Source: a virus (Duplodnaviria > Caudoviricetes). Taken from it: a DNA stretch of 57,088 bases. Below are positions 1 to 57,088 of the stretch, piece after piece. Numbering within the stretch: the stretch's first letter is position 1; each line of letters opens with the position of its first letter. The DNA is taken from positions 1 through 57,088 of the IMG/VR virus record IMGVR_UViG_3300044619_000511. One strand, given 5' to 3'. The position numbers were made by a program, and so were the translations under genes. The notes under the pieces are model-generated. The model saw only the letters and a program-made list of their open reading frames with translations. It was not told where the DNA came from and ran no database searches.

Positions 1-73
1 ATTCTTTTTTGTCGACATCAAATACCTTTGTCTTGATACCTTCTACGTGTAGTCCTATTTTCTCTATCCTCAT
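1..73 (-). CDS. N-terminus of an ORF running off the window (MRIEKIGLHVEGIKTKVFDVDKKE...)
   Basis: ATG at 73 overlaps the TGA of the upstream 22-aa ORF (ATGA); frame open to position 1. Confidence 0.55.
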   Translation of the reverse strand, partial: MRIEKIGLHVEGIKTKVFDVDKKE

Positions 74-138
74 AAACTTAGTAAAGTAAGAATGGTTACG
101 ATTAATAATACGATTGGTAGGGTGAAGCCCTTTTTCAT
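70..138 (-). CDS. 22-aa hydrophobic peptide MKKGFTLPIVLLIVTILTLLSL (prepilin-leader-like)
   Basis: Hand-translated; ATGA-coupled to both neighbours. Confidence 0.55.
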   Translation of the reverse strand: MKKGFTLPIVLLIVTILTLLSL

Positions 139-335
139 TCAATCTTTTTTGAGATGAAGATTCCGTTGGGTGTACGCTCTACGATTAACCCATTCTTTTC
201 CATCTCTGCCAGTTGCTCATCCAGTGGCATGATCGGGCCGTCAGTTTTAGAGAACCCTACGTTGTCGGGGATCTTACCACTGGCGGTCTTCTTTACTTTG
301 ATAGTTGACTTCTTGTTGAATGCGTTGTCGTTCAT
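135..335 (-). CDS. hypothetical protein
   Basis: 66 aa; preceded by ACAAAACCCC-ATG start motif. Confidence 0.7.
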   Translation of the reverse strand: MNDNAFNKKSTIKVKKTASGKIPDNVGFSKTDGPIMPLDEQLAEMEKNGLIVERTPNGIFISKKIE

Positions 336-580
336 GGGGTTTTGTTTTTGTGTAAATTAATAAGATTTTGTTTCAGCTCATCAAGGTAGATAATAATGTT
401 ATCCACATCGTGCTTATTGACTTCATCTCGTAACTGGCTTTCAGTTTCCAGTCCCTTGTCGTACCACCTAGCATCATCGCTCATCCGGTAGTAGAAGTCG
501 TGGTCAATAACTCTTTTCAGTAACTCTTTCATTTGCAAATAGTTGTTTAAATCCTCTATAAACTCCTCGCTTGTAGGCAT
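332..580 (-). CDS. hypothetical protein
   Basis: 82-aa ORF coupled to the downstream gene. Confidence 0.65.
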   Translation of the reverse strand: MPTSEEFIEDLNNYLQMKELLKRVIDHDFYYRMSDDARWYDKGLETESQLRDEVNKHDVDNIIIYLDELKQNLINLHKNKTP

Positions 581-797
581 CAGTCTCGTGGTTGAATGCT
601 CCCGCCAGTATCAGAGAGGTGACTGATACATACTTCGTTTCAATGTAGTGGAGGAGATTGGAGAATGTCTTACCATCTCTCAGCCTATCCAGTAGTTCTT
701 CGGGGGACGTAACTGGGACATCATCGAACTCATTGATTCGCTTTGCGTTGATATGCGCATCAGCGATTGCCTTGATTTCGGGGGTGATACGTTTCAT
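504..797 (-). CDS. hypothetical protein
   Basis: 97-aa ORF in the co-oriented early cluster. Confidence 0.65.
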   Translation of the reverse strand: MKRITPEIKAIADAHINAKRINEFDDVPVTSPEELLDRLRDGKTFSNLLHYIETKYVSVTSLILAGAFNHETDAYKRGVYRGFKQLFANERVTEKSY

Positions 798-800
798 AGA

Positions 801-965
801 TTATTGTTTGGTTACTAATCCTAACTGGACGGCGGTATCGGCATCGGCTTCGCTACCAAATTCAATGGTGGCTGGATACTCTCCTTCGGGGGAGGTGATT
901 TCAAAGTCGAGGTCTTCATCCATTAGATACATAATGTCAGATCGGGAGTGTGCTAGGTACTTCAT
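801..965 (-). CDS. small acidic protein (54 aa, MKYLAHSRSD...GLVTKQ)
   Basis: Hand-translated; fills the gap between neighbours exactly. Confidence 0.65.
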   Translation of the reverse strand: MKYLAHSRSDIMYLMDEDLDFEITSPEGEYPATIEFGSEADADTAVQLGLVTKQ

Positions 966-969
966 ATGT

Positions 970-1143
970 TTATAATTTTTGGTAACGTTTCCATCCTACT
1001 TGCTCCTCATCCTCACTGGCGAGTATCCTATACTTATCGCGTAGTTCGGAACGTAGCTTTCGGTCTTTTGTTTTGTGATACTCATCCCACACCTTGTCAA
1101 TCTCTGACTGGGGGGTTAGTTGCTGATAGATTTTCGATTTCAT
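970..1143 (-). CDS. small hypothetical protein (57 aa, MKSKIYQQ...KRYQKL)
   Basis: Hand-translated; stop 4 nt before the next ATG. Confidence 0.6.
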   Translation of the reverse strand: MKSKIYQQLTPQSEIDKVWDEYHKTKDRKLRSELRDKYRILASEDEEQVGWKRYQKL

Positions 1144-1188
1144 TTGCTAGTTTTATAATGTCATCGATTGCTTCTTGTATCTCTTTCA

Positions 1189-1455
1189 TTACCATTGATT
1201 TTCGGTGAAGAATTTAATTGCATTTTGCAGACTGCCAGTTGTCCCTTCCTTTACCTCAGTGCGACTGGGGATGCGGTTGCCGTAGTAGTCTCGGTGTGAC
1301 TGCTTGGGTAGGAAACACGCCCCCGACCTTAGTAACTCCATGGCCGTCCTTCCGACTGCCCCCTCCATCTTCCATGCAGTGCCGGATTCAATTAGTGACT
1401 GGATTTGGTCATAGCCTTGCTCTCGTTGGTGCTTGCGGATAGTTTGAATGTGCAT
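1189..1455 (-). CDS. hypothetical phage early protein
   Basis: 88 aa; start directly follows structured element 1 and the AACCAAACCC motif. Confidence 0.8.
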   Translation of the reverse strand: MHIQTIRKHQREQGYDQIQSLIESGTAWKMEGAVGRTAMELLRSGACFLPKQSHRDYYGNRIPSRTEVKEGTTGSLQNAIKFFTENQW

Positions 1456-1473
1456 ACATTAGGGTTTGGTTAG

Positions 1474-1519
1474 GAACTGGCATCCGTATCGATCGGATTA
1501 CGATTCTCTCTGCCAGTTC
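1474..1519 (-). ncRNA. tRNA-like minihelix element, copy 1
   Basis: GAACUGGC-[AGAGAGAAUCGUA]-AUCCG AUCGAUA CGGAU-GCCAGUUC: 8-bp closing stem plus 5-bp stem/7-nt loop. Confidence 0.8.
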
Positions 1520-1524
1520 GGGAG

Positions 1525-1752
1525 CTATTGAATAATCTTTAGTACTCGATGACCATAAAATGCATAGCCCTCAAATTCAATAAAATTACTAACTGGATCG
1601 GAACAAGAGGTTACCTTCAGCAACTGGCCCCTCTTAGGCCCATTCTCTAAATCTTCAACATCAATTGCTACAACTAAATCGCCTTCAAATAATTGTGTTC
1701 CGTCAATGTCATTGCAGTATTGGTTAACTGGAGTTTCTGATAGATTAGACAT
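1525..1752 (-). CDS. hypothetical protein
   Basis: 75 aa, bracketed by elements 1 and 2. Confidence 0.8.
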   Translation of the reverse strand: MSNLSETPVNQYCNDIDGTQLFEGDLVVAIDVEDLENGPKRGQLLKVTSCSDPVSNFIEFEGYAFYGHRVLKIIQ

Positions 1753-1771
1753 AGTATTTGGGTTTGGTTAG

Positions 1772-1812
1772 GAACTGGTTGCCATCGAAGGCCACGGCAT
1801 ATCCGCCAGTTC
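1772..1812 (-). ncRNA. tRNA-like element, copy 2 (degenerate)
   Basis: GAACUGG-CGGAUAUGCCG-UG-GCC UUCGAU GGC-AA-CCAGUUC. Confidence 0.65.
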
Positions 1813-1822
1813 GGGGGTGTTC

Positions 1823-2053
1823 TTAGAATGCGAGGCGCTTTAACTCATTGAGCATTGATTCTCCGCCATCGAATACTCCGTTGTAGGTTATCCAATATTG
1901 GAGTAATTCAAAGTCACTATACTGATCAAGAAGGTCGTAGCTTTCCTTATAGGTCTGATGTAGTTGCGCCGAGTCTATCTCGGCCATGTAATCCAACAAA
2001 TATTTTCTAAAGTCTTGGCACTTTTGGTTTGGTGGGGCGATGCATTTAAACAT
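1823..2053 (-). CDS. hypothetical protein (start MFKCIAPP)
   Basis: Start moved to ATG 2053, downstream of element 3. Confidence 0.75.
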   Translation of the reverse strand: MFKCIAPPNQKCQDFRKYLLDYMAEIDSAQLHQTYKESYDLLDQYSDFELLQYWITYNGVFDGGESMLNELKRLAF

Positions 2054-2072
2054 AAAATAGGGTTTTGATGAG

Positions 2073-2115
2073 GAACTGGGAGCGGAGTCGAACCGCTCTG
2101 ATACCATGCCAGTTC
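2073..2115 (-). ncRNA. tRNA-like element, copy 3
   Basis: GAACUGG-CAUGGUAUCA-GAGCGG UUCGACU CCGCUC-CCAGUUC; canonical T-loop GUUCGACUC. Confidence 0.85.
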
Positions 2116-2122
2116 GGGGGGA

Positions 2123-2218
2123 TTATAATGCCCGATTAGAGGGTAAAATAACGTATCCGTTTTTGATAGAAAAGAACTCACGGATTGAATTGCGGAAGGA
2201 CTTGATTGCTTTTGACAT
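2123..2218 (-). CDS. 31-aa peptide MSKAIKSFRNSIREFFSIKNGYVILPSNRAL
   Basis: Exactly fills the space between elements 4 and 3; CAAAACCCC start motif. Confidence 0.65.
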   Translation of the reverse strand: MSKAIKSFRNSIREFFSIKNGYVILPSNRAL

Positions 2219-2237
2219 TGTTAGGGGTTTTGATGAG

Positions 2238-2283
2238 GAACTGCGGTCGGTTTCGCTCCGACTTCGGTCTTACCTCGCAGTTC
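2238..2283 (-). ncRNA. tRNA-like element, copy 4
   Basis: GAACUGCG-[AGGUAAGACCGAA]-GUCGG AGCGAAA CCGAC-CGCAGUUC; compensatory change in closing stem. Confidence 0.85.
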
Positions 2284-2290
2284 GGGGGGG

Positions 2291-2782
2291 TTAAAATTCC
2301 CAGTCATAATGATACTCTGCTTGTCCAAAGAGAATGTTTACCTTAGGATACCTCCTTTTAGCCTTAGTGAATCCCTTGACCAGTTTAAGGTCGTTGTTAT
2401 CATCGTAGAGGCCTATTTCACTGCAGCGAATCCATAGGTCAACACTATTTTTAAACTGCTCATAGAACGATTCCTCAAAAACGATATTCTCAATCACCTC
2501 TCTCCATGCGCCATTGCGATAGATGAGAGTGCGTTTGTATCCATTGGGATTAGGAGTCAGTTCCCAATCTTGGTGTCCCATACCTTCCGAATTGGGCTTA
2601 GCCGTGTGATTCATTTCGCGGATGACACACTGCTTACCATCAGCGGATACCTCCAGTACTTCAGCGGGATGGCGGTCTGAATAGGAGAGGAGAGTAGCAC
2701 CTTTGCCTACCTCGGGGGTAGTCGAATTGTTGCCCATAAGGTAGTTGGTGAAGCTACCTTCGAGTCTTCTAGTTTGTCTCAT
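2291..2782 (-). CDS. hypothetical phage protein (start MRQTRRLEG)
   Basis: 163 aa; start set downstream of element 5. Confidence 0.8.
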   Translation of the reverse strand: MRQTRRLEGSFTNYLMGNNSTTPEVGKGATLLSYSDRHPAEVLEVSADGKQCVIREMNHTAKPNSEGMGHQDWELTPNPNGYKRTLIYRNGAWREVIENIVFEESFYEQFKNSVDLWIRCSEIGLYDDNNDLKLVKGFTKAKRRYPKVNILFGQAEYHYDWEF

Positions 2783-2801
2783 TGTAAGGGGTTTGATTCG
2801 T

Positions 2802-2845
2802 AACTGGGGGTGGTATCGCTCCACCTTCGCACATTGCTCCCAGTT
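2802..2845 (-). ncRNA. tRNA-like element, copy 5
   Basis: AACUGGG-[AGCAAUGUGCGAA]-GGUGG AGCGAUA CCACC-CCCAGUU: 7+5 bp, tRNA acceptor/T-arm geometry. Confidence 0.85.
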
Positions 2846-2853
2846 CGGGGGAC

Positions 2854-2937
2854 TTATCTACAAATTTGGTCTTGCAGTAAACCTACTACATACCCTACCA
2901 CTAGTAGGACAAGTAATAACTGAATAACTGGTTTCAT
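2854..2937 (-). CDS. 27-aa single-TM peptide MKPVIQLLLVLLVVGYVVGLLQDQICR
   Basis: Hand-translated; ATGA-coupled to the upstream gene, ends just before element 5. Confidence 0.6.
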   Translation of the reverse strand: MKPVIQLLLVLLVVGYVVGLLQDQICR

Positions 2938-3128
2938 AGAGGAGATAATTTAGCTTGTTTACAAAGACGCTCCCATTTAAGGTCACGTAGGATTTGCTTA
3001 GAGTCCCCGCCTAGTTCCACGAGGATTTGTTTCACGCGTGTGTGGGTGGAAATAACGGCTTCCGTTCTGCGGATTAACTGGCCATTGGCCTTAGCCGAGA
3101 ATAGGGGTGTTTTAATTCTCTTGCGCAT
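2934..3128 (-). CDS. hypothetical basic protein
   Basis: 64-aa ORF in operon. Confidence 0.65.
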   Translation of the reverse strand: MRKRIKTPLFSAKANGQLIRRTEAVISTHTRVKQILVELGGDSKQILRDLKWERLCKQAKLSPL

Positions 3129-3246
3129 TGCTTGGAGATTGAAGGGTTATTGAATCTGATTGAAAGGATACTACTAGCCATCCGTCGTATAGATACTGGG
3201 CAGCTAGTTGTTGTCCTTTTAGGGTGGTGAGGTTTATGCTTATCAT
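3112..3246 (-). CDS. hypothetical protein (start MISINLTT, 44 aa)
   Basis: Start downstream of element 6. Confidence 0.6.
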   Translation of the reverse strand: MISINLTTLKGQQLAAQYLYDGWLVVSFQSDSITLQSPSNAQEN

Positions 3247-3264
3247 AGCTGAGGTTTTGTTAAG

Positions 3265-3307
3265 TAACTGGGAGGGGAGTCGAACCCCTCCTAAGACCAT
3301 CCAGTTA
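3265..3307 (-). ncRNA. tRNA-like element, copy 6
   Basis: UAACUGG-AUGGUCUUAG-GAGGGG UUCGACU CCCCUC-CCAGUUA; begins in the UAA stop of the PAPS-reductase-like gene. Confidence 0.85.
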
Positions 3308-4066
3308 TCCGCAGACGAACTCTGCGACCTTGAACTGCGCATCACCCTCAACGATATCCTTCAGCCAGTTTTTCTCCTTCCCACTCATAAGAAGGGTAAA
3401 GCCCAGTCTCTCCTCAGTTTCAACGTATCGCTTGTATAACTGGGGGTTATGCTTCGCGGCTACCTTGATATCGCTCTTGTTACTCATAATGCAAAACACA
3501 CAAGATAGACGGCTCATGCCGAGGTCATAGGCGTAGTGTCTCTTCTGACCTACGGACTCAATTTCCGCCCATACTTCCTTCACGCTCCAGTCAAAGATGG
3601 GTAGCCAGTCATACCACTCACGACCTGCTTTGCTATTGCGCTCATTGAGACGGAATGGGATTTGCTTTGCTCGTGCGGATGATTCTTCTGCACGAATCCC
3701 CATACAATTCACAATGAGAGTTTTACCTCGCTCCTTGCACCAGTTACGGATAAATTTCTCGATTGGCTGACGCTTGAGGTCGCTTGTACACTGGCGATAA
3801 CTGGGGGATGGGAACATCCCACGATGCTCAACCATCTCAAAGAAGGTTTTACCGGCACGAACTAAATGCGCCTCTATGCCCAATGAATTCTCTTGTACGT
3901 GACTCCAACACCCCTCCCAGTCAACTTCGGGAAGGTCTGCGTGAACGATTACCAATTGGTCGTGAGGAACTACCTTGCTAAGAAATATCTTCATCGCTTG
4001 GCTATCCTTTCCTCCGGAATCATTGATAAAAAAGATTGCACCTTTGTCGATTAATTCTTGAATCAT
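3305..4066 (-). CDS. PAPS reductase family (PP-loop) protein
   Basis: SGGKDS PP-loop, CTSDLK, GIRAEESxxR, RLSCVFC; start MIQELIDK at 4066. Confidence 0.9.
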   Translation of the reverse strand: MIQELIDKGAIFFINDSGGKDSQAMKIFLSKVVPHDQLVIVHADLPEVDWEGCWSHVQENSLGIEAHLVRAGKTFFEMVEHRGMFPSPSYRQCTSDLKRQPIEKFIRNWCKERGKTLIVNCMGIRAEESSARAKQIPFRLNERNSKAGREWYDWLPIFDWSVKEVWAEIESVGQKRHYAYDLGMSRLSCVFCIMSNKSDIKVAAKHNPQLYKRYVETEERLGFTLLMSGKEKNWLKDIVEGDAQFKVAEFVCG

Positions 4067-4079
4067 AACTGGGGTTTTG

Positions 4080-4128
4080 GGTTTCGGCCTGCTTGGCCTC
4101 ATCAGTACGGATAGCGTATCCGTAGACC
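4080..4128 (-). ncRNA. type III hammerhead ribozyme
   Basis: GGUC|UACGGAUA CGC UAUCCGUA CUGAUGA GGCC AAGCA GGCC GAAA CC: full catalytic core, stem I 8 bp, stem II 4 bp, stem III 3 bp; predicted cut between 4125 and 4124. Confidence 0.85.
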
Positions 4129-4129
4129 T

Positions 4130-4490
4130 TGTCATTTCGGGGGTAGTCAATGGCGATAAATCGGCCAACAACATCTGCCCCAGTAGGTGAGTCCTTTCGG
4201 TTCTCTCACCCCAACACCCTAACTACAACTTGTGTAGGTTTGGCGCGACCTTGTGTGAACACTGGGAGTCGGTTCGTTACCGCCAGTGTGCCTGTGTTTA
4301 TGTGCCGAGGAAGGCATCCTCGAGTCTCTCTCGCTCAACACGATTTTATCGAGACCATCGCTTTGCATTTATCGTGGTTTGGTGTCCGTCCGTCCATCGT
4401 ACTCACCTAGTCTGGTGGATGGGTGGGGGTGCATTGCCCTAACACGTTGTAGCGAACATTTGAAAGAACTGCGGACTCATTGTCGAATCC
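4130..4490 (-). ncRNA. putative large structured leader/ncRNA
   Basis: No credible ORF; many hairpins and long-range complementary segments between promoter and hammerhead. Confidence 0.55.
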
Positions 4491-4491
4491 G
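4459..4491 (-). promoter_or_regulatory. boxB-like hairpin followed by boxA-like AGTTCTTTCAAA
   Basis: CGGATTC GACAAT GAGTCCG then GTTCTTTCAA just after the predicted start site; resembles rrn-type boxA. Confidence 0.5.
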
Positions 4492-4494
4492 ATG

Positions 4495-4527
4495 CAAACA
4501 TAGGGTGGCAGGGTAACTACTTCCAAA
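4495..4527 (-). promoter_or_regulatory. Bacteroidota sigma70-type promoter of early operon
   Basis: TTTG (-33), 21-nt spacer, TATGTTTG (-7, TAnnTTTG); A/T-rich upstream tract. Confidence 0.8.
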
Positions 4528-4651
4528 TTTTTTTACAACTTTTTTTAAAAATACGTATTCTTACTTAGAATTTGGATTGAGAATCAAGCAATTAAGCAAA
4601 AAAATAATTTAGGGGTAAGTAAGGTCGGGAGGGTAAAATGGGGGTATCGGC

Positions 4652-4727
4652 TACTAAAAGCATTAGTAATCAATACTAAAGAAATTAGCTGGTTGTCAAT
4701 GAAAGCAAATTGCTAAAGAGATTAGCA
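4652..4727. promoter_or_regulatory. three operator-like palindromes TRCTAA-N5-TTAGYW
   Basis: 4652-4668, 4674-4690, 4711-4727. Confidence 0.6.
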
Positions 4728-4750
4728 AAGGCGGGGGGTTCGGGGGAATA

Positions 4751-5083
4751 CTAGAGCCGTTTATTAAGTAGATAGCTCCGTATATAGGATAAGTACTCTC
4801 TCCCTAGAGGAGTAATAGAATACCGCTTGTGTGTCTCCCTAATAGCAAGGCCAAGAAGACAAAGAGAATTCAAGTAGTTCCAAGAGGAACGATTGTCTGC
4901 CCGCTTAACATGGGGGCGATGCAAAAAAACAAAATCAGCTAAGGCCGTTTGACTGGTAGTGCCTAGCCTACGAAGGCCGTATAAAAATCGTAACTGGGTA
5001 TAGTTTAACTCAGCAATTCCAGTACGCTGAGATGCACGATAAATGGCAGTATCTACACACAAAAAGAATTTCTCAATCTTCAC
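4751..5083 (-). CDS. winged-helix (MarR-like) DNA-binding protein
   Basis: LNYTQLRFL...SQTALA...YSITPLGREYL wHTH pattern. Confidence 0.7.
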   Translation of the reverse strand: MKIEKFFLCVDTAIYRASQRTGIAELNYTQLRFLYGLRRLGTTSQTALADFVFLHRPHVKRADNRSSWNYLNSLCLLGLAIRETHKRYSITPLGREYLSYIRSYLLNKRL

Positions 5084-5518
5084 GGATGAAAGGTTTTTTG
5101 TAAAGGGAGGAGGGGGGCTATTGTATCTTTAAACACACACGCATAATCGCCACATTCCCAATATGTTGCAAGGTTTTTATCCAGTTCCGTTTCCCTCTTC
5201 ATTCCCTCCCCATTGATTACCCCACTACCTCCTTCACAACCTAACGCAATATGTGTCAGCCAGTTAGGTATTATATGGGGGTTATATGGTATTACCCGTT
5301 CAGCCCTAAAATCGTTTTTGGAACTGCCAAAAATACCCCCACCCAGTTTGCGTTTTGCGATTCGCAAAATTATCAAAAGCCACTTAAAATAATGTATTAC
5401 CCCCACTCTTTTCCCACACACATCTGATCTATAAACCCTTGGCATAAACTCTCGATTTTTTGTAGTCCAAATTTAGGCTTTATTTGTTGGTTATAGACGG
5501 GTGTGAAAAACTTGTATC

Positions 5519-5549
5519 TTGGCGGTTCGGGGTTCTCTTTGTATGTTTG
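5519..5549 (+). promoter_or_regulatory. putative rightward promoter
   Basis: TTG, 20-nt spacer, TATGTTTG (5542-5549). Confidence 0.5.
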
Positions 5550-5803
5550 TCTGGCTACGTTATCCGGGTGCATGGAGATAACATCAAGGGGGCCCCGTAG
5601 CTGTGCGAAGATTGAAACTTCGGCGACGATTTAATAGGACAGGTCAACACGCGTAAACCGGCGGAAGATCCTCCAGCAGGCGATGCCACCAAATAGGATG
5701 GACGGCCTTAAACAACCCTAAGGGGGGAAAGGGGGGTGTGCTCAGAATTTTCTTGGCTCAGATTTAATGCTTTATTATCTCTCGTTTAATTAATTTGCAC
5801 TGT

Positions 5804-5965
5804 ATGGAAATGATGCTTCGTAAGGATGGTTCTTACTCTCGTCGTGGACTCTGGGATAATATCAGGGCCAAGGCTGGTAGTGGTAAGAAGCCAACCAAAG
5901 AAATGTTAGAGCAAGAACGTAAAATAAAAAAAGATGCCTCTAAAAAAAGCAAAAAGAAAAAGTGA
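5804..5965 (+). CDS. small Lys-rich protein (53 aa)
   Basis: Hand-translated MEMMLRKDGSYSRRGLWDNIRAK... Confidence 0.7.
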   Translation: MEMMLRKDGSYSRRGLWDNIRAKAGSGKKPTKEMLEQERKIKKDASKKSKKKK

Positions 5966-6107
5966 GCTCCAGTCAGCCATCTCGGCTAACATCCGTGAGC
6001 TTATGGCGGATAACAAGAAGAAGGGGAAGGAGAAGGGAGCTGGTGGTAAAGCCAGATCCAAGAAGCAGATCCTTGCAATTGCTATATCAGCCGCTAAAGG
6101 TAAATGA
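5934..6107 (+). CDS. small basic phage protein (57 aa, MPLKKA...QILAIAISAAKGK)
   Basis: Hand-translated; ATGA-coupled to HNH gene. Confidence 0.75.
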   Translation: MPLKKAKRKSELQSAISANIRELMADNKKKGKEKGAGGKARSKKQILAIAISAAKGK

Positions 6108-6373
6108 GGAAGCACACTAAGGTATACTTAGACTTCTTTGGTTATGGGATGGATAGCTGGATGCCCTGTGAGGTATGCGGATCTACTGCTGTGGATGTGC
6201 ACCATATCGAGGCTCGGGGTATGGGTGGCTCTAAGACAAAGGATGAGATCGACAACCTAATGGGTCTTTGTCGGTCATGCCATATTGAGTATGGCGATAA
6301 AAGAAAGTACATGGATATGCTTCGTGAGGCGCACATGCGTTTCATGGATAAGTATAGTAATTCACATTTGTAG
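6104..6373 (+). CDS. HNH endonuclease
   Basis: CEVC...DVHH...NLMGLCRSCH. Confidence 0.9.
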   Translation: MRKHTKVYLDFFGYGMDSWMPCEVCGSTAVDVHHIEARGMGGSKTKDEIDNLMGLCRSCHIEYGDKRKYMDMLREAHMRFMDKYSNSHL

Positions 6374-6420
6374 ATAAGTAATATGATTAAGATATCCACA
6401 TCTTATAGTAATTTAGTCAT

Positions 6421-6990
6421 ATGCAGCCGATCTACAAGATATTCGTTAAGATTGATAAGCGGTTCCAAGACGAGATAGAGACCGAGTCTGGTCTAAAGTT
6501 ATACAAGGACACTTCATTTAAACAAGAGGAGAACTCAACAATTGTTGGGCATGTGGTTGCTGTACCGGATAAGTATGACCACTCTATGGGGTCTGAGGAT
6601 TTTAAGGCTAACGTCAAGGCTGGAGATAAATTATATTTTCATTTCTTGGTAGCCATGGATGAGGAGAATAGAATAGAGGTAGATGGGGAGGAGTACTGGA
6701 TGGTAGATTATTTTAACGCGATCGCGCTGGTGCGCGATGGTAAGATCATACCTGTCGGTGACTATATCTTACTAGATCCAATCAAAGAAAAGGTTGATAC
6801 CAGCCTTATCGTCCCAGACACGGTGGATAAGGAGGGTACCCGCGGATTGGTGGTAGCCAGTAACGATCCATCTATACCTGAAGGGTCTACTGTTGAATAT
6901 GAGGAGGTTGGTAAGTTTTGGAATATCATTGAGGGGCGTAGACTGTACTGCATGTTCAACCAAAACATTTTATTTATACACAATGACTAA
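6421..6990 (+). CDS. GroES-like co-chaperonin with two tandem domains
   Basis: TESGL...GHVVAV...VKAGD and PVGDYILL...LIVP...GLVVA GroES-like motifs. Confidence 0.7.
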   Translation: MQPIYKIFVKIDKRFQDEIETESGLKLYKDTSFKQEENSTIVGHVVAVPDKYDHSMGSEDFKANVKAGDKLYFHFLVAMDEENRIEVDGEEYWMVDYFNAIALVRDGKIIPVGDYILLDPIKEKVDTSLIVPDTVDKEGTRGLVVASNDPSIPEGSTVEYEEVGKFWNIIEGRRLYCMFNQNILFIHND

Positions 6991-7318
6991 GCAACAGATG
7001 AAACAGATACGAGAGATTGCCAACCGGTTGCCGGTGGTTTATGAGCAGTGTGCTTCTGGAGGTGAGGTTGTAGAAAATGATGGTAATAATGTATTTATGC
7101 CAAATGTTTATAATCATCCGGTCAATCATGTTCGTAGAATGAGAAAGGCTTACGAGCAGCTTGGGATGGATGGTATTAGAAGCTATTTAGAAAGTATTCA
7201 CCAACTTCAATTAAAGAGAAATGAAACTCTCAAAGAAGACATCGCAAGTGGTAAGTTCTCACCCCAAGGGGATAGTTTACCAACAGATAGTGAGTCTATT
7301 CCTGAAGATAGGAAGTAA
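6983..7318 (+). CDS. hypothetical protein (start MTKQQMK)
   Basis: ATG 6983 overlaps end of previous gene. Confidence 0.7.
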   Translation: MTKQQMKQIREIANRLPVVYEQCASGGEVVENDGNNVFMPNVYNHPVNHVRRMRKAYEQLGMDGIRSYLESIHQLQLKRNETLKEDIASGKFSPQGDSLPTDSESIPEDRK

Positions 7319-7402
7319 GACATTCTCTATCCATCTTAGCTACCCCGGTCTAGTAAAGACTTGGGAAGAGTGGCAGCATGAAATAGATTTAAACTTCTAC
7401 GA

Positions 7403-7900
7403 ATGCTAGACTGCCAGACAGAGCTGGGTGAGTTCTTTATGAAAGAACAGTATCGAGTGCAGGGTGTGCTCGAGACTAGAGGTTACACTGTTATCAATAC
7501 CAGTGGTCTTGAGAATAACAGTGATGTAATACTCGCCAAGCCTGTGGATGGTAGGTTGACAATTGTAGGGTTAGCGGAGATCAAGTGCAGGAAGAGTGCC
7601 GGTGGTGTACCGCTGACTAGAGAGTACTTGTCAGATAATGGCGGGTATCTTATAACCAACCAGAAATTAAAGTATGGCGGGTTTGCTAGTTCTTTATACA
7701 GAGTGCCATTCTTTGTTATTGTTTCGCTGATGGAAGAAAATGTAATACTGGTATGGCAGATAACGGACAGTAAGGGTAACTTCGTAGAGAAGTACGATAT
7801 TAAGAAAACGGTTACTAGGAAGACGGTGAATGGTGGTGAGATAGCTAGAGAGAATGCCTTCCTTCCTATTAACTCTAAATATTTAACAACCATTGAGTAA
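7403..7900 (+). CDS. putative PD-(D/E)xK nuclease
   Basis: SDVIL...AEIK motif. Confidence 0.6.
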   Translation: MLDCQTELGEFFMKEQYRVQGVLETRGYTVINTSGLENNSDVILAKPVDGRLTIVGLAEIKCRKSAGGVPLTREYLSDNGGYLITNQKLKYGGFASSLYRVPFFVIVSLMEENVILVWQITDSKGNFVEKYDIKKTVTRKTVNGGEIARENAFLPINSKYLTTIE

Positions 7901-8258
7901 AGGTGCCGCCGCTGAGGTTTTGTTTGATTACCATATTATTGAACGTGGTATGATGACGGCACGACCGATATATGATTCTGGTTATGATCGCATTGTTGAT
8001 CATAAAGGGAATCTAACACGGGTGCAGATCAAGATGACGACCTGCAAACAAAATGGTTCTTTCTGGGTATCTACCAGTGGTGTAAATAGAAGAAGGTATG
8101 TTAATGAGTTTGATGTGCTGGCTATTTATATAAAGCCAGAGTGCGCTTGGTTACTGATGCCGTTTTCTGAAATTACTGGTAGCGCAATGCGGGTAAGGGT
8201 GGATCGTAGATTTGAAAAGTATGTAAACAATTGGGGAATATTCTATGCGAAGAACTAA
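7893..8258 (+). CDS. PD-(D/E)xK endonuclease
   Basis: KGAAAE...YDRIVD...RVQIK...FDVLAIY. Confidence 0.8.
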   Translation: MSKGAAAEVLFDYHIIERGMMTARPIYDSGYDRIVDHKGNLTRVQIKMTTCKQNGSFWVSTSGVNRRRYVNEFDVLAIYIKPECAWLLMPFSEITGSAMRVRVDRRFEKYVNNWGIFYAKN

Positions 8259-8691
8259 AAATATAAAGATAAACATGTACCAGTGTGCGGTGCATTTTAT
8301 TCTTACCGATGATCTCGCTAAGGAGTATAACCGCGTATATCGTAAACACAAGGAGTTACCAATCTATCCTGCTGAGGATGGGGAGGCGTGGACACTTACG
8401 TTTGATATTTCTGATTATTATATTCTAGTATCAGAGAAACATAAGTTCGTTAATACGATAGCGCACGAGGTATATCATGTTGTATATAGCATACTTAATG
8501 ATAGGGATATTGATGATGAGGAAAATGGGGCTTGGCTGTGTGGTATGCTAATTGATGAAGCATTTAAATTTTATTTTAAAACCAAAGATAATGGCATTCA
8601 TAGACCGATTCGTAAAACTGAAGGTGATGTTGGAGGGACCGTCGGGGTCAGCTCTGATAACGTACGTATACATAAATCCAATGACGATTGA
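8245..8691 (+). CDS. zincin-like metallopeptidase domain protein
   Basis: AHEVYH (HExxH) with downstream DEENGAW. Confidence 0.65.
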   Translation: MRRTKNIKINMYQCAVHFILTDDLAKEYNRVYRKHKELPIYPAEDGEAWTLTFDISDYYILVSEKHKFVNTIAHEVYHVVYSILNDRDIDDEENGAWLCGMLIDEAFKFYFKTKDNGIHRPIRKTEGDVGGTVGVSSDNVRIHKSNDD

Positions 8692-8839
8692 CGCATTCAC
8701 TGAAGAGGTTGTTACTTACGATCTTGACTATGAGAAGGGCGTTGAGCAGGATGCGGTTCGTGTTTGGACAAAGCATGATATCCATCTTGTGCTCATGCAT
8801 GTAGATGATTTTATGGAGATGTTAAACAATAAATATTGA
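8591..8839 (+). CDS. hypothetical protein (start MAFIDRF)
   Basis: ORF coupled to next gene. Confidence 0.65.
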   Translation: MAFIDRFVKLKVMLEGPSGSALITYVYINPMTIDAFTEEVVTYDLDYEKGVEQDAVRVWTKHDIHLVLMHVDDFMEMLNNKY

Positions 8840-9807
8840 AGATATTATCTTGGATAAAATCTTTGGATGGGTGTTCTTACCATCGTGTGTTTATGCCTAA
8901 TAGTTATGTTAAGGCTGAGGTTAAGACTGTTTCTAACTTAACCGAAGAGGATCTAAAATGGTGTGATATACTACACTACTCTAGGCATGTGATGATCTCT
9001 CCTGTGTTTATAGCTCAGCAGGCTAAGAAGCATAATGTTAAAGTGGTAGTTGATACGGATGACTGGTGGGAGGTTGGTAAGGATCATCCTAAGTACAATA
9101 TGTGGAAGAAGAGTGATATTGGTTTACAGATACGCCAGCATTTGATTTATGCTGATGCTGTAATAGCTACTACAGATAAGCTGGCTTCTATAGTTCCCAA
9201 TAAGAATGTACATGTAATACCTAATGCACTACCATATGGTGTTGGACAGTTTAGAGAACACGAGCTGCCCAAGAGTGATAAGGTACGGTTGATATATGCT
9301 AGTTCTGCGATGAACTATGCAAATACATTTTTAATAGCTGGCGCCATGAAACAACTAGTTGATCTGCCGATAGAGTGGGTTATAGTTGGTTATGTAGAGG
9401 GTGATGTGTATGATGTTATCTTGCATAACCTTACTGCCGATGGTAAGATACCACACACTACTGTTGAGTGGTCTGGTGTAGAGGACTACATGTCTGGTTA
9501 TAAAGGGGATATACTAGTCGTGCCGAGCAAGTCTAATGAGTTTAATTCTTATAAGAGTAATATAAAGGTTCTTGAGGCTGCTGCTTTAAATATCCCTATC
9601 ATTGTATCGAAGGCAGAACCATATTTAAATATGCCAGTAAACTATTTCTCTGGTGATAAGGAATTTGTTTCTGAGTTAACTAGATTAGTAAAATCAGTGG
9701 AGTATAGAAAACAATCCGCCGCTAGGACTAGAGAGTTTTGCTTAGATAATTATGACCTACACAAGTGGGGTGAAAAAAGATTAAAGATTTATGAGCAAAT
9801 CATTTAA
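8836..9807 (+). CDS. glycosyltransferase, GT-B fold
   Basis: VVVDTDD, VIPNAL, FNSYKSNIKVLEAAALNIPIIVS. Confidence 0.85.
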   Translation: MKILSWIKSLDGCSYHRVFMPNSYVKAEVKTVSNLTEEDLKWCDILHYSRHVMISPVFIAQQAKKHNVKVVVDTDDWWEVGKDHPKYNMWKKSDIGLQIRQHLIYADAVIATTDKLASIVPNKNVHVIPNALPYGVGQFREHELPKSDKVRLIYASSAMNYANTFLIAGAMKQLVDLPIEWVIVGYVEGDVYDVILHNLTADGKIPHTTVEWSGVEDYMSGYKGDILVVPSKSNEFNSYKSNIKVLEAAALNIPIIVSKAEPYLNMPVNYFSGDKEFVSELTRLVKSVEYRKQSAARTREFCLDNYDLHKWGEKRLKIYEQII

Positions 9808-10465
9808 TGTAATAATAGCTACAGCTGGTAGACGAACCCTGCAAAGGATGGTCGATAGTATTGCGCCACAACTACAGGAGCAGGATTATCTTACTATCAT
9901 ATGGGATTGTCAACCTATAGCTTTACAAATTGATAGCGCTTGTCAAGTTATATCTTTACATAACCCCGAACCGTTAGGCTTCTGGGGACACGGATCTAGG
10001 AATAGATGGCAGGATGAACTACCCGGAGATTACTTTATGAACGCCGATGATGATGATATATATGCATCAAATGCAATGGAAACGATAAGGAAACATTGTA
10101 CAGAGCGCAAACTTTATATATTCCAGTTCAATAATTCAGGTGCTAGGATACCAGATGGAGAGGAGGTAAGAGTGGGTAATGTAGGTACATCTTGCGGAGT
10201 ATATCCTAAAGTTGATAAATTCCCAAATTGGGGGTACGTATATGGTGGTGATGGCGAGTTTTATGTTGCTCTATCCAAGCTTCTGCCTTATCAACATATA
10301 CGTGAAGTTATATATATTGTAAGGCCTGTGCCATTTGACGAAAGTAAAAACATACCAGAGAAGGAGTATAAGCATTGCACTTGTGGGGTTATGGCTAATA
10401 TGTACTACGATGAAATATTTAAAACTTGGCGTGGTTTTTGCCATAGATGTGATAAGCAATTATGA
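9791..10465 (+). CDS. glycosyltransferase, GT2/GT-A fold
   Basis: VIIAT.GR..L, RN, DDDD, GGDGEF; C-terminal CxC...CxxC. Confidence 0.8.
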   Translation: MSKSFNVIIATAGRRTLQRMVDSIAPQLQEQDYLTIIWDCQPIALQIDSACQVISLHNPEPLGFWGHGSRNRWQDELPGDYFMNADDDDIYASNAMETIRKHCTERKLYIFQFNNSGARIPDGEEVRVGNVGTSCGVYPKVDKFPNWGYVYGGDGEFYVALSKLLPYQHIREVIYIVRPVPFDESKNIPEKEYKHCTCGVMANMYYDEIFKTWRGFCHRCDKQL

Positions 10466-11082
10466 TACATTATTTTTTAGAAGGCGAACTAGGGTATGAT
10501 TACAGGGATAGCTGGGCTAAGCATGCTGGCCATATTGAATGGATGAAGTGGGATTCTAGTAATCTTCCAATTGAAGAATACCCAATAGTTAAAAAATATA
10601 TTGATAATAAGAAATGGAGTGTGGTATCAGATTTTGCTAGACGTTGGGCAATATTTAAATATGGAGGCATATACTTAGATTTTGATATAGAGTTAGTAAA
10701 ACCTATAGATTCTTTATTAAATAAATATTCGTTTGTTGGAATAGAGGGTACGCCAATATTAGCTAATGCTGCTGTTACTGGAGGTATGCCTAATAACAAG
10801 CACCATAATAATATGTTAAATGATTACATTGATTTATTGAATAATGAATCAGGTTTTATCAACGAAGTAAAGTGTGGGCCGTTATTGATAACAGAATATG
10901 TTAAATATATGAAGGGAGGAGATCTTGATAATAGTAACCTATATGAAGTAAAAGTGTATGAAGATTTTACCACGCTGCCAAAAGAATACTTTTATCCATA
11001 CAATTGGAACGAGGAGTATAGACCATCATTATTAACAAAAAACACCATAGGCATACATTGGTGGAAACACAGTTGGAAATGA
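10462..11082 (+). CDS. glycosyltransferase, DxD sugar-binding (GT32/Och1-like)
   Basis: SDFAR...YGGIYLDFD...GP...YFYP...HWW..SW. Confidence 0.9.
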   Translation: MIHYFLEGELGYDYRDSWAKHAGHIEWMKWDSSNLPIEEYPIVKKYIDNKKWSVVSDFARRWAIFKYGGIYLDFDIELVKPIDSLLNKYSFVGIEGTPILANAAVTGGMPNNKHHNNMLNDYIDLLNNESGFINEVKCGPLLITEYVKYMKGGDLDNSNLYEVKVYEDFTTLPKEYFYPYNWNEEYRPSLLTKNTIGIHWWKHSWK

Positions 11083-11684
11083 TACCAGAAATTGAATATA
11101 AAAAGATGGAGTTTAACCCAACGGTTAAAAAACCGTTGTTTTCGTCGTACCCTAAATTAGTCCAAATTTTAGGCAAAGCGGACGACAAGCTAACTCGTTA
11201 TGTGTTACTCATGTATGACATGAATTCACCCCTTCGCGAGTACTATCCAGAGATATCGAAGCGTAAGCAATTCGCTGCTTCTATTGCTGGATTTGATTTA
11301 GATACTGAAGATGTTACTGGTCTGTTTGATTTTAAAGTAAAGGTTGATGATGACGAGGTTCCTTATGAAGAACTTCTAAACCTAATTGTCAAGTATTTAA
11401 AATACCAGAATAATTATGTCTGGTCAATGATCGTAAGTAACGAGCAGGCGTTCTATGAATTTAATAAGAGGGTGATGCTGCCGGTGGATGGTAATAGAGA
11501 CAAGGACATCTTACAAGCAATTACTATCAAGACACAGATTATGACAGCACAAGATGAGATTGTTCAGAGACTGCATCGATATCTTCGTCAGCTTACTGGT
11601 GAGGATGATCAATTAGAAGAAGCAATGACAAAACGTAAACGAATAAGACCGGAGGATATAGCCAATGTTCAGTCCAATAAATAA
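11079..11684 (+). CDS. hypothetical protein, possible terminase small subunit
   Basis: Helical protein directly upstream of and overlapping TerL; position only. Confidence 0.45.
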   Translation: MIPEIEYKKMEFNPTVKKPLFSSYPKLVQILGKADDKLTRYVLLMYDMNSPLREYYPEISKRKQFAASIAGFDLDTEDVTGLFDFKVKVDDDEVPYEELLNLIVKYLKYQNNYVWSMIVSNEQAFYEFNKRVMLPVDGNRDKDILQAITIKTQIMTAQDEIVQRLHRYLRQLTGEDDQLEEAMTKRKRIRPEDIANVQSNK

Positions 11685-13668
11685 TGGTTCTAAAGAAAAT
11701 ATACAGGGGTTGTTATGTTATACACCCCCACCCGGTTTTGTATTCAATATACTAAACGGGGAGATAGAGGAGCGATCTGTATACGCTAGGTCCCCAAAGA
11801 AGTCTGAACAGTATTTTGACTATACTCCTCTGCCAAAGGATTATGCAAAGATTAGGGCTAAGGAGCAGCAAAGGCAGAACGAGGACCCTGAGTATTTCGA
11901 TCCTAAGCTGGAACAATTTCGTCAACAGGAGTGGGACCGTAGGCTTAATGGTTACTGGTTTTACAATAATGGCGTTCCAACCTACATTACAGGTCTGCAC
12001 TACTTCTATTTAAATTACTGGAATCTAGATACCGGTCTACCAAAGTATAGGGACACTGACAGGAAGTATTTCTATTTTATGCAGTACTGCATTGAGGACC
12101 CAGAGTGTATGGGAATGGTAGAGATTACTAAGCGTAGACAGGGTAAGACATTCCGTGGTGGTGTGTTCTTATATGAATACCCGTCTAGAACTAATAATGC
12201 TAAGTCTGGTATCCAATCCAAGACTGGTGCAGATGCTAAGGAGGTATTCCGTAAGGCTGTGATCCAGCCGTTCAAGAAGCTACCTGATTTTTTTGTACCC
12301 ATCTTTGATGCGTCTAAAGGTTTAACTCCAACCTCTGAACTTCGTTTCTATCAAACTACTGTTAAGGGTAGGAAGGCTAATATGATTAAGGATGAGCATG
12401 AATTGGAATCAGCTATAGACTGGAAGACTTCAGAGGCTATATCTTACGACGGACAGAAGTTGCACAGGTATCTAGGAGATGAGGTTGGTAAGACGATGGA
12501 GGTGGATGTCTGGAACAGATGGCTGGTTACAAAGTACTGTCATCTAGATGATGAGGGTAGGATTATTGGTAAGGCTTTATTAACCACTACAGTTGAGGAT
12601 ATGGAGCAGGGTGGTGCTTCTTTTAAGAAGATATGGGAGAACTCTGATCAGAATAATAAAAAGGGTAAGAGAACTGCCTCTGGTCTTTACCGTTACTTCT
12701 GTAGTGCTGCAGAGACTAGATACTATAATGATTATGGTATAGCGGATCGTGCTAAGGCTGAACAGGAGATAAGGGATGAGAGAAAGCTATTAGCTCACGA
12801 CCCCCGAGCTCTCAGTTCTGTAATTAGAAAGGAGCCTATTGAGTGGGAGGAAGCGTTTAGGATCGATGGTAGCAAGTGCTTGTATAACCCTGAGTTTCTG
12901 AACGAAAGAATGGATAGGCTAAGTTGGAAGGATAATTTGACAACAAGAGGTAACTTTGTGTGGCTTAATGGCGACCGAGACACTAGGGTTGTTTTTGAAC
13001 CATCAAAGACTGGCCGGTGGGAGGTTGCAAAGCTATTTGAAAAAGAAGAGGATAGTAACAATGTTAAAAAAACAGGTGGTCTATTCCACCCGGCTAACGG
13101 CTTAAACTTTGTGATAGGTGTGGACCCAGTGGACCACAACGTAACAGAGGATGGCAGAAGGTCAAACGGTGCAGGGATGGTACTTCAGAAGTACAGCGCC
13201 GCTCGGGAGAATGATATCTATAACTACGCATTCGTTGCTAAGTACGCATACCGTCCTGAATCAGTCCAAATATTCTATGAGGATATGATTAAGATGGCAG
13301 TATACTATGGTGCCCCAGTATTGTTTGAGAACCAGAAGATTGGTCTTATGCACTACTTCGATGATCGGGGGTATGCTCCATTCCTTACATGGCTACCTGA
13401 AAGGAACCAGCCGGGTATTGCAGCCAGTGCTAAAACGCACCAGCAAATAGCTGAGCTGACTGAGGACTATATCAATAAGATGCACGATCGGGTTTATTTT
13501 AAGGATCTGATCCAAGACTGGCTAGAGTTTGATATATCCAAAACAACCAAGTTTGACTTGGCTATGGCAGCTGGGTACGCCCTGATCGCCGACCAAGTTA
13601 AAGTAAACGTGAAAGGAACTGGTCAGATACGAGACGTGTCTGATTATTTTAGGAAGAATAAAATATAA
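11665..13668 (+). CDS. terL: terminase large subunit
   Basis: Walker A KRRQGKT, Walker B LGDEVGK, nuclease GVDP...ENQK...D. Confidence 0.92.
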   Translation: MFSPINNGSKENIQGLLCYTPPPGFVFNILNGEIEERSVYARSPKKSEQYFDYTPLPKDYAKIRAKEQQRQNEDPEYFDPKLEQFRQQEWDRRLNGYWFYNNGVPTYITGLHYFYLNYWNLDTGLPKYRDTDRKYFYFMQYCIEDPECMGMVEITKRRQGKTFRGGVFLYEYPSRTNNAKSGIQSKTGADAKEVFRKAVIQPFKKLPDFFVPIFDASKGLTPTSELRFYQTTVKGRKANMIKDEHELESAIDWKTSEAISYDGQKLHRYLGDEVGKTMEVDVWNRWLVTKYCHLDDEGRIIGKALLTTTVEDMEQGGASFKKIWENSDQNNKKGKRTASGLYRYFCSAAETRYYNDYGIADRAKAEQEIRDERKLLAHDPRALSSVIRKEPIEWEEAFRIDGSKCLYNPEFLNERMDRLSWKDNLTTRGNFVWLNGDRDTRVVFEPSKTGRWEVAKLFEKEEDSNNVKKTGGLFHPANGLNFVIGVDPVDHNVTEDGRRSNGAGMVLQKYSAARENDIYNYAFVAKYAYRPESVQIFYEDMIKMAVYYGAPVLFENQKIGLMHYFDDRGYAPFLTWLPERNQPGIAASAKTHQQIAELTEDYINKMHDRVYFKDLIQDWLEFDISKTTKFDLAMAAGYALIADQVKVNVKGTGQIRDVSDYFRKNKI

Positions 13669-13670
13669 AA

Positions 13671-16172
13671 ATGGACAAACTCCAGAAGACTGATTTCCCA
13701 AGTCACCTAATCGATCCAAGAGAAAAGGGTCGCGACTGGGTTCTTCAGTATTGTAAAGCAGCGTGGAGCTCTTTTGATAATGATCTACCACGCGAGATCT
13801 TTTACCATGCCCGCTACCGCTATGAGGTAATCATGCAGTATGCTGTTGGTAATCAATCAATTAACAAGTATAGACCGTTGATGCAGGTTGATGAGGAATC
13901 TAATGAAGATTGGTTAAATATTGACTGGTCTGTACTTCCTATCGTTCCAAAGTTTAGAAGAATAGCTTTAGGTAAATTAAACAAAGTTGGATATAATATT
14001 GTCGCTACTCCGATCGACTCCTTGGCTAATGATGAAATTCAGGATTACTTTGCTAATCTTAAAGCCAAGATTCAGTTACGTGAGGAGGCAGCTAAGCTTG
14101 ACCCGTCATTGTTAGAGTCACCAGCACTGCAGTTAATGCCTAATGAGGCAAAGGATATGAAGGAGTTAGAGATGCAGATGAACTACACGTTCAAGCATCA
14201 GATGGCTATTGAGGCAGAGCAGGGAATTAAACTTGTACTTGAGCAGAACCAGATCGAGAAGCTTCGTGAAGGTGTACGTCAGGATTTATTTGACTATGGT
14301 GTTGCTGGGTATAAAGAGTATATTGATAGCAATGGCGCTGTTAAGGTTAGAAAGGTAAACCCTAGAAATATTCTTATTAATAATTGTAAGAATAAAGATT
14401 TCTCTGACGCTTCTTACATCGGTGAGATTACGGAGATGACTATTTCTGATTTAAAGCAGATGGCTGGTAATCAGTTTACAGAAGAGGAGTACGAGCAGAT
14501 CGCTAAAAAACATATCGGCTATTTAGGTAATCCGTCTGAGTGGCCTTCTTCATTATCTGTATATAATAAAGGTTATGATAGATTTAGGATTCGTGTTCTT
14601 GACTTAGAGTTCTTTTCTGTTAATGAGATGGTCTTTGAAAGCCGTGTTGACAGAAGGGGTAATAAAGTTTACGCTCGCGGTAAGTATGATGACAAGAATA
14701 AGAGAAAAGATAAATTTGAACGTGTAGCATATAAGGTTGTATATAAGGGTAAGTGGATTATCGGTACAGACTATTTGTTTGATTATGGTCTTTGTACTAA
14801 TATGAAGCGTGCTAAGTCGTCTCTCATGGACACACAGTTGAGTTATCATTTGATTGCTCCTGAGTTCTGGGATATGAAGGCATACGGTATTATGCAACAC
14901 TTAATGCCAATGGCTGATGCTATTCAGATTGCTTTTTATCGTTTACAAAATGCAATCAATCAGGCTAGACCTAAGGGTATTATGATTGAGATGGGTGCCC
15001 TAGAAGACATCCCTCTTGGTGCTGGAGGCAAGAGGTTGACTCCGATGAAGGTGCTAGACCTTTATAATAAGACTGGTACTCTAGTATATCGCAAGGCAGA
15101 TCAGCAAGGTCGTATGACTAACTATAAGCCAATTGAAGAATTGGAAAATGGTTTAGGTCGTGATGTTATGAATTACTGGCAGATCATTCAAAATAATATC
15201 CAGCTCATCAGGGATGTAACTGGTATGAATGAGATGACTGATGGTTCTACCCCCGATCCTCGTACGCTTACTACTGTCGCTAAGCTTGCATATGAAGGAA
15301 CTAATAATGCATTGACTAGTATTGTGCATGGCGAAAAACAATTACTAGAATCATTAGCTAATTCTGTTATTCTTAGATTACAGGATGTTGCTTCTAGTGG
15401 TGAAGTTAAAGGTTACGTCCGTGCACTAGGATCTAATACTATGAAGTTCTTTAAGACTTCTCCGCACTTAGCATTATATGAATTTGGTATATTCTTAGAG
15501 GATAAGCCAACTGATGATGAGCGTGCTATGCTACAACAGCAGGTAATGGCTGGTCAGGCAAATGGTTTGTTAGATATTGAAGATGCTATTATTATTCAGA
15601 ACACTGACAACCTAAAGGTGGCTCAGCAGTTGCTTGCGTATAAGATTAAAAAGCGTCGTCAAGAAGAAGAGGATAAGGCAATGCGCATGCAACAAATGAA
15701 TGCTCAAGTACAGCAACAGTCTTCAATGGTTGCTGAGCAGGCTAAACAACAGACCATCCAGACAGAGGGTCAAGTTAAGAGCCAACTCATCCAGTTAGAG
15801 AAGGAATACGATGCTAAGATTTTGGAGATGAAGTATAAGTATGAGATAGAGCTAGAAAAGATGCGCATGAAGGGTAAGGTTGAAACCAAGAAGGTTGAGA
15901 ATAAAGGGAAGAAGAGCGTAACGAAAATAAAGATGGGCCAACCTGATACTGACGCTGAGGAGCCTGTAGAAGCAATGGCTGTTGAGGAAGAGATGCTGAT
16001 GGTACCTGAACAAGAAATGCAACAACAACAGATGCCACAGCAAATGATGCAACAGGAAATACCAGAGGTTGAAGAGGAGGAAGAAGTTGAAGAAGGCGGA
16101 GAGGAAGTAGAAGAAGGTGGTGAAGAGAATGAGATGGAAGGTGGAGAAGAAATGGAAGGGGAAGAAAAATAA
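13671..16172 (+). CDS. portal protein
   Basis: 833 aa after TerL; crAss/Flavobacterium-phage-like (PIVPKF...RDVTGMNE); acidic low-complexity tail. Confidence 0.85.
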   Translation: MDKLQKTDFPSHLIDPREKGRDWVLQYCKAAWSSFDNDLPREIFYHARYRYEVIMQYAVGNQSINKYRPLMQVDEESNEDWLNIDWSVLPIVPKFRRIALGKLNKVGYNIVATPIDSLANDEIQDYFANLKAKIQLREEAAKLDPSLLESPALQLMPNEAKDMKELEMQMNYTFKHQMAIEAEQGIKLVLEQNQIEKLREGVRQDLFDYGVAGYKEYIDSNGAVKVRKVNPRNILINNCKNKDFSDASYIGEITEMTISDLKQMAGNQFTEEEYEQIAKKHIGYLGNPSEWPSSLSVYNKGYDRFRIRVLDLEFFSVNEMVFESRVDRRGNKVYARGKYDDKNKRKDKFERVAYKVVYKGKWIIGTDYLFDYGLCTNMKRAKSSLMDTQLSYHLIAPEFWDMKAYGIMQHLMPMADAIQIAFYRLQNAINQARPKGIMIEMGALEDIPLGAGGKRLTPMKVLDLYNKTGTLVYRKADQQGRMTNYKPIEELENGLGRDVMNYWQIIQNNIQLIRDVTGMNEMTDGSTPDPRTLTTVAKLAYEGTNNALTSIVHGEKQLLESLANSVILRLQDVASSGEVKGYVRALGSNTMKFFKTSPHLALYEFGIFLEDKPTDDERAMLQQQVMAGQANGLLDIEDAIIIQNTDNLKVAQQLLAYKIKKRRQEEEDKAMRMQQMNAQVQQQSSMVAEQAKQQTIQTEGQVKSQLIQLEKEYDAKILEMKYKYEIELEKMRMKGKVETKKVENKGKKSVTKIKMGQPDTDAEEPVEAMAVEEEMLMVPEQEMQQQQMPQQMMQQEIPEVEEEEEVEEGGEEVEEGGEENEMEGGEEMEGEEK

Positions 16173-16240
16173 TTCACCCCCTCTAATCCATTGTTATTCA
16201 AAACCTTTGGTAAAACTTTGCATAACCAAATAATATAAAT

Positions 16241-17245
16241 ATGAGTGATGAACTGAATTTCAACGAGTTGTCATTAAATGATATTACCGTTGGAGGAAAA
16301 CCTATAGTAGAAGCTGCGCCAGAACAAGCGCCAGTAGAAACTAAAACAGAACCTGCTACAGAAGAACAGACTCCAGTAGAGGCTGCTCCTGAAGAAAAAG
16401 CAGAAGCCCCTGTCGATGAAGAGGTGATCGGCAAGGCAAGACAAGTGGCTCCCAAGTATGAATTCAAAGATGATTTCATTAAGGGCGCCGTTGAATATTA
16501 TGAGAAGACAGGTGATTTGACACCATATCTTCAAGCGAAAACTGTAGATTTTTCTACTATGGATGATGCGGCGGTTATGAGACGTAATCTCCGCGAACAG
16601 TATCCAGATGTTTCTGAAAAGGCGTTTGATCGTCTTTTCCAGCAGCAGGTAGTTGATAAGTTTAAGCTTGACCCAGAGCAGTGGGGAGAAGATGACGTAG
16701 AGCTTGGGAAAGAACTCCTAAGATCTGAAGCTCAGAAACTCCGCACACAGTACATGGACTGGCAGAAAAAATTTGTGGCTCCGGAACCACAAGCTGATCC
16801 AGAAGCTGAAGCTCAAGAGACTGCAATGCAGGAAGCGCTAGCTCAATTTGAGAAAGCGGTATCCGAGAACTCTCTGACTAGATCTATCTTAGAGGCTAAG
16901 AGACTTAGCATTAAGACGGGCGATGATGAGTTCAATTATGAGTTGCAGAATCCTCAAGATATGGTTGAGATGACGCTGGATAACAACAAGTTCTTTCAGC
17001 AGTTCGCGTCTGGCGAAAATCAATTAGACTATAGTAAATGGTATAAGACCGTTGCCTACAGTCAGAATCCTGAGCAATTTGAACGTGCTCTGATTAACTT
17101 TGGTAAGACGCTTGGACGTTCCGAAGTGACGAAAGAAATTAAGAACCCATCTACTGCTCCTGTAGGTGATGTTCCAACAGAAAGTTCGGGGGACTTTACT
17201 TCAGGTCTTCTCCAAGCTTTCGCAAGTAGGGGCATTTCAAAATAA
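16241..17245 (+). CDS. capsid scaffolding protein
   Basis: Acidic, E/P/A-rich N-terminus, between portal and capsid. Confidence 0.65.
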   Translation: MSDELNFNELSLNDITVGGKPIVEAAPEQAPVETKTEPATEEQTPVEAAPEEKAEAPVDEEVIGKARQVAPKYEFKDDFIKGAVEYYEKTGDLTPYLQAKTVDFSTMDDAAVMRRNLREQYPDVSEKAFDRLFQQQVVDKFKLDPEQWGEDDVELGKELLRSEAQKLRTQYMDWQKKFVAPEPQADPEAEAQETAMQEALAQFEKAVSENSLTRSILEAKRLSIKTGDDEFNYELQNPQDMVEMTLDNNKFFQQFASGENQLDYSKWYKTVAYSQNPEQFERALINFGKTLGRSEVTKEIKNPSTAPVGDVPTESSGDFTSGLLQAFASRGISK

Positions 17246-17270
17246 TTTTTAACAAAAAAAATAATTAATC

Positions 17271-18599
17271 ATGGCGGGTGTTTTAGGAAACATTAACAAA
17301 AGTTATGTTTCATCAATCAACTTCCTCGATCAGCGTGAGATCCTGAACAAAGTTCTGGACGTAACCAACGAGGAAATCTCTTTCTTGGATATCATGGAGT
17401 TAACTAACCGTTCTACTCCTACTTCAGTTCCTGTTTACAATCACTTCGTAAACGAAGAGCTTTATGTTCTCGGTACTGTTAGTGCTGTAACTGGTTCTGG
17501 TGTAACTGGTACAACTTCTGCTCCTCCTTCTGTAACTGCAACAATCGACGCTACTGCTTTTGCTTATGTAAACGTAGGTGAGTTGGTTATGTTCCCTGAT
17601 GGAAAAGTAGGATATGTAACTGCTAAAGCTACTACTAATAATATCGTAGTTAAGTCTGTAGATGGTTCTACATTGACTTTGGTTAGCGGTGACAAAATCT
17701 CTTTCTTCTCTAATGCTGCTGGTGAAGGTTCTCTTTCTCCTGAGGCTAAGAAGTGGGGAGTAACTAAGTACGACAACCAAGTGCAAATCTTCAAAGGTAA
17801 GTTCAGTATCACTGACATCCAGAAGGCTTCTAAGGTTGAAGTTGAGTTTCAAGGTAAACCTTTCTACATGTACAAAGGTCAGCACGAGAGCTTAATGAAG
17901 TTCCGTGGTGATATCTCTACTGCTTTGATGTTCGGACGTAAGAGCTCTACTCTGTTCGCAGATGCTGCTCCTGCTCTAACTGATGCTGATGGTAAGCCTG
18001 TACAAACTACAGGTGGTATGGATCAGCTTGTTACATCTCGTGGTATCAACCAATCTTTGTTGACTGCAGGTACTGCAACTCTTGCTGACATTCAGACTCT
18101 TACTCAGACTTTGAACAAAGCTCGTTGCCCTCAAGAGTACTTCTTGTTTGTAGGTACAACTATGAACATTGCTCTTGACAACTTGTTCAACAACTTAGGT
18201 AACAGTGCATTGCTTTCTCAAGGTGCTCGTTTCCAGATCGCTGGTAAAACTTTGGATCTTGGAATCGATACTGTTAAGATCTACGGACGTACTTACCACA
18301 AGAAGTATTTACCTCTGTTAGACCACCAGAACATCGTAAACTACACTGGTTCTCCAAACTTTAAGAACAGTGCTTACGGTGCTCCTGCTGGAAAGATCAA
18401 GACTAACGACGGTCAAATGTTGGATCGCTTTGGCGTTCGCTACATGGCTGGTGACGGAACTGACCTGAAGTATCGTGAGATCCTTCTTGGTGGTTTGGCT
18501 CCTGTTCCAACTAACGAGCGTTCTGTATTGGAGATCCACTACGAGAGCGTACAAGGTCTGGAGATCCTCGGTGCAAACCAGTTCTTCAAGCTTTCCTAA
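17271..18599 (+). CDS. major capsid protein
   Basis: 442 aa, strongly biased codon usage, position after scaffold, followed by a hairpin terminator. Confidence 0.85.
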   Translation: MAGVLGNINKSYVSSINFLDQREILNKVLDVTNEEISFLDIMELTNRSTPTSVPVYNHFVNEELYVLGTVSAVTGSGVTGTTSAPPSVTATIDATAFAYVNVGELVMFPDGKVGYVTAKATTNNIVVKSVDGSTLTLVSGDKISFFSNAAGEGSLSPEAKKWGVTKYDNQVQIFKGKFSITDIQKASKVEVEFQGKPFYMYKGQHESLMKFRGDISTALMFGRKSSTLFADAAPALTDADGKPVQTTGGMDQLVTSRGINQSLLTAGTATLADIQTLTQTLNKARCPQEYFLFVGTTMNIALDNLFNNLGNSALLSQGARFQIAGKTLDLGIDTVKIYGRTYHKKYLPLLDHQNIVNYTGSPNFKNSAYGAPAGKIKTNDGQMLDRFGVRYMAGDGTDLKYREILLGGLAPVPTNERSVLEIHYESVQGLEILGANQFFKLS

Positions 18600-18630
18600 G
18601 CTGATTATCAATCAATTAGCTATAGCATAC

Positions 18631-18664
18631 GGTAAGGGGATAAAACCCCTTACCTTTGCTTTTT
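18631..18664 (+). terminator. intrinsic terminator after capsid gene
   Basis: GGTAAGGGG ATAAAA CCCCTTACC + T-rich tail; overlaps a TACCTTTG (-7-like) motif. Confidence 0.7.
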
Positions 18665-18687
18665 ATCAATAACCAAAAACACACCAG

Positions 18688-19518
18688 ATGAAAAAAACAG
18701 AAATGTACAATCAGCTATCTGATAAGCTGATTAAATCAACCATGTTGAAGCCGGGTCAATCTGTAACCTATCGGCTACACAACATTCAGAGAGATGCTTT
18801 CGATCCAAACAGATTAGCTATCCCAGCTGTAAAGGGAGTCCCAGTTATCGATACAATCTATGATGAAGAGAAGGGTGAATATGTAGATATTGCCGCTGTT
18901 CGTTCTGTAGATGGTCAAGGTAACCACTTATTCCACGAAATTAATTTCTATTCAAATATGGCGGGCCACATGATTCTCACTGGTGGTCGTGCATTTGATC
19001 AGGAGATTCATAGTTATCTTTCTCTTTGTGATTATAATGTTTCAAAACCAAATAGAGATACAACTAAAGAATCTATCTTTGAGCTTGTTGATGAGAATGC
19101 TTCTGCGGAGAAGGATAGTAAAACTAGAAACCAGCGTCGTGAGGCGTTAAATGCTGCAGCTGATCTAAGCCAAGATGAGGTTAAGAATCTTGCTGCTGCT
19201 TTAGGTAAGGATGATTCGAAGTCTGTAACAGTTCTTCGTAATGAATTAGAGGAGCTTGCGGATAATGATCCTAAGACTTTCTTAGATCTAATCAGCAATA
19301 AGCAGGTTATCGTTACAGCTACTATTAACCGTGCCATCAAAAAGGGAGTGGTTATATTTAATCAAGAACAATCCCGATTCGAATGGCCAAATGCTGAGGT
19401 TATCTTGGTAGTTGCTAGAACCGGTAATGATGCTATTGAAGAGTTCGTAAGTTTCTGCACCAGCTCGGCTAAGGGCGAGAAGGTGTTTCAAACCATTCAG
19501 AGTAAGGCCAAAAAGTGA
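18688..19518 (+). CDS. conserved phage protein downstream of capsid gene
   Basis: 276-aa ORF; position typical of this phage group. Confidence 0.75.
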   Translation: MKKTEMYNQLSDKLIKSTMLKPGQSVTYRLHNIQRDAFDPNRLAIPAVKGVPVIDTIYDEEKGEYVDIAAVRSVDGQGNHLFHEINFYSNMAGHMILTGGRAFDQEIHSYLSLCDYNVSKPNRDTTKESIFELVDENASAEKDSKTRNQRREALNAAADLSQDEVKNLAAALGKDDSKSVTVLRNELEELADNDPKTFLDLISNKQVIVTATINRAIKKGVVIFNQEQSRFEWPNAEVILVVARTGNDAIEEFVSFCTSSAKGEKVFQTIQSKAKK

Positions 19519-19570
19519 TCCTTAGTTCACAACTGAGCTGAGGTTCATCTCGTGTTTGGTTGTTTGGTGA

Positions 19571-19600
19571 AAGCCTCCTGTTTCTACAGGGGGCTTTTTG
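19571..19600 (+). terminator. intrinsic terminator
   Basis: AAGCCTCCTGT TTCT ACAGGGGGCTT + T tail. Confidence 0.85.
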
Positions 19601-19647
19601 TGCTGCTTTTGTATGATTAATAGCGATCTTTGTATTAATTTTGTAAC

Positions 19648-20823
19648 ATGCCCACGATACCCAATACGTCATTTAATGTCAAATTTGACTTGGACGGGAC
19701 CCCTACGCTAGTCCTTACAGATACTACGACTGCTCCACCTGCCGGGTTAGTGGGTATCTTTTCAATAACCCAGCCTGACGGGTACACTAGAAATGGTGAT
19801 ATTAACACTCCAGATATCGCATCCGCTGGGTCTAGTTTTTCGTTCGTCCTGACGCTAGACTCTACTGGGCAGGTGCAGCGGGGGCCTTATACAATTGTAT
19901 ACACAACGGCAGCTCCGGGGTACTTATCTACAAACTTTACTAGAACCTTCCAGTTCCAGTATCTACCTGTTACATTATCTCTGAACGAAGAGTTCGATGT
20001 ATTTACACCAAAGCTAGAGTATATTGATACAACGGTGTACCAAGTTGCGAACTATAATAATACATCAGTTACAAGAGCTTGGACAGCTGTATCAACTCCA
20101 ACTGGCACTATAACTGGAAGCACTTCTACATTTGATGTTAAATATCTGAATCAGTACTGGGATGCGTATTATACAATTACGCTAAGTGCTAGTACTGTCT
20201 ATACACATCAGGTGTATTCTTGGTTAACTGTAGAGGAGACTATTACTAAATCAGTATCTACATATGCAGAAACTCCTAAGACGCTTCTGCAGATAATCAC
20301 ACTTATTAGTGCGCTTAAAACAAAAGTAGATCTAGCGGTAGATACGGTTTCTAATCTAGAGCAGGTTAAGGAAGACTTTGAATATGCGCAGAGTTTACTT
20401 GTGCATATTATAGATAAGCTGAAAGTTAACAATCTAGCTAACATAGATCGTGATCTAAAGGATCTATTAGCTGTATTGCATAACTATCAAATACCAACAT
20501 ACGTACCAACAAACTTACCAATACCGCCATATAACTGGAGTGCATATAATACAGTTGCTTGGGGTAACATAACTGGTAATATACAAAACCAAACCGATCT
20601 ATGGACTATTCTTCAGACGCTAACAGTACAGAATAATTATGTGCATGACCAGCAAGTGGCAAGCGCTTCTTGGGTTATAGTGCATAATATGGGGAAGAAG
20701 CCAAGTGTAAGTATTGTAGATACAGCTGATGATGAGGTAATTGCAAAAGTAACTTATAACTCTAATAATCAAGTAACATTAACTTTTTCTTCTCCAATTA
20801 GTGGGAAGGCGTATTTAAATTAA
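19648..20823 (+). CDS. virion structural protein
   Basis: Thr-rich beta domain; WGNITGNIQNQTDL and W.IVHNMGKKPSV motifs typical of fibre-associated proteins. Confidence 0.7.
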   Translation: MPTIPNTSFNVKFDLDGTPTLVLTDTTTAPPAGLVGIFSITQPDGYTRNGDINTPDIASAGSSFSFVLTLDSTGQVQRGPYTIVYTTAAPGYLSTNFTRTFQFQYLPVTLSLNEEFDVFTPKLEYIDTTVYQVANYNNTSVTRAWTAVSTPTGTITGSTSTFDVKYLNQYWDAYYTITLSASTVYTHQVYSWLTVEETITKSVSTYAETPKTLLQIITLISALKTKVDLAVDTVSNLEQVKEDFEYAQSLLVHIIDKLKVNNLANIDRDLKDLLAVLHNYQIPTYVPTNLPIPPYNWSAYNTVAWGNITGNIQNQTDLWTILQTLTVQNNYVHDQQVASASWVIVHNMGKKPSVSIVDTADDEVIAKVTYNSNNQVTLTFSSPISGKAYLN

Positions 20824-20827
20824 TACT

Positions 20828-21922
20828 ATGTCAAAAAAGATGTTGGTCAATCTTGACCTAACCAAAAATCAGATCCTCAACGTAGCGTTGCAGAATCTTG
20901 GCGGTCCACCCGCTTCGCCTGTTGCTGGCCAGATATACTACAATACCGCAGATGGTAACGTATATTACTGGAATGGTACGGCTTGGGTAAGCATCTCAGG
21001 AGATATCACTGCTGTAGTTGCTGGCGCAGGTCTTACTGGTGGTGGTACTAGCGGATCTGTAACTTTAGATCTTAACCCAGATAATACTACAATTGAAGTT
21101 GACTCTGATATTGTAAGAATTAAAGATCTTGGGGTTAGTACTGGTAAATTAGCAAATGATGCTGTTACGACTATCAAGGTGACAGATTCTAATATTACAT
21201 TCGCTAAAATACAGAACATTGCTACAATGACCGTTATGGGTCGTGTGGCTTCTGGCACTGGTGTTGCTAGTGAGATTTCAATTCTCGACAGCAATACAAT
21301 GTCAGGCGCGTCTTCTTTAAACTTAGCAACAGCTGGTTCAATTAAGGCATATGTTGATAACACTGTGGCTGGCCTAGGTAATCTTGAAGGTGGGTTCGCC
21401 GCAGGTTCTTCTGTTAACTTTCCTACTGGTGCTGGTGGTACTAAGAAAGGAGACTATTGGTATGTTACCAGTGCGGGTACAGTTCAAGGAGTTGCATTAA
21501 ATATTGGCGATGTATTGATCGCTAATATCGATAACGCTTCTCCTACTTCATCTTCTGACTGGACATTCCTTGAGTCTAATCGTGACCAAGCTACTGAAAC
21601 AGTTCTTGGCGTTGTAAGACTTGCGACTCAAGTAGAAGCTGATGCAGGAATAAATGATACTGCAGTTATTACCCCATTAAAATTAAAAACAGTTCTTGAT
21701 AACCGTGTTGGCGGGTATGCTGCTAATATTGGTAACGGAGCTGCTACATCTTACGCTGTTACTCACTCGCTGAATACAATTGATGTTATTGTTATGATTA
21801 AGGACAACGCAACTCTTGAAGAAGTTTTTGCTGACGTCGTTATCACAGATGCAAATACCGTGACGGTAAGTTTTGCAATTGCTCCACTTAGTAATGCATA
21901 CAGAGTAATAATTAAGAAATAA
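20828..21922 (+). CDS. fibre-like virion protein
   Basis: GQIYYNT, AGAGLTGGG, ATETVLGVVRLAT, H.LNT.DV motifs. Confidence 0.75.
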   Translation: MSKKMLVNLDLTKNQILNVALQNLGGPPASPVAGQIYYNTADGNVYYWNGTAWVSISGDITAVVAGAGLTGGGTSGSVTLDLNPDNTTIEVDSDIVRIKDLGVSTGKLANDAVTTIKVTDSNITFAKIQNIATMTVMGRVASGTGVASEISILDSNTMSGASSLNLATAGSIKAYVDNTVAGLGNLEGGFAAGSSVNFPTGAGGTKKGDYWYVTSAGTVQGVALNIGDVLIANIDNASPTSSSDWTFLESNRDQATETVLGVVRLATQVEADAGINDTAVITPLKLKTVLDNRVGGYAANIGNGAATSYAVTHSLNTIDVIVMIKDNATLEEVFADVVITDANTVTVSFAIAPLSNAYRVIIKK

Positions 21923-24900
21923 TGAGATTTCTAACAAACATATTAGCAAAGGCTGGTTTAATAGTAGACGGTACTACGCAATTAAATACAATTGCTAACG
22001 CTACTGTTGACACAGATAAGTTTCTTGTAAGTGATGGCGGTGTCGTTAAATATAGAACAGCCCCTCAGTTGGTTGCTGATCTTGGCCCGCTCCCATCATC
22101 TGTATTAAGACATCAGGTAAAACTTGGTGAGGCAATTAATAAAGGACAAGCAGTATACGTATCTAGTGCAGACGGTACTAATATGATTGTATCTAAGGCG
22201 TCAAATGTTACAGACTTAACATCATCAAAGACGCTTGGACTTATAGAGACAAGTGGTGTAACTAATGATCAGGTTAATGTAGTCACAGAAGGATTGCTGG
22301 CTGGTCTTGATACATCTACAGCCACTGCTGGTGACCCAGTATGGTTGGGGACAAATGGTAACCTAATATTCGGATTAGTTAATAAACCATCTGCGCCAGC
22401 TCACCTAGTATTTATAGGGGTTGTAACAAGAGTTCAATCTGTAAATGGTGAGATCTTTGTTAAGGTGCAGAACGGGTTTGAGATGGAAGAACTTCATAAC
22501 GTTGCCATCTCTTCTATAGCAAATAAAAACTTGTTGATGTATGAAGCAGCGACAAGTTTATGGAAGAATAAAACTCTTGGTAATGTTATTGGCGGTACAT
22601 CTACACAGTATGTAAAAGGTGACGGTACTCTTGGATCATTCCCTGATATTGGTGGTGGAGGTGGATTAGTATACTATCTAAATGGAAGTGTTTCTGCTAG
22701 TGTTGGCGGATATTTTCAAATGAGTAAGACGCCAGTTATTGGAGCTGGAACTGACTTTAGTAAAACAGGAGATGGATTAATATGCCAGTTTTTAACTGAC
22801 GTGAATGACCCATCTTTGCTTAGCGTGCCATCTGGTGCTTGGAGATTCGGTTTATATGCTTCAATGGGTAGCGCAGGTAACTCATCAAAATTCTATGTTG
22901 AGGTATTTAAGTATGATGGTACTACATTTACATTAATAGGTAGTTCTTCTGGCACCCCAGAGTCAGTATCTAATGGTACTGCAATAGAGTACTATACGAC
23001 TACCGTAGCGATGTCTACTACTGCTTTAACTGTTACAGATAGAATAGCGGTAAGGGTATACGCCACAGATAACAACACTAGAACAATGACTATTCATACT
23101 GAGAATAGCCACTTGTGTGATATTTCAACTACATTCCCTTCTGGTATAGCATCTATCAATGGATTAATTACTCCTTCACAATATTTATCTACAACAACTA
23201 CTGGAACTGATTTCACAATCTCTTCCTCTAGCAATACACATTATTTTAATCTTCCTGTTGCTAGTGCTACCATAACTGGTAAGCTTAGCTCCACTGACTG
23301 GTCTACCTTTAACAATAAGCAAAATGCTTTAGGGTATACCCCTGTTAACCAGACTAGATCATTAACAATTAATGGAGTCACATATGATCTATCTTCTGAT
23401 AGAACTTGGAGCGTAGGTACGGTTACTTCAGTTGGGCTATCTGTTCCAACTGGATTTTCAGTATCTAATACTCCAGTAACAGGAAGTGGAACAATAGGAC
23501 TTTCTTTTACAGCTGGTTATTCTTTACCAACCACTGCGTCTCAATCGAATTGGGACGTAGCATATACAAATAGAATTACATCCCTGACTACTACAGGTAC
23601 AAGTGGCGCTGCTACATTAGTTAGTAACGTACTTAATATACCTCAGTATCAAGCTCAGGGTAGTTATATAACTTCATTAACAGGTGAGGCTACGGCATCA
23701 GGTCCGGGGTCTGCATCTGTAACACTATCTACATCCGCAGTCACAGGTAAGGTGCTTACCGGTTTAAACGTAACCGGTGGCACTGTACTTGCTACTGATT
23801 CTATTTTAACTGCATTCGGTAAGTTGCAGAATCAAGTAAATGGTTTAGCTGGAGGTGTAACTTATCAGGGTGCATGGGATGCTTCTACTAACTCTCCATC
23901 TCTTACAAGTTCTGTTGGAACTAAGGGATATTATTATGTGGTATCAGTTGCTGGTTCTACAAACCTAAACGGTATCACAGACTGGAAGCTTGGAGATTGG
24001 GCGATCTTTAATGGTACTGCATGGGAGAAGGTTGACAACACAGACGCGGTAGTTTCTGTAAACGGGTTTACTGGCGCTGTTAGTTTAACAACTACAAATA
24101 TCGCTGAAGGTACTAACCTTTATTATACAGATACTAGAGCAAGAGCTGCTATTAGTTTAACTACTACTGGTACATCTGGCGCTGCTACCTATTCTGCAGG
24201 AGTATTAAATATTCCTCAGTATAGTTTGGCCGGGCTCGGGGGAGTTCCAAGTAATAGAACACTAACAATCAACGGAACATCATACGATTTATCTGCAGAC
24301 AGGACATGGACGATTACAAATATATCCGGTAACTCAGCTACCACTTCAGCCGTTTCAGGTACTACCAACTATATCCCCAAGTTTACAAGTTCAAGTGCAA
24401 TAGGAAATAGTGCAGTTTATGATGCTTCTGGAAGTATTGGTATTGGAACTTCAAGTCCAGTTGCAAATACTCCTTTGACTTTACAGGCAGCAAGTGGTTA
24501 TACAGATATTTTGTGGTTAAAATCAGCGGGAACAAACATTGATGCAAGAATTAATATGGCTCCAACTGGAACTGGTCTTGCTCAATTAAATAATACAAAC
24601 GGAACTGGGATTGCTTTTCAAATATCAGGTAGTGAGCAAATGCGTCTTACCTCTACTGGCTTGGGTATAGGTACTTCCCCAACACAAAAATTACACGTTT
24701 TTGGTACAAGTGGTGCAACAACTGCCATCATAGAAGGTGCAACAAATGCAAGCGCATACGGTAAATTAGAGTTAAGAGGTAGACCAGCTGGTGCAGGCCA
24801 ATCTACAGGTTGGATTGTAGCTGCATCAACAGAAGGAGGTCAAGCTGCAACAAACGTAGCAGGTATTGATTTCACAATGGCTGGGGCTGCTGGCAATGCG

Positions 24901-27423
24901 CATAATATTCAAATATCTACTCATAATGGTACTTCATTAACAGAGAAGATGAGAATAGGTAGCACTGGTACAGTAAGATTACTTAGTTATACCACAAACG
25001 GTTTCGTTAAGTTTTCAAATAGTGATGGTACTTTAACAGTAGACACTAATACATATCTTACTGCTGAATCAGATACTCTAGCTACAGTTACCGGAAGAGG
25101 CGCAAGCACCTCCTCCGCTTTAACACTTAATGGGAGTGTTACACTTACATCTGCTTATACAGGTGGTAGTGGAGACTGGACGGGTGTAAGTACTCCAATA
25201 TTAAAGATCGCTCCTATTTCAGGTTATTGGAGAATACCTCACCTATCAAATAATGCAACTGTTTCAGGAGTTTATAATTATGAAACAAATAAGGATGTGT
25301 ATTGGGGTGAGCCTACTGATAGTGGCAACTATTATTTCAGAGGAAGGGTATTAAAGCATGAGAACTCGTTAGGTCAAATTTCAACATATTTACATTCTAA
25401 TAACTATAATAGTTATGCTCCAACCTTAACAGGTGGAGGAGCATCAGGAACTTGGGGAATTAGTATTACGGGGTCAGCGGGTAGTGCTAGTTCAGTTCCT
25501 TGGACAGGAGTTAGTGCGGGTACTAGAACTAACTATACTCTTAGATTTCAACCTCTTGCAAGTGATTATGCAGGTTTTGAGTTCAATACTTCTAGTGGTG
25601 GTGGAGGAGGATATTTTTTAATTAGAGGAACGTCTGATAGTGATGTATATACTGCAGAAGGTATTACACTTGTTGCAGATGCAGGATGGTTGACTCTTGC
25701 TCAGAGAACAGCATCAAGTAAGGGTGTTAGAATTATGACAGGTACAACATCAGCAGTAAGGGCATCTTTTGCTACAGATGGTAGTATAAACTTTACAGGA
25801 GACCCTGTTGCATCAGGATCATTCCGCGCTCCATATTTCTACGATTCATCTAATACATCGTATTATGGTAGATTCTCAGGTACATCAAGAATGTATGGCG
25901 CTCAGTTTGATTATGTAGGTATTGGTCAGGGCATTAATACGAGTTATAGTTTAATAACTAATGGATCGATTTATCTTAACAGTAACTCTAACGGCTGGGC
26001 GGAAGGTACTTGGAAACAGCGTAGAGGTGGTGCAACATTCTATGATGTTATTGATACGGGTAATTATAATTCATATTCTCCAACCTTGACAGGTGGAGGA
26101 GCCAGTGGTACATGGGGGATAAGTATTACAGGTACTGCAGCAGGTGAAACACTTGCAACTGTAACTGGTAGAGGGGCAAGTACTTCTACTGCTGTTACTT
26201 TTAATGGTAATGTAAATGTTGGCACTTCTGCTTCTCTTCTATTTGGAAGTCAGACAAGACAGATGATAAATCTGTGGGGTACACAATATGGAATTGGCGT
26301 GCAGTCTAATACTTCATATTTTAGAAGCGATGGCAGGTTTTCTTGGTTTAGAGGTGGAACACATAATGATGCTCAAAATAATCCCGGTGGTGGTACAGTA
26401 GCTATGACACTTGATGGATCAAGTAATTTAATTGTTACTACTTCTGTTCAGGCTCCTATCTTCTATGACTCTGCTAATACATCATACTACTTAGACCCGA
26501 ATTCAACTACTTCTATTAGAACAGTAGGTTCTTGGAGAGCGGATTCATCTGCATGGGACGGGGAGTTTAATGGTAAGATACAATACCATTCTAACCATTG
26601 GTATATACAAGGGGCTGATTTGTTTATATATAGAAATTCAGGTGGATCGAATGTATTTACTGTAAACCAAGGAGGGACTGCTACAGCTACAGGAGATATG
26701 CGTGCGCCTATTTTCTATGATTCTGCTGATACTACTTATTTCGCAGACCTTGCTAGTACGAATACTTCCATCTATACAGCAGGTATCATCAGATCTTCAG
26801 GGGTACAAGTAAAGGGAAGTTCAACCGGTGGTCAGATATATCCTACTATGTCTAATGGTGGTGTTAGTTTGTATGGTGGTAATAGTTTTACTAACGGTGC
26901 CTACTTTACTGTAACAGGTATCGACTATGCTTCTTCTCCCGGTGCAGGTAGTGCTGAGTTTGTTATCAGAAATACTGCAACATCTAAGTTCGCTCTATTC
27001 TCTTACAACGGGTCTACTTGGACAGGCAGATACGGACTCTTTGGATCTACAGGTAACGTGACTATAGGAGATGCCAACACTGACATTGGGTATCGCCTAT
27101 ATGTTATCGGTGATATATATGCTACCGGTAATATAATTGCAAACTCTGATGCTCGTATTAAAACAAATATAAGAGAGATCGAAAATCCACTAGCTCGTGT
27201 GCTTAATACTAAGGGTGTTATATACGACCGTATTGATATCGAAGAGAACAATAGTATAGGTTTTATAGCACAAGAATTAGAAAAGGAATTCCCTGAATTA
27301 GTTTCTACTAGCACAGACGGAAGAAAGGGTGTTAAGTATCAGAACATGGTTGCAGTACTTGTAGAGGCTATTAAAGAACAGCAAAAACAAATTGATATTT
27401 TACAATCATTAATAAATAAATAA
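21922..27423 (+). CDS. long tail fibre with C-terminal intramolecular chaperone (peptidase S74)
   Basis: 1833 aa G/S/T-rich with internal repeats; SDARIKTNI...GFIAQE...LVEAIKE. Confidence 0.9.
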   Translation: MRFLTNILAKAGLIVDGTTQLNTIANATVDTDKFLVSDGGVVKYRTAPQLVADLGPLPSSVLRHQVKLGEAINKGQAVYVSSADGTNMIVSKASNVTDLTSSKTLGLIETSGVTNDQVNVVTEGLLAGLDTSTATAGDPVWLGTNGNLIFGLVNKPSAPAHLVFIGVVTRVQSVNGEIFVKVQNGFEMEELHNVAISSIANKNLLMYEAATSLWKNKTLGNVIGGTSTQYVKGDGTLGSFPDIGGGGGLVYYLNGSVSASVGGYFQMSKTPVIGAGTDFSKTGDGLICQFLTDVNDPSLLSVPSGAWRFGLYASMGSAGNSSKFYVEVFKYDGTTFTLIGSSSGTPESVSNGTAIEYYTTTVAMSTTALTVTDRIAVRVYATDNNTRTMTIHTENSHLCDISTTFPSGIASINGLITPSQYLSTTTTGTDFTISSSSNTHYFNLPVASATITGKLSSTDWSTFNNKQNALGYTPVNQTRSLTINGVTYDLSSDRTWSVGTVTSVGLSVPTGFSVSNTPVTGSGTIGLSFTAGYSLPTTASQSNWDVAYTNRITSLTTTGTSGAATLVSNVLNIPQYQAQGSYITSLTGEATASGPGSASVTLSTSAVTGKVLTGLNVTGGTVLATDSILTAFGKLQNQVNGLAGGVTYQGAWDASTNSPSLTSSVGTKGYYYVVSVAGSTNLNGITDWKLGDWAIFNGTAWEKVDNTDAVVSVNGFTGAVSLTTTNIAEGTNLYYTDTRARAAISLTTTGTSGAATYSAGVLNIPQYSLAGLGGVPSNRTLTINGTSYDLSADRTWTITNISGNSATTSAVSGTTNYIPKFTSSSAIGNSAVYDASGSIGIGTSSPVANTPLTLQAASGYTDILWLKSAGTNIDARINMAPTGTGLAQLNNTNGTGIAFQISGSEQMRLTSTGLGIGTSPTQKLHVFGTSGATTAIIEGATNASAYGKLELRGRPAGAGQSTGWIVAASTEGGQAATNVAGIDFTMAGAAGNAHNIQISTHNGTSLTEKMRIGSTGTVRLLSYTTNGFVKFSNSDGTLTVDTNTYLTAESDTLATVTGRGASTSSALTLNGSVTLTSAYTGGSGDWTGVSTPILKIAPISGYWRIPHLSNNATVSGVYNYETNKDVYWGEPTDSGNYYFRGRVLKHENSLGQISTYLHSNNYNSYAPTLTGGGASGTWGISITGSAGSASSVPWTGVSAGTRTNYTLRFQPLASDYAGFEFNTSSGGGGGYFLIRGTSDSDVYTAEGITLVADAGWLTLAQRTASSKGVRIMTGTTSAVRASFATDGSINFTGDPVASGSFRAPYFYDSSNTSYYGRFSGTSRMYGAQFDYVGIGQGINTSYSLITNGSIYLNSNSNGWAEGTWKQRRGGATFYDVIDTGNYNSYSPTLTGGGASGTWGISITGTAAGETLATVTGRGASTSTAVTFNGNVNVGTSASLLFGSQTRQMINLWGTQYGIGVQSNTSYFRSDGRFSWFRGGTHNDAQNNPGGGTVAMTLDGSSNLIVTTSVQAPIFYDSANTSYYLDPNSTTSIRTVGSWRADSSAWDGEFNGKIQYHSNHWYIQGADLFIYRNSGGSNVFTVNQGGTATATGDMRAPIFYDSADTTYFADLASTNTSIYTAGIIRSSGVQVKGSSTGGQIYPTMSNGGVSLYGGNSFTNGAYFTVTGIDYASSPGAGSAEFVIRNTATSKFALFSYNGSTWTGRYGLFGSTGNVTIGDANTDIGYRLYVIGDIYATGNIIANSDARIKTNIREIENPLARVLNTKGVIYDRIDIEENNSIGFIAQELEKEFPELVSTSTDGRKGVKYQNMVAVLVEAIKEQQKQIDILQSLINK

Positions 27424-27425
27424 TT

Positions 27426-28070
27426 ATGCCAAGTGAATTACAAAGTCAACAACTTTATATAAGTACCGGCGGTGGTAGTATAGGTGGTAGTACTGTACAA
27501 ATTAATCCTTATGGTTTTAATGGAAATTCATCAGGAGTGGGAGCGGGTCTGGGGTCTAGTAGTTTTGGCGTGGGAGGTTCAGGTACGAGTGGTAGTGATG
27601 GTAATGGTGGGTGGAGTTTTTATAATTACTATATAAATACAACACCTAGTAACGGGGAGAACTTCCTATACGATCCTAATGCATGGTTTGGGCCTGTAAA
27701 CGGAGCATTATATATAGGTGGCCCTCTTTTTCAGAATGCATACTCTGACGCTAAGTACAAGGATAATGTAACCCCAATTGCTAATGCTCTTGATAAGGTG
27801 AATGCCATAAGAGGTGTAGAGTTTGATTGGAATGAATTGGCTAAAGAAGAACAAGGAAGAGCAGGGCATGAGGTTGGAGTGATAGCTCAAGAGGTTCAGG
27901 CTGTTTATCCATTTGCTGTTAGAGAGGTGGACAAAGAAAGAGAAGATCATGTAACAACTGCGCTAGTTGTTGACCATGAGAAACTAATTCCCCTGTTGCT
28001 TCAGTCTATAAAGGAATTGAGTGCAGAGGTTAATTTATTAAAACAACATATTAATGGAGCCAACATTTAA
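27426..28070 (+). CDS. short Gly/Ser-rich fibre protein with S74 chaperone domain
   Basis: SDAKYKDNV...GVIAQEV...LLQSIKEL. Confidence 0.8.
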   Translation: MPSELQSQQLYISTGGGSIGGSTVQINPYGFNGNSSGVGAGLGSSSFGVGGSGTSGSDGNGGWSFYNYYINTTPSNGENFLYDPNAWFGPVNGALYIGGPLFQNAYSDAKYKDNVTPIANALDKVNAIRGVEFDWNELAKEEQGRAGHEVGVIAQEVQAVYPFAVREVDKEREDHVTTALVVDHEKLIPLLLQSIKELSAEVNLLKQHINGANI

Positions 28071-28350
28071 GTGGATCATACAGGATATCTATTGCAAGCC
28101 TACGTTTACTGATAAGTACAATAATCTAAGGTCGAATGCTATAAAAACAGTAAATTTATTATATATAGGAAGCTTGGGTAATATAGAGCACCGATCGCCT
28201 TTGAGTGTTAATCTTAGCTTAATTGATCTAACTAACTTTATAGACAGAAGTGAGATTTCTAATGAGCAGGTACTAGAAATGGCTTTGTCATCTAGAAATC
28301 CAAAAGAAATAGAGGCAATAGAAAACTCAGTTAAAAACCGCTTTAAATAA
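28054..28350 (+). CDS. small tail-associated protein
   Basis: Resembles the next ORF (FKWII.../IKWVI...). Confidence 0.6.
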   Translation: MEPTFKWIIQDIYCKPTFTDKYNNLRSNAIKTVNLLYIGSLGNIEHRSPLSVNLSLIDLTNFIDRSEISNEQVLEMALSSRNPKEIEAIENSVKNRFK

Positions 28351-28356
28351 AAACAA

Positions 28357-28728
28357 ATGGCAATTGAAATCAAATGGGTAATCACAGCGATGCCCGCAGC
28401 ACCATCAGAAGATGGTATGACAGATGTAGTAAAATCAATCTGTTGGACGAGACTGGCTACAGAAACAGTTGGAGAAGGCGAGACTGCTAAAACTTACACA
28501 GCAGGTTTCCCCGGAGTAACACCTTGTGGTGCCCCCGATCTTACACATTTCACCCCCTACAACGAGATCACAGAACCTCAAGTAGAAGGATGGTTGAATG
28601 AGCTGGTTGACGTGGCAAGCTTGGACGCTCAATTAACTAAGAACATTCAGGATCAGATTACCCCACCAGTGGTTGTTCTACCTCTGCCTTGGGCCCCTCC
28701 TACCCCTAACACACAGGAAAACAATTAA
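28357..28728 (+). CDS. small tail fibre-associated protein
   Basis: DVVKSICW...FTPYNEITE.QV.GW...PLPW. Confidence 0.7.
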   Translation: MAIEIKWVITAMPAAPSEDGMTDVVKSICWTRLATETVGEGETAKTYTAGFPGVTPCGAPDLTHFTPYNEITEPQVEGWLNELVDVASLDAQLTKNIQDQITPPVVVLPLPWAPPTPNTQENN

Positions 28729-28730
28729 TT

Positions 28731-29003
28731 ATGAAGACTATTCAGCCAGTAAGTATTTGGTTTAATGGTGAGGTAAAGCAGGCGACAATCCTAGATGCAT
28801 CTGCTGTAAAGCTTGAGCTTGGCCAGTGGGCTAAGTTCCAGTACAGCCTGATAGTATCTGGCGTTGGTCAGGTGGCATCCGGCAACCTAGTAATGGAAGG
28901 TCAGGATTACCAAGACTGGGATCAGGACTCCTTTGCGTGGGATTGGATTGCCCAAAAGCTTGGACTCACTATTACAGGTGATGTGCAAAACCAAGGGTCG
29001 TAA
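28731..29003 (+). CDS. small tail-associated protein
   Basis: MKTIQPVSIWFNG...W.A..LGLTI. Confidence 0.7.
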   Translation: MKTIQPVSIWFNGEVKQATILDASAVKLELGQWAKFQYSLIVSGVGQVASGNLVMEGQDYQDWDQDSFAWDWIAQKLGLTITGDVQNQGS

Positions 29004-29029
29004 ATTTTCTGAAATAGTATTGTATTACA

Positions 29030-29037
29030 TATCTTTG
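29030..29037 (+). promoter_or_regulatory. TAnnTTTG -7 element
   Basis: TATCTTTG in intergenic gap; similar motifs at 19636, 37287 and 47692. Confidence 0.5.
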
Positions 29038-29052
29038 TGTAAAATATAATCT

Positions 29053-29331
29053 ATGTTAGATTTCAACCAAGCATTGAAGGGACTCGACGGAACAGAAGTA
29101 AAGGACATGGACGGATCGTTCATTACCCTTGGTAAGCTTTTGTCTTCTCAGCTCGCTTCAGCAAACAAAGGAGATGCACTTAAAATGTTTACATGGGCCC
29201 AGAAGATCTACAATGGGGAAACTCTTGACCTCGATCCGAGTGATGAGTCCACATTGAAGGAATTCATTAAAAGCAATGAGGCTTTGACCGTACTTGCTAA
29301 GGCTCAATTATTAAGTGTATTTAAGTCTTAA
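29053..29331 (+). CDS. hypothetical protein
   Basis: 92-aa ORF. Confidence 0.75.
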   Translation: MLDFNQALKGLDGTEVKDMDGSFITLGKLLSSQLASANKGDALKMFTWAQKIYNGETLDLDPSDESTLKEFIKSNEALTVLAKAQLLSVFKS

Positions 29332-29334
29332 ACT

Positions 29335-29592
29335 ATGGCGAACAGTCTGGACAGGGTTAAATCTTGGTTAAGCCCGATGATCATATCCGGATTTGGATTG
29401 GTACTGTGGAGTCTTCTACAGGAAATTAGGTCAGATGTAAAGTCGCTACTCCAAGCGGAGGCAGCCACCACAATCAAGATCGAGAATCTAGAACGACGTG
29501 TTACGGCAACTGAAACCTTCCTAGCCCAGAACAGACTGTTCGCTATTAAACCAGAAGAAATTGATGCCCCTAAGCCTAAAACTATCAATTAA
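29335..29592 (+). CDS. membrane protein, possible holin/antiholin
   Basis: N-terminal TM segment plus coiled coil. Confidence 0.5.
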   Translation: MANSLDRVKSWLSPMIISGFGLVLWSLLQEIRSDVKSLLQAEAATTIKIENLERRVTATETFLAQNRLFAIKPEEIDAPKPKTIN

Positions 29593-30121
29593 TGCTCTTA
29601 TAGTATTGATTCTCTTGGGATGCAATCCAGTAAAAAAGGTGATGCAAGATCCTGAGAAATTCGAGCAGGTTGCTAGTGAGGTGATTAGGAGAGGGTACTG
29701 TGTAAATGACACCACAGTAATAACAGAAGTAAAGGACTCTATAATTTATAGAGATTCTATCATAGAGAAGGTTGAAAAAATACCTTGTAAGGATTTTGAT
29801 ACTACAATAGGGCGTGCCCGTATATCTGTCAGATCGGGGGTACTTACATACAGCGCCAAGGATTCTATAGTATATAGAAATAAGATTACTACTAACACGG
29901 TAAGAGATGTAGCCTATGAGCGCATATTGCTATATGACGTTCGTTCGCTGAAGGATACCCTAGTAACTGAGAGGGCTGCCATGATCACCCTGTCTGCCGA
30001 GTACAAGGCCTATAAGCTGGACTCAAGAATTGACCGGGCGAAATTGTGGCTATTGATCGTAGCTATTGGGATATTTGCATTAAGAAAACAAATCTCTTCT
30101 GTATGGCGCTTTTTCATGTAA
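29561..30121 (+). CDS. putative unimolecular spanin
   Basis: Lipobox LLGC at N-terminus and C-terminal TM helix LWLLIVAIGIFAL. Confidence 0.6.
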   Translation: MMPLSLKLSINALIVLILLGCNPVKKVMQDPEKFEQVASEVIRRGYCVNDTTVITEVKDSIIYRDSIIEKVEKIPCKDFDTTIGRARISVRSGVLTYSAKDSIVYRNKITTNTVRDVAYERILLYDVRSLKDTLVTERAAMITLSAEYKAYKLDSRIDRAKLWLLIVAIGIFALRKQISSVWRFFM

Positions 30122-30381
30122 TGGCTGCGAAGGATGGTAAGCACGCTTGGAAGGCTACCGGCACCAATCCAAAGACGGATCGTGAGATCACGCTGAAGGG
30201 TGGTGAGGCTAAGCACCGTGGCAAGTGGGGTATGAAGGGTGGCAAGAGTGAAGGTCAGGTTAAAAGCTTCTTTGCTCGCCATGCTAAGAATGACAGCCCA
30301 GTTGCATTTATTAATGCGCTGAATTGGAAGAGAGGTTCGCAAATTGGAAAGACAGTTAATATCCCTAATAGTAAGTTCTGA
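30121..30381 (+). CDS. small basic protein (start MAAKDGKH)
   Basis: TAATG-coupled; KSFFARH motif. Confidence 0.7.
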   Translation: MAAKDGKHAWKATGTNPKTDREITLKGGEAKHRGKWGMKGGKSEGQVKSFFARHAKNDSPVAFINALNWKRGSQIGKTVNIPNSKF

Positions 30382-31073
30382 TGAATATCAATGATGTCCA
30401 TAAAACAATTCTGTACTTCGTTAATAAGGAGCAGAATGCATTTATCACCCCAGCGGAGATAGATCTTGTATTGGACAAAGCTCAGATGGTTCTGTTCAAC
30501 CAGTACCACACAAACCCAAAGCTGCCTTCGAATGTACAGGCAAAGAACTATGGGGATTCTCAACGTATTGACGATGCGCTTAGTGCGTTTAAGTCTAAGT
30601 ATACATTCACAAGCTTAACCTCTCCTGCTGGATTAATTACACTACCGGGTGACTATATGCATTTAATATCACTGTTCACTACAGTGTATAATGCGCAGCT
30701 CGGGAGAAACGTATACTCCGCCGTTCAGGTAATGAATGAGGAAGAGTTGATTGAAAGATTGGAGTCTCAGGTTATCCCTGTTAATGCGGATGAGCCTGTA
30801 GCAATTATGAATAGCTTTAATAGAATTCAGCTATTCCCAGAGGCTACTGCCACTGGTGGTGTTTATTACTTTAGAAGACCGGCTGTTCCTGTTTTCGGAT
30901 ACACACAGGCTGGTCGTGCTATAACATACAATCCTCTTACTTCTACGCAGCTTGAGTGGAGAGATGCCGACATCATGAATATCATCGTGATCGCTCTCTC
31001 TTACTACGGTTTGAATATGTCTAGTGAGATGATTTCTCAGTTTGCTAACGTCAAAGAAGTACAAGGTCAATGA
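30381..31073 (+). CDS. tail ring/adaptor protein
   Basis: NKEQ..FITP.E.D..L..AQ...LPGDY; podovirus adaptor position. Confidence 0.7.
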   Translation: MNINDVHKTILYFVNKEQNAFITPAEIDLVLDKAQMVLFNQYHTNPKLPSNVQAKNYGDSQRIDDALSAFKSKYTFTSLTSPAGLITLPGDYMHLISLFTTVYNAQLGRNVYSAVQVMNEEELIERLESQVIPVNADEPVAIMNSFNRIQLFPEATATGGVYYFRRPAVPVFGYTQAGRAITYNPLTSTQLEWRDADIMNIIVIALSYYGLNMSSEMISQFANVKEVQGQ

Positions 31074-31690
31074 CAACTAAATATAAAATAGCGGAACAGG
31101 TGCAGCGTTTGCTTAACGGCAATCCTGTAATTAGTGGTCGTTTCAACCTAAACGAGATTAAGGTGCTTGTGGCACAGGTAGCTAACCAGTTGTTAAAGGC
31201 AGATCACTTTGCCGTTAACATGCCAGAAGGTGATACTATACCTACTAACTGCATGGTATATACTTATGATAACGTACCTGTTACTACATATAAGACAACA
31301 TTAAGTAAGGCGACATTACCATCTATTCCTATTGGTCTTCCAAGGAATATGGGTGTGCTTCATGTGTCTAAGATTGATGCTATTGAGGAGCCGTTCGTTC
31401 CCATCCCTACCAGCATGTATGGTATTATCAAGCCACAGGATTTGCTTGGCGAATTATCTGGTTTGATTGGGTATGAGGTTGTTGGTAAGGATATTATCTT
31501 TACTAAGAACTTGCCGGGTATGAGCGTGAGTTCAGTGTATATCAGGCTGGTTGGTGTGGATTTAAATACTGTATCTGACTACGAGACGCTGCCATTAACA
31601 GCTGATCTAGAGGCACAGGTTGTTACACAGGTTTATAATATACTTGTTCAGACTCCATCTGGAGAGAATAAATTAGATGAAAGGCAATGA
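31070..31690 (+). CDS. tail ring protein
   Basis: Position among ring genes. Confidence 0.6.
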   Translation: MTTKYKIAEQVQRLLNGNPVISGRFNLNEIKVLVAQVANQLLKADHFAVNMPEGDTIPTNCMVYTYDNVPVTTYKTTLSKATLPSIPIGLPRNMGVLHVSKIDAIEEPFVPIPTSMYGIIKPQDLLGELSGLIGYEVVGKDIIFTKNLPGMSVSSVYIRLVGVDLNTVSDYETLPLTADLEAQVVTQVYNILVQTPSGENKLDERQ

Positions 31691-32448
31691 AAGTAAGTAC
31701 ACTAGATAAAATCGTAAGGGGCGCTCTCGCTGACAGGAATTATCCAATGCATTGGTATCTACAGTTTATGACCTATGCGGTTTCTTGTCTGCGTGAGTTG
31801 AACTTTGATGTCCTTCAAAATATCAAGAGTGTACGTTTGCCAGTAAATTCCTATAAGGCTGCTACTCTCCCTGTAGACTTTGTTGATTACATAAGAGTCG
31901 GTAATGAACTCGGCCAGTATATATCCCCATGGGGAGAGAAGAGAGATTCCTTTAATCGTTTAAACAAATTTGATTCACAAGGAAACAAGATCCCCTATGG
32001 AGACATCGAAGCAGCCAATGGAATACTTCCTAATAACTGGGAAGGGTTCTGGTATACGAATTATATTAATGACAAAGGTGAACATCTGGGACGTATATTC
32101 AATAACATCCCGGGCTTTAGAGAATCCTTTGTTATCCTCAGAGAGCGTGATGAGATCCAATTAGATGTGAGCTACTCTGGGCAGTTTATCGTTATGGATT
32201 ACATATCTGATGGTATGTTACTTAACGCTTCAAATTCGGTTCATCCTTATGCGATCGAGACGATCAAGGCATATATATTCTGGAAGATGAAAGAGCACGG
32301 TAGACAATTCAATCTTAGCGAAAGACAACTTGCTAAGGATGAGTTTTATAATCAGCTCCGCATCCTCAGATCAAGAATGAATACTATTGATACACTGGAT
32401 ATCCGTCGTAGTCTACAAGCTTCGTACGGTCCTGTCATAAAGAATTAA
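31687..32448 (+). CDS. tail ring protein
   Basis: ELNFDVL...LPVDFVDYIRV...YISDG. Confidence 0.7.
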   Translation: MKVSTLDKIVRGALADRNYPMHWYLQFMTYAVSCLRELNFDVLQNIKSVRLPVNSYKAATLPVDFVDYIRVGNELGQYISPWGEKRDSFNRLNKFDSQGNKIPYGDIEAANGILPNNWEGFWYTNYINDKGEHLGRIFNNIPGFRESFVILRERDEIQLDVSYSGQFIVMDYISDGMLLNASNSVHPYAIETIKAYIFWKMKEHGRQFNLSERQLAKDEFYNQLRILRSRMNTIDTLDIRRSLQASYGPVIKN

Positions 32449-32450
32449 TA

Positions 32451-35400
32451 ATGCCTGTAGTAAAAAAAGCATTCACGGTCGGAATTAATAATGACGACGC
32501 CTCATACTTAATGGACCCTAAGGAATACCTTGGGGCTCTTAATATTAGGTTTGTTACGTCAGAGAATGGTGAGGTTGGGCAGATTACTAACATCGAAGGT
32601 AACCAACTAAAGAACCAGACCATTGATCGTGTAGGTGCTACAACTACATTTACGCTACCACAATACGGATGGAATAAGACTATTGGTGCATATGAGGATT
32701 ATGCAAAGAGAAGACTTTTTTGGTTTAACTACAATTCTACAGGTTGGCATGGCATATATTGTTACGATGCAGATACTGATAAGATCTACACTCTGCTAGA
32801 GAATACAAATAACGATAATCTCATATACTTCTATCAGGACAGGTTTATACATAGTATCGCCATGATTGGTGATTTAATGTATTGGATAGAGAATGGATTA
32901 CAGAAAAAGATAAATGTTGAGGCAGCGATTAAAGCTAATCACCCATCTTACTCTACAAGCGTAGAAAGATATGAATTGTTTAACCCGCTTATTACTACGC
33001 CCGGATCTGGTTATACTAATGGTGTTTATGTAGATGTACCAGTTAGCAATACTACTCCCCCGAACCCAGCCCATATTGGTATTGGTGCAAGGGCTACTGT
33101 TACAGTTGCTGGTGGCGTTGTAACAAAAGTGGTTATGACCTACTTTGGTAGGTACTATAGAAATGGTGATACGTTCACCTTTAACTCAGCTGTAATTGGC
33201 GGTACCGGTTCTGGTGTCGTGGTAACTATTAATGGGTTATTAGCAAAGAGTGTATTAACTGTGATTAGGTGGAAGCCGGTTTTCCCAGCTACAGCTACTG
33301 CACAGGTTGAACTTGGTTTAATAAATAATTTTATCGATAATAATGCGTATCAATTTACGTATCGTTATGTATATAGAGACGGCGAGAAGTCTGTATTTGC
33401 TCCACTGTCTAATATGATACCTTATGACTTAGATGGCGGTAGTATAAACTGTATAGACGTTAAGCATCCTAACCGACTTATTGAGCAGGATGTGACTTCG
33501 GTGGAGTTTGCTGTTAAGTTCATGACTGGCGGGAAGATGTTCATAATTAAGACATTTAACAAGTCAGATATTGCAACACATAACAGTGGGTCATTTCTTA
33601 CTTACAGATTCTATAATGACACAGCAGGTGCAGCTGTTGCTCCAGCAGAATACTCAAAGCCTTACGACTATGTGCCTGTTAGTTCAGAGACACTAGAGAT
33701 TGCTAAGAATAGATTATTCTTGGGTAATAACGTATATGGCTATAACGACCCAAACACTACTTCTTTATCAGCAAAAGCTATACCTATTGTATACAATAAA
33801 GTAACTGGGGTATGGATGGAGCTTGAGTATCTAAAGCTTGGTGTTGTATTAAAAGGATATTATGTTGGTATTGCATACGAGGGTGGGTATAAATATTTCT
33901 ATCCAGATACGCAACCAATCCCTCCATCATTCCCTTCTACACTTAATTTTATAAATGATCTAAACTTATTCTCTCCATCTGTAGACTTCATTACTCCTGA
34001 GCAAATAGCTACATTTGAGGGTGGTACGCTACTTACGTTTAAGTATACTGGGTATTATGCTGATGTTACCAACTTACCATTACTTCCACCAGTAACTGCA
34101 GCGGGTGCAGGTGGGATTAACTTTAAGAGTAATACATACTATAGACTTGGTATTGTGTTTTATGATAAGTACGGAAGAGGCGGTGGGGTGATTGGCAATG
34201 AACCTGCAAAGGCTATTACTGCTGATACTGCATATTCTAACTTTACTTACAATAGGGATATTATATGGAGCCTATCACAGACCAATGCGCTGAATGAGAT
34301 ACCAGATTGGGCTTGGTATTACAGTATTGTAAGAACAAAATGCTTGACTGTTTCTTCTTTTATGCAGTGGCGTGACGATTTCAAATACGTTATTAAGGAC
34401 CCAGTTACCGGCAACCTAACATATCAGGATACTTATAGCGTTGGTGCATATGGTATAGGTATACTGACAAAGAATTTAGCTGCATTGGGAATGGGATATA
34501 CATATGATGTTGATGAAGAGGCAGTTGTTAGAGTGTATAAAAGTGACGGTACTAAATTTACCTTAAATGTTAAAGACCAGTCTGGAGATTATATAATTAT
34601 TGAACCAGCTGATATTGGGTCTTCTGCTGTAGTCCCTGATCCTCTATATGAATTAAGTATACCATACGTTCTTAGTGAACAGGAGTTCTACTATGAGGTT
34701 GGTAATATGTACGAGGTAGCTAATCCTACTAGCAACTTTAGAAGTTATGCAAAAACATACGGATTTTTAAGTGGTGATGTATATATAAAACTAATTACAC
34801 CGGGTACATATTTTACTGAGAATATGAGTCTCAATAAAAGGTACTGGCAGAATTGGTATACAGGTATAGGTATGGCTAACGCTATTACCTCAGCCACACA
34901 ATCGCCAAGACCAGTTAGTATTTCCTACTCTGGTACATACCTACCCGGCACTAAGCTAAACGGTTTAAGTTCATTTGAGGCTTTAGATTTTGTGGATTTA
35001 CCTACAGAACTGCATTCTATACAGAAGTTGATTATTACTTCTAAGATTCAATTTGAAGGTAATGTGATGCTTGCGATTGGTGAGCAGGGCACAGCAAATA
35101 TATATGTAGGCGAGACTCAATTATTTGATAATACTGGCTCATCCCTCATAGCCAAGAGCTCGGGGGTAATAGGCAATATTAATATATTAAGAGGTGCCTT
35201 TGGAACCATAAATCCAGAGAGCGCCTTTAGATGGTCTGGAGAGGTTATCTATTTTGATGCCAATCGTGGAGCGTGGGTAAAGTATGATATGAATGGATTG
35301 TCTGCTATCTCAGATAATAAGATGCGGAAGTTCTTTAAAAAGTCTGGCCTTGCAATCCTAGAGAATAAGCAAGAGCCATCGGTATATAATGCAATTAATA

Positions 35401-36488
35401 CTAACCTTCCAATTAGGGTACTTGGTATGGTTGATCCATTTCATGAAGAGTATCTGGTGGCTATGCCTAGAATGGGTGTTGTCCCTGAGAATGCTGTATT
35501 AAGTGATGTTGAGATTGAAACCTATGGCTATATATTTACTATGGCTAATGCAGTAATTACTGCTGTCCCTGATAACCTATCAGGGTTCACTTATGAGTTT
35601 GGCGCAGGTCCTTCTACATCGCAGTCATTCACTTTAACTGCATCGGATCTTTCTCCAAATGGCAACCTGACAATTACAGCGCCTGCTGGATTCTCTGTTG
35701 GTACAACCGCATTAGCTAATAGTTCGTCTATAACTGTGCCTTATACTGGAACAGGGTTATTAGCTACTAATACTATATATGTAAGAATGGTTGGTGGGTT
35801 GCCAGTCAGCACACCTAGTGGAACATTGACAATTGTTGGTGGAGGTGGATCGGAAAGCGTTTCATTATCTGGAGCTGTTACTTCGCCAGTTGGAGCTATA
35901 TTAACTGCAACTCCTAGCTCAACAAGTATATTAAACTATGTTGATTCAGCCGGACCTTCTACAGCTGTGCAGATCCAGCTTACAGGATTTAACCTATCCC
36001 CTGCTTCTGGCAATATAACAATCCCTGCTTCTACCAATATTGAAGTGTCAACAACAAGCGCTACTACAGGGTTTAGCACTGCTGGTGCTACTATACCTTA
36101 TAGTGGTGGTGCACTTGCGAGCACTAATATTTGGATAAGATTAAAGGCTGGATTGGCTATTGGTTCATATAGCGAGAACATAGTTCTTACTGGTGGAGGC
36201 GCCTCTACTACTATCACAGGAAGTGGTATTGTATCAGACTGGGATATCATAACACTAGTACCAGCAGGTATTGGTAATACAACCAATGAGGCTTGTACAA
36301 CTGCTAGTATGTACGACATTATTACCCCTTACACTGGTAATCCGTTTGGACCGGGCACAGTCTTATTCTTCTCTGGTGCTCCTCCTACGCCTGTCACTGG
36401 TTATGCATATGTTAACGCCAGTGGTAGTCTTTGGAACTTAGACCCATTAACTGGTACCGTTCTTTCACTTTCACAAACTCAGTGCTAA
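32451..36488 (+). CDS. tail muzzle/stabilisation protein (P22 gp10-like) with C-terminal Ig-like repeats
   Basis: G.N.D...EY..ALNIR...NIEGN; NRLFLGN; YRLGIVFYDKYGR; G..NPES. Confidence 0.8.
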   Translation: MPVVKKAFTVGINNDDASYLMDPKEYLGALNIRFVTSENGEVGQITNIEGNQLKNQTIDRVGATTTFTLPQYGWNKTIGAYEDYAKRRLFWFNYNSTGWHGIYCYDADTDKIYTLLENTNNDNLIYFYQDRFIHSIAMIGDLMYWIENGLQKKINVEAAIKANHPSYSTSVERYELFNPLITTPGSGYTNGVYVDVPVSNTTPPNPAHIGIGARATVTVAGGVVTKVVMTYFGRYYRNGDTFTFNSAVIGGTGSGVVVTINGLLAKSVLTVIRWKPVFPATATAQVELGLINNFIDNNAYQFTYRYVYRDGEKSVFAPLSNMIPYDLDGGSINCIDVKHPNRLIEQDVTSVEFAVKFMTGGKMFIIKTFNKSDIATHNSGSFLTYRFYNDTAGAAVAPAEYSKPYDYVPVSSETLEIAKNRLFLGNNVYGYNDPNTTSLSAKAIPIVYNKVTGVWMELEYLKLGVVLKGYYVGIAYEGGYKYFYPDTQPIPPSFPSTLNFINDLNLFSPSVDFITPEQIATFEGGTLLTFKYTGYYADVTNLPLLPPVTAAGAGGINFKSNTYYRLGIVFYDKYGRGGGVIGNEPAKAITADTAYSNFTYNRDIIWSLSQTNALNEIPDWAWYYSIVRTKCLTVSSFMQWRDDFKYVIKDPVTGNLTYQDTYSVGAYGIGILTKNLAALGMGYTYDVDEEAVVRVYKSDGTKFTLNVKDQSGDYIIIEPADIGSSAVVPDPLYELSIPYVLSEQEFYYEVGNMYEVANPTSNFRSYAKTYGFLSGDVYIKLITPGTYFTENMSLNKRYWQNWYTGIGMANAITSATQSPRPVSISYSGTYLPGTKLNGLSSFEALDFVDLPTELHSIQKLIITSKIQFEGNVMLAIGEQGTANIYVGETQLFDNTGSSLIAKSSGVIGNINILRGAFGTINPESAFRWSGEVIYFDANRGAWVKYDMNGLSAISDNKMRKFFKKSGLAILENKQEPSVYNAINTNLPIRVLGMVDPFHEEYLVAMPRMGVVPENAVLSDVEIETYGYIFTMANAVITAVPDNLSGFTYEFGAGPSTSQSFTLTASDLSPNGNLTITAPAGFSVGTTALANSSSITVPYTGTGLLATNTIYVRMVGGLPVSTPSGTLTIVGGGGSESVSLSGAVTSPVGAILTATPSSTSILNYVDSAGPSTAVQIQLTGFNLSPASGNITIPASTNIEVSTTSATTGFSTAGATIPYSGGALASTNIWIRLKAGLAIGSYSENIVLTGGGASTTITGSGIVSDWDIITLVPAGIGNTTNEACTTASMYDIITPYTGNPFGPGTVLFFSGAPPTPVTGYAYVNASGSLWNLDPLTGTVLSLSQTQC

Positions 36489-37246
36489 TGCCATACTCAA
36501 CTACCATAACTACAAGTTTAGTACCTGATCTAACATACAAGATCACTTGTGCTCAGCCGGTTGAGGTATTCTATATGGGGCAGAAGGTATACGGGGCTGG
36601 TTTAACTGGGTGCTTTATCGCATCTACCTCTAGCCATTTGGTAATAGAATCGGATACATTACTATCTAGCACCCTGTACGTTACACAGATAATGACGAAC
36701 TTCTATGATCCGTATGATGGTACTGGTGGGGTATATGCATATCAGAATGCTGCCAGCAGGTTTACTTCTAAGTATGGCTTCCGTCCAGAGTGGATGAATA
36801 ATGTAGGTGGGCGGCTCGTGTCCTTCAAAGATGGCTTACCATATGTACACAACGGGCCTATCAATACATTCTACGGTACCCTTCAGGCATCCGCTATAGC
36901 TGGATTGCACAATGAGGCTGGCAATACCGTAAAGGTTTACGACTCCGTAGGGATAGAAGGGGATACGCCTACAAGGGTGCATGTAAGAACCGAGGTCCCA
37001 AATGTACAGAGTACGGATATAACTGATTTAGAGTTTGTTATAAAGGAAGGGGTTAGTTATGCCGGGATAAAGAGAGATAGGATTAGCCCTAATGTCACTG
37101 GCGGGTATAACATAGCCATGTGGAATGGGGATAGGATGAGGGGCGAGATCGCCAAGTTTATAGTTTACTATCTGTCTGCCGCTACTAAGAGGGCGTTGAA
37201 GTTCGTGAACCTAGGGTTTAATGGCAGCACTGGACAGAGTGTGTAA
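36488..37246 (+). CDS. separate C-terminal part of muzzle protein
   Basis: TAATG-coupled; FTSKYGFRPEWM...SFKDG...FYG...KEG...GDRMRG. Confidence 0.65.
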   Translation: MPYSTTITTSLVPDLTYKITCAQPVEVFYMGQKVYGAGLTGCFIASTSSHLVIESDTLLSSTLYVTQIMTNFYDPYDGTGGVYAYQNAASRFTSKYGFRPEWMNNVGGRLVSFKDGLPYVHNGPINTFYGTLQASAIAGLHNEAGNTVKVYDSVGIEGDTPTRVHVRTEVPNVQSTDITDLEFVIKEGVSYAGIKRDRISPNVTGGYNIAMWNGDRMRGEIAKFIVYYLSAATKRALKFVNLGFNGSTGQSV

Positions 37247-37316
37247 AACTATATCGGATTTTCATAGTAGAAAGAATTAATAATCATATTTTTGTAACTA
37301 TACAAATTTTCAAATT

Positions 37317-37973
37317 ATGCCAATACCTTTAGCTATACCTCTTATATTGGGTGGAGCAGGTGCTATTTCTAATATTGTTGGTGCTGGTGCACAATCTCAA
37401 GCTGCTAGACAGATCACACGCTTGATGGGTGAGCTACCTAAACCTAAGATGTCTGAAGCTGCACAGAGACTTGCTGCAGAGTCAAGACTCGCTGCTCAGG
37501 AGAATCCATTGATGGCTGCAATGCAAAGGGGCGTGGCTAGCCAACAGGCTACTAATTTATTTGCTGCTCGTCAGGCTGCACGTCCAGACCAATTCTTACA
37601 GTTTGTTGCCGGTGCTGGTGAGCAGGCTCAGGATACTATGTTGAAAGCTGCTATGCAAGGCCAAAGTTTACAGGAAGGCAGAAGACAAGCTTACTATGGG
37701 GCGCTTCAAGGGCAGCAACAGGCAGAACAACAATTATTTGAAAACCAATTAGGTAACATTCAGGCTAGAGCTAACATTCTTGCTGGAGCTGCTGGGATGA
37801 GACAGGCTGCTGCGCAGGGGATTGGCCAAGGTCTAATGGGGGCAGCTAGCTCTATGTTTAGCAGTGGACTTGTTGGTGGTGCCGGTAGAGCAGCTGGAGC
37901 TGCAGGTGGTGCAGCTGCTGGTGGATCCGGAATTGACTTTGCTTCATTCATGAATTCAGTAAGAAGAAGATAA
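37317..37973 (+). CDS. DNA ejection/pilot protein
   Basis: Ala/Gly/Gln-rich with hydrophobic termini; first of three internal virion genes. Confidence 0.7.
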   Translation: MPIPLAIPLILGGAGAISNIVGAGAQSQAARQITRLMGELPKPKMSEAAQRLAAESRLAAQENPLMAAMQRGVASQQATNLFAARQAARPDQFLQFVAGAGEQAQDTMLKAAMQGQSLQEGRRQAYYGALQGQQQAEQQLFENQLGNIQARANILAGAAGMRQAAAQGIGQGLMGAASSMFSSGLVGGAGRAAGAAGGAAAGGSGIDFASFMNSVRRR

Positions 37974-39604
37974 TGGCAATAACAGTTACAGTAAACCCAG
38001 TTATTCCTTCAGGAGATGGTGGCTATGAGCTACTGGCTAGATCTATCATGGCTGGTCAGGAGATTAAGAGGAAGAGAGAGGAGGAGATACAGAAGACTAT
38101 ACTAGCACAGCGTGATGCTAACCAAAAGCTATTTGGTAGTACTCAGGAAAATCTTAGAACCTTCTACAAGGATGCTGCTAACGTGCCTGCTGAAGTTAGA
38201 AATTCAATATTCAATCAAGGTGTACAAGAGTTAAAGGCCGCTGCTAACACACCAGAGTTTCAGGCAAAAGCTCAGGAGATAGCCAATAAGGCATTTCAAT
38301 TAAACAACACATATTCGTCATTCTATAAGGGAGTCGCAGATGCTAGTAAAGTATTAGCTGATGAGATGGGCATGGACCAAGCATCAATACTTTCATTCGC
38401 TAATAAATCAATATTTGAAGAGCAGAAGGATATGCAAGGTAATGTGACCGGGAGAAGCCTTAGAGATATTTCAAACATCGCAGATCCTGTTGCTTTTATA
38501 AGAGATGAGGTGATGGCGCATCCTGAGGTGTATACTAATAGGACCGCTATGGATACTGGCGCCTTCAAGGAAATGGATGATATGAGGAAGAAGGATGCTG
38601 ATATTAAAAGTGATTTAAAGATTGACCCAACAGGTAAGAAGACTTTATCATTAGGATATAATTATAAGCTTAGCCCATTTGAGAGTGAGGAAGAAAGAAC
38701 TGATAATGTTACTGGTTTAAAATATAAAGTACCTGTATTAAAAGAGGTTATTTCTACTATATCTATACCGGGTACTAAGGATTCTTATAAAGAATTAGAT
38801 CCAGTAAAGTATGAGCAGTTTGTCGGACAAGCTGGCCCAATGACAAAGAAGAAATTATATATCGGTGCTATTGATTATATAAGAGATCATAACGCTAAAG
38901 TGCTTGAGGCTGCAGGTGTGCCTAACGCTAAAGATGTGGCGCTTACAATCTCTAAGAACAATGTTAATATGTTTGACAAGATGCCCGGATTTATCAATCC
39001 CTTTAACTCTGCAAACATAGAAAGCTTTGAGCGTATTTATGCAAAGGATTTTTTAAGGCTTGCTAAGCAATATGATGAAAAGGGTGAGGCTAAAGAGTTT
39101 ACATTAAATAGAGGTGTTGATATAGCTAAGCCTCCAATCACTGTTAACATTGGAGATAAATCTGCTACTGGCCTTGAGTCTAAACCATATCACCCAACTA
39201 CAATCGTACAGGGTATTATTGAAAATAGAGGTGGTTTTAGAGGCGCAACAGTAAATGCAGAAGGGTTAAATATGTTTGATGTTACTGATGCATTTAGTTC
39301 ATATAAGCCTTTTAAGGTTGGCAGCTACCAACAAGCATATCAAAGAGTTCTTTATTCCCCAGAAAAGAATAGATTCTATTATAGCCTATCACCAACAGGT
39401 AAATTATTTAACCAGTCTCCTGATCAATTCCAATCTTCAATAATTCAGTCTGCCCCAGATCTTGGATTTAAAGCAGATCCAGAAATATTCAGATCACTTC
39501 CTAAAGCCACTCAGCCAGCAAAGACTATCACTGCTGATCAGTTTAAAAAGATGAACATTCAGCAGAGAACAGATTTTATTAATAGTGGCGGAGTTGTAAA
39601 ATAA
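37973..39604 (+). CDS. internal virion (ejection) protein
   Basis: 543 aa, position. Confidence 0.6.
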   Translation: MAITVTVNPVIPSGDGGYELLARSIMAGQEIKRKREEEIQKTILAQRDANQKLFGSTQENLRTFYKDAANVPAEVRNSIFNQGVQELKAAANTPEFQAKAQEIANKAFQLNNTYSSFYKGVADASKVLADEMGMDQASILSFANKSIFEEQKDMQGNVTGRSLRDISNIADPVAFIRDEVMAHPEVYTNRTAMDTGAFKEMDDMRKKDADIKSDLKIDPTGKKTLSLGYNYKLSPFESEEERTDNVTGLKYKVPVLKEVISTISIPGTKDSYKELDPVKYEQFVGQAGPMTKKKLYIGAIDYIRDHNAKVLEAAGVPNAKDVALTISKNNVNMFDKMPGFINPFNSANIESFERIYAKDFLRLAKQYDEKGEAKEFTLNRGVDIAKPPITVNIGDKSATGLESKPYHPTTIVQGIIENRGGFRGATVNAEGLNMFDVTDAFSSYKPFKVGSYQQAYQRVLYSPEKNRFYYSLSPTGKLFNQSPDQFQSSIIQSAPDLGFKADPEIFRSLPKATQPAKTITADQFKKMNIQQRTDFINSGGVVK

Positions 39605-39610
39605 TAACCA

Positions 39611-42600
39611 ATGCCAGATCCAATTAAAAGTTTATTCGAAGCCACGAAGTCTAAGAAGATATTTTTAGATGAGGCAGATTTTAAATCTCAATTGAGTAAA
39701 GATCCTCAAGGAGTTTTTAATGCAGTATCTGATAGTAAATTATTTCTTGACTTTGATGACTTTCAAAATACATTAGGCTTAAAAAAAAAAGATGGTACAG
39801 GGTTGTTGGAGACTACTGTGCAACCTACTGGAGAACCATCTGCTACTACTTCCCCATCACAATTACCATCAGTATCGGAGCCTCTAACAAAACTAAGAGG
39901 AGCTGATATAAAGGCTATCACGCCTAAAGCACAAGGCTTAGGTGTAGACCCAATTGCTCTATCTTCTGCTGTCAATGACTTTGAGGCTGATGATGATTTT
40001 ATTGTAAACAAGGCGAAAGAGTACCAAACAAATAAAGCAGAGTATGATAAAAGTAAGGCTGCATATAGATGGCGTAGCTTACTGAAAAGCTCAATGACTG
40101 CTAAAGGGTTGAGTGACGCCGATGCTGATATACAGCTTGATTATGTTACAAAGCTACAACAGCTCGATATCGATCCTAATACTGGTGAGAATATAAAAGC
40201 AAACTTTACAACTGCATTAGATCGTGTTAATAAGATTAGACAGGCGATTACAGATAATATACCAGACCAAGACGACAAGGCTGAAGCTCTAAGAGCTTTA
40301 CAGGTTGACTCATATGCAGCTATCTTTCAAGGAATGAAAGATCAAAATGTTGTAAACAATTGGGCTGCTACTGGTGGCGGTAATATGTTTATTGGCGCTG
40401 GTCTTGATGCTCTAAAGCTTACAGATCCTGAGAAGGCTAAATTTTTAGAAGAAAGAATAAATAATAAATATGCCCCTGAAGAGGATAAGCAGTTGTATAA
40501 AAAAGAGTTAGAAGATCTTGGCTTATCTGCAGTTGCATTTGAGATAGATAGAAACTTTAATAGGGTAAGCCAAAGCGGTGCAAAGCCATCAGAGAATTTT
40601 ATTAATAGTCTTTCTAATTGGAAGAACTTGGTTGAGAAGACCAAGCGTTCTCAGATGAATAGATATGGAGATGTATCTTCTGCAGATATTGATAAAATAT
40701 TATTTGATGTAACAGAGGGACTTGAGACACCATCCGCTAAAAAATCTATATACAATGTGGCTGTTGGTGCAACAGAATGGTTAGAGAGAGGTTTGTCTGG
40801 CATATGGGATTATGCAACTAAAAACAGAGAAGAAAGAATCGCTGCTGATATGAAGCGCGATCACTCTAAATATATGACTGATGAGATCCTAAACTATGGC
40901 GACGTTGGGTCTTCGATAAGAGAGGTAGACTATATACCTAAGATTACGAATGCAGATACTAAAAAGAAGATAGACGATATTATCGCTAATACAGAGTTGT
41001 CAAGAGACAAGAAATATGAAAGTGTTTATCCTTTAATTAAATCAGCATATCAGGAAGGCCAAATAGAGTTCTTCCCTAACCCTAATAAGGGGAATATTAA
41101 TCTTACATCAAAAAATGTATTACATCTCTTATCAACATCTGGGGCTAGATCTTTAGGGAATATTATCCCAACAATTGCTAGCGGTGGTGCAATACCTGCT
41201 CCGATTATAGCAGGTCTTGATGCTACTGCCATGAAATACGATGAGCAGTTCAGGGAAGGTGAAAATGATCCAGCAGGTAGAGCTATCAGAAGCGGTCTTA
41301 CTGTTGGTATTCTATCAAATATAATGGATGAAGGTGCTTCATTAGCTAAGGCTTTCAAGGGCGGCAATGTTACTCTTGCTACTGCAAGACCTACTACTAT
41401 CACAGCTATGAAGAAGGCCGGAGAAATGATGGCAAAGGAGCAAGTGGAAGAATTAGCAACTGAAGCTATAGATGGAGATGTGGTAAAGAACTGGAAGGAA
41501 GTAATGTTATCTACTGCAATTATAGCACCAGTATTCGCTGGTTCTACTGCAGTGATTGATAAGAGAAGGTCATCAGAGTTTTATCGACAGTTATGGTTTG
41601 AGGCTGGGACTAACCCGATGCTCGCTAAGTCTGGGTTAAAAGCTATGCTTGATGATGGAGGTATAAATTCTAAGCAATATGATGAAGCAGTAAAAAGGGT
41701 AGACCAGATATCAAACATTGTGGCTAACATGCCTAAGGTTGATATGAATGGTAATCCTCTTAGTGATAGCCAGAAGGCTTTATATGCTGATAACTTAATG
41801 AAGCAATATGAAGCTAAGAACTTACCTGATACTTTGCCAAGTAAAATGGTTGACAGTATAAAGGAGGTAGCTAAGAAGGCTGATGATGAGAATGCGGTTA
41901 TACTGGAAGGCGCTGAACCTGTAAAGATGCCTGCCATACAGGTTGATAAGCCTGTGATAGAGACTAATACTTTAGCAGAGGTAGATAGGGTTAAGTCATT
42001 AGCGCCTGAGGTAGAGGATGGCGCGACGTTTGATCTAGATGGTAAGAAGTATGAAGGTAAGGGATTAATCATACCAGTGCTATCCGAGAATACTACCATA
42101 GAAGAACTGACTCCAAAGAAGATAGCTGACTTTATAGAGGCTAATAAAGCTAAGCTCGGTGGATCCACCAAAGCTGGTATATATAAGTTCCCTAATTCCA
42201 ATAAAGTATCTATCGATTTAAATATCGTAGTAGATCCAAAGTATAGAGGTATAGGATTAGAGTTCGGTAGAAATGCTGGTCAGGAATCATTATTTGATTT
42301 GGGTACATTTGAGAATGTAAAGACTGGTGCTGACGGTAAGAACCCAATGCAGTTTAGTGATGAGCAGTTTAGCGAAATTAGTAAGGCATTATCTGAGGGT
42401 AAGATGCCTAATGTGTTTGGCGGGGAATCTACAATAGAGGAGAGATTAGGCGATGAGGTTAAGGGCGATGTTGATCAGAAGGTGCAGATGGCACAGAATG
42501 CACTACAAGCAACTGGTGTAAAGATTAATATGATTGACAATACAGCTGACTTTGAAGCGGCTGTAGCTGAGCGTAAAGGTCCTGCTGGTGTTGAGGGGGT

Positions 42601-45600
42601 ATTCCTTTCTGATACTGGTGAGATACTTATTAATAAAGAATTACTTGCTAAGGGTATTGCCGATGGCCGTGTAGTATGGCATGAGGCTTCGCACCCTGTG
42701 ATTAATATTGTAAGGAACACGAACTCCCCGCTTTTCGATAAGGTGATTGCGGGCATGAAAGAGGCTGCTAAGACAGATAAAGCTGTTGATGCAGTTCTAA
42801 ATTGGTCCAATGATAACTATGGTGTAGAGGGCGAAGGAGTGGTAAACGATGAAGCGGTTGTAGAGATGATCGCCAATATCTCTGAAGGTACTATTGATAT
42901 TACAAAACTACCTACTGGATTCAAACAGTCAGTGATAGACTTTGTGAATAGTATTGCTAAGGCATTAGGGTTTAATCCTGTGTTATCTGATACTGATGTG
43001 GCTGCCTTTAAGAATTTGGTTACCCAGATTTCAGATGCACTTACCACTGGTCGTGATATATCAGAGGTTGTTGGCGCAGAGAATGTAAAAGAATATTTAA
43101 ATACTGTTCAGGCGCCCGGAGTTGTAACTGGAGGTGAGTTTAAGATTCAAGCAAGAACTACAGATCAACCAGCTATTAACGTATATGAATCAAAAGATAT
43201 TGAAAAATTAAACCAGCGTTCGATAGAAGATGTTTATAATAATTATGATGGTAAAGCTGTCGTGATTAATTCAGACCCAACAAGAGTTGGTGAATTGATT
43301 TTACCGTCAGGCAAGAAAGTGTTTATGTATGGCGGCCCGGCATACTTATCTATTAAAGATAATGTAGCATCTAACGTAGGTTTTGCTACCACACAAATTA
43401 GCAAGGTTAACACTTGGATGAAGTATGTAAAAGATGTATTTGGTAATAATCCCGGTGTTACACTAGTAGCATCTCAAGCTCCTACTTCAATACTTAGTAA
43501 CTCATATGCTTTGCGTTATGTGATGGATGGAATATCTATGTTGCCAAAATCTGTTCTTAAATCTTCTGATTTTAAAAATGAATTCTTTGGTAAGGACCTT
43601 GTTTTATTAAAAGATGCATTTGGTGAAAAGGCATATAACGAGTTTGTAAACAAGTATAAAAAAGCAGATTTATCTGATCCTAAGGTTATTGATGAGATGA
43701 TTGCAGAGATGGCGTATAAGGTTGGAGATGATAATAAGCCTGCTAGTTTTAAGGCTCGCGGTGCATTTGTTGCAAATCTATTAGGTGGCATAGCTCCTAA
43801 GTCTGCGCTGAAAGGTGTAGAAGGGGATATTGGTTATGTGTCTAAAAAACCTAACAAGTTCATTTCTAAGCAATTGATGGATCGTCTTGGTATTAACGCC
43901 GAGAAGGTGATGAGAGAAATTGGAGAGCCATCGCTGGTAGACCTATATATGAACGATGGGAAGTGGGGATTTGCAGTTGCTGGGTTTGAGACTGATCCTA
44001 ACATGAATGTTGAATCAGTACAACAAGGCGGTGTTAAGCACCCATTATTTAATGCTAAGTTCCCCGGCAAGAATGCTTTTATATTAGATGGCGCTTATGA
44101 ACTAAATAAAATGTTTACGCCGGTTGAAATCACTGGACCTTCTGGTAAGCCATACACTAAGACAGCAGCACAAATGCTAGCTGGTAGTATGTATGTAAAG
44201 GGAGAGCCACTTGCGGAAGGAGGTTCATTTGAATATGTACGTACAACACCGGCTGGTAGAAGAATACAAGCTTCTCGTGGCCGTCGTGATCTAGATGCTA
44301 AGTTAAAAGCATTCGCTCAGAAAGAGCGCGAGCTCGGGAGCACAGATCAGGAGATCGAACAGGCTATCCGCAACCGTTTCCCGCTAATGGATAAGGCACG
44401 TATCGATGAGATCATGGTGCCAGTTACTGTAGCACAGCCAACCGTAGGGGAAAAGCTAGAGACTGTAGTACAGCCAGAGGGCGAGGAGAAGGTAAGAGGC
44501 ATGGAGAAAAGACTGGGAGATCTGGATGAGGATACATATAATAAAATAGTAGACGAGTCTAAGACCTACTTTAGCCAGCCCAATAAGCAGACAGAGAAAG
44601 CTGCTGAGGAGTTTATGAAGGGGAAGTCACTAGAGTATATGGCTGAGTTTGTTACCTCTAATCCTAACATCCCCGGAGCCGTCAATGTTTGGATGGCTGC
44701 GATGACTGCTAAGAAATTAGGGACAGAGATTGATGCAGCTAAGAAGGCTGGTGATGTTGATAAGGTGGAAATGTTATCCGCTGCCCGTGCTAATATCTAC
44801 AACCACTTCTCAGCTAAGGCTACTGAACTCGGTCAGACTGTACAGGCTTTCGTATCATTCAAGAACGATCCTGCTGCTAACCAGTTCATATTCAATAAGA
44901 TACTGAAGCAGCTGGAAGAGAAAGGTGTTACTGGGTTAACCGATTCGCAGAAGGCGGAGATTAAAAAGATGTTGGATGATGTGTCGACTGCTGCTGCTGG
45001 ATTGCCTAAGGATATGGCAATCACTAAGCTATCACACTATCTTGGTAAGCTTACGCCGATCAGTGCGTTTGATATTATGCAGGCGATGTGGTATGCAAAG
45101 ATTCTATCTGGTATTACTACACAGTCTAAGAACTTCTTTGCCAACATGGTCAATACATTTGTAGAGGTACCAGTGGTTGCGATGAGAATGTCTGTTCAAA
45201 CAGGAAGTCTACAGCCTATATTCTATGCAATGAAAGGATTAGGTGGTGGTGCTATTAAGGGATTAGTAAAGGCTGGCGATATCCTGAAGTCTGGTGTTAC
45301 TTCAAAGGCTGAAGATAAGTTCTTCAATAATGATAACTTACTAGAGTATTTCACTTGGTCTGATACTAAGATTGGTAAAGGCTTGGGTGGTGCAGTGGGT
45401 AAGATATTAGACTTCCCTCTGTTGTTTGAGACAAGCCCCCGAGCCCTCAAGTTTGTAGGACGCTCTCTGACTGCATCCGATGCCCTATTCTCAACAGCTA
45501 ACCAAGAGGCGGCTGCTAACATGTTAGCATTTGCTCAAGCGAAGCAAGAGGGTTTAAAGGGTAATGTATACAATAGAGTACAGCAGATCCTTAATAATAC

Positions 45601-46966
45601 TAAGCAATCTGTAGTAGATGCAAAGGCACAGGCTACTGGGGAAGGATTCAAACCCGGTACAGTTCAGCATAAGAGAAGGATGATAGAACTTGTGAATCAA
45701 AATAGAGGTGAGGAGATTGTTACTAAGGCTGAGGAGATGGGGAAGCGCGCAACACTTACTAATGAGCCAGAAGGTTTTACTAGAGGTATTTATATGATGG
45801 CAACTAAGATACAGGAGACTATGCCGATATCAAAAGTAATGATACCGTTTACACGTATCGTTGCTAACGTATCAGAGATGATGATTAACTTCTCTCCTGC
45901 TGGTACATATCGTGCAGTGACTGGTATTAAGAACCCTAAGTTTAGTTTTAAGTTTACGCCAAGTGGTGACAATAAATTAACTAACGATCAGCGAGCTGAC
46001 TTGTTTATTAAATCTATGATCGGTATCACAGCCTTAACCGTTCTTGCTAATAACATTGGTGATGATGAGGATGACTGGTTTGATATCACAGCTGGTGGAC
46101 CTACAGACTTTGCTAAGAAATATGAGTTAATGAAGGGTGGCTGGAGACCATATACAATCACATTCAAAGATGGTACTAAAATAAACTATGCTGAATGGCC
46201 TGTGGCTGGAGCATTATCTGCACTTGGTACTGTGTTAGATGTTGATAGATATGGTAATGTAGAAGACCCAGAGTGGATAGACAAGATGGTTATTGGTGCT
46301 GCTGGTTACATGTCTTCTATATATGATAAGTCACTACTAAAAGGTATCTCCGACTTCGTAGATATATTTAGACCAACTGGAAAGTATGGGGCTGGATCTG
46401 ATGACTTTATAAAAAGAACAGTAGAGAATACTACCAAGTTCGGAGCACAGCAAGCTAAAGCGTTGACGCTATCTAACTTCTCACAGCAGGCATTAAAACT
46501 TACTGACGAATACAAAGATAATCCTATTAGGGAAGCAAAGGGGGCTGAGGTATTCTATAGAGATATCCCAATTATTAATGATGGATTAAATCCGATTGTG
46601 GATGTGTTCGGAGATCCTGTTACCTATGCAACTACAGAAAGATTGCTACCTTGGATGAGTGTTAGTGATGAGAAAAAAGATCAGGTGCTTGCCTATCTAA
46701 ATCGCAATAACGTATTTGTTGGTATGGCTAAGGAAAAGCCAATGATTAATTTAGACAATGGCGAGGAGAGAAAGATGACACGCCAAGAGTTATATGAGTA
46801 TAGAAAGCTTGCAGGTAAATATACTAAAGAGTTCCTGTATGAAAATATCTCTACGTTGAAAGATATTAATGCAATGGAGAACGGCAAGGAGATGATGAAA
46901 CAAGTAGTAGCAGACTTTACTTCTGCTGCAAGAGATAGAGCTTATGCGGAAATATTAATTAAATAA
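39611..46966 (+). CDS. giant internal virion protein
   Basis: 2451 aa; zincin-like WHEASH motif near 42680; helical C-terminal region. Confidence 0.75.
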   Translation: MPDPIKSLFEATKSKKIFLDEADFKSQLSKDPQGVFNAVSDSKLFLDFDDFQNTLGLKKKDGTGLLETTVQPTGEPSATTSPSQLPSVSEPLTKLRGADIKAITPKAQGLGVDPIALSSAVNDFEADDDFIVNKAKEYQTNKAEYDKSKAAYRWRSLLKSSMTAKGLSDADADIQLDYVTKLQQLDIDPNTGENIKANFTTALDRVNKIRQAITDNIPDQDDKAEALRALQVDSYAAIFQGMKDQNVVNNWAATGGGNMFIGAGLDALKLTDPEKAKFLEERINNKYAPEEDKQLYKKELEDLGLSAVAFEIDRNFNRVSQSGAKPSENFINSLSNWKNLVEKTKRSQMNRYGDVSSADIDKILFDVTEGLETPSAKKSIYNVAVGATEWLERGLSGIWDYATKNREERIAADMKRDHSKYMTDEILNYGDVGSSIREVDYIPKITNADTKKKIDDIIANTELSRDKKYESVYPLIKSAYQEGQIEFFPNPNKGNINLTSKNVLHLLSTSGARSLGNIIPTIASGGAIPAPIIAGLDATAMKYDEQFREGENDPAGRAIRSGLTVGILSNIMDEGASLAKAFKGGNVTLATARPTTITAMKKAGEMMAKEQVEELATEAIDGDVVKNWKEVMLSTAIIAPVFAGSTAVIDKRRSSEFYRQLWFEAGTNPMLAKSGLKAMLDDGGINSKQYDEAVKRVDQISNIVANMPKVDMNGNPLSDSQKALYADNLMKQYEAKNLPDTLPSKMVDSIKEVAKKADDENAVILEGAEPVKMPAIQVDKPVIETNTLAEVDRVKSLAPEVEDGATFDLDGKKYEGKGLIIPVLSENTTIEELTPKKIADFIEANKAKLGGSTKAGIYKFPNSNKVSIDLNIVVDPKYRGIGLEFGRNAGQESLFDLGTFENVKTGADGKNPMQFSDEQFSEISKALSEGKMPNVFGGESTIEERLGDEVKGDVDQKVQMAQNALQATGVKINMIDNTADFEAAVAERKGPAGVEGVFLSDTGEILINKELLAKGIADGRVVWHEASHPVINIVRNTNSPLFDKVIAGMKEAAKTDKAVDAVLNWSNDNYGVEGEGVVNDEAVVEMIANISEGTIDITKLPTGFKQSVIDFVNSIAKALGFNPVLSDTDVAAFKNLVTQISDALTTGRDISEVVGAENVKEYLNTVQAPGVVTGGEFKIQARTTDQPAINVYESKDIEKLNQRSIEDVYNNYDGKAVVINSDPTRVGELILPSGKKVFMYGGPAYLSIKDNVASNVGFATTQISKVNTWMKYVKDVFGNNPGVTLVASQAPTSILSNSYALRYVMDGISMLPKSVLKSSDFKNEFFGKDLVLLKDAFGEKAYNEFVNKYKKADLSDPKVIDEMIAEMAYKVGDDNKPASFKARGAFVANLLGGIAPKSALKGVEGDIGYVSKKPNKFISKQLMDRLGINAEKVMREIGEPSLVDLYMNDGKWGFAVAGFETDPNMNVESVQQGGVKHPLFNAKFPGKNAFILDGAYELNKMFTPVEITGPSGKPYTKTAAQMLAGSMYVKGEPLAEGGSFEYVRTTPAGRRIQASRGRRDLDAKLKAFAQKERELGSTDQEIEQAIRNRFPLMDKARIDEIMVPVTVAQPTVGEKLETVVQPEGEEKVRGMEKRLGDLDEDTYNKIVDESKTYFSQPNKQTEKAAEEFMKGKSLEYMAEFVTSNPNIPGAVNVWMAAMTAKKLGTEIDAAKKAGDVDKVEMLSAARANIYNHFSAKATELGQTVQAFVSFKNDPAANQFIFNKILKQLEEKGVTGLTDSQKAEIKKMLDDVSTAAAGLPKDMAITKLSHYLGKLTPISAFDIMQAMWYAKILSGITTQSKNFFANMVNTFVEVPVVAMRMSVQTGSLQPIFYAMKGLGGGAIKGLVKAGDILKSGVTSKAEDKFFNNDNLLEYFTWSDTKIGKGLGGAVGKILDFPLLFETSPRALKFVGRSLTASDALFSTANQEAAANMLAFAQAKQEGLKGNVYNRVQQILNNTKQSVVDAKAQATGEGFKPGTVQHKRRMIELVNQNRGEEIVTKAEEMGKRATLTNEPEGFTRGIYMMATKIQETMPISKVMIPFTRIVANVSEMMINFSPAGTYRAVTGIKNPKFSFKFTPSGDNKLTNDQRADLFIKSMIGITALTVLANNIGDDEDDWFDITAGGPTDFAKKYELMKGGWRPYTITFKDGTKINYAEWPVAGALSALGTVLDVDRYGNVEDPEWIDKMVIGAAGYMSSIYDKSLLKGISDFVDIFRPTGKYGAGSDDFIKRTVENTTKFGAQQAKALTLSNFSQQALKLTDEYKDNPIREAKGAEVFYRDIPIINDGLNPIVDVFGDPVTYATTERLLPWMSVSDEKKDQVLAYLNRNNVFVGMAKEKPMINLDNGEERKMTRQELYEYRKLAGKYTKEFLYENISTLKDINAMENGKEMMKQVVADFTSAARDRAYAEILIK

Positions 46967-46967
46967 T

Positions 46968-47432
46968 ATGCAGATATCTAAACATCTATCACTGGCTGAA
47001 GTTAGCCGTAGTGAGACAGCAAAGAGAAGAGGAATCAACAACACACCGAGCGGTGAGCATCTAGAAAATTTTAAAAAGCTGGCGGAGAATATCTTCGAGC
47101 CCATCCGTGAGCACTTCGGTGTACCTATCCACATCAGCTCTGGATACAGAAGCAAGGAGTTGAATAGCGCTATAGGTGGATCTGCAACGTCTCAGCACTG
47201 CAGCGGTGAGGCTATCGATATCGATATGGACGGATCTGCTAGTGGTGTAACTAACGCTCAGGTATTTAATTTCATTAAGGATAACCTACAGTTCGATCAG
47301 CTTATCTGGGAGTTCGGGAGTAACAGCAACCCAGACTGGGTGCATGTTAGCTATGAGACTACGGGTAAACAAAGAAAGCAAATATTAAAGGCGGTAAAAT
47401 CAAACGGTAAAACAGCATATGAAAAGTATTAA
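46968..47432 (+). CDS. endolysin, peptidase M15 family
   Basis: SSGYRS...SQHCSGEAIDI...WVHVS. Confidence 0.9.
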   Translation: MQISKHLSLAEVSRSETAKRRGINNTPSGEHLENFKKLAENIFEPIREHFGVPIHISSGYRSKELNSAIGGSATSQHCSGEAIDIDMDGSASGVTNAQVFNFIKDNLQFDQLIWEFGSNSNPDWVHVSYETTGKQRKQILKAVKSNGKTAYEKY

Positions 47433-47691
47433 GAAGTTCTTCGCTGATCTATTCAACGACAGCAATACTATTAACGAGAAGGCAGTGGTTGGATTTATTG
47501 CTTTTGTAATGATGGTAATCACACTAGTGACTGATCTAGTTACTGGAGTAATGGGTAAGAATATGCCCATCCATCAGTTTATATTCGATGGGTTTATGGT
47601 AATTGTCCTTGGCGCTTTTGGTATAGCATCTATTGATAAGTGGATTAATAAAACTAAGGGTGGTTCTAATAGCGAACAGTCTGATAATTAA
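47419..47691 (+). CDS. putative holin
   Basis: Two TM segments, adjacent to endolysin. Confidence 0.65.
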   Translation: MKSIKKFFADLFNDSNTINEKAVVGFIAFVMMVITLVTDLVTGVMGKNMPIHQFIFDGFMVIVLGAFGIASIDKWINKTKGGSNSEQSDN

Positions 47692-47703
47692 TATCTTTGC
47701 ACT

Positions 47704-48561
47704 ATGAGTTTACTAGATGTTATGAATGGAAAGCCAAACCCAGAGAAGGGGTTGGTAAGAAAGTACGCCACGAGCCCGCTGCCTAAGGGTAAGGGGAAGA
47801 CGCTGGCTGATCTGTCAAAAGAAATTGGTAAACAGTTGGGTATCAACCCTAACATGCTGGCTTCCAGCTCTTTAGTAGAGGGCGCTAATATATTATTCGA
47901 TACTAAGGCTGGGGGTGAATCATCTGCCTATGAGATTGCTGCAGAGGGTGGTATGGTGGATCGTAGTAAGTACCCAATTGATGCATTCCTTCTTGCTGGT
48001 CTAGATAACTTTGGAACCATGGCTAACAAGCTAAAGAGCAAAGGATATCTGCCAAAGGACGTTGACTATCAAGTTTACCCAGCGTGGAATGAGCAGACAG
48101 AAAAGAGCATCGCAAAGTTTGACAGATCGGGGAACATAACAGAATACTTCATGCCTAAGGATATAGTAGACAAGGCATACTTCGGTACTGGCAAGGAAAG
48201 ACAAGCTGCTGTACAAAGTATTAATAGCAAGTTAAAATCCAAGGGAATCGAGCCCGTTCAGACCGTGGCATTTACAAATAGTGAGGACATGATTAGGGCT
48301 AAGGGCGCCTATCTCAGAGAGCTACAGGATGAAACACTAGCCTATGCAAAGAAGAAGGGCATAACCCCAAAGGGCGAGGAGCTAGACTATCTTGTTATGT
48401 CTGCTTACAATGGTGGTGCCGGTGCTATGCAAGAGCTAGTGGATCAGATCAAGGCTGGTGAGAAAGAGGTTACTAAGAAGGGTGGGAAGAGACAGCAGGT
48501 ACACCAGAATGTATCCAAGCGTATTGGCTATATGGGTTACATGTCTGATCTATTCCAGTAA
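47704..48561 (+). CDS. lysozyme/SLT-like fold protein
   Basis: GINPNML.....E, AKGAYL, SAYNGG motifs. Confidence 0.5.
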   Translation: MSLLDVMNGKPNPEKGLVRKYATSPLPKGKGKTLADLSKEIGKQLGINPNMLASSSLVEGANILFDTKAGGESSAYEIAAEGGMVDRSKYPIDAFLLAGLDNFGTMANKLKSKGYLPKDVDYQVYPAWNEQTEKSIAKFDRSGNITEYFMPKDIVDKAYFGTGKERQAAVQSINSKLKSKGIEPVQTVAFTNSEDMIRAKGAYLRELQDETLAYAKKKGITPKGEELDYLVMSAYNGGAGAMQELVDQIKAGEKEVTKKGGKRQQVHQNVSKRIGYMGYMSDLFQ

Positions 48562-49056
48562 TTATTCGGCGAACCACACCGTAGACACTCCCTTATATAT
48601 ACTAACGCCCATGCGTTTAAATGGCTTTGGCCATCCATTCTCAAGTATTACATTCTTATGTGGCTTTGAGTTGACCCAGAGGTCTAGCAATTCGTCTGGT
48701 GTCATTTGTAGTTTCTTATCCCAGTTCATTGCTGCTATCTCGTAGGCGTACACATTCATCCCCAGTAGTTCTTTGGGCTTATTGTACATGATTCCCCACT
48801 TATCATTCTTCCCCTCTGGTATACATCCTCCTGTCCATCTTGTGCTATACGACCAAGTATGTAGGCTGCACGGGTCCTTGATATCGAAGTGAAAGAATAG
48901 GTCTATGCTGTGTGTCTCTGCTACATATGATAGGGAGTCTGAGTACTGGAGTGCAGTCTTACCGTTCTTGATTCTGTACTCGTTGATCTTATTGAACAGG
49001 TTTACTTCCTGTGGTTCTCTTTCGTGTAAGAATAAAAATATTAGTGGTAGTATCAT
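48562..49056 (-). CDS. CAP/SCP domain protein
   Basis: INEYR...L...A..HS.D...WVNSKPHKNVIL...GV; hydrophobic N-terminus. Confidence 0.85.
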   Translation of the reverse strand: MILPLIFLFLHEREPQEVNLFNKINEYRIKNGKTALQYSDSLSYVAETHSIDLFFHFDIKDPCSLHTWSYSTRWTGGCIPEGKNDKWGIMYNKPKELLGMNVYAYEIAAMNWDKKLQMTPDELLDLWVNSKPHKNVILENGWPKPFKRMGVSIYKGVSTVWFAE

Positions 49057-49181
49057 GGCTGGTTGATTAGGTCCTCTAATTCTTTTAATGTCTGGCCTAT
49101 AACGATACCGATCTTTAGGTTATCGCCTTCTTCTATAGCTTTGGCTAGGGCTATGTAGATTTGTTTAAGACTTTCTTTCAT
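49053..49181 (-). CDS. small hypothetical protein (42 aa)
   Basis: Hand-translated; ATGA-coupled at both ends. Confidence 0.6.
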   Translation of the reverse strand: MKESLKQIYIALAKAIEEGDNLKIGIVIGQTLKELEDLINQP

Positions 49182-49372
49182 CTGTTCTTAGTTGGTGTAC
49201 GAATAGCAGTTACTGATCCTGTCTTTTCTATCTTTATGTCCTTAAATCCTAGCGCCCCCGAGCATGCCGGGCACTTGAACTTCTGCTTATTGACATCGCT
49301 ATCCCATACATACTCCTTTAGCGTGGCGCCACACTTACACTTGTAGGTTCTTGGTACTAGTTTGTTTGCCAT
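49178..49372 (-). CDS. zinc-ribbon protein (FmdB-like)
   Basis: Y.CKCG...CPACS. Confidence 0.7.
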   Translation of the reverse strand: MANKLVPRTYKCKCGATLKEYVWDSDVNKQKFKCPACSGALGFKDIKIEKTGSVTAIRTPTKNR

Positions 49373-50070
49373 ATCTTATTCATTAGTAGTTGAACTGTTT
49401 GCTGTAAACATTCTAGGTCAGATACATTTGCAATCTTATAATCAAAGTCCCAGTTGTCAAGCGCAATCTCAGATGGATGATCATTAACCGGACCGACACC
49501 GGGTCTATCTACTCTGATAACTACACCACCATTATCTTTAATAGCTTGCGCCTCATTTGGGAAACGGCAGTCTGTAAATATCCAGTGCGGTAATTCAGAC
49601 ACTGGCGATCCATTACCATCATAACCAACGACACTAGATTTGTATCCAGCCATAGCAGCATTGACCCATGCATTAGGATGAAGGCCATTACGAATAGCAT
49701 CTGTGCCTAGCTTTTGTAGTAGCTCCCGAACCGACATCATCTTCATAAACTTCACATCATCAAACACTACATCTAGTGGAGCCTCTATTTCTGTGTGCCA
49801 CTCTTTGCCAAGAAATGAATCTTTAAATTCTTGATCCTCAAACCTATGTACCGGTATACCAGTAAGGAGGCTGGCTACTTTCTTTAATGCGCCAGAGAAC
49901 TTTTTAATTCTCCATAGTGATTCGATGTCGAGTATGACCTCATAGTTTCTATCATTTACAGCATCTTCAAGTGAATACTCTACAGTTGTGTTCCTTCTGT
50001 TAATGTACTGAATGATCTTAGCTACGGTATCCTTCCCAGATTTTGCGTAGCCTGATATCCCAATGATCAT
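49357..50070 (-). CDS. deoxynucleoside monophosphate kinase
   Basis: IIGISGYAKSGKDT, RELLQKLGT, DCRFPNE, HPSE. Confidence 0.92.
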   Translation of the reverse strand: MIIGISGYAKSGKDTVAKIIQYINRRNTTVEYSLEDAVNDRNYEVILDIESLWRIKKFSGALKKVASLLTGIPVHRFEDQEFKDSFLGKEWHTEIEAPLDVVFDDVKFMKMMSVRELLQKLGTDAIRNGLHPNAWVNAAMAGYKSSVVGYDGNGSPVSELPHWIFTDCRFPNEAQAIKDNGGVVIRVDRPGVGPVNDHPSEIALDNWDFDYKIANVSDLECLQQTVQLLMNKIWQTN

Positions 50071-50354
50071 ATTGATTTGATTGTTTGTGTTTCTCTTAAT
50101 TCGATCTTGTCTTGGTGATGAAATATTAGTAGCGACAGTAGCTCCACTATCTCATGATAGTCTAGCTTTATTCTCTTACCATCTAATACAATCTTAACAC
50201 CATTCCCATCATCACTTAAAGTAGCAGCAAGACCACTGGGGGTTGCCCATTCAGTTGTACTAGAGTAGCGTAGTTCAATGTCGTCATTAACAACGATGTC
50301 ATAGTCATAGCTATTTACTTCTCCATGCCTATCTCTATTTGTCCATACTTGCAT
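50067..50354 (-). CDS. hypothetical protein
   Basis: 95-aa ORF coupled to the kinase gene. Confidence 0.7.
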   Translation of the reverse strand: MQVWTNRDRHGEVNSYDYDIVVNDDIELRYSSTTEWATPSGLAATLSDDGNGVKIVLDGKRIKLDYHEIVELLSLLIFHHQDKIELRETQTIKSI

Positions 50355-50368
50355 AAGAAAAAAATTAA

Positions 50369-50439
50369 GGGAGGCATACGGCTATCTAACGCGAGATAGT
50401 ATTCCTCTACTCATGTAGAGTTAGTCCGACTCTCCTCCC
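50369..50439 (-). ncRNA. multi-stem structured RNA element
   Basis: GGGAGG/CCUCCC and CGG/CCG enclosing CUCUAC-AUGA-GUAGAG and CUAUCU-CGCGUU-AGAUAG. Confidence 0.55.
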
Positions 50440-50448
50440 GTGGGTTAA

Positions 50449-50679
50449 TTAAAAGGGTAGCTTCTCTTCTGCTTGAGCAGGTGCAGGTGTATACACTTGC
50501 AGGTAAGGCTTGCCTTCCTTGCTCTTGCGAAGGGTTACATTAACCCAACCCTTCTCGTTTAGATTGTCTGTCAGCTTCTGAATGTCATCAGCTGTGAATC
50601 CAATACGAGTTTCTAATTCACCGAATTTGTTTGTCGCTTCGGTAGTACGACCTACGTAGACCTTCTCTGTGTTTGCCAT
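50449..50679 (-). CDS. putative single-stranded DNA-binding protein
   Basis: Small beta-rich protein ending in EEKLPF. Confidence 0.55.
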   Translation of the reverse strand: MANTEKVYVGRTTEATNKFGELETRIGFTADDIQKLTDNLNEKGWVNVTLRKSKEGKPYLQVYTPAPAQAEEKLPF

Positions 50680-50680
50680 G

Positions 50681-50833
50681 TTACTTGGTTTTAAAATTTG
50701 TGAGAATTGTTAATGTGTATTTGTAAAGTCCTAGTTCAATATAAAGTTCTTTCTCTTGTAGGTGCCAGACTATTGCAAAGACTGGGAAGATAAAGAACTC
50801 TTTGTGCTTCTCGGTGGTTGTGGTGATGGTCAT
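50681..50833 (-). CDS. small hypothetical protein (50 aa)
   Basis: Hand-translated MTITTTTEKHKEFFIFP...; fills gap exactly. Confidence 0.55.
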   Translation of the reverse strand: MTITTTTEKHKEFFIFPVFAIVWHLQEKELYIELGLYKYTLTILTNFKTK

Positions 50834-51174
50834 ATAATTTTATTTATTTTAAGCATGTCGATCAGTTCCTGAAAGTCTTCCAGTGTCATCGCTACTATTG
50901 TCCCCTGTCTGTTTTTTTTGTGGAATACCAAATTTATGTTAGAATCTTGTGGCATCTCCGCTAATACTCTATGAATACTCCCCAAGTTTTCCACAGCCTT
51001 ACACTGGCAGGAGAATGGTGGTGTGTTGGTGAGGTCTACCTTCTTATCATCCAGCATTTTAGATTCGTATCTGGATGTTTGGCATTTCTCCCACCCCCGA
51101 TCCCTCCACCATTCAGCCATCTGTCTTTCAAACTGGTGCCCCTTTATACGAGCACTCCGTCCTTTAGTCGCCAT
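50830..51174 (-). CDS. Holliday junction resolvase-like PD-(D/E)xK nuclease
   Basis: R.KG..FER...VDL...QCK. Confidence 0.75.
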   Translation of the reverse strand: MATKGRSARIKGHQFERQMAEWWRDRGWEKCQTSRYESKMLDDKKVDLTNTPPFSCQCKAVENLGSIHRVLAEMPQDSNINLVFHKKNRQGTIVAMTLEDFQELIDMLKINKII

Positions 51175-51437
51175 ATGCGTTTGTATTTAATTAATGATTG
51201 AATAGTATCCCATTCCACCAGTGGTGAGAAGTAGCATTCATAGAATACAGTGAGTCTCATTGCGTTGATCATATAGTAGTTCGTGTCTGGCTTGATATCA
51301 TCCTCAGTGCATAACACTAGTATCTCGTGTCCTTCAGTAAGCAAAATCCATTTACCGTTTAGACATCTATATACTTCCTGCGTTGATAAGCTTTTCGTAC
51401 GGCTGCTTGACGAACTTTTCTTTGTCCGAGCCATCAT
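51144..51437 (-). CDS. hypothetical protein
   Basis: 97-aa ORF; start uncertain. Confidence 0.5.
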   Translation of the reverse strand: MMARTKKSSSSSRTKSLSTQEVYRCLNGKWILLTEGHEILVLCTEDDIKPDTNYYMINAMRLTVFYECYFSPLVEWDTIQSLIKYKRIWRLKDGVLV

Positions 51438-53088
51438 TTATTTTTTGAGTGGGTGAGTAAATAGAATTAGCTATATCAAACCTAAAGTAGTCTGTCTCTT
51501 CTTTGCCACTGAACCTGAACCTTATCTTCCAGAAGTGTATCTCCGTTTGGTTAGTCTCTCTGTTACGATATACAGTGATGCCGTTATCGGGGGCATTATA
51601 GTAGTGAGAACTATCACCTACATCATAACCAGTTGGTACTTCATAAGCGCCCTGCTTGATCTTAGTTAGCTTCTTTGGGTGTGCTACTAGCCAGATATGA
51701 ATGCCGTGCTCCCGAGCAAACGCCCTAAGGTCTCGCATCATGTTACCGATTTGATTGTGACGATTGTCAGAGTTACTCCCGAACTGACGCTCTACTGTAC
51801 TCATGTTATCAATGACAAGACCTCTGATACCTAACCTCTTTACCATCTCCTCTGCCTTACTCATGATCGCCTCTACCGTAGACTCGTTCTCATTTAATTT
51901 GTAGTACTTGAAGTGATCGTTTAAGAACGGCGTACTGTCTATCACCTCTTCTCTTGAGATGCGTGGGCAGTTCGGTGCGTTGAAGAATGACTTACCAGTC
52001 TTGATAGACAATAGATCAGTCATAGCAAACGTAGCGTTAGCCTCCTCTGCTGAGTACAGTAGGTAGGACCAGTCATGTCTATCCGCCAGCCTAACCAGTA
52101 GATTCTTCAGCCATGTGGTTTTACCGTGCCCGGGGATTCCAGTGATGAGGGTGACCATCCCGGGGTGCCAGACGAAGTGCTCGTCCATGTTCTCCCACCC
52201 TGTGTCAAATCCTTTTGGATATCCCTCTTCCCAAAGTCCGAGTAGGTCATGGTCTGTGACGACATCGATTCCGTCCACTGGGTACGGCTCTGCATTCTGG
52301 TAACATTCCACCAGCCGTTCTTTACCGTGTTTAAGAAGTGTGTCATTGGCGTCCTTCTCTGGTAGGTTAATGATAAAGCAGTTAGTCTTACCCAGTCTGC
52401 GAGCAAGCTCAGTGCGAAGACCAATGCCTGCATCATCATTGTCAGTAGCAAGATATATTTTCTTGCCCTCGATATACGGCAGCATCTCTTCGAGCCATTC
52501 CAATTTCTGATTGCCCTTGCTTGCTCCATTTGGTACACTGACTGCTGTTTTGATTCCGGCTTCATAGAATGATAGTGTGTCGATTTCACCTTCTGTTATA
52601 ATAATTTCAGTATCAGAGTTATCCATGGAAACATCAATGCCATAAAGACTAAGCATAGCCCCACTAACAAGCTTGAAATTCTTTTGACTATCTCGATACT
52701 TGATATTAACAACTTCGCCATGTAAATAATAATTAAAGTTTATACATAATGATTCCGTGCCGGTCTGTGGCATGTACTCGTTAGACTCTGTGACCTTGTA
52801 TCTAAGAAGTGTTTGGTTGGTTATCCCCCGACCTGCGAACCAAGTGATTACCTTATCAGATAATACTTTGTGTTCACTAACAGGTTTGGTGTACTCCTTC
52901 TTTTGTTTTACAACGCCACCTTTCCAGCCACAGTTATGGCAGTTCCATATACCATCTGTTACATTAACAGACAGGCATGGATCGCTCTTGTGCTTGCGTG
53001 TATCAGAACACTTTGGACATGTGGTCTTCACATCTCCTCGTGAACCGGCTCGCACATGGATGCCATATCTTTTTAACTGGTCTATCAT
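51367..53088 (-). CDS. primase-helicase (T7 gp4/Twinkle-like)
   Basis: CPKC...CHNC zinc finger, TOPRIM EGEID...DND, GIPGHGKT Walker A, LVAHP. Confidence 0.95.
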   Translation of the reverse strand: MIDQLKRYGIHVRAGSRGDVKTTCPKCSDTRKHKSDPCLSVNVTDGIWNCHNCGWKGGVVKQKKEYTKPVSEHKVLSDKVITWFAGRGITNQTLLRYKVTESNEYMPQTGTESLCINFNYYLHGEVVNIKYRDSQKNFKLVSGAMLSLYGIDVSMDNSDTEIIITEGEIDTLSFYEAGIKTAVSVPNGASKGNQKLEWLEEMLPYIEGKKIYLATDNDDAGIGLRTELARRLGKTNCFIINLPEKDANDTLLKHGKERLVECYQNAEPYPVDGIDVVTDHDLLGLWEEGYPKGFDTGWENMDEHFVWHPGMVTLITGIPGHGKTTWLKNLLVRLADRHDWSYLLYSAEEANATFAMTDLLSIKTGKSFFNAPNCPRISREEVIDSTPFLNDHFKYYKLNENESTVEAIMSKAEEMVKRLGIRGLVIDNMSTVERQFGSNSDNRHNQIGNMMRDLRAFAREHGIHIWLVAHPKKLTKIKQGAYEVPTGYDVGDSSHYYNAPDNGITVYRNRETNQTEIHFWKIRFRFSGKEETDYFRFDIANSIYSPTQKINDGSDKEKFVKQPYEKLINAGSI

Positions 53089-53279
53089 TTCTTTAATTCT
53101 TTAGCTACTACTTTTATTTTCTGTTCTAACTCGTATATCTTTTTCTTCAAAGAATCTGCTCTCTCATATGACCTAGTCAATTTGCTAACTAATTCTTCTC
53201 GCTGATCTTCCAGTTGGTCGTACTTAATGTACAACTCTTTTCTTTTATCTGTCATATCTGTTTGTGTTTTTGAATCCAA
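53085..53279 (-). CDS. coiled-coil protein
   Basis: Short heptad-rich ORF. Confidence 0.6.
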   Translation of the reverse strand: MDSKTQTDMTDKRKELYIKYDQLEDQREELVSKLTRSYERADSLKKKIYELEQKIKVVAKELKK

Positions 53280-53659
53280 TAATTTGTTGCGTCGTCTAGG
53301 TACTGAAGGAACTTATTCTTAGAACCGAAGAGTGTGGCTGGACGAATATAATCTTTCATCTTGATATCCTTACCCCACGTTTCTTTTTTGTGTAGAATTA
53401 CTGACTGGAACTGGTCGAACCCGACCTTAGGTATCTGTCTAATGACAGCACGTATCTTGTCAGCATTCTTGTAGTGGGTTTCGTTTACCTCGTTGAAGTA
53501 GTCCATTACCTTCTGCGCTAGGTCCTCATCTTGATGGCTATCAATCTCCTGCCATAACAGTTGGTAGCTGCTATCGTATTTGATCAGCATATCAAGGGCG
53601 ACCAGTGCATCTTTCTTAGTGCTAAACTTCTTCAGGAAATTCTGTGCGTCCGTATTCAT
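53252..53659 (-). CDS. replication-initiator-associated protein
   Basis: W.....M..YIRPATLFG..KF..YL motif of phage replisome organiser C-terminal domains. Confidence 0.7.
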   Translation of the reverse strand: MNTDAQNFLKKFSTKKDALVALDMLIKYDSSYQLLWQEIDSHQDEDLAQKVMDYFNEVNETHYKNADKIRAVIRQIPKVGFDQFQSVILHKKETWGKDIKMKDYIRPATLFGSKNKFLQYLDDATNYWIQKHKQI

Positions 53660-53888
53660 ACATAGTGTCTTTAATAGTTTGTTCCATCCATCCGCCTGCT
53701 ACCAGTAGTGCAGCAAACTTTTCTATTATGTCATCAATGGGTGTCTCATCAATCTTATTATCACCCATGAATGCTAGACCATCTGTACCGTACTCGCTTT
53801 CCCAAACAAACTTTTGTCCGTAGTATTCAATTATTATCCTCATGTTATTCGTATTTAATTGTACCGAAAGATAGGTAACTCCCGCCAT
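53622..53888 (-). CDS. hypothetical protein
   Basis: ORF; real start possibly MRIIIE. Confidence 0.6.
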   Translation of the reverse strand: MAGVTYLSVQLNTNNMRIIIEYYGQKFVWESEYGTDGLAFMGDNKIDETPIDDIIEKFAALLVAGGWMEQTIKDTMYEYGRTEFPEEV

Positions 53889-54231
53889 ACATATACTTAA
53901 TGGCGTTTAAAGTTAAGTTAACTTTCAAATAAAATTTCTTGATGTTATCATCTACAGAATAGATACTATCGTTAGCTTCTCTTACCCTGCACTCTTTGAT
54001 GTTATCTCTAAATGTGGATAGCTTGTTACGATATGAATCGAATCGCATATCAAGATAGTTCTGCACCTCTTCGCTTTTAAATCCGTGCATATCAGCTATG
54101 CCTACGAAGATCATACGTGCAATATCCTTTGCTCCCTCTTGTGTCTCAAGTGTTTGCAATGGTTTTGCTGGACTCTTTTCCCATACGAATTGGCCACGCA
54201 TGGCTTTCTCTAATTGTGTTAGATTGTTCAT
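53845..54231 (-). CDS. hypothetical protein
   Basis: 128-aa ORF. Confidence 0.7.
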   Translation of the reverse strand: MNNLTQLEKAMRGQFVWEKSPAKPLQTLETQEGAKDIARMIFVGIADMHGFKSEEVQNYLDMRFDSYRNKLSTFRDNIKECRVREANDSIYSVDDNIKKFYLKVNLTLNAIKYMYGGSYLSFGTIKYE

Positions 54232-54259
54232 GTTTATTTGTTTTAGATGATTGAAATGT

Positions 54260-54288
54260 TAAAGACCAGCCTGAGAACAAGCTGGTCT
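54260..54288 (-). terminator. hairpin, possible terminator after YqaJ gene
   Basis: AGACCAGC-N10-GCTGGTCT followed by a short T run on the minus strand. Confidence 0.5.
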
Positions 54289-54341
54289 ATTGCTGGAGTT
54301 TACCAAACCAAAACCCCTTTTGTTAATAATTAAACCAGCAA

Positions 54342-55337
54342 TTAGGTTAAGCGCACATTGAATTGTTTGCGCCAAGTTATTTTACCATTCGGTAGTTCCA
54401 TTATCTGAGCACCACCATTCTGTTCCATGTACTGCTTCAGTTGATTACCGTAGAGTAGCTTTGCGGACTCCCAAGATTTTATGGTTTCGTTAATGCGTAC
54501 ATACTCTTCGGCCCACTCGGCTTGTTCTTTATCGCCTTGTATTGTAATATCATTCTCGCGGTCCTTATGCTTGATGGAGATGAAGGCATTGAAGTCCTCA
54601 GAGTTATCAGCCGGCGGTTCGAACTGAGCAGCGATACCGTATATCTCTTCTTTATCAGATGCACCTGCCTTGATGATTGCCTCTCGTGCAGCGATGACTC
54701 TCCCTCTATGTTCAGCTGCTTTGTTAAGTATTGCCTGTTGGATATCAGGATCGGCATCAAATGTTTTAACTAGCATATCCTGACCATCTACCTGCATACA
54801 TATCTCTGCATATTTAAGACCAGTCACTAGCATGTAGTGATTCATCTGAGCGATGTAGTTCGGGGGAACGCCATCAATATAAGAATCAACAGTCATCTTA
54901 CCCACGTTCTTAATCTCCAGTATCCCCTTCTTCTTACCATACACCGGGTGCTGTGTTACCATACCATCTAGGTTGGCGAATAGCATAGGGTACTCAGGAT
55001 TCTCGATGATGGCCTTTACCTTTTTGAATTTACGAACCTTATTCTTATGGATTACATTCTGAATAAAGTTCTCTTCACCATCCCAGTACTGCCACATCTC
55101 AGCGATGGTATCCTCCAGCATTTTGCCGAAGGCCATCTGCCGGTTCATCTTGGTAGGCAGTAGGTCCATACCAATTGACTGGTAGAATAGATTGATTGGG
55201 GACTTCCATTTGTTCCATCCCAGTAGCGTACCGGCATCCGATCCGCCCACCATTCCCCGAGATGAAAACGACTGGCGTAATTTCTGCCAGTCGATCTCGG
55301 ATAGGTTCTTCGTGCTTGTCTGTTTAAGCTTTGGCAT
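54342..55337 (-). CDS. YqaJ-like recombination exonuclease
   Basis: W...R...VGGSD...G..LE...ANLDG...LEIK...Y..Q..HY. Confidence 0.92.
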   Translation of the reverse strand: MPKLKQTSTKNLSEIDWQKLRQSFSSRGMVGGSDAGTLLGWNKWKSPINLFYQSIGMDLLPTKMNRQMAFGKMLEDTIAEMWQYWDGEENFIQNVIHKNKVRKFKKVKAIIENPEYPMLFANLDGMVTQHPVYGKKKGILEIKNVGKMTVDSYIDGVPPNYIAQMNHYMLVTGLKYAEICMQVDGQDMLVKTFDADPDIQQAILNKAAEHRGRVIAAREAIIKAGASDKEEIYGIAAQFEPPADNSEDFNAFISIKHKDRENDITIQGDKEQAEWAEEYVRINETIKSWESAKLLYGNQLKQYMEQNGGAQIMELPNGKITWRKQFNVRLT

Positions 55338-56016
55338 CCTTGATTAGTTTGGTTAAGGTTGTTTTCTGTGCTAGGTTCAACTTGTACTTTGGTAGCGCTG
55401 CTTCAACGTCAGTAATCTTGCCTTCGCTGATAGCCTTTACCATTGCATCAAATTGCTTTGGTGATAATGCCGTTAGCTCGGGGGATTCAGGAACCTCAGG
55501 ACTGGGATTCGGCTTGGGAGCCTCCTGAGGAACCTTAGCTTGCGTCTTCCCCTTCGTGTTTATATGTTTGGTTAAATCCCATATACGCTCGCCTCTGTCA
55601 TCTACTGGGTTGCCATACTGGTCGCATTTTACTGTGACCATTTCTAGATCATAGAGGAATCTCCCGATCCCCCACTGAACTGCTGCCCTTTTAAATGCAT
55701 CGCTCGCTGCAGACTTACCAGCCTGCTCGTACATTTGGTCCTTCTCGTCGTTCTCGACTCTAGCCCCGCAGTCCCATCTCCAGACTACAGAACCATCATC
55801 TTTGGCTACACCTATACCAGCAAAAATGAAGCCATCTATCTCTTTAAAGTCTGATTGCCAGCCATTTCGACAGTGCTTGTCTAGTGTGTCCATTACTTGG
55901 CGTGCGTCAATGTAAGCCGAACAGAACGCCTTTGTCTTGTCTTTATTACGGCTTTGTACCCTCCATTGATAAGGGATCGGTTGCTTCAGTTGAGCAACTA
56001 AATCAGGTATGTTCAT
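55324..56016 (-). CDS. Rad52/Sak-like ssDNA annealing protein
   Basis: WRVQ...AYIDAR.V...LD...W...K.AASDAFKRAAVQWGIGRFLY. Confidence 0.9.
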   Translation of the reverse strand: MNIPDLVAQLKQPIPYQWRVQSRNKDKTKAFCSAYIDARQVMDTLDKHCRNGWQSDFKEIDGFIFAGIGVAKDDGSVVWRWDCGARVENDEKDQMYEQAGKSAASDAFKRAAVQWGIGRFLYDLEMVTVKCDQYGNPVDDRGERIWDLTKHINTKGKTQAKVPQEAPKPNPSPEVPESPELTALSPKQFDAMVKAISEGKITDVEAALPKYKLNLAQKTTLTKLIKDAKA

Positions 56017-56025
56017 ATAAAATTT

Positions 56026-56250
56026 TTAGAGTGAGTTAAGATACCACTGTAAGAAACCATACTCGCTGGCTAAGAAGTAGATAGTCTGCCAGTCATAGTA
56101 GAACTTGGTCTCCTTGCCTATCTGTATAGCTTTAACAAAGTGACCAACGACCAATGACTCGTGGTTAGCCATCAGCCATTTGCGGTACGGCTTTAGGGCA
56201 TACTCCTTGCCGTCTATTATCATCACATCCTTGGAATAATCGTACTTCAT
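56026..56250 (-). CDS. hypothetical protein
   Basis: 74-aa ORF. Confidence 0.7.
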   Translation of the reverse strand: MKYDYSKDVMIIDGKEYALKPYRKWLMANHESLVVGHFVKAIQIGKETKFYYDWQTIYFLASEYGFLQWYLNSL

Positions 56251-56323
56251 TTAGACTAAGGTAGGTATAATACATACACATTATTAAAAAGTTTTCCAAA
56301 TGTTTTACACATAGAAAGGTCTA

Positions 56324-56717
56324 TATCCCTGAGACTGGGATAGTCAACTCATTTGTCTAGTTTTTTGCACAATAAACTGGACATTACTTGTAACATTTTT
56401 ATACCATTATTTGTTACAAAAATTATATCAGTTCGGGTATAATCCGAATTAATACTGATATTTTATACCTAATTGGGTATAATTTAATGTCGAAAAAGTG
56501 TACATTAAAGCGCTTTTATGTACATAATGTATGATAAAAGCGACATTTTACTACCTTTTGTACCCTTTTAAGGCACTTTTTTGTGAAAAAATCACAAAAA
56601 CAAATGTCACAAATTTTCAAAAAAACGTGACAAGAGTAGGTGCAATGTTTAAAAAGTAGGCGCAATTTGTACTAATAGTATAAAAATCTGCATGAATTTT
56701 TCCTAATATTTCATGCA
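56324..56717. repeat. array of about 12 distinct short inverted/direct repeats
   Basis: e.g. TTGTAACA-N16-TGTTACAA, TGTCAC-N16-GTGACA, TTGTGA-N5-TCACAA, TGCATGAA-N13-TTCATGCA, AGTAGGYGCAAT x2. Confidence 0.85.
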
Positions 56718-56721
56718 ACCT

Positions 56722-56955
56722 TTACAGTACCCTATTAATATTGGCGAACTCCTCATGCACTGGGCCGGATAGGCATGAGCCTACAATCCTATAATTAAGA
56801 GTGAAGTCCACCCACGTCTCATCCTTTAGTGCCGGTTCGGGGGTATCAATGGGAACCCATGCAGTACGGCTAATGATTCTATTTCCACCATATGGGATGT
56901 CCTTATTGAATCTAACCCACCATCTATTCTCTAGTCTGAATGTTTGTCCTTGCAT
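56722..56955 (-). CDS. hypothetical protein
   Basis: 77-aa ORF. Confidence 0.65.
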   Translation of the reverse strand: MQGQTFRLENRWWVRFNKDIPYGGNRIISRTAWVPIDTPEPALKDETWVDFTLNYRIVGSCLSGPVHEEFANINRVL

Positions 56956-57088
56956 AATAAATCGTTTAAGAATTGTTCGTAATAGGTATTAATCTCACTC
57001 TTGTGTACACTATCCACCCACCCCTGATATCTCTTGATGGCATCTGACTTGTGGCCGGAGGCAAACCTTACGTGGTCCAGTGATACAC
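56931..57088 (-). CDS. C-terminus of a tyrosine recombinase/integrase (partial)
   Basis: Hand-translated ...VSLDHVRFASGHKSDAIKRYQGW...: box II GH and catalytic Tyr spacing. Confidence 0.65.
   Translation of the reverse strand, partial: VSLDHVRFASGHKSDAIKRYQGWVDSVHKSEINTYYEQFLNDLLCKDKHSD

What the first reader, a model, noticed from the sequence alone, without database searches (positions are those of the whole stretch)
1474..3307. Six covarying tRNA-like minihelix elements punctuate the early operon
Seen: six 41-46-nt intergenic elements (1474-1519, 1772-1812, 2073-2115, 2238-2283, 2802-2845, 3265-3307), all on the mRNA strand. Each lies just after a stop codon and about 19-20 nt before the next ATG. 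Each folds as a 7-8 bp closing stem (AACUGG/CCAGUU, with compensatory CG/CG, GC/GC, GG/CC variants) stacked on a 5-6 bp stem with a 7-nt T-loop (UUCGACU x2, AGCGAAA, AGCGAUA, AUCGAUA; copy 2 is degenerate). The inner stems differ in sequence yet pair, and a 10-13-nt linker carrying a 2-3 bp mini-stem replaces the D and anticodon arms. Known: the acceptor/T-arm coaxial helix is what RNase P and RNase Z recognise. Inference: the phage uses host tRNA-processing nucleases to cut a polycistronic early RNA into monocistronic mRNAs, analogous to RNase III sites in T7 early RNA. Alternatives are release of tRNA-mimic decoys or use as antitermination/stability signals.
Basis: partly seen in the sequence, partly recalled or inferred. 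Interest (0 to 1): 0.92.

Follow-up and report, generated by a model that had tools for sequence, protein, structure and literature searches.

The report
tRNA-like punctuation of a phage operon
An uncultured freshwater phage separates the small genes of one operon with miniature tRNA look-alikes and a self-cutting hammerhead RNA, most likely so that the long transcript is cut into single-gene messages, much like the tRNA punctuation known from mitochondria.

Summary
All six elements are at the stated coordinates, on the minus (coding) strand. Each has a 7-8 bp closing stem stacked directly on a 5-6 bp stem with a 7-nt loop.

A covariance model finds the same element in 30 related uncultured viral records. 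It finds none in 3 cultured relatives. A strict DNA pattern gave no confirmed copy in 185,579 prokaryote genomes.

Covariation is very strong: 96.7-98.2% of cells paired, 10-12 pairs with compensatory changes, 0 of 500 shuffles as good. The common form carries a canonical tRNA T-arm (GGUUCGAYUCC) and an invariant UGG in the linker.

New here: the seventh slot, just upstream of the PAPS-reductase gene, holds a type III hammerhead ribozyme (4132-4076, minus strand). It is conserved with covarying stems in 11 further relatives. Other relatives carry type I hammerheads or a real tRNA in equivalent slots.

No cleavage has been shown, and the enzyme (RNase P, RNase Z or both) is unknown. I found no description of this in print or in Rfam. 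It is a new variant of a known kind.

The parts
3265..3307 (-). Minihelix e1, type A. Closing stem UAACUGG/CCAGUUA, 10-nt linker AUGGUCUUAG, inner stem GAGGGG/CCCCUC, loop UUCGACU. Its first bases overlap the TAA stop of the PAPS-reductase gene. The next ATG is at 3246.
   Evidence: (50.5 bits)
2802..2846 (-). Minihelix e2, type B. Closing stem AACUGGG/CCCAGUU; the flanking G2846/A2801 do not pair. Linker A-[GCA AUG UGC]-GAA, inner stem GGUGG/CCACC, loop AGCGAUA. ATG at 2782.
   Evidence: (55.5 bits)
2238..2283 (-). Minihelix e3, type B. 8-bp closing stem GAACUGCG/CGCAGUUC, linker A-[GGU AAG ACC]-GAA, inner stem GUCGG/CCGAC, loop AGCGAAA. ATG at 2218.
   Evidence: (61.9 bits)
2073..2115 (-). 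Minihelix e4, type A. Closing stem GAACUGG/CCAGUUC, linker CAUGGUAUCA, inner stem GAGCGG/CCGCUC, loop UUCGACU. ATG at 2052.
   Evidence: (54.6 bits)
1772..1812 (-). Minihelix e5, degenerate. The closing stem GAACUGG/CCAGUUC is intact. The inner stem UGCCGU/AUGGCA has an 8-nt loop that contains UUCG. The same variant recurs in relatives G003, G008 and G011. ATG at 1752.
   Evidence: (19.0 bits, E 0.0016)
1474..1519 (-). Minihelix e6, type B-like. Closing stem GAACUGGC/GCCAGUUC, 13-nt linker, inner stem AUCCG/CGGAU, loop AUCGAUA. ATG at 1455.
   Evidence: (61.6 bits). RNAfold's single-sequence MFE pairs the interior differently.
4076..4132 (-). Type III hammerhead ribozyme. Stem III GGU/ACC (3 bp), stem I UACGGAUA/UAUCCGUA, core CUGAUGA at 4105-4099, stem II GGCC/GGCC, GAAA at 4085-4082. 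Predicted self-cleavage lies after GUC, between C4125 and U4124. The PAPS-reductase ATG at 4066 lies 13 nt past the ribozyme.
   Evidence: (RF00008 31.4 bits, below the 48.5 cut-off)
4133..4520 (-). Conserved, structured non-coding leader of about 390 nt. It lies between a promoter-like AAAATTTG box (about 4530) and the hammerhead. It would be released as a separate RNA by hammerhead cleavage. The start coordinate is approximate.
   Evidence: 72-82% DNA identity to relatives; hairpins with compensatory changes
3305..4066 (-). PAPS-reductase-like gene, the first cassette of the punctuated series, flanked by the hammerhead upstream and e1 downstream.
   Evidence: (phrog_424, E 2.4e-38)

Best explanation
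The elements are anticodon-arm-less tRNA mimics. Each has an acceptor-like stem stacked on a T-arm, and either a UGG linker (type A) or a 3-bp mini D-arm (type B). They are transcribed as part of a polycistronic mRNA from a Bacteroidota-type phage.

Proposed mechanism (inferred, not shown). The elements recruit the host's tRNA-end-processing enzymes. RNase P would cut at the 5' edge and/or RNase Z just past the 3' edge. The operon RNA would then be cut between cassettes into single-gene mRNAs, each starting 14-21 nt before its AUG with a G-poor, CA-rich leader.

Hammerhead ribozymes and an occasional real tRNA do the same job in equivalent slots. The conserved flanks make each gene plus its processing signal a portable cassette, which fits the shuffled gene order among relatives.

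Shown: the structure, its selection, its position, and its interchangeability with ribozymes and a tRNA. Inferred: cleavage, the enzyme, and the benefit.
For: Structure under selection.
- 61 matches (53 distinct): 96.7% of cells paired, 12 of 13 pairs with compensatory changes, 0 of 500 shuffles as good, and slid controls at 26-49% paired.
- Alignments not fitted to the model give the same result. Type A (21 sequences): 98.2% paired, 11 of 13 pairs compensatory. Type B (14 sequences): 97.3% paired, including the mini-stem.

tRNA features.
- The loop-closing G-C pair is invariant in 53 of 53.
- Loops are UUCGAUU (18) and UUCGACU (11) among 51 parsed copies. The stacked helix is 13 bp in 41 of 51. 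UGG stands in 30 of 31 linkers of copies whose loop begins UUCGA.
- Rfam aligns the arm to the tmRNA/tRNA T-arm consensus.
- The trailer is C (72 of 77), U (60 of 77), C or A, then A (68 of 77). It is close to NCCA but lacks C74. From memory, C74-C75-A76 blocks RNase Z, so its absence would permit cleavage.

Position.
- All 79 matches analysed in 17 loci lie in gene sense. Most start 5-12 nt after a stop codon.
- In 66 of 77 distinct copies the first ATG lies 14-21 nt from the first trailer base, one base less counted from the stem end.
- The leader to the ATG is 3.4% G.

Self-cleaving RNAs and a tRNA in the same slots.
- Type III hammerhead in the window and 11 relatives at 31.4-45.3 bits, with all core bases, cleavage triplets GUC, GUU or GUA, and 12 of 17 pairs compensatory.
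- Type I hammerheads in 9 records, 3 in tandem in each of two. They carry the same UGAUUCCCCCG 5' flank, and cleavage leaves 19-22 nt before the AUG.
- tRNA(CUA) followed by CUAAAUUAAAACCCAAUG.
- The slot before PAPS reductase holds a hammerhead in G000, a type B minihelix in G003, and a degenerate minihelix in G001/G002.

Precedent.
- Plant mitochondrial t-elements carry GGTTCRANYCC, and their ends coincide with mRNA ends cut by RNase P/Z (PMC1920247, passages read).
- RNase P cleaves phage M3 and C4 RNAs and polycistronic mRNAs (PMC11143913, passages read).
- Tandem hammerheads flank genes in prophage polycistronic RNAs (PMC3088659, passages read).
Against: No transcript end, cleavage product or enzyme assay exists for any copy.

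- The stacked helix is 13 bp, not the 12 bp of a standard tRNA.
- The base before the element is C (58 of 77), not the U that I recall bacterial RNase P preferring.
- The 3' trailer is not RCCA.
- Type B loops (AGCGAWA) lack the U at the first loop position that a canonical T-loop has, and e5-type copies are degenerate. Recognition by tRNA enzymes is therefore not assured for all copies.
- The conserved C-run upstream is unexplained by this model. It also occurs before type I hammerheads and after one stop codon with no element.
- The host is unknown, so the presence of RNase Z there was not checked.
- No Rfam tRNA match and no ARAGORN call for any minihelix.
Confidence: 0.6

Rival explanations
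1. The minihelices are not cut. They act as folded insulators or stabilisers within an intact polycistronic RNA. They would block 3'-5' or 5'-end-dependent decay, or keep each CA-rich ribosome-loading leader free of pairing with upstream coding sequence.
For: - Fixed spacing to the AUG: 14-21 nt in 66 of 77.
- G-poor leaders, 3.4% G.
- Compact, stable folds.
- A type III hammerhead also leaves a folded RNA 13 nt before the AUG.
Against: - A generic hairpin would suffice. This does not explain selection for the tRNA-specific T-arm sequence, the invariant loop-closing G-C, the UGG linker and a constant 13-bp stacked helix.
- The slot alternatives are self-cleaving ribozymes and a tRNA that must be excised to work.
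Confidence: 0.12
2. The product that matters is the excised ~45-nt tRNA mimic itself. It would be a decoy or sponge for a host factor that recognises the acceptor/T-arm half of tRNA, such as a tRNA-targeting defence toxin, the CCA-adding enzyme or a modification enzyme. Separating the mRNAs would be a by-product.
For: - Up to 8 matches per record would give a high dose of the mimic.
- tRNA-specific features are conserved.
- Bacterial and phage Y RNAs carry tRNA-like domains that are modified, cut by RNase P and receive CCA (PMC4201824, passages read).
Against: - Hammerheads substitute for minihelices in the same slots, and they give no tRNA mimic.
- There is no anticodon arm, so the elements cannot decoy anticodon nucleases.
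- Their strict placement between stop and start codons is not needed for a decoy.
Confidence: 0.1
3. The elements work at the DNA level as recombination sites or homology blocks that shuffle gene cassettes. This would resemble integron attC hairpins or the promoter-stem-loop cassettes of T4-type phages (both recalled). The RNA fold would be secondary.
For: - Cassette order differs among relatives, with elements at the borders.
- One hammerhead is preceded by the 5' arm of a minihelix, a hybrid.
- Contigs of a related strain in DNA run X5 diverge at 1817, 2064, 2098, 2802 and 2846, at or inside elements e5, e4 and e2 (table 7; single contigs laid at 90% likeness).
- The phage encodes a Rad52-like annealing protein and a RecE-like exonuclease.
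Against: - All copies are in gene sense.
- The tRNA T-loop sequence is only meaningful on the RNA strand. The model scores the sense strand 50-62 bits and the antisense strand 9-13 bits.
- Compensatory changes keep pairing while the sequence drifts, which erodes the homology a recombination block would need.
- Ribozymes and a tRNA fill the same slots.
- No tyrosine recombinase was seen among the ORFs tested (not every ORF was tested).
- Shuffling can be a consequence of the conserved flanks rather than the function.
Confidence: 0.08
4. They are transcription terminators or attenuators between cassettes.
For: - GC-rich stems sit right after stop codons.
- True terminators in a relative begin with the same CCCCCGAGC motif.
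Against: - No U-tract follows. The trailer is CUCAUCAAAAC-like in nearly all copies.
- The 3' arm does not pair with the C-run.
- Termination at each of six sites would silence the downstream genes.
Confidence: 0.03

Closest known systems
t-elements of plant mitochondria (Forner et al. 2007, PMC1920247; passages read)
   Same: Both are tRNA-like structures that are not tRNAs and carry the GGTTCRANYCC T-arm motif. They sit next to coding regions, and their 5' or 3' edges define mRNA ends through RNase P and RNase Z.
   Different: Those are scattered, cloverleaf-like remnants in an organelle, with mapped ends. Here there is a repeated family of ~45-nt elements without an anticodon arm, in a bacteriophage. 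They sit at a fixed distance from stop and start codons, alternate with hammerheads, and have no mapped ends.
tRNA punctuation of animal mitochondrial transcripts (recalled; also the review PMC3790967, search listing only)
   Same: Genes in a polycistronic RNA are separated by tRNA-shaped signals that are cut out by RNase P and RNase Z.
   Different: In mitochondria the signals are the functional tRNAs themselves. Here they are non-decoding mimics, apart from one tRNA(CUA) in a relative.
Tandem hammerhead ribozymes flanking genes in prophage or phage polycistronic RNAs (Perreault et al. 2011, PMC3088659; passages read)
   Same: Hammerheads lie immediately upstream of phage genes, with up to three in tandem and genes between them. 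Cleavage was shown in vitro for those cases, and in haloarchaeal virus HF2 a transcript 5' end maps near the cleavage site.
   Different: No tRNA mimics were described in those arrays. Here the hammerheads are the minority partner in a mixed series.
RNase III processing sites in T7 early RNA (recalled)
   Same: A phage uses a host endoribonuclease and intergenic hairpins to cut an early polycistronic RNA into defined mRNAs.
   Different: The enzyme and the kind of structure differ: long double-stranded hairpins there, an acceptor/T-arm mimic here.
Non-tRNA RNase P substrates of phages: phi80 M3 RNA and the P1/P7 C4 antisense RNA precursor; polycistronic operon mRNAs of E. coli (PMC11143913; passages read)
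   Same: Phage or operon RNAs with tRNA-like features are cut by host RNase P.
   Different: Those are single sites, not a covarying repeated family, and not intercistronic punctuation.
tRNA-like domains of bacterial and phage Y RNAs (YrlA; Chen et al. 2014, PMC4201824; passages read) and theta ribozymes next to phage tRNAs (PMC10879173; listing and start of abstract only)
   Same: tRNA mimicry recognised by tRNA enzymes, and small ribozymes working beside tRNAs in phage genomes.
   Different: Y RNAs are stand-alone non-coding RNAs bound by Ro60. Theta ribozymes trim real tRNAs. Neither separates protein-coding cassettes.

Membership tests
tRNA (Rfam RF00005; ARAGORN) | Cloverleaf with D-arm, anticodon arm and T-arm, detected by tRNA models | tested here: not met
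   ARAGORN finds 0 genes in the window and no minihelix in 16 related loci. No RF00005 match to any minihelix at E <= 1 or lower limits. Only 10-13 nt lie between the acceptor-like stem and the T-arm.
tRNA (Rfam RF00005; ARAGORN) | T-arm: 5-bp stem closed by G53-C61, with a 7-nt UUCRANY loop, stacked directly on the 3' acceptor strand | tested here: met
   The loop-closing G-C is present in 53 of 53. Loops UUCGAUU or UUCGACU occur in 29 of 51. There is a local match to the tmRNA/tRNA T-arm consensus. This is met for type A only; type B loops are AGCGAWA.
Hammerhead ribozyme, type III (RF00008), for 4132-4076 | Core CUGAUGA ... GAAA, a cleavage triplet NUH, and three helices with the open end in stem III | tested here: met
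   All core bases are present and the triplet is GUC. In 10 distinct homologues stems I and II are 100% paired, 12 of 17 pairs show compensatory changes, and the triplets are GUC, GUU or GUA.
Hammerhead ribozyme, type III (RF00008), for 4132-4076 | Score at or above Rfam's gathering threshold (48.5 bits) | tested here: not met
   31.4 bits in the window and 33.4-45.3 bits in the 11 relatives. Stem III has only 3 bp in the window copy.
Hammerhead ribozyme, type III (RF00008), for 4132-4076 | Self-cleavage | not testable with these tools
   Needs in-vitro transcription.
t-elements / tRNA-like mRNA processing signals | Element edges coincide with mRNA 5' or 3' ends made by RNase P/Z | not testable with these tools
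   Only sparse assembled metatranscriptome contigs were available, and these cannot show ends.
RNase P minihelix model substrate (recalled: acceptor stem plus T stem-loop, 12 bp, 3' RCCA) | Continuous acceptor/T helix with a T-loop and a 3' RCCA tail | tested here: inconclusive
   The helix is present but is 13 bp in 41 of 51 and 12 bp in 9 of 51. The tail is C-U-(C/A)-A, not RCCA.
   No such match at E <= 10 in 1300-4800, at E <= 1 in the whole window, or at E <= 0.5-1 in 16 related loci.
Intrinsic terminator | GC-rich hairpin followed by a U-tract | tested here: not met
   The trailer consensus is CU(C/A)A followed by a CA-rich leader. True terminators with U-tracts look different.
Integron attC site (consensus recalled) | R''/R' core sites RYYYAAC / GTTRRRY, and an integron integrase nearby | tested here: inconclusive
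   The arms contain GAAC / GTTC, but GTTCGGG does not fit GTTRRRY at the fourth base (read). No recombinase was found among the ORFs scanned, but not all ORFs were scanned.

The most novel reading that the evidence does not exclude
A clade of freshwater Bacteroidota-type phages runs a 'punctuated operon'. Three kinds of interchangeable RNA-cutting modules separate promoterless gene cassettes: anticodon-arm-less tRNA mimics read by host RNase P/Z, type I and type III hammerheads, and occasional real tRNAs. All share common flanks, so a gene travels together with its own processing signal. That would be a natural counterpart of synthetic ribozyme or tRNA insulators, and the first tRNA-punctuation system outside organelles. 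The first module also frees a conserved ~390-nt structured leader RNA of unknown function.
Probability: 0.45. Interest if true: 0.85.

Novelty: new variant of a known kind. Interest (0 to 1): 0.8.

Why it matters
If the elements are cut as proposed, this would show several things.

- Bacterial viruses, not only organelles, use tRNA-shaped punctuation to make mRNAs.
- A minimal set of features (13-bp acceptor/T helix, T-loop, UGG linker) may be enough to recruit tRNA-end enzymes in vivo.
- The side-by-side use of hammerheads, tRNA mimics and a tRNA in one slot type gives the long-debated biological role of phage hammerheads a concrete, testable setting: separating cassettes.
- It offers compact (~45 nt) natural parts for multi-gene expression in Bacteroidota.
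- It gives a model for how short conserved RNA signals promote modular gene shuffling in phage accessory regions.

Tried and rejected
1. A loose arm pattern scanned over viral contigs returned 118 single, unrelated-looking matches, as expected by chance for 15 specified bases. I dropped it.

2. PAPS-reductase relatives: only the 4 closest of 39 loci carry the elements. The protein family is much wider than the element, so it was a poor guide. Terminase relatives were better.

3. RNA evidence. Two metatranscriptome runs hold a small share of the region's sampled words. Laid on 1-7000, they gave five short assembled contigs each. None bridges or ends informatively at an element, contigs cannot show ends, and DNA carry-over cannot be excluded. 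This says nothing about cleavage or expression either way.

4. RF00163 (Hammerhead_1) does not detect the type I hammerheads (1 weak match in 35 records, at a different place). I identified them by a core pattern with 0 matches to the reversed control and by reading the covarying stems. I ran no covariance statistics on them.

5. The single strict-pattern match in 185,579 prokaryote genomes, on a 9-kb contig of a Gemmatimonadaceae MAG, lies inside a long ORF. The model does not confirm it, so I treat it as chance.

6. A structure-only descriptor written in Python gave as many hits in shuffled sequence (3-14) as in the window (15), so I abandoned it.

7. Cultured relatives: 0 matches in 3 records (MW202828.1, MT497071.1, PP540027.1). 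The 5 terminase relatives that lacked R1 matches also gave 0 matches with the broader model R2.

8. Phage-encoded RNA-processing enzymes: none seen by Pfam or PHROGs in the 27 ORFs scanned. Many small ORFs were not scanned.

9. Literature. Searches found no paper describing intercistronic tRNA-like minihelices in phages. Subscription journals are outside that library, and supplements were closed and not consulted.

Full report
WHAT THE WINDOW IS. The window is a whole IMG/VR virus record of 57,088 bp, estimated 86% complete.
- It encodes terminase, portal and head and tail proteins on the plus strand (6.4-48.5 kb).
- Replication and recombination genes lie on the minus strand: primase/helicase, a RecE-like exonuclease, a Rad52-like annealing protein and a dNMP kinase.
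- Its terminase is only about 30% identical to cultured phages. These are almost all Flavobacterium (68 records), Cellulophaga (15), Maribacter and Tenacibaculum phages. It shares the cpn10-terminase-portal order with two of them.
- Near-identical DNA is held by 18 lake or freshwater metagenome runs from 15 coded studies (P1-P15). Three of those runs, each in its own study, may be the source sample.
- The host is therefore probably a freshwater member of the Bacteroidota. This is inferred, not shown.

THE OBSERVATION. Genes in 1-6100 run on the minus strand, and the six elements are read on that strand.
- Layout: each starts 5-10 nt after a stop codon. e1 overlaps the TAA of the PAPS-reductase gene. 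Each ends 18-20 nt before the next ATG.
- Architecture: a closing stem (G)AACUGNN / NNCAGUU(C) is stacked without a gap on an inner 5-6 bp stem with a 7-nt loop. A 10-13-nt linker on the 5' side joins the two.
- Gaps filled: from 4132 down to 1455, I read from the ORF list seven non-overlapping intergenic gaps. All seven hold an element, one hammerhead and six minihelices. Downstream genes overlap or abut and have none.
- Chance: the arm pattern occurs 11 times against 0.6 expected. Single-sequence folding energies are unremarkable for e1 and e5, and the antisense strand folds as well. The case rests on comparative data.

THE FAMILY. A covariance model from five copies (R1) finds all six copies in the window and nothing else convincing. 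The next best hit is 17.1 bits inside the RecE-like ORF, and antisense strands score 9.5-12.8 bits.

Matches elsewhere:
- 4 of 4 close relatives, 16 matches.
- 14 of 20 terminase relatives, down to about 47% terminase identity, 49 rows.
- With the broader model R2, 11 of 11 further viral contigs found by a strict pattern, 47 rows.
- None in 3 cultured phages.
- None in 5 terminase relatives. Two of these five (G007, G012) do have a hammerhead.
- None confirmed in 185,579 prokaryote genomes. The one pattern match was not confirmed by the model.

That makes 30 records including the window. Several are near-duplicates of each other (G005/G006, G013/G016, G026/G028, G030/G031, G034/G035).

COVARIATION.
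- Model-fitted alignment of 61 matches (53 distinct): 96.7% of cells paired, 12 of 13 pairs with changes on both sides, 127 such cells against 27 in shuffles, 0 of 500 shuffles as good, and slid controls at 26-49% paired.
- That alignment leans towards the model, so I repeated the count on ungapped MAFFT alignments.
- Type A, 21 sequences: 98.2% paired, 11 of 13 pairs compensatory, covariation score 0.714 against 0.152.
- Type B, 14 sequences: 97.3% paired. The 3-bp mini-stem is 92.9% paired, with 2 of 3 pairs compensatory.
- Even the 'conserved' AACUG arm covaries in distant relatives, for example GAGCUAGU/ACUAGCUC and CGAUUG/CAAUCG.
- The sequences are related paralogues and orthologues, so the shuffle counts are not probabilities. 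The slid controls, which keep relatedness, are equally clear.

HOW tRNA-LIKE THE ELEMENTS ARE.
- The pair closing the loop is G-C in 53 of 53, as I recall for tRNA's G53-C61.
- Loops among 51 parsed copies are UUCGAUU (18), UUCGACU (11), AGCGAUA (9) and AGCGAAA (3), plus ten kinds seen once each.
- The total stacked helix is 13 bp in 41 of 51, 12 bp in 9 and 11 bp in 1, however it is split between the two stems. Recalled values: 12 bp in ordinary tRNA and 13 bp in bacterial tRNA-Sec.
- Type A has a 10-nt linker RAUGGUYNYA, with UGG in 30 of 31. This sits where the D-loop G18-G19 that dock on the T-loop would come from. That is an inference from tRNA structure and is not tested.
- Type B has A-G-(3-bp stem, 3-nt loop)-GAA with an invariant G-C first pair. 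It reads like positions 9-10, a mini D-arm and a short variable region.
- The elements are not tRNAs. There is no anticodon arm, no ARAGORN call and no Rfam tRNA match.

THE HAMMERHEAD (NEW). A permissive Rfam scan of 1300-4800 gave one significant match: Hammerhead_3 at 4132-4076 on the minus strand, 31.4 bits, E 0.0005. In the whole window its E-value is 0.008.
- The full core is present: CUGAUGA, GAAA, G10.1-C11.1, A15.1-U16.1 and a GUC triplet. Stem I has 8 bp, stem II 4 bp and stem III only 3 bp. Cleavage is predicted between C4125 and U4124.
- RF00008 searched over 24 related records gives one copy in each of 12 records at 31.4-45.3 bits. It also gives two weak rows: G020 at 18.3 bits, which is in fact a type I copy, and G017 at 11.7 bits and E 0.8, probably noise. 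None reaches the 48.5-bit cut-off.
- In 10 distinct copies the core is invariant and the triplet is GUC, GUU or GUA. Stems I and II are 100% paired. Overall 12 of 17 pairs carry compensatory changes, with 0 of 500 shuffles as good.
- In all 7 mapped genomes that have it, this hammerhead lies upstream of every minihelix. It follows a conserved ~107-aa gene and a conserved non-coding leader, and lies 10-20 nt before an ATG.

MORE SLOT FILLERS IN RELATIVES.
- Type I hammerheads. A core pattern with closed stem III found type I hammerheads in G011, G015, G020, G026, G028, G030 and G031 (one each) and in G034 and G035 (three in tandem each). The reversed control pattern gave 0 matches in all 35 records. 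Five further rows of that call are the type III copies matched by accident.
- Their stems covary (GGUUAA/UUAACC against GUGUAA/UUACAC; GGU/ACC, CAG/CUG and GCU/AGC). They follow the same stop-UUCCCCCG flank as the minihelices. Cleavage leaves UUAACC plus about 13 nt before the AUG.
- In G034 three hammerhead-bounded cassettes are followed by seven minihelix matches.
- One copy (G031) is preceded by CCCGAACUGC, the 5' arm of a minihelix.
- A real tRNA. G013 has a tRNA(CUA) in a slot, followed by CUAAAUUAAAACCCAAUG.
- The same gene, different fillers. The slot in front of PAPS reductase holds the hammerhead in the window, a type B minihelix in G003 and a degenerate minihelix in G001 and G002. 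Other cassettes also change neighbours and element types between relatives.

CONTEXT STATISTICS.
- Over 79 matches in 17 loci, all lie in gene sense. The stop-to-element distance is most often 6-7 nt. Two near-duplicate loci, L293 and L301, were left out of this count.
- Over 77 distinct copies, C occupies each of positions -5 to -1 in 53-58 copies.
- The trailer is C (72 of 77), U (60), C or A, then A (68).
- The first ATG lies 14-21 nt from the first trailer base in 66 of 77, with the mode at 19-20 nt.
- The leader is 43% A, 32% C and 3.4% G.

INTERPRETATION. The slot is defined by its flanks. Its content can be a self-cleaving ribozyme, a tRNA or a tRNA mimic. The simplest common function is an RNA cut between cassettes.
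- For the mimics, the only known machines that recognise an acceptor/T-arm helix with a T-loop elbow and cut at its ends are RNase P and RNase Z. This rests on established knowledge, with minihelix substrates recalled and phage and mRNA substrates read in PMC11143913.
- Type I hammerheads cut at the 3' edge and leave a 19-22-nt leader. This equals the position of an RNase Z cut just past the minihelix.
- Type III hammerheads cut at the 5' edge and stay on the downstream mRNA. This equals an RNase P cut.
- The data therefore do not say which edge of the minihelix is cut, or whether both are.
- Unexplained: the U at trailer position 2 fits what I recall of RNase Z's dislike of C74. The C-run upstream and the 13-bp helix have no explanation.
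- Shuffled cassette order, the hybrid element and strain-level break points at element borders (table 7) suggest that the conserved flanks also drive modular exchange. I take this as a consequence rather than the primary function.

COMPARISON AND NOVELTY. The mechanism would work like plant mitochondrial t-elements and mitochondrial tRNA punctuation, and like T7's RNase III sites in purpose. The hammerhead part matches the tandem phage and prophage hammerheads of Perreault et al. 2011.
- I found no description of a repeated, covarying tRNA-mimic family that punctuates a phage operon, nor of its alternation with hammerheads, in seven literature searches or in Rfam 15.
- That library lacks most subscription journals, and supplements were closed.
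- I rate it a new variant of a known kind.

LIMITS.
- No experiment and no usable transcript ends.
- Host unknown.
- All records are metagenomic.
- Counts include related copies.
- The hammerheads are below Rfam's curated threshold.
- The type I copies were identified by pattern and by eye.

Noticed in passing
window ~4133-4520, minus strand (with relatives L128:9030-9475, L312:489-945, L292:6478-6950, L127:5285-5860): A non-coding leader of about 390 nt lies between a promoter-like AAAATTTG/TAAATTTG box and the type III hammerhead. It is 72-82% identical in relatives. RNAalifold gives several hairpins with compensatory changes (for example alignment columns 477-491 and 504-528). No Rfam match. 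Hammerhead cleavage would release it as a separate structured RNA. One metatranscriptome contig covers 4255-4466, but this does not prove transcription.
   Followed up: partly
L373 (G034) 730-769, 1100-1139, 1585-1622; also L365, L363, L359, L367, L368: Type I hammerheads (closed stem III, CUGAYGAG ... CGAAAC ... GUC) occur in 9 related viral records, three in tandem in G034 and G035, each 19-22 nt before an ATG. Rfam's Hammerhead_1 model misses them.
   Followed up: partly
L298:8431-8509 (+), record G013: A tRNA with anticodon CUA (amber suppressor type; ARAGORN labels it tRNA-Pyl; Rfam tRNA 51.2 bits) sits in the same operon of a relative, about 17 nt before an ATG. I did not examine whether that phage recodes TAG.
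   Followed up: no
L295:3284-3343 (-), record G009: A 60-nt Rfam tRNA match (45.2 bits) has acceptor, D- and T-arms but no anticodon arm. It is flanked on both sides by CCCCCGAGC...GGGGUUUUUU terminator hairpins whose 5' arm resembles the C-run flank of the minihelices. It may be an intermediate between a tRNA and the minihelix.
   Followed up: no
window 1817, 2064, 2098, 2802, 2846 (DNA run X5): Contigs of a related strain stop matching the window at or inside elements e5, e4 and e2 and continue with other sequence. One continues into a different type A element. These look like cassette-level mosaic junctions at the elements.
   Followed up: partly
window ~4735-4750, minus strand: The motif UAUUCCCCCGAAC follows the stop of the conserved ~110-aa ORF (4751-5083) without any minihelix behind it. 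The C-run/GAAC flank can therefore stand alone, and its role is unexplained.
   Followed up: no
window 39611-46966 (+), 21922-27423 (+), 32451-36488 (+): Three very large virion-module ORFs of 2451, 1833 and 1345 aa. The 2451-aa protein has no Pfam match at E <= 0.01. The 1833-aa protein has a tail-fibre-like C-terminus.
   Followed up: no
window 6421-6990 (+): A Cpn10/GroES-like gene lies a few kb upstream of the terminase. Flavobacterium phage elemoF and Maribacter phage Panino also carry a cpn10 gene, there directly upstream of the terminase. This supports a distant kinship with Bacteroidota podophages.
   Followed up: partly

Follow-up and report, generated by a model that had tools for sequence, protein, structure and literature searches.

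Type III hammerhead ribozymes are known from bacteria, prophages and phage metagenomes, and as described in Perreault 2011 (PMC3088659; Rfam family RF00008, clan CL00010) they have the same core, GUC cleavage site and open stem III as the element that we describe here. Phage hammerheads flanking genes were proposed in that paper to cut long phage transcripts into operon-length or gene-length mRNAs, a role that is unproven. The same function that we propose below, the division of a long phage transcript into defined pieces, has been put forward for clustered prophage ribozymes, and both that paper and a 2019 review (Weinberg, Weinberg and Hammann, PMC6765202) treat it as suggested and unproven. 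The review describes the function of bacterial and phage hammerheads and twisters as largely elusive, and reports that the two classes share genomic neighbourhoods in bacteria. Perreault 2011 (PMC3088659) also reports pseudoknots in ∼40% of hammerheads, tied in type III to a stem I that is two pairs longer than stem II, and a lower activity in one ribozyme when its stem I was lengthened by two pairs.

Hammerheads beside phage genes, the pseudoknots in them and the transcript-processing idea are thus already known (PMC3088659), and the hammerhead described here is in itself ordinary for a phage. The newer part is its setting, in which a ∼400-nt RNA appears to head an early operon and to have its 3′ end made by a hammerhead or by a twister, depending on the lineage. 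We found no description of such an RNA, or of hammerhead/twister replacement at one phage junction, in the main texts of the open-access literature; the supplements of Perreault 2011 may list the hammerhead family to which this copy belongs.

The DNA analysed, referred to as the window, is the whole of a 57,088-base virus record with 41% G+C and an estimated completeness of 86%. It encodes a P22-like portal, an SU10-type capsid protein, a primase-helicase and a YqaJ recombinase. No close relative was found among cultured phages: a blastn search with 3300–5300 matched only 76 bases, in one Stenotrophomonas phage, and a tblastn search with the capsid protein gave one match of 30%, in a Vibrio phage. 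Related loci from other contigs are designated by L numbers below.

Sequence and conservation of the hammerhead

The minus strand from 4128 to 4080 reads GGUC|UACGGAUA-CGC-UAUCCGUA-CUGAUGA-GGCC-AAGCA-GGCC-GAAA-CC, exactly as it was transcribed in the initial annotation, which had called it a type III hammerhead with a full core, a GUC triplet and a stem III of 3 bp; all of these are present. Stem III consists of GGU (4128–4126) on the 5′ side and of CC (4081–4080) with A4082 on the 3′ side, and C17 follows at 4125. Stem I pairs 4124–4117 with 4113–4106 and is closed by the loop CGC (4116–4114), the core CUGAUGA occupies 4105–4099, stem II pairs 4098–4095 with 4089–4086 around the loop AAGCA (4094–4090), and GAAA lies at 4085–4082. 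From the sequence and its alignment to the RF00008 consensus, the conserved core is complete, with C3–A9 (CUGAUGA), G12–A14 (GAA) and C17, and the core pairs A15.1–U16.1 and G10.1–C11.1 are in place. The cleavage triplet G4127 U4126 C4125 conforms to N-U-H, with U4126 paired to A4082. Loops close stems I and II, stem III is open, and the three stems have 8, 4 and 3 bp, which is the topology of type III. Stem III has only three pairs before an A/C mismatch interrupts it, its length in relatives being three to five pairs.

Self-cleavage is predicted between C4125 and U4124 (4124–4125, minus strand), the position that follows GUC in the hammerhead consensus. The cut had earlier been placed after C4125, with a leader of 58 nt left on the mRNA, and the coordinates bear this out (4124–4067). 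The products would be an upstream RNA ending in C4125 with a 2′,3′-cyclic phosphate and a downstream RNA beginning at U4124 with a 5′-OH, whose leader would carry the hairpins of stems I and II, followed by CAAAACCCCAGUU and the ATG. On the minus strand CAAAACCCCAGUU spans 4079–4067, directly 5′ of the ATG at 4066, and in L148, L231 and L252 the orthologous hammerhead is followed by a comparable context, (A)AAACCCC(C)AGUU-AUG.

We compared the element with published and purpose-built models. RF00008 matches it over the full model (1–54) with 31.4 bits, at an E-value of 5.7e-5 in a 401-base search, of 1.9e-6 in a single-family genome search, and of 0.0081 when the whole window was searched against the full set of 4227 families, a search in which no other match falls below E = 1. 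The cmsearch check that the initial annotation had called for therefore yields a full-length hammerhead match, albeit one whose 31.4 bits fall short of the gathering score of 48.5, which is the reason that a default Rfam scan of the window comes back empty. Alignment to the window shows that the RF00008 score depends on a longer stem III and on other loops. Our own descriptor scan finds one motif in the window; after dinucleotide shuffling a loose version of the motif appears in 1 of 300 sequences and a strict one, as good as the real motif, in 0 of 300. The folding energy of the 66-nt stretch by itself is ordinary (z −1.5), and the minimum free energy (MFE) fold pairs the GUC elsewhere, as expected, since thermodynamic folding does not capture the ribozyme core.

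A pattern made of the core and stem II matches 92 stretches in viral contigs, and one made of the cleavage site and stem I matches 23; among the viral loci fetched there are 34 distinct type III hammerheads that are complete, and in many of them stem II and loop II are nearly the same. Covariance model R1 was trained on 23 type III hammerheads that come from other viral contigs, all outside the lineage of the window. It scores the window copy at 52 bits (E 9.6e-13, filters off), a score inflated by the way in which the training loci were gathered, with a pattern copied from the core and stem II of the window. The next best match has only 10 bits, and the window therefore contains exactly one such hammerhead.

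The first open reading frame (ORF) after the hammerhead is a gene of the PAPS-reductase family (PF01507; 3305–4066, minus strand; Pfam 8.7e-13). A search with its protein returned 39 related loci, of which L002 and L003 (97% identity) and L004 (92%) are closest. In these three a tRNA-like element rather than a hammerhead precedes the PAPS-reductase gene, and the hammerhead lies further upstream, directly after a homologue of window positions 4530–4140 detected by blastn. No hammerhead was found near 35 more distant PAPS-reductase loci (L006–L040) searched with R1 at E≤1 in a 3 kb flank each. Eight distinct hammerheads occupy the orthologous junction, those of the window, L148, L155, L185, L231, L252, L135 and L003, with identical copies merged (L142 with L148; L136 with L155; L196 with L252; L002, L157, L177 and L247 with L003).

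All eight are recovered by R1, at 35–56 bits. RF00008 gives 39.4 bits for L155 and misses L003 at E≤1; the latter has the variant CUGACGA and one extra U after A9. Stem I occurs as UACGGA/UCCGUA, UACGGG/CCCGUA or UAGUGC/GCACUA, and stem II as GGCC/GGCC, GCCU/AGGC, GUCC/GGAC or GGGGG/CCUCC around a constant core. In an alignment of the eight that, like the larger one below, was fitted to the model, both sides have changed in at least one sequence at 7 of the 15 pairs, and 90.7% of cells pair, compared to 80.1% in shuffles and 20–42% when the partners are slid; none of 500 shuffles reaches the covariation score. For the wider phage family the corresponding figures are 95.6% paired against 64.2% (38 sequences), with double changes at 12 of 15 pairs. 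The intact core in all eight orthologues, combined with compensated stems, argues for purifying selection on the catalytic core.

The initial annotation also suggested a contact between GCU of loop I and AGC of loop II. This is possible, with 3 pairs in the window compared to 5 in L155, and weakly supported, in that 55 of 2000 permutations reach the mean loop I/loop II complementarity observed over 33 family members. Counted as 6 pairs, stem I is two pairs longer than stem II and fits the pseudoknot geometry given in PMC3088659. When zipped to 8 pairs with a 3-nt loop, however, stem I can compete with the proposed contact, for which only the three pairs of GCU/AGC are then left.

The upstream RNA and its 3′ junction

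Directly upstream of the hammerhead lies a conserved structured non-coding RNA of ∼400 nt (4126–4525, minus strand; the 5′ boundary is approximate), delimited by blastn, alignments and RNAalifold. In the RNAalifold consensus of three sequences, 17 of the 107 predicted pairs are compensatory. The RNA's 5′ end, UGGAAGUAGUUA (∼4525), is predicted to form pairs with its 3′ end, UGACUACCC (∼4150–4140), which lies a dozen bases before the hammerhead. The most conserved portion is a 3′ core composed of GCGCCAAACC, a hairpin, AGGGUGUUGG and a second hairpin; it is common to 13 distinct sequences of three clades, and 9 of its 18 predicted pairs are compensated. A pattern for this core matched 94 metagenome stretches, 15 of which also have a blastn match to the RNA of the window at E≤1e-4, and this search contributed further relatives to the comparison. 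Neither the default Rfam scan nor the whole-window search against all families matched the RNA to a family, and no conserved reading frame was found in it among the relatives. An antisense ORF on the plus strand (4150–4410, 86 aa) was considered and rejected; its frames switch between relatives and it has no Pfam match.

All eight hammerheads directly follow this RNA. The first ORF downstream varies, being the PAPS reductase here and one of at least four unrelated small ORFs elsewhere. With the upstream RNA constant and the downstream gene variable, the ribozyme belongs to the RNA and not to the PAPS-reductase gene.

The orthologous junction in L219 has a different device. There the homologous RNA, recognised by a blastn match of 79% over 150 nt and by its 5′ and 3′ ends, is followed by a closed motif rich in hairpins, a type-P1 twister that matches RF03160 over its full length with 55 bits (E 1.5e-11), under the gathering score of 67.2 bits. 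The twister has a fold unrelated to that of the hammerhead and is absent from the window. It is located at the same distance (∼83 nt) from the conserved RNA core, and an ATG follows ∼17 nt later. The hammerhead and the L219 twister are alike in that each is predicted to be cut at its own 5′ edge, which would leave the upstream RNA with only a few additional bases and the mRNA with the body of the ribozyme. The presence of two unrelated classes of self-cleaver at one junction argues that cleavage is the selected function, and transcript cutting at this junction is probably the job of the hammerhead.

A third clade (L251, L201, L165, L186, L166, L234, L202 and L176) keeps the 3′ domain of the RNA. 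No recognisable ribozyme was found at its junction with R1 at E≤0.1, or in L251 with Rfam at E≤5. A ribozyme is therefore common at this junction, and neither universal nor indispensable.

The RNA of this third clade ends in GUCUUAACC, which corresponds to the cleavage site and 3′ strand of the type I hammerheads that sit at later junctions of the same contigs. No matching hammerhead core was found for it.

The operon and its tRNA-like elements

Three minus-strand ORFs (5573–4751) lie upstream of the folded RNA. The PAPS-reductase gene had been described as the first early gene; it is the first one after the folded RNA, and these three ORFs precede the RNA. The ORF closest to the RNA is small and encodes a winged-helix protein with a weak likeness to MarR (4751–5083, minus strand; PF01047 E 0.0033, below the cut-off), and it has this place in relatives too, the end of a homologous ORF being seen in L135, L148 and L003. 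A regulatory spacer (4526–4750, minus strand), conserved in L003, L148 and L155, separates it from the RNA. The spacer contains three inverted repeats of the type GCTAA-N5/6-TTAGC (4726–4711, 4689–4674 and 4668–4652) and an A-rich promoter-like stretch that ends in AAAATTTGG; relatives have TAAATTTG, which may resemble a Bacteroidota-type promoter. The order of MarR-like ORF, inverted repeats, promoter-like stretch and RNA is kept in the relatives. A scan of 3900–6500 for sigma-70 promoters and terminators gave nothing above chance.

In organelles, tRNA-like structures within polycistronic RNAs mark the sites at which RNase P and RNase Z cut, an arrangement known as tRNA punctuation or as t-elements. 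The later junctions of the present operon likewise carry mimics of an acceptor stem and T-arm between stop and start codons. In their full form the tRNA-like elements have a 7-bp stem (AACUGGG/CCCAGUU), a small hairpin, and a 5-bp stem that is closed by a 7-nt loop and lies right next to the outer stem's 3′ strand; the loops are T-loop-like (UUCGACU, AGCGAUA and similar). The predicted MFE folds of six elements show all three parts in three cases, lack the small hairpin in one, and differ in the T-arm-like hairpin in the other two. As modelled, the elements mimic the acceptor stem and T-arm of a tRNA. In contrast to the tRNAs of tRNA punctuation they have no D or anticodon arms, and they escape tRNA detection: ARAGORN reports 0 tRNA or tmRNA genes in the window, and the Rfam tRNA model RF00005 does not match them at E≤5 or E≤10. 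By analogy, RNase P or RNase Z may cut them. They are also neighbours of the hammerhead, distinct from it.

Covariance model R2, built from six tRNA-like elements, detects five strong copies in the window; all are on the gene strand, and each separates the stop codon of one gene from the start codon that follows. Four were training sequences, at 2795–2851 (76.3 bits), 2232–2288 (76.1 bits), 2067–2120 (60.8 bits, with the canonical T-loop UUCGACU) and 1766–1817 (49.2 bits), and the fifth, at 1468–1524, was outside the training set (52.4 bits, E 1.7e-10). All five are on the minus strand. There is a weak copy directly after the stop codon of the PAPS-reductase gene, and R2 gives 56 matches in the loci of 20 relatives, among them the twister clade and the third clade. 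From the folds and from R2, the tRNA-like elements that the initial annotation had noticed between genes are real, at five gene junctions of the same operon.

The further suggestion that the hammerhead occupies the same slot as these elements holds in part. CCCCCGAA does precede the hammerhead (4143–4136), and CAAAACCCCAGUU and ATG do follow it, as had been noted. The window contains 13 copies of the octamer where 0.65 would be expected, and on the minus strand it leads into tRNA-like elements at 2851, 2288, 2120 and 1817. Before the hammerhead, however, CCCCCGAA is part of the 3′ strand of the closing stem of the RNA, and in the alignment the orthologues read CCCGAUAAG, CUCGGUAAG or CCCGGUAAG in its place; it is not kept, so there is no shared slot signal at the hammerhead position. 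In relatives the two elements have separate positions, the hammerhead following the folded RNA and the tRNA-like element preceding the PAPS reductase, which indicates two modules that are merely juxtaposed here.

Function of the junction

The window copy contains the motif, its conservation is compensated, and its linkage to the upstream RNA is fixed. We think it quite probable that this type III hammerhead is active, acts in cis and separates the folded RNA from the mRNA of the operon. The separation of an upstream non-coding RNA from the mRNA had been proposed in the initial annotation, and the core, the covariation, the linkage to the RNA and the L219 twister lend it support in silico. Leftward transcription would start near 4525 and yield first a compact folded RNA of ∼400 nt with paired ends, followed by the hammerhead and then by the mRNA for the PAPS reductase and the remainder of the operon. 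The hammerhead would fold during transcription and cut between C4125 and U4124, releasing the folded RNA with a short GGUC tail that bears the 2′,3′-cyclic phosphate; the mRNA would then begin with a 5′-OH and have both ribozyme hairpins within its 58-nt leader. In this way the fates of the two RNAs would be uncoupled and each would be given a defined end, and host tRNA-processing enzymes probably do a similar job at the tRNA-like elements downstream. Effects on RNA stability or translation could go in either direction, depending on whether the 5′-OH protects the mRNA or exposes it to the RNases of the host.

Like known phage hammerheads, the window copy is located between transcription units and directly before an ORF. 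It differs from known type III hammerheads in scoring under the gathering score, in the three pairs of its stem III, in being single rather than clustered, and in being tied to one conserved ∼400-nt RNA and not to a gene. In comparison with clustered prophage ribozymes, there is a ribozyme at the first junction only, and the later junctions are tRNA-like and would need host enzymes.

As judged from its sequence, the window copy has two weak points: its stem III has 3 pairs, and its stem I appears able to zip to 8 pairs. If the short stem III and over-long stem I abolished catalysis in this phage, the motif would be an inactive relic, or merely structural, its hairpins serving as a 5′ stabiliser or pause site. 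The three pairs of stem III, the 8-pair stem I with its triloop, the sub-threshold Rfam score and a loop–loop contact limited to 3 pairs, where L155 has 5, would all be in keeping with a loss of activity. We nonetheless regard this as improbable, given that all core nucleotides are intact in 8 of 8 orthologues whose stems vary by compensatory changes, and that L148 has a stem I identical to that of the window together with a different stem II. It is scarcely conceivable that the stretch is instead coding, as an N-terminal extension of the PAPS-reductase ORF that would run from ATG 4174 through the motif. The frame is indeed open from 4174 to 3305 (289 aa), but in all 39 related loci the alignment opens at residue 1 or 2 of the shorter form, whose ATG lies at 4066 and which we take as the start in preference to the in-frame ATG 4174; the open frame upstream of 4066 is taken up by the non-coding RNA and the hammerhead, the Pfam match begins only at residue 53 of the long form, and in relatives three small ORFs and a tRNA-like element separate the homologue of 4174–4067 from the PAPS reductase.

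A rather unlikely alternative, though one with more in its favour than these, accepts an active hammerhead and takes the 400 nt for a cis-acting leader (a sensor, an antitermination element or a decoy) that is cut off to license or time translation, in which case the biology would be regulation of the mRNA rather than the making of a free RNA. The RNA always comes first in the operon and immediately follows a repressor-like gene and repeats that resemble operators, and in the third clade its 3′ domain stands before the first ATG without a recognisable ribozyme, like a plain 5′ UTR. Against a leader, the predicted pairing of the 5′ and 3′ ends suggests a discrete closed molecule, and the hammerhead and twister cuts at the 5′ edge leave few extra bases on the RNA, although neither point is decisive. 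We tentatively entertain a more specific proposal, that the RNA at 4525–4126 represents a new class of phage non-coding RNA whose exact 3′ end is so important that lineages have recruited different ribozymes to make it. Stated in full, and just as tentatively, it would be the first product of the early operon, with its 3′ end made by the hammerhead here, by a type-P1 twister in L219 and by unrecognised means in the third lineage.

The locus offers a clean test case, with a single ribozyme at a fixed junction and a conserved structured RNA set against variable genes. A twister naturally takes the position of the hammerhead in a relative, and further along the operon the junctions carry tRNA-like elements. 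Should the hammerhead prove to cleave, its role could be read from the fate of two well-defined products, and if the RNA is indeed of a new class, the locus would allow a direct test of one purpose for small ribozymes of phages and bacteria, namely to set the end of a specific functional RNA.

The window stretch is found in many freshwater and lake-water metagenome runs and partly in two metatranscriptome runs of one study. The interval 4087–4255, which holds the cleavage site, is bridged by DNA contigs but by none of the metatranscriptome contigs, and assembled contigs cannot show ends or strand. The metatranscriptome contigs (depth 2–10, one study) are identical to 2569–2764, 3303–3553, 3778–4087 and 4255–4478, which shows that the sequences of both the folded RNA and the PAPS reductase are present in an RNA library.

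A conserved structured RNA heading the leftward operon

At its head, the leftward operon of the window carries a conserved, structured non-coding RNA of ∼400 nt (4126–4525, minus strand), which corresponds to no Rfam family and has homologues in the related loci L003, L155, L148, L135, L185, L231, L252, L219 and L251, among others. Pairing between its 5′ and 3′ ends is predicted, and a 3′ core consisting of GCGCCAAACC, a hairpin, AGGGUGUUGG and a further hairpin is common to three clades. The spacer between the MarR-like ORF and this RNA contains three inverted repeats of the GCTAA-N5/6-TTAGC type (4652–4726, minus strand), with counterparts in L155 (940–1010) and L148 (9610–9685); these repeats may act as operators or form hairpins. 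The L155 and L148 spacers additionally contain two TGTGGATAAC motifs, which presumably resemble DnaA boxes.

Ribozymes at the RNA and gene junctions

The junction occupied by the hammerhead in the window is occupied in L219, between the homologous RNA and the first ATG, by a type-P1 twister ribozyme (11936–11998, minus strand), which scores 55 bits with RF03160, short of that model's gathering score (67.2). Clade 3 relatives have repeated type I hammerheads at later gene junctions, in L251 (1402–1444 and 1637–1716), L165 (9201–9236, 9482–9524, 9732–9773 and 10067–10112), L176, L186, L166 and L234, with the layout GGUUAA-CUGAUGA-GCCG..CGGC-GAAAC-hairpin-GUC|UUAACC. In clade 3 the ∼400-nt RNA terminates in GUCUUAACC, and no matching hammerhead core was found in front of it; the site may be split, degenerate or cut in trans.

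A hammerhead core variant with CUGACGA, a single additional U separating A9 from stem II, and a five-pair stem II is shared by two unrelated contigs, L064 (10297–10353) and L003 (2473–2530), the latter copy being missed by the Rfam hammerhead model RF00008. L155 (1–415) and L004 (1–255) are two overlapping ends of one 60-kb relative contig, and the overlap, with a few differences and an indel of roughly 150 b, suggests that the genome is circularly permuted or terminally redundant and that its assembly drew on a mixed population. In the same phage, the overlap also puts the hammerhead about 0.6–0.8 kb upstream of the PAPS-reductase gene.

Possible strain variation at the tRNA-like elements

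In sequencing run X16, DNA contigs from a related strain (window 1456–2841) skip from 1456 to 2060, 1780 to 2060, 2080 to 2210, and 2244 to 2841, with end points in or beside the tRNA-like elements. Recombination at these elements may thus add and remove small gene cassettes, a tentative reading given the short sides (21–30 letters) of the joints. The window is enriched in CCCCCGAA, with 13 copies against 0.65 expected. Copies also lie outside the tRNA-like elements, at 17185, 33057, 54859, 56836 and 699–892, the last having three within 200 b, apparently in coding sequence.

Follow-up and report, generated by a model that had tools for sequence, protein, structure and literature searches.

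A candidate modular leader RNA with a boxA-like head and a hammerhead tail in the early operon of a lake phage

Promoter-proximal RNA signals in phage early transcripts, such as lambda nut and HK022 put, make polymerase termination-resistant. Phages also carry large, conserved, multi-domain structured RNAs (GOLLD and ROOL), whose role is unknown. In ribosomal RNA operons, the rrn leaders of B. subtilis begin with a small hairpin with boxA directly after it, the rrn boxA being UGCUCUUUAACA in E. coli and AUGAUCUUUGAAA in B. subtilis (PMC13753749, in excerpt), and the boxA elements of the suhB leader and of CRISPR arrays are taken to block Rho (10.1101/091223 and PMC13753749, both in excerpt). 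Hammerhead ribozymes flank genes in prophages, and in the haloarchaeal viruses HF1 and HF2 a hammerhead precedes the first early ORF by 13 nt, with the mRNA 5' end mapped at the cut (Perreault et al. 2011, PMC3088659, in excerpt).

The DNA analyzed here, which we call the window, is the whole of an IMG/VR virus record of 57,088 bp with a completeness estimate of 86%. Its structural genes are podovirus-like and include those for a P22-like portal and an SU10-like capsid protein, along with very large virion proteins. The portal shares only 26-28% identity with its counterparts in cultured podophages of Flavobacterium and Cellulophaga, and matching DNA comes from lake and freshwater metagenomes. 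The structural block includes very large plus-strand ORFs at 21922-27423 (1833 aa), 32451-36488 (1345 aa), and 39611-46966 (2451 aa). A minus-strand gene block occupies 1-5445, and the leader discussed here lies in a 685-nt gap in that block. For this gap, an initial annotation had proposed a discrete non-coding RNA with a promoter at one end and a hammerhead cut at the other; most of its local hairpins and its boundary motifs survive the comparison with relatives, its size agrees with the predicted ends, and its pseudoknot is not supported. We read 4490-4125 (minus strand) as an untranslated, folded leader RNA of the leftward early operon, with an antitermination head, an exchangeable cargo, and release by a ribozyme, and we give this reading about an even chance. 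The features that define it are as follows.

5083-4751, minus strand: ORF of 110 aa upstream of the gap
4495..4527, minus strand: promoter-like sequence (TTTG, 21 nt, TATGTTTG) in the -33/-7 layout of Bacteroidota sigma-A promoters
4490, minus strand: predicted transcription start, a G, +/-2 nt, counted from position 4495, which is G(-5) in the -7 box
4472..4491, minus strand: 5'-terminal, boxB-like hairpin of 7 bp with a 6-nt loop (helix 1; 92.9% paired)
4459..4469, minus strand: boxA-like GUUCUUUCAAA, directly 3' of the 5' hairpin
4446-4381, minus strand: domain 1 of the core
4376-4255, minus strand: domain 2 of the core
4250-4139, minus strand: domain 3 of the core
4080..4128, minus strand: type III hammerhead (Rfam RF00008 match at 4132-4076, 31.4 bits, E 1.3e-4)
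4066-3305, minus strand: PAPS-reductase-family gene, the first after the ribozyme (PF01507, E 5e-13; phrog_424, E 2e-38)
4066-4064, minus strand: AUG start codon of the PAPS-reductase-family gene

Each of the described systems resembles this locus in part. Like an rRNA-operon leader, the candidate transcript has a small hairpin at its 5' end, then a U-rich boxA-like block, and then a long untranslated structured RNA that would later be cut out; unlike that leader, it belongs to a phage early operon and would be released by a self-cleaving ribozyme, not by RNase III in a leader-trailer helix. The comparison is one of sequence layout. With the suhB leader and gamma-proteobacterial CRISPR arrays the locus shares a boxA near the start of a long untranslated stretch, whereas here the setting is another phylum and a phage, and the boxA is duplicated together with a second RNA module in three relatives (L002, L296, and L248). 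In a lambda-type nut site boxA comes before the boxB hairpin, to which a phage N protein binds; here the hairpin precedes boxA in 12 of 12 copies, which is the rrn order, and, in contrast to both nut and put, the RNA is several times larger and would be cleaved off. GOLLD and ROOL differ in that the leader RNA is smaller, modular, and ribozyme-defined, with no Rfam match to either.

As in HF1 and HF2, the first ORF of a polycistronic early transcript begins a few nucleotides after the hammerhead, which is thought to define the mRNA 5' end. In contrast to them, it has a standard type III core, comes from a bacterial lake phage, and would cut off a conserved, folded RNA of ~366 nt. The main text of PMC3088659, as excerpted, describes no folded leader with an antitermination-like head. 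A literature search joining hammerhead, boxA, and phage returned, in the excerpts seen, only an engineered ribozyme in rrn constructs, and the rest appeared unrelated.

To obtain relatives of the leader, IMG/VR and JGI metagenomes were scanned with protein-anchored searches and patterns. This yielded 13 related leader sequences in ~10 distinct groups, counting the window itself (window, L003, L002, L200, L295, L296, L297, L283, L186, L041, L043, L248, and L210). Positions 4050-4620 had no blastn match among 50,697 cultured-phage records, and a pattern for the 3' domain had none among 185,579 prokaryote species (one genome each). In metagenomes, the same pattern matched seven contigs, one of which is a chance match (L293) and two of which repeat L003. 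Among the matches listed by an IMG/VR 14-mer scan, only chance occurrences and no homologous new locus appeared, and 8 of the 11 matches to the pattern GATRCTCTTCACCGGAG are, by eye, unrelated chance with no hammerhead beside them. A covariance model of the 3' domain, run against 170 sources (1.41 Mb), recovered only 14 already known copies and found no copy beside the other ~100 phage hammerheads. Since these other hammerheads have neither copies of the 3' domain nor boxA enrichment, we regard the family as a narrow clade. Hammerheads of the same style (GGUCU..ACUGAYGA..CGAAACC) are found in at least 119 phage contigs of IMG/VR (loci L163-L281), including several large groups of near-identical contigs.

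At the 5' boundary, the promoter-like sequence resembles the -33/-7 consensus of Bacteroidota sigma-A promoters (Baez 2019, PMC6847099, and PMC9723704; both in excerpt). Its layout and 21-nt spacer are kept, by eye, in 12 of the 13 relatives' sequences, with L186 deviating. The -7 box carries a G at -9 (at -10 in some relatives), unlike the refined consensus TAHHTTTG; a G at -9 is nearly absent from F. johnsoniae promoters (PMC6847099, in excerpt). In the window the promoter pattern has three matches against 1.89 expected, which alone is not significant. Counting from the predicted start G4490 to the predicted cut after C4125 gives 366 nt, in agreement with the "~365 nt" of the initial annotation. 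Between the 110-aa ORF, for which a family search gave no informative match, and the promoter lie inverted repeats of the type GCTAA-N7-TTAGC (4727-4700 and 4690-4655; fold z -4.0). Repeats of this type likewise lie upstream of the promoter in L283, L043, and L248, and they may be operators for the upstream ORF. In L041, L200, L295, L296, L297, L248, and L043, sites reading TGTGGATAA, which we take to be a DnaA-box-like consensus, are found 30-120 nt upstream of the promoter.

The hairpin and the boxA-like block that open the predicted transcript are the sole block common to all copies. This unit is present in 12 of 12 leader copies (9 loci), including loci with unrelated cores, and within it the hairpin stem is kept while the loop varies (window, L003, and L041). 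The boxA-like block has five invariant columns and two nearly so, and its G-UCUU core is invariant in 12 of 12 copies. GUUCUUUCAAA matches 10 of the 11 positions of GYTCTTTAANA, a consensus that is gamma-proteobacterial (10.1101/091223, in excerpt). Position 8 of the block is C, against A in the published consensus, and GUUCUUUCAAA is intermediate between the rrn boxA sequences of E. coli and B. subtilis. The rrn-type arrangement, a hairpin at the very 5' end (4491-4472) and then a boxA-like block, is found here, given the predicted position of the start. The boxA-like 10-mer occurs twice in the window against 1.64 expected and alone is not rarer than chance. The boxA and promoter patterns both occur at chance frequency, and their weight rests on their conserved position in relatives. 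The boxA core motif shows no enrichment in front of other phage hammerheads (8 of 101 in sense orientation versus 6 of 101 antisense). By analogy with rrn leaders, the hairpin-boxA head would load Nus factors.

At the 3' boundary, the hammerhead is the only Rfam match at E<=1 in the whole window. Its score falls under the RF00008 gathering score of 48.5 bits (31.4 bits in the window and 31.8-45.3 in relatives); matches are found in eight related loci with E between 8e-7 and 5e-3 (L041, L042, L043, L283, L186, L200, L296, and L297). The sequence has the conserved core CUGANGA ... GAAA, the A15.1-U16.1 pair, and a GUC cleavage triplet (NUH), and none of its core columns varies among the 8 relatives. 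The three helices (I and II loop-capped, III open) have 94.2% of cells paired in these relatives, with 9 of 15 pairs compensatory and 0 of 500 shuffles equal. Stem III is only 3 bp in the window. The L003 and L002 loci, which have no Rfam hammerhead match at E<=1, carry a variant in which U7 is replaced by C and one U is inserted after A9. The predicted cut falls between C4125 and U4124, 58 nt before the first gene, and it is there that the RNA would cleave itself in vivo.

To examine the fold between these boundaries, we aligned six full-length window-type sequences (the window and relatives). These amount to ~3 independent lineages, so the covariation counts below partly repeat inherited changes. 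The local structure comprises 12 helices and 64 pairs, with 98.4% of cells paired in the six sequences. Changes on both sides are seen in 14 of the 64 pairs. Of 500 column shuffles, 0 perform as well, and slid controls are 28-42% paired. For the 3' domain alone, RNAalifold on eight sequences gives 31 pairs, of which 13 are compensatory. Conserved G-U pairs occur on the minus strand only, which fixes the RNA sense as minus. The predicted fold energy is ordinary (MFE -115 kcal/mol, z -0.63, with 27 of 100 shuffles folding equally well; plus strand z -1.40; non-significant MFE z-scores on both strands). Therefore, the case for structure rests on covariation among relatives. The main elements of the core are the following.

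4394..4422, minus strand: domain 1 hairpin CCAUC-CACC...GGUG...GAUGG (helices 2-3; 9 pairs, 100% paired, invariant)
4323..4356, minus strand: helix GGUCUC/GAGACU (4356-4351/4328-4323) closing a variable branch (helix 4; 6 pairs, 100% paired)
4306..4322, minus strand: hairpin CGAGGA-UGCCU-UCCUCG (helix 5; one C-G to U-A swap)
4259..4289, minus strand: hairpin ACACUGG...CCAGUGU with inner GGU/ACC (helices 6-7; 10 pairs, 100% paired, invariant)
4223..4237, minus strand: 3'-domain hairpin of 5 bp, three of which covary
4185..4211, minus strand: hairpin GGGUGAG..CC-GAAA-GG..CUCACCU (helices 9-10; 5 of 7 stem pairs covary in eight sequences)
4140..4181, minus strand: outer GGG/CCC stem with inner hairpin (helices 11-12; stems covary, loop invariant)
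4163-4155, minus strand: conserved apical loop CGAUUUAUC (invariant in the window group)

Three of the four hairpins named in the initial annotation are kept in all six aligned relatives. CGAGGA/UCCUCG is conserved with a single swap, C4322-G4306 to U-A, which a DNA contig of run X16 repeats; ACACUGG/CCAGUGU with its inner GGU/ACC is conserved and invariant; and GGUGAG..GAAA..CUCACC is conserved with compensatory changes in 4 of its 7 pairs in the six-sequence alignment. The fourth, CACGAU/AUCGUG, is not conserved and forms in the window only; the competing helix 4356-4351/4328-4323 covaries instead, one of its pairs going from U-A to C-G and another from G-U to A-U. The site of CACGAU/AUCGUG is interrupted in L003 and the L200 group by ~30 inserted nt that form a GNRA-capped hairpin of their own, and the branch inside 4356-4323 is 22 nt long in the window and ~50 nt, with a GNRA hairpin, in relatives. 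The hairpin at 4237-4223 appears in four different, fully complementary stem versions in eight sequences, and a DNA contig of run X16 changes A4235-U4225 to C-G, so that two DNA contigs of this run add independent swaps. In a DNA contig of run X17, 4386-4424 is replaced by 6 letters. The loop sequence CGAUUUAUC also caps a covarying hairpin in L043, and L248 has UGAUUUAUC there. Across lineages, the loops and linkers GCGCCAAACCU, AGGGUGUUGG, and CGAUUUAUC are invariant, which points to selection on sequence as well as on fold.

The three crossing long-range helices postulated earlier (A, B, and C; 27 pairs) behave differently from the local structure, with 67.3% of cells paired and no two-sided changes, no better than shuffles. 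Helix A has 71% of its cells paired, since its 3' arm coincides with the local hairpin 4237-4223. Helix C is 48% paired, breaks in relatives, and conflicts with two supported hairpins. In helix B (4428-4421 with 4219-4210), the inner 8 pairs are pairable in 6 of 6 sequences, solely via C-to-U changes on one side. These pairs share bases with supported helices, and in L186 the 3' partner is present but has no 5' counterpart. The A-B-C pseudoknot is not supported, being without covariation and having two of its three helices contradicted by relatives. From the alignment, a long-range or alternative helix B is possible, as is a switchable RNA in which the inner part of helix B would compete with the supported local helices. 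An 8-nt pairing of 4373-4366 with the CGAUUUAUC loop was also considered and rejected: by eye, the window pairs perfectly, L003 pairs less well, and L186, L283, and L043 have no such pairing.

Rfam 15 has no match at gathering scores in 4134-4470, and only chance-level matches (E 6-10) appear in 3900-4800. When the window and 14 related loci were scanned at E<=1, only hammerheads, a tRNA, and four sub-threshold matches outside the leaders were found. As a result, the leader run matches no family apart from the hammerhead at its boundary. Among other known classes, a tRNA or tmRNA, a group I intron, any further known ribozyme besides the hammerhead, and a retron or CRISPR-like repeats were rejected, there being neither Rfam matches nor any repeat structure. 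Two further kinds of element were seen elsewhere in the window. Four intergenic tRNA-like elements of ~50 nt lie on the minus strand in the early operon (2851-2796, 2288-2236, 2120-2069, and 1817-1768; fold z -3.8, -3.8, -2.9, and -1.7). All are closed by a 7-9-bp stem on GAACUGN/NCAGUU, and some contain a 3-bp hairpin. Three of them also have a stem of 5-6 bp, with a loop of 7 nt, that stacks on the 3' strand. From each element it is 15-25 nt to the next AUG, across a C/A-rich leader that resembles the post-hammerhead one. ARAGORN and Rfam find nothing at these elements, which may serve as RNase P/Z-type punctuation and so play the part that the ribozyme plays in the leader. The 9-mer CCCCCGARC occurs 15 times in the window (4 plus, 11 minus), against a mean of 0.27 and a maximum of 3 in 200 shuffles. 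Its sites include 4746-4738, 12801-12809, 33057-33065, and 56843-56835; five copies lie at early-gene boundaries and the rest mostly inside ORFs of other blocks, on both strands. It looks like a DNA-level motif, perhaps a modification, recognition, or recombination site.

On the comparative evidence, the leader RNA is structured, non-coding, and without a catalogued family, and this bears on two readings that place its function elsewhere. That the region codes for a small protein on either strand we regard as barely credible. Antisense frames are the longest ones open, with 79-87 codons in the window and as many as 134 in L295. Single-nucleotide indels in close relatives interrupt them, in line with the earlier statement that the region holds no credible ORF. 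Substitutions show no codon periodicity (19/16/18 by codon position against L003 and 23/25/22 against L200), four ORF translations have no match in Pfam or PHROG, and the changes compensate in RNA helices instead. The higher GC noted before is also borne out (0.51-0.52 across 4101-4500 versus 0.33-0.40 immediately upstream). A DNA-level element, such as a replication origin or a single-strand initiation signal, seems very improbable too. It would fit the primase-helicase that the window encodes, as well as the two TGTGGATAA sites with an AT-rich stretch just upstream of the promoter in L041, L200, L295, L297, and L248 (one exact copy in L043 and at least one in L296). However, the window and L003 are without these boxes, which in any case fall outside 4130-4490, and the G-U pairs make the fold strand-specific. 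The GNRA loops, the terminal ribozyme, and RNA-library contigs over the element likewise speak against a DNA-level role. These contigs, from the metatranscriptome runs X19 and X20 of one study, cover 4177-4478 and 3778-4087 at 100% identity, and no RNA contig of the runs examined spans 4088-4176 or extends above 4478. Assembled contigs show neither transcript ends nor strand, and RNA libraries can hold DNA, so that this hint of expression is weak.

The comparison of relatives further indicates that the folded core, from the boxA-like block to the ribozyme, is built of modules that are exchanged among them. L186 has domain 3 only, behind a different 5' part; L041 has domain 1 only and is divergent thereafter; L283 has the CGAGG hairpin and the 3' domain in common with the window; and L043, L248, and L210 have other cores. 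In L002, L296, and L248, an extra folded module of ~150-190 nt is accompanied by a second boxA copy. This module (L002 1990-2110, L296 330-465, and L248 3470-3615) sits between two hairpin-boxA units, shows at least one compensatory swap by eye (GCCU..AGGC versus GACU..AGUC), and has no Rfam match in the three loci scanned. Gene order is mosaic at the ribozyme (window 3000-4133 compared with L003, L041, and L004). The PAPS reductase gene follows the hammerhead directly in the window, comes after a small gene in L003 and L002, and is absent in L041 and L042. Altogether, conservation, fold, boundary motifs, and modularity can be read from the aligned sequences themselves.

Under our preferred reading of an untranslated leader RNA released by a ribozyme, a host-type (Bacteroidota-like) promoter would drive its transcription, at the very start of infection to judge from its position. 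The nascent hairpin-boxA would load host NusB/S10 and other Nus factors onto RNA polymerase, and polymerase would thereby cross ~300 nt of untranslated, partly C-rich RNA and the downstream genes without Rho-dependent termination. The core would fold as a chain of independent hairpin modules, domains 1-3, before the hammerhead cuts after C4125 to give a free ~366-nt RNA with a 2',3'-cyclic phosphate end, an end that may slow some 3' exonucleases (PMC10250234, in excerpt). The cut mRNA would start with a 5'-OH and the compactly folded ribozyme, followed by a short C/A-rich leader without structure that runs up to AUG 4066; such a leader suits hosts that initiate without Shine-Dalgarno pairing (PMC6847099, in excerpt). 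Since the two ends, hairpin-boxA and ribozyme, stay constant and the modules of the core are exchanged, we read the core as cargo. We infer a role in trans for the released RNA, which would be an early RNA binding or decoying a host or phage factor.

Two other readings accept the RNA and differ on what its core does. In one, which we hold to be unlikely, the leader acts in cis, sensing a ligand, a protein, or temperature and setting cleavage, put-like polymerase behavior, or how the first gene is translated. The distance from domain 3, with its invariant CGAUUUAUC loop, to the hammerhead is always 15-45 nt (in the window group and in the otherwise different L043/L248 group, L248 having UGAUUUAUC), a ribozyme stem III of only 3 bp could let neighboring structure affect cleavage, and the inner helix B, pairable in every aligned sequence, competes with supported local helices. 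Regulated cleavage of phage hammerheads was also raised by Perreault et al. (PMC3088659, in excerpt). Against such regulation, domains 1 and 2 are dispensable or replaced (L186, L041, and L283), and the first gene after the ribozyme differs among relatives, so that no single regulated gene goes with the RNA. There is no Rfam riboswitch match, the alternative pairings are without covariation, and a single sensing core tied to one gene, as expected of a riboswitch, is not what the relatives have, domains being swapped or absent in L186, L041, L283, and L043. That last observation, a high turnover of modules between close relatives, would suit the other reading, in which the core is a partnerless structured stuffer whose use would be to protect the 5' end or to insulate the promoter from the operon, or which simply tolerates selfish RNA modules. 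Two DNA contigs, both of low depth and weak, would fit it too, one of run X16 joining 4128 to 4463 (a single contig with a 30-nt side) and that of run X17 swapping 39 nt for 6. Against it, compensatory changes maintain at least 14 pairs, and several loops and linkers are invariant across lineages (GCGCCAAACCU, AGGGUGUUGG, and CGAUUUAUC), which implies selection on sequence too; we rate this reading as quite unlikely.

Phage hammerheads have been known since 2011. The piece cut off here would be a conserved multi-domain RNA with an rRNA-style antitermination head, whose domains are exchanged between related phages. More speculatively, the hairpin-boxA head and hammerhead tail could together form a phage "RNA expression cassette", in which an inserted module is transcribed Rho-proof as infection begins and is freed with a protected cyclic-phosphate end. 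Module swapping would then reflect an arms race fought with RNA, in which the modules serve to decoy or soak up targets of host defence or takeover, and the duplicated boxA of L002, L296, and L248 would mark a second cargo; this is a tentative idea that we would sooner doubt than accept. If the leader RNA reading is true, the locus would be a testable case of a phage borrowing the host rRNA transcription machinery for a non-coding RNA, and it would offer a natural ribozyme-defined RNA 3' end. Its uncatalogued modules would then be candidates for a part in early host takeover or in anti-defence among lake phages of the Bacteroidota type.
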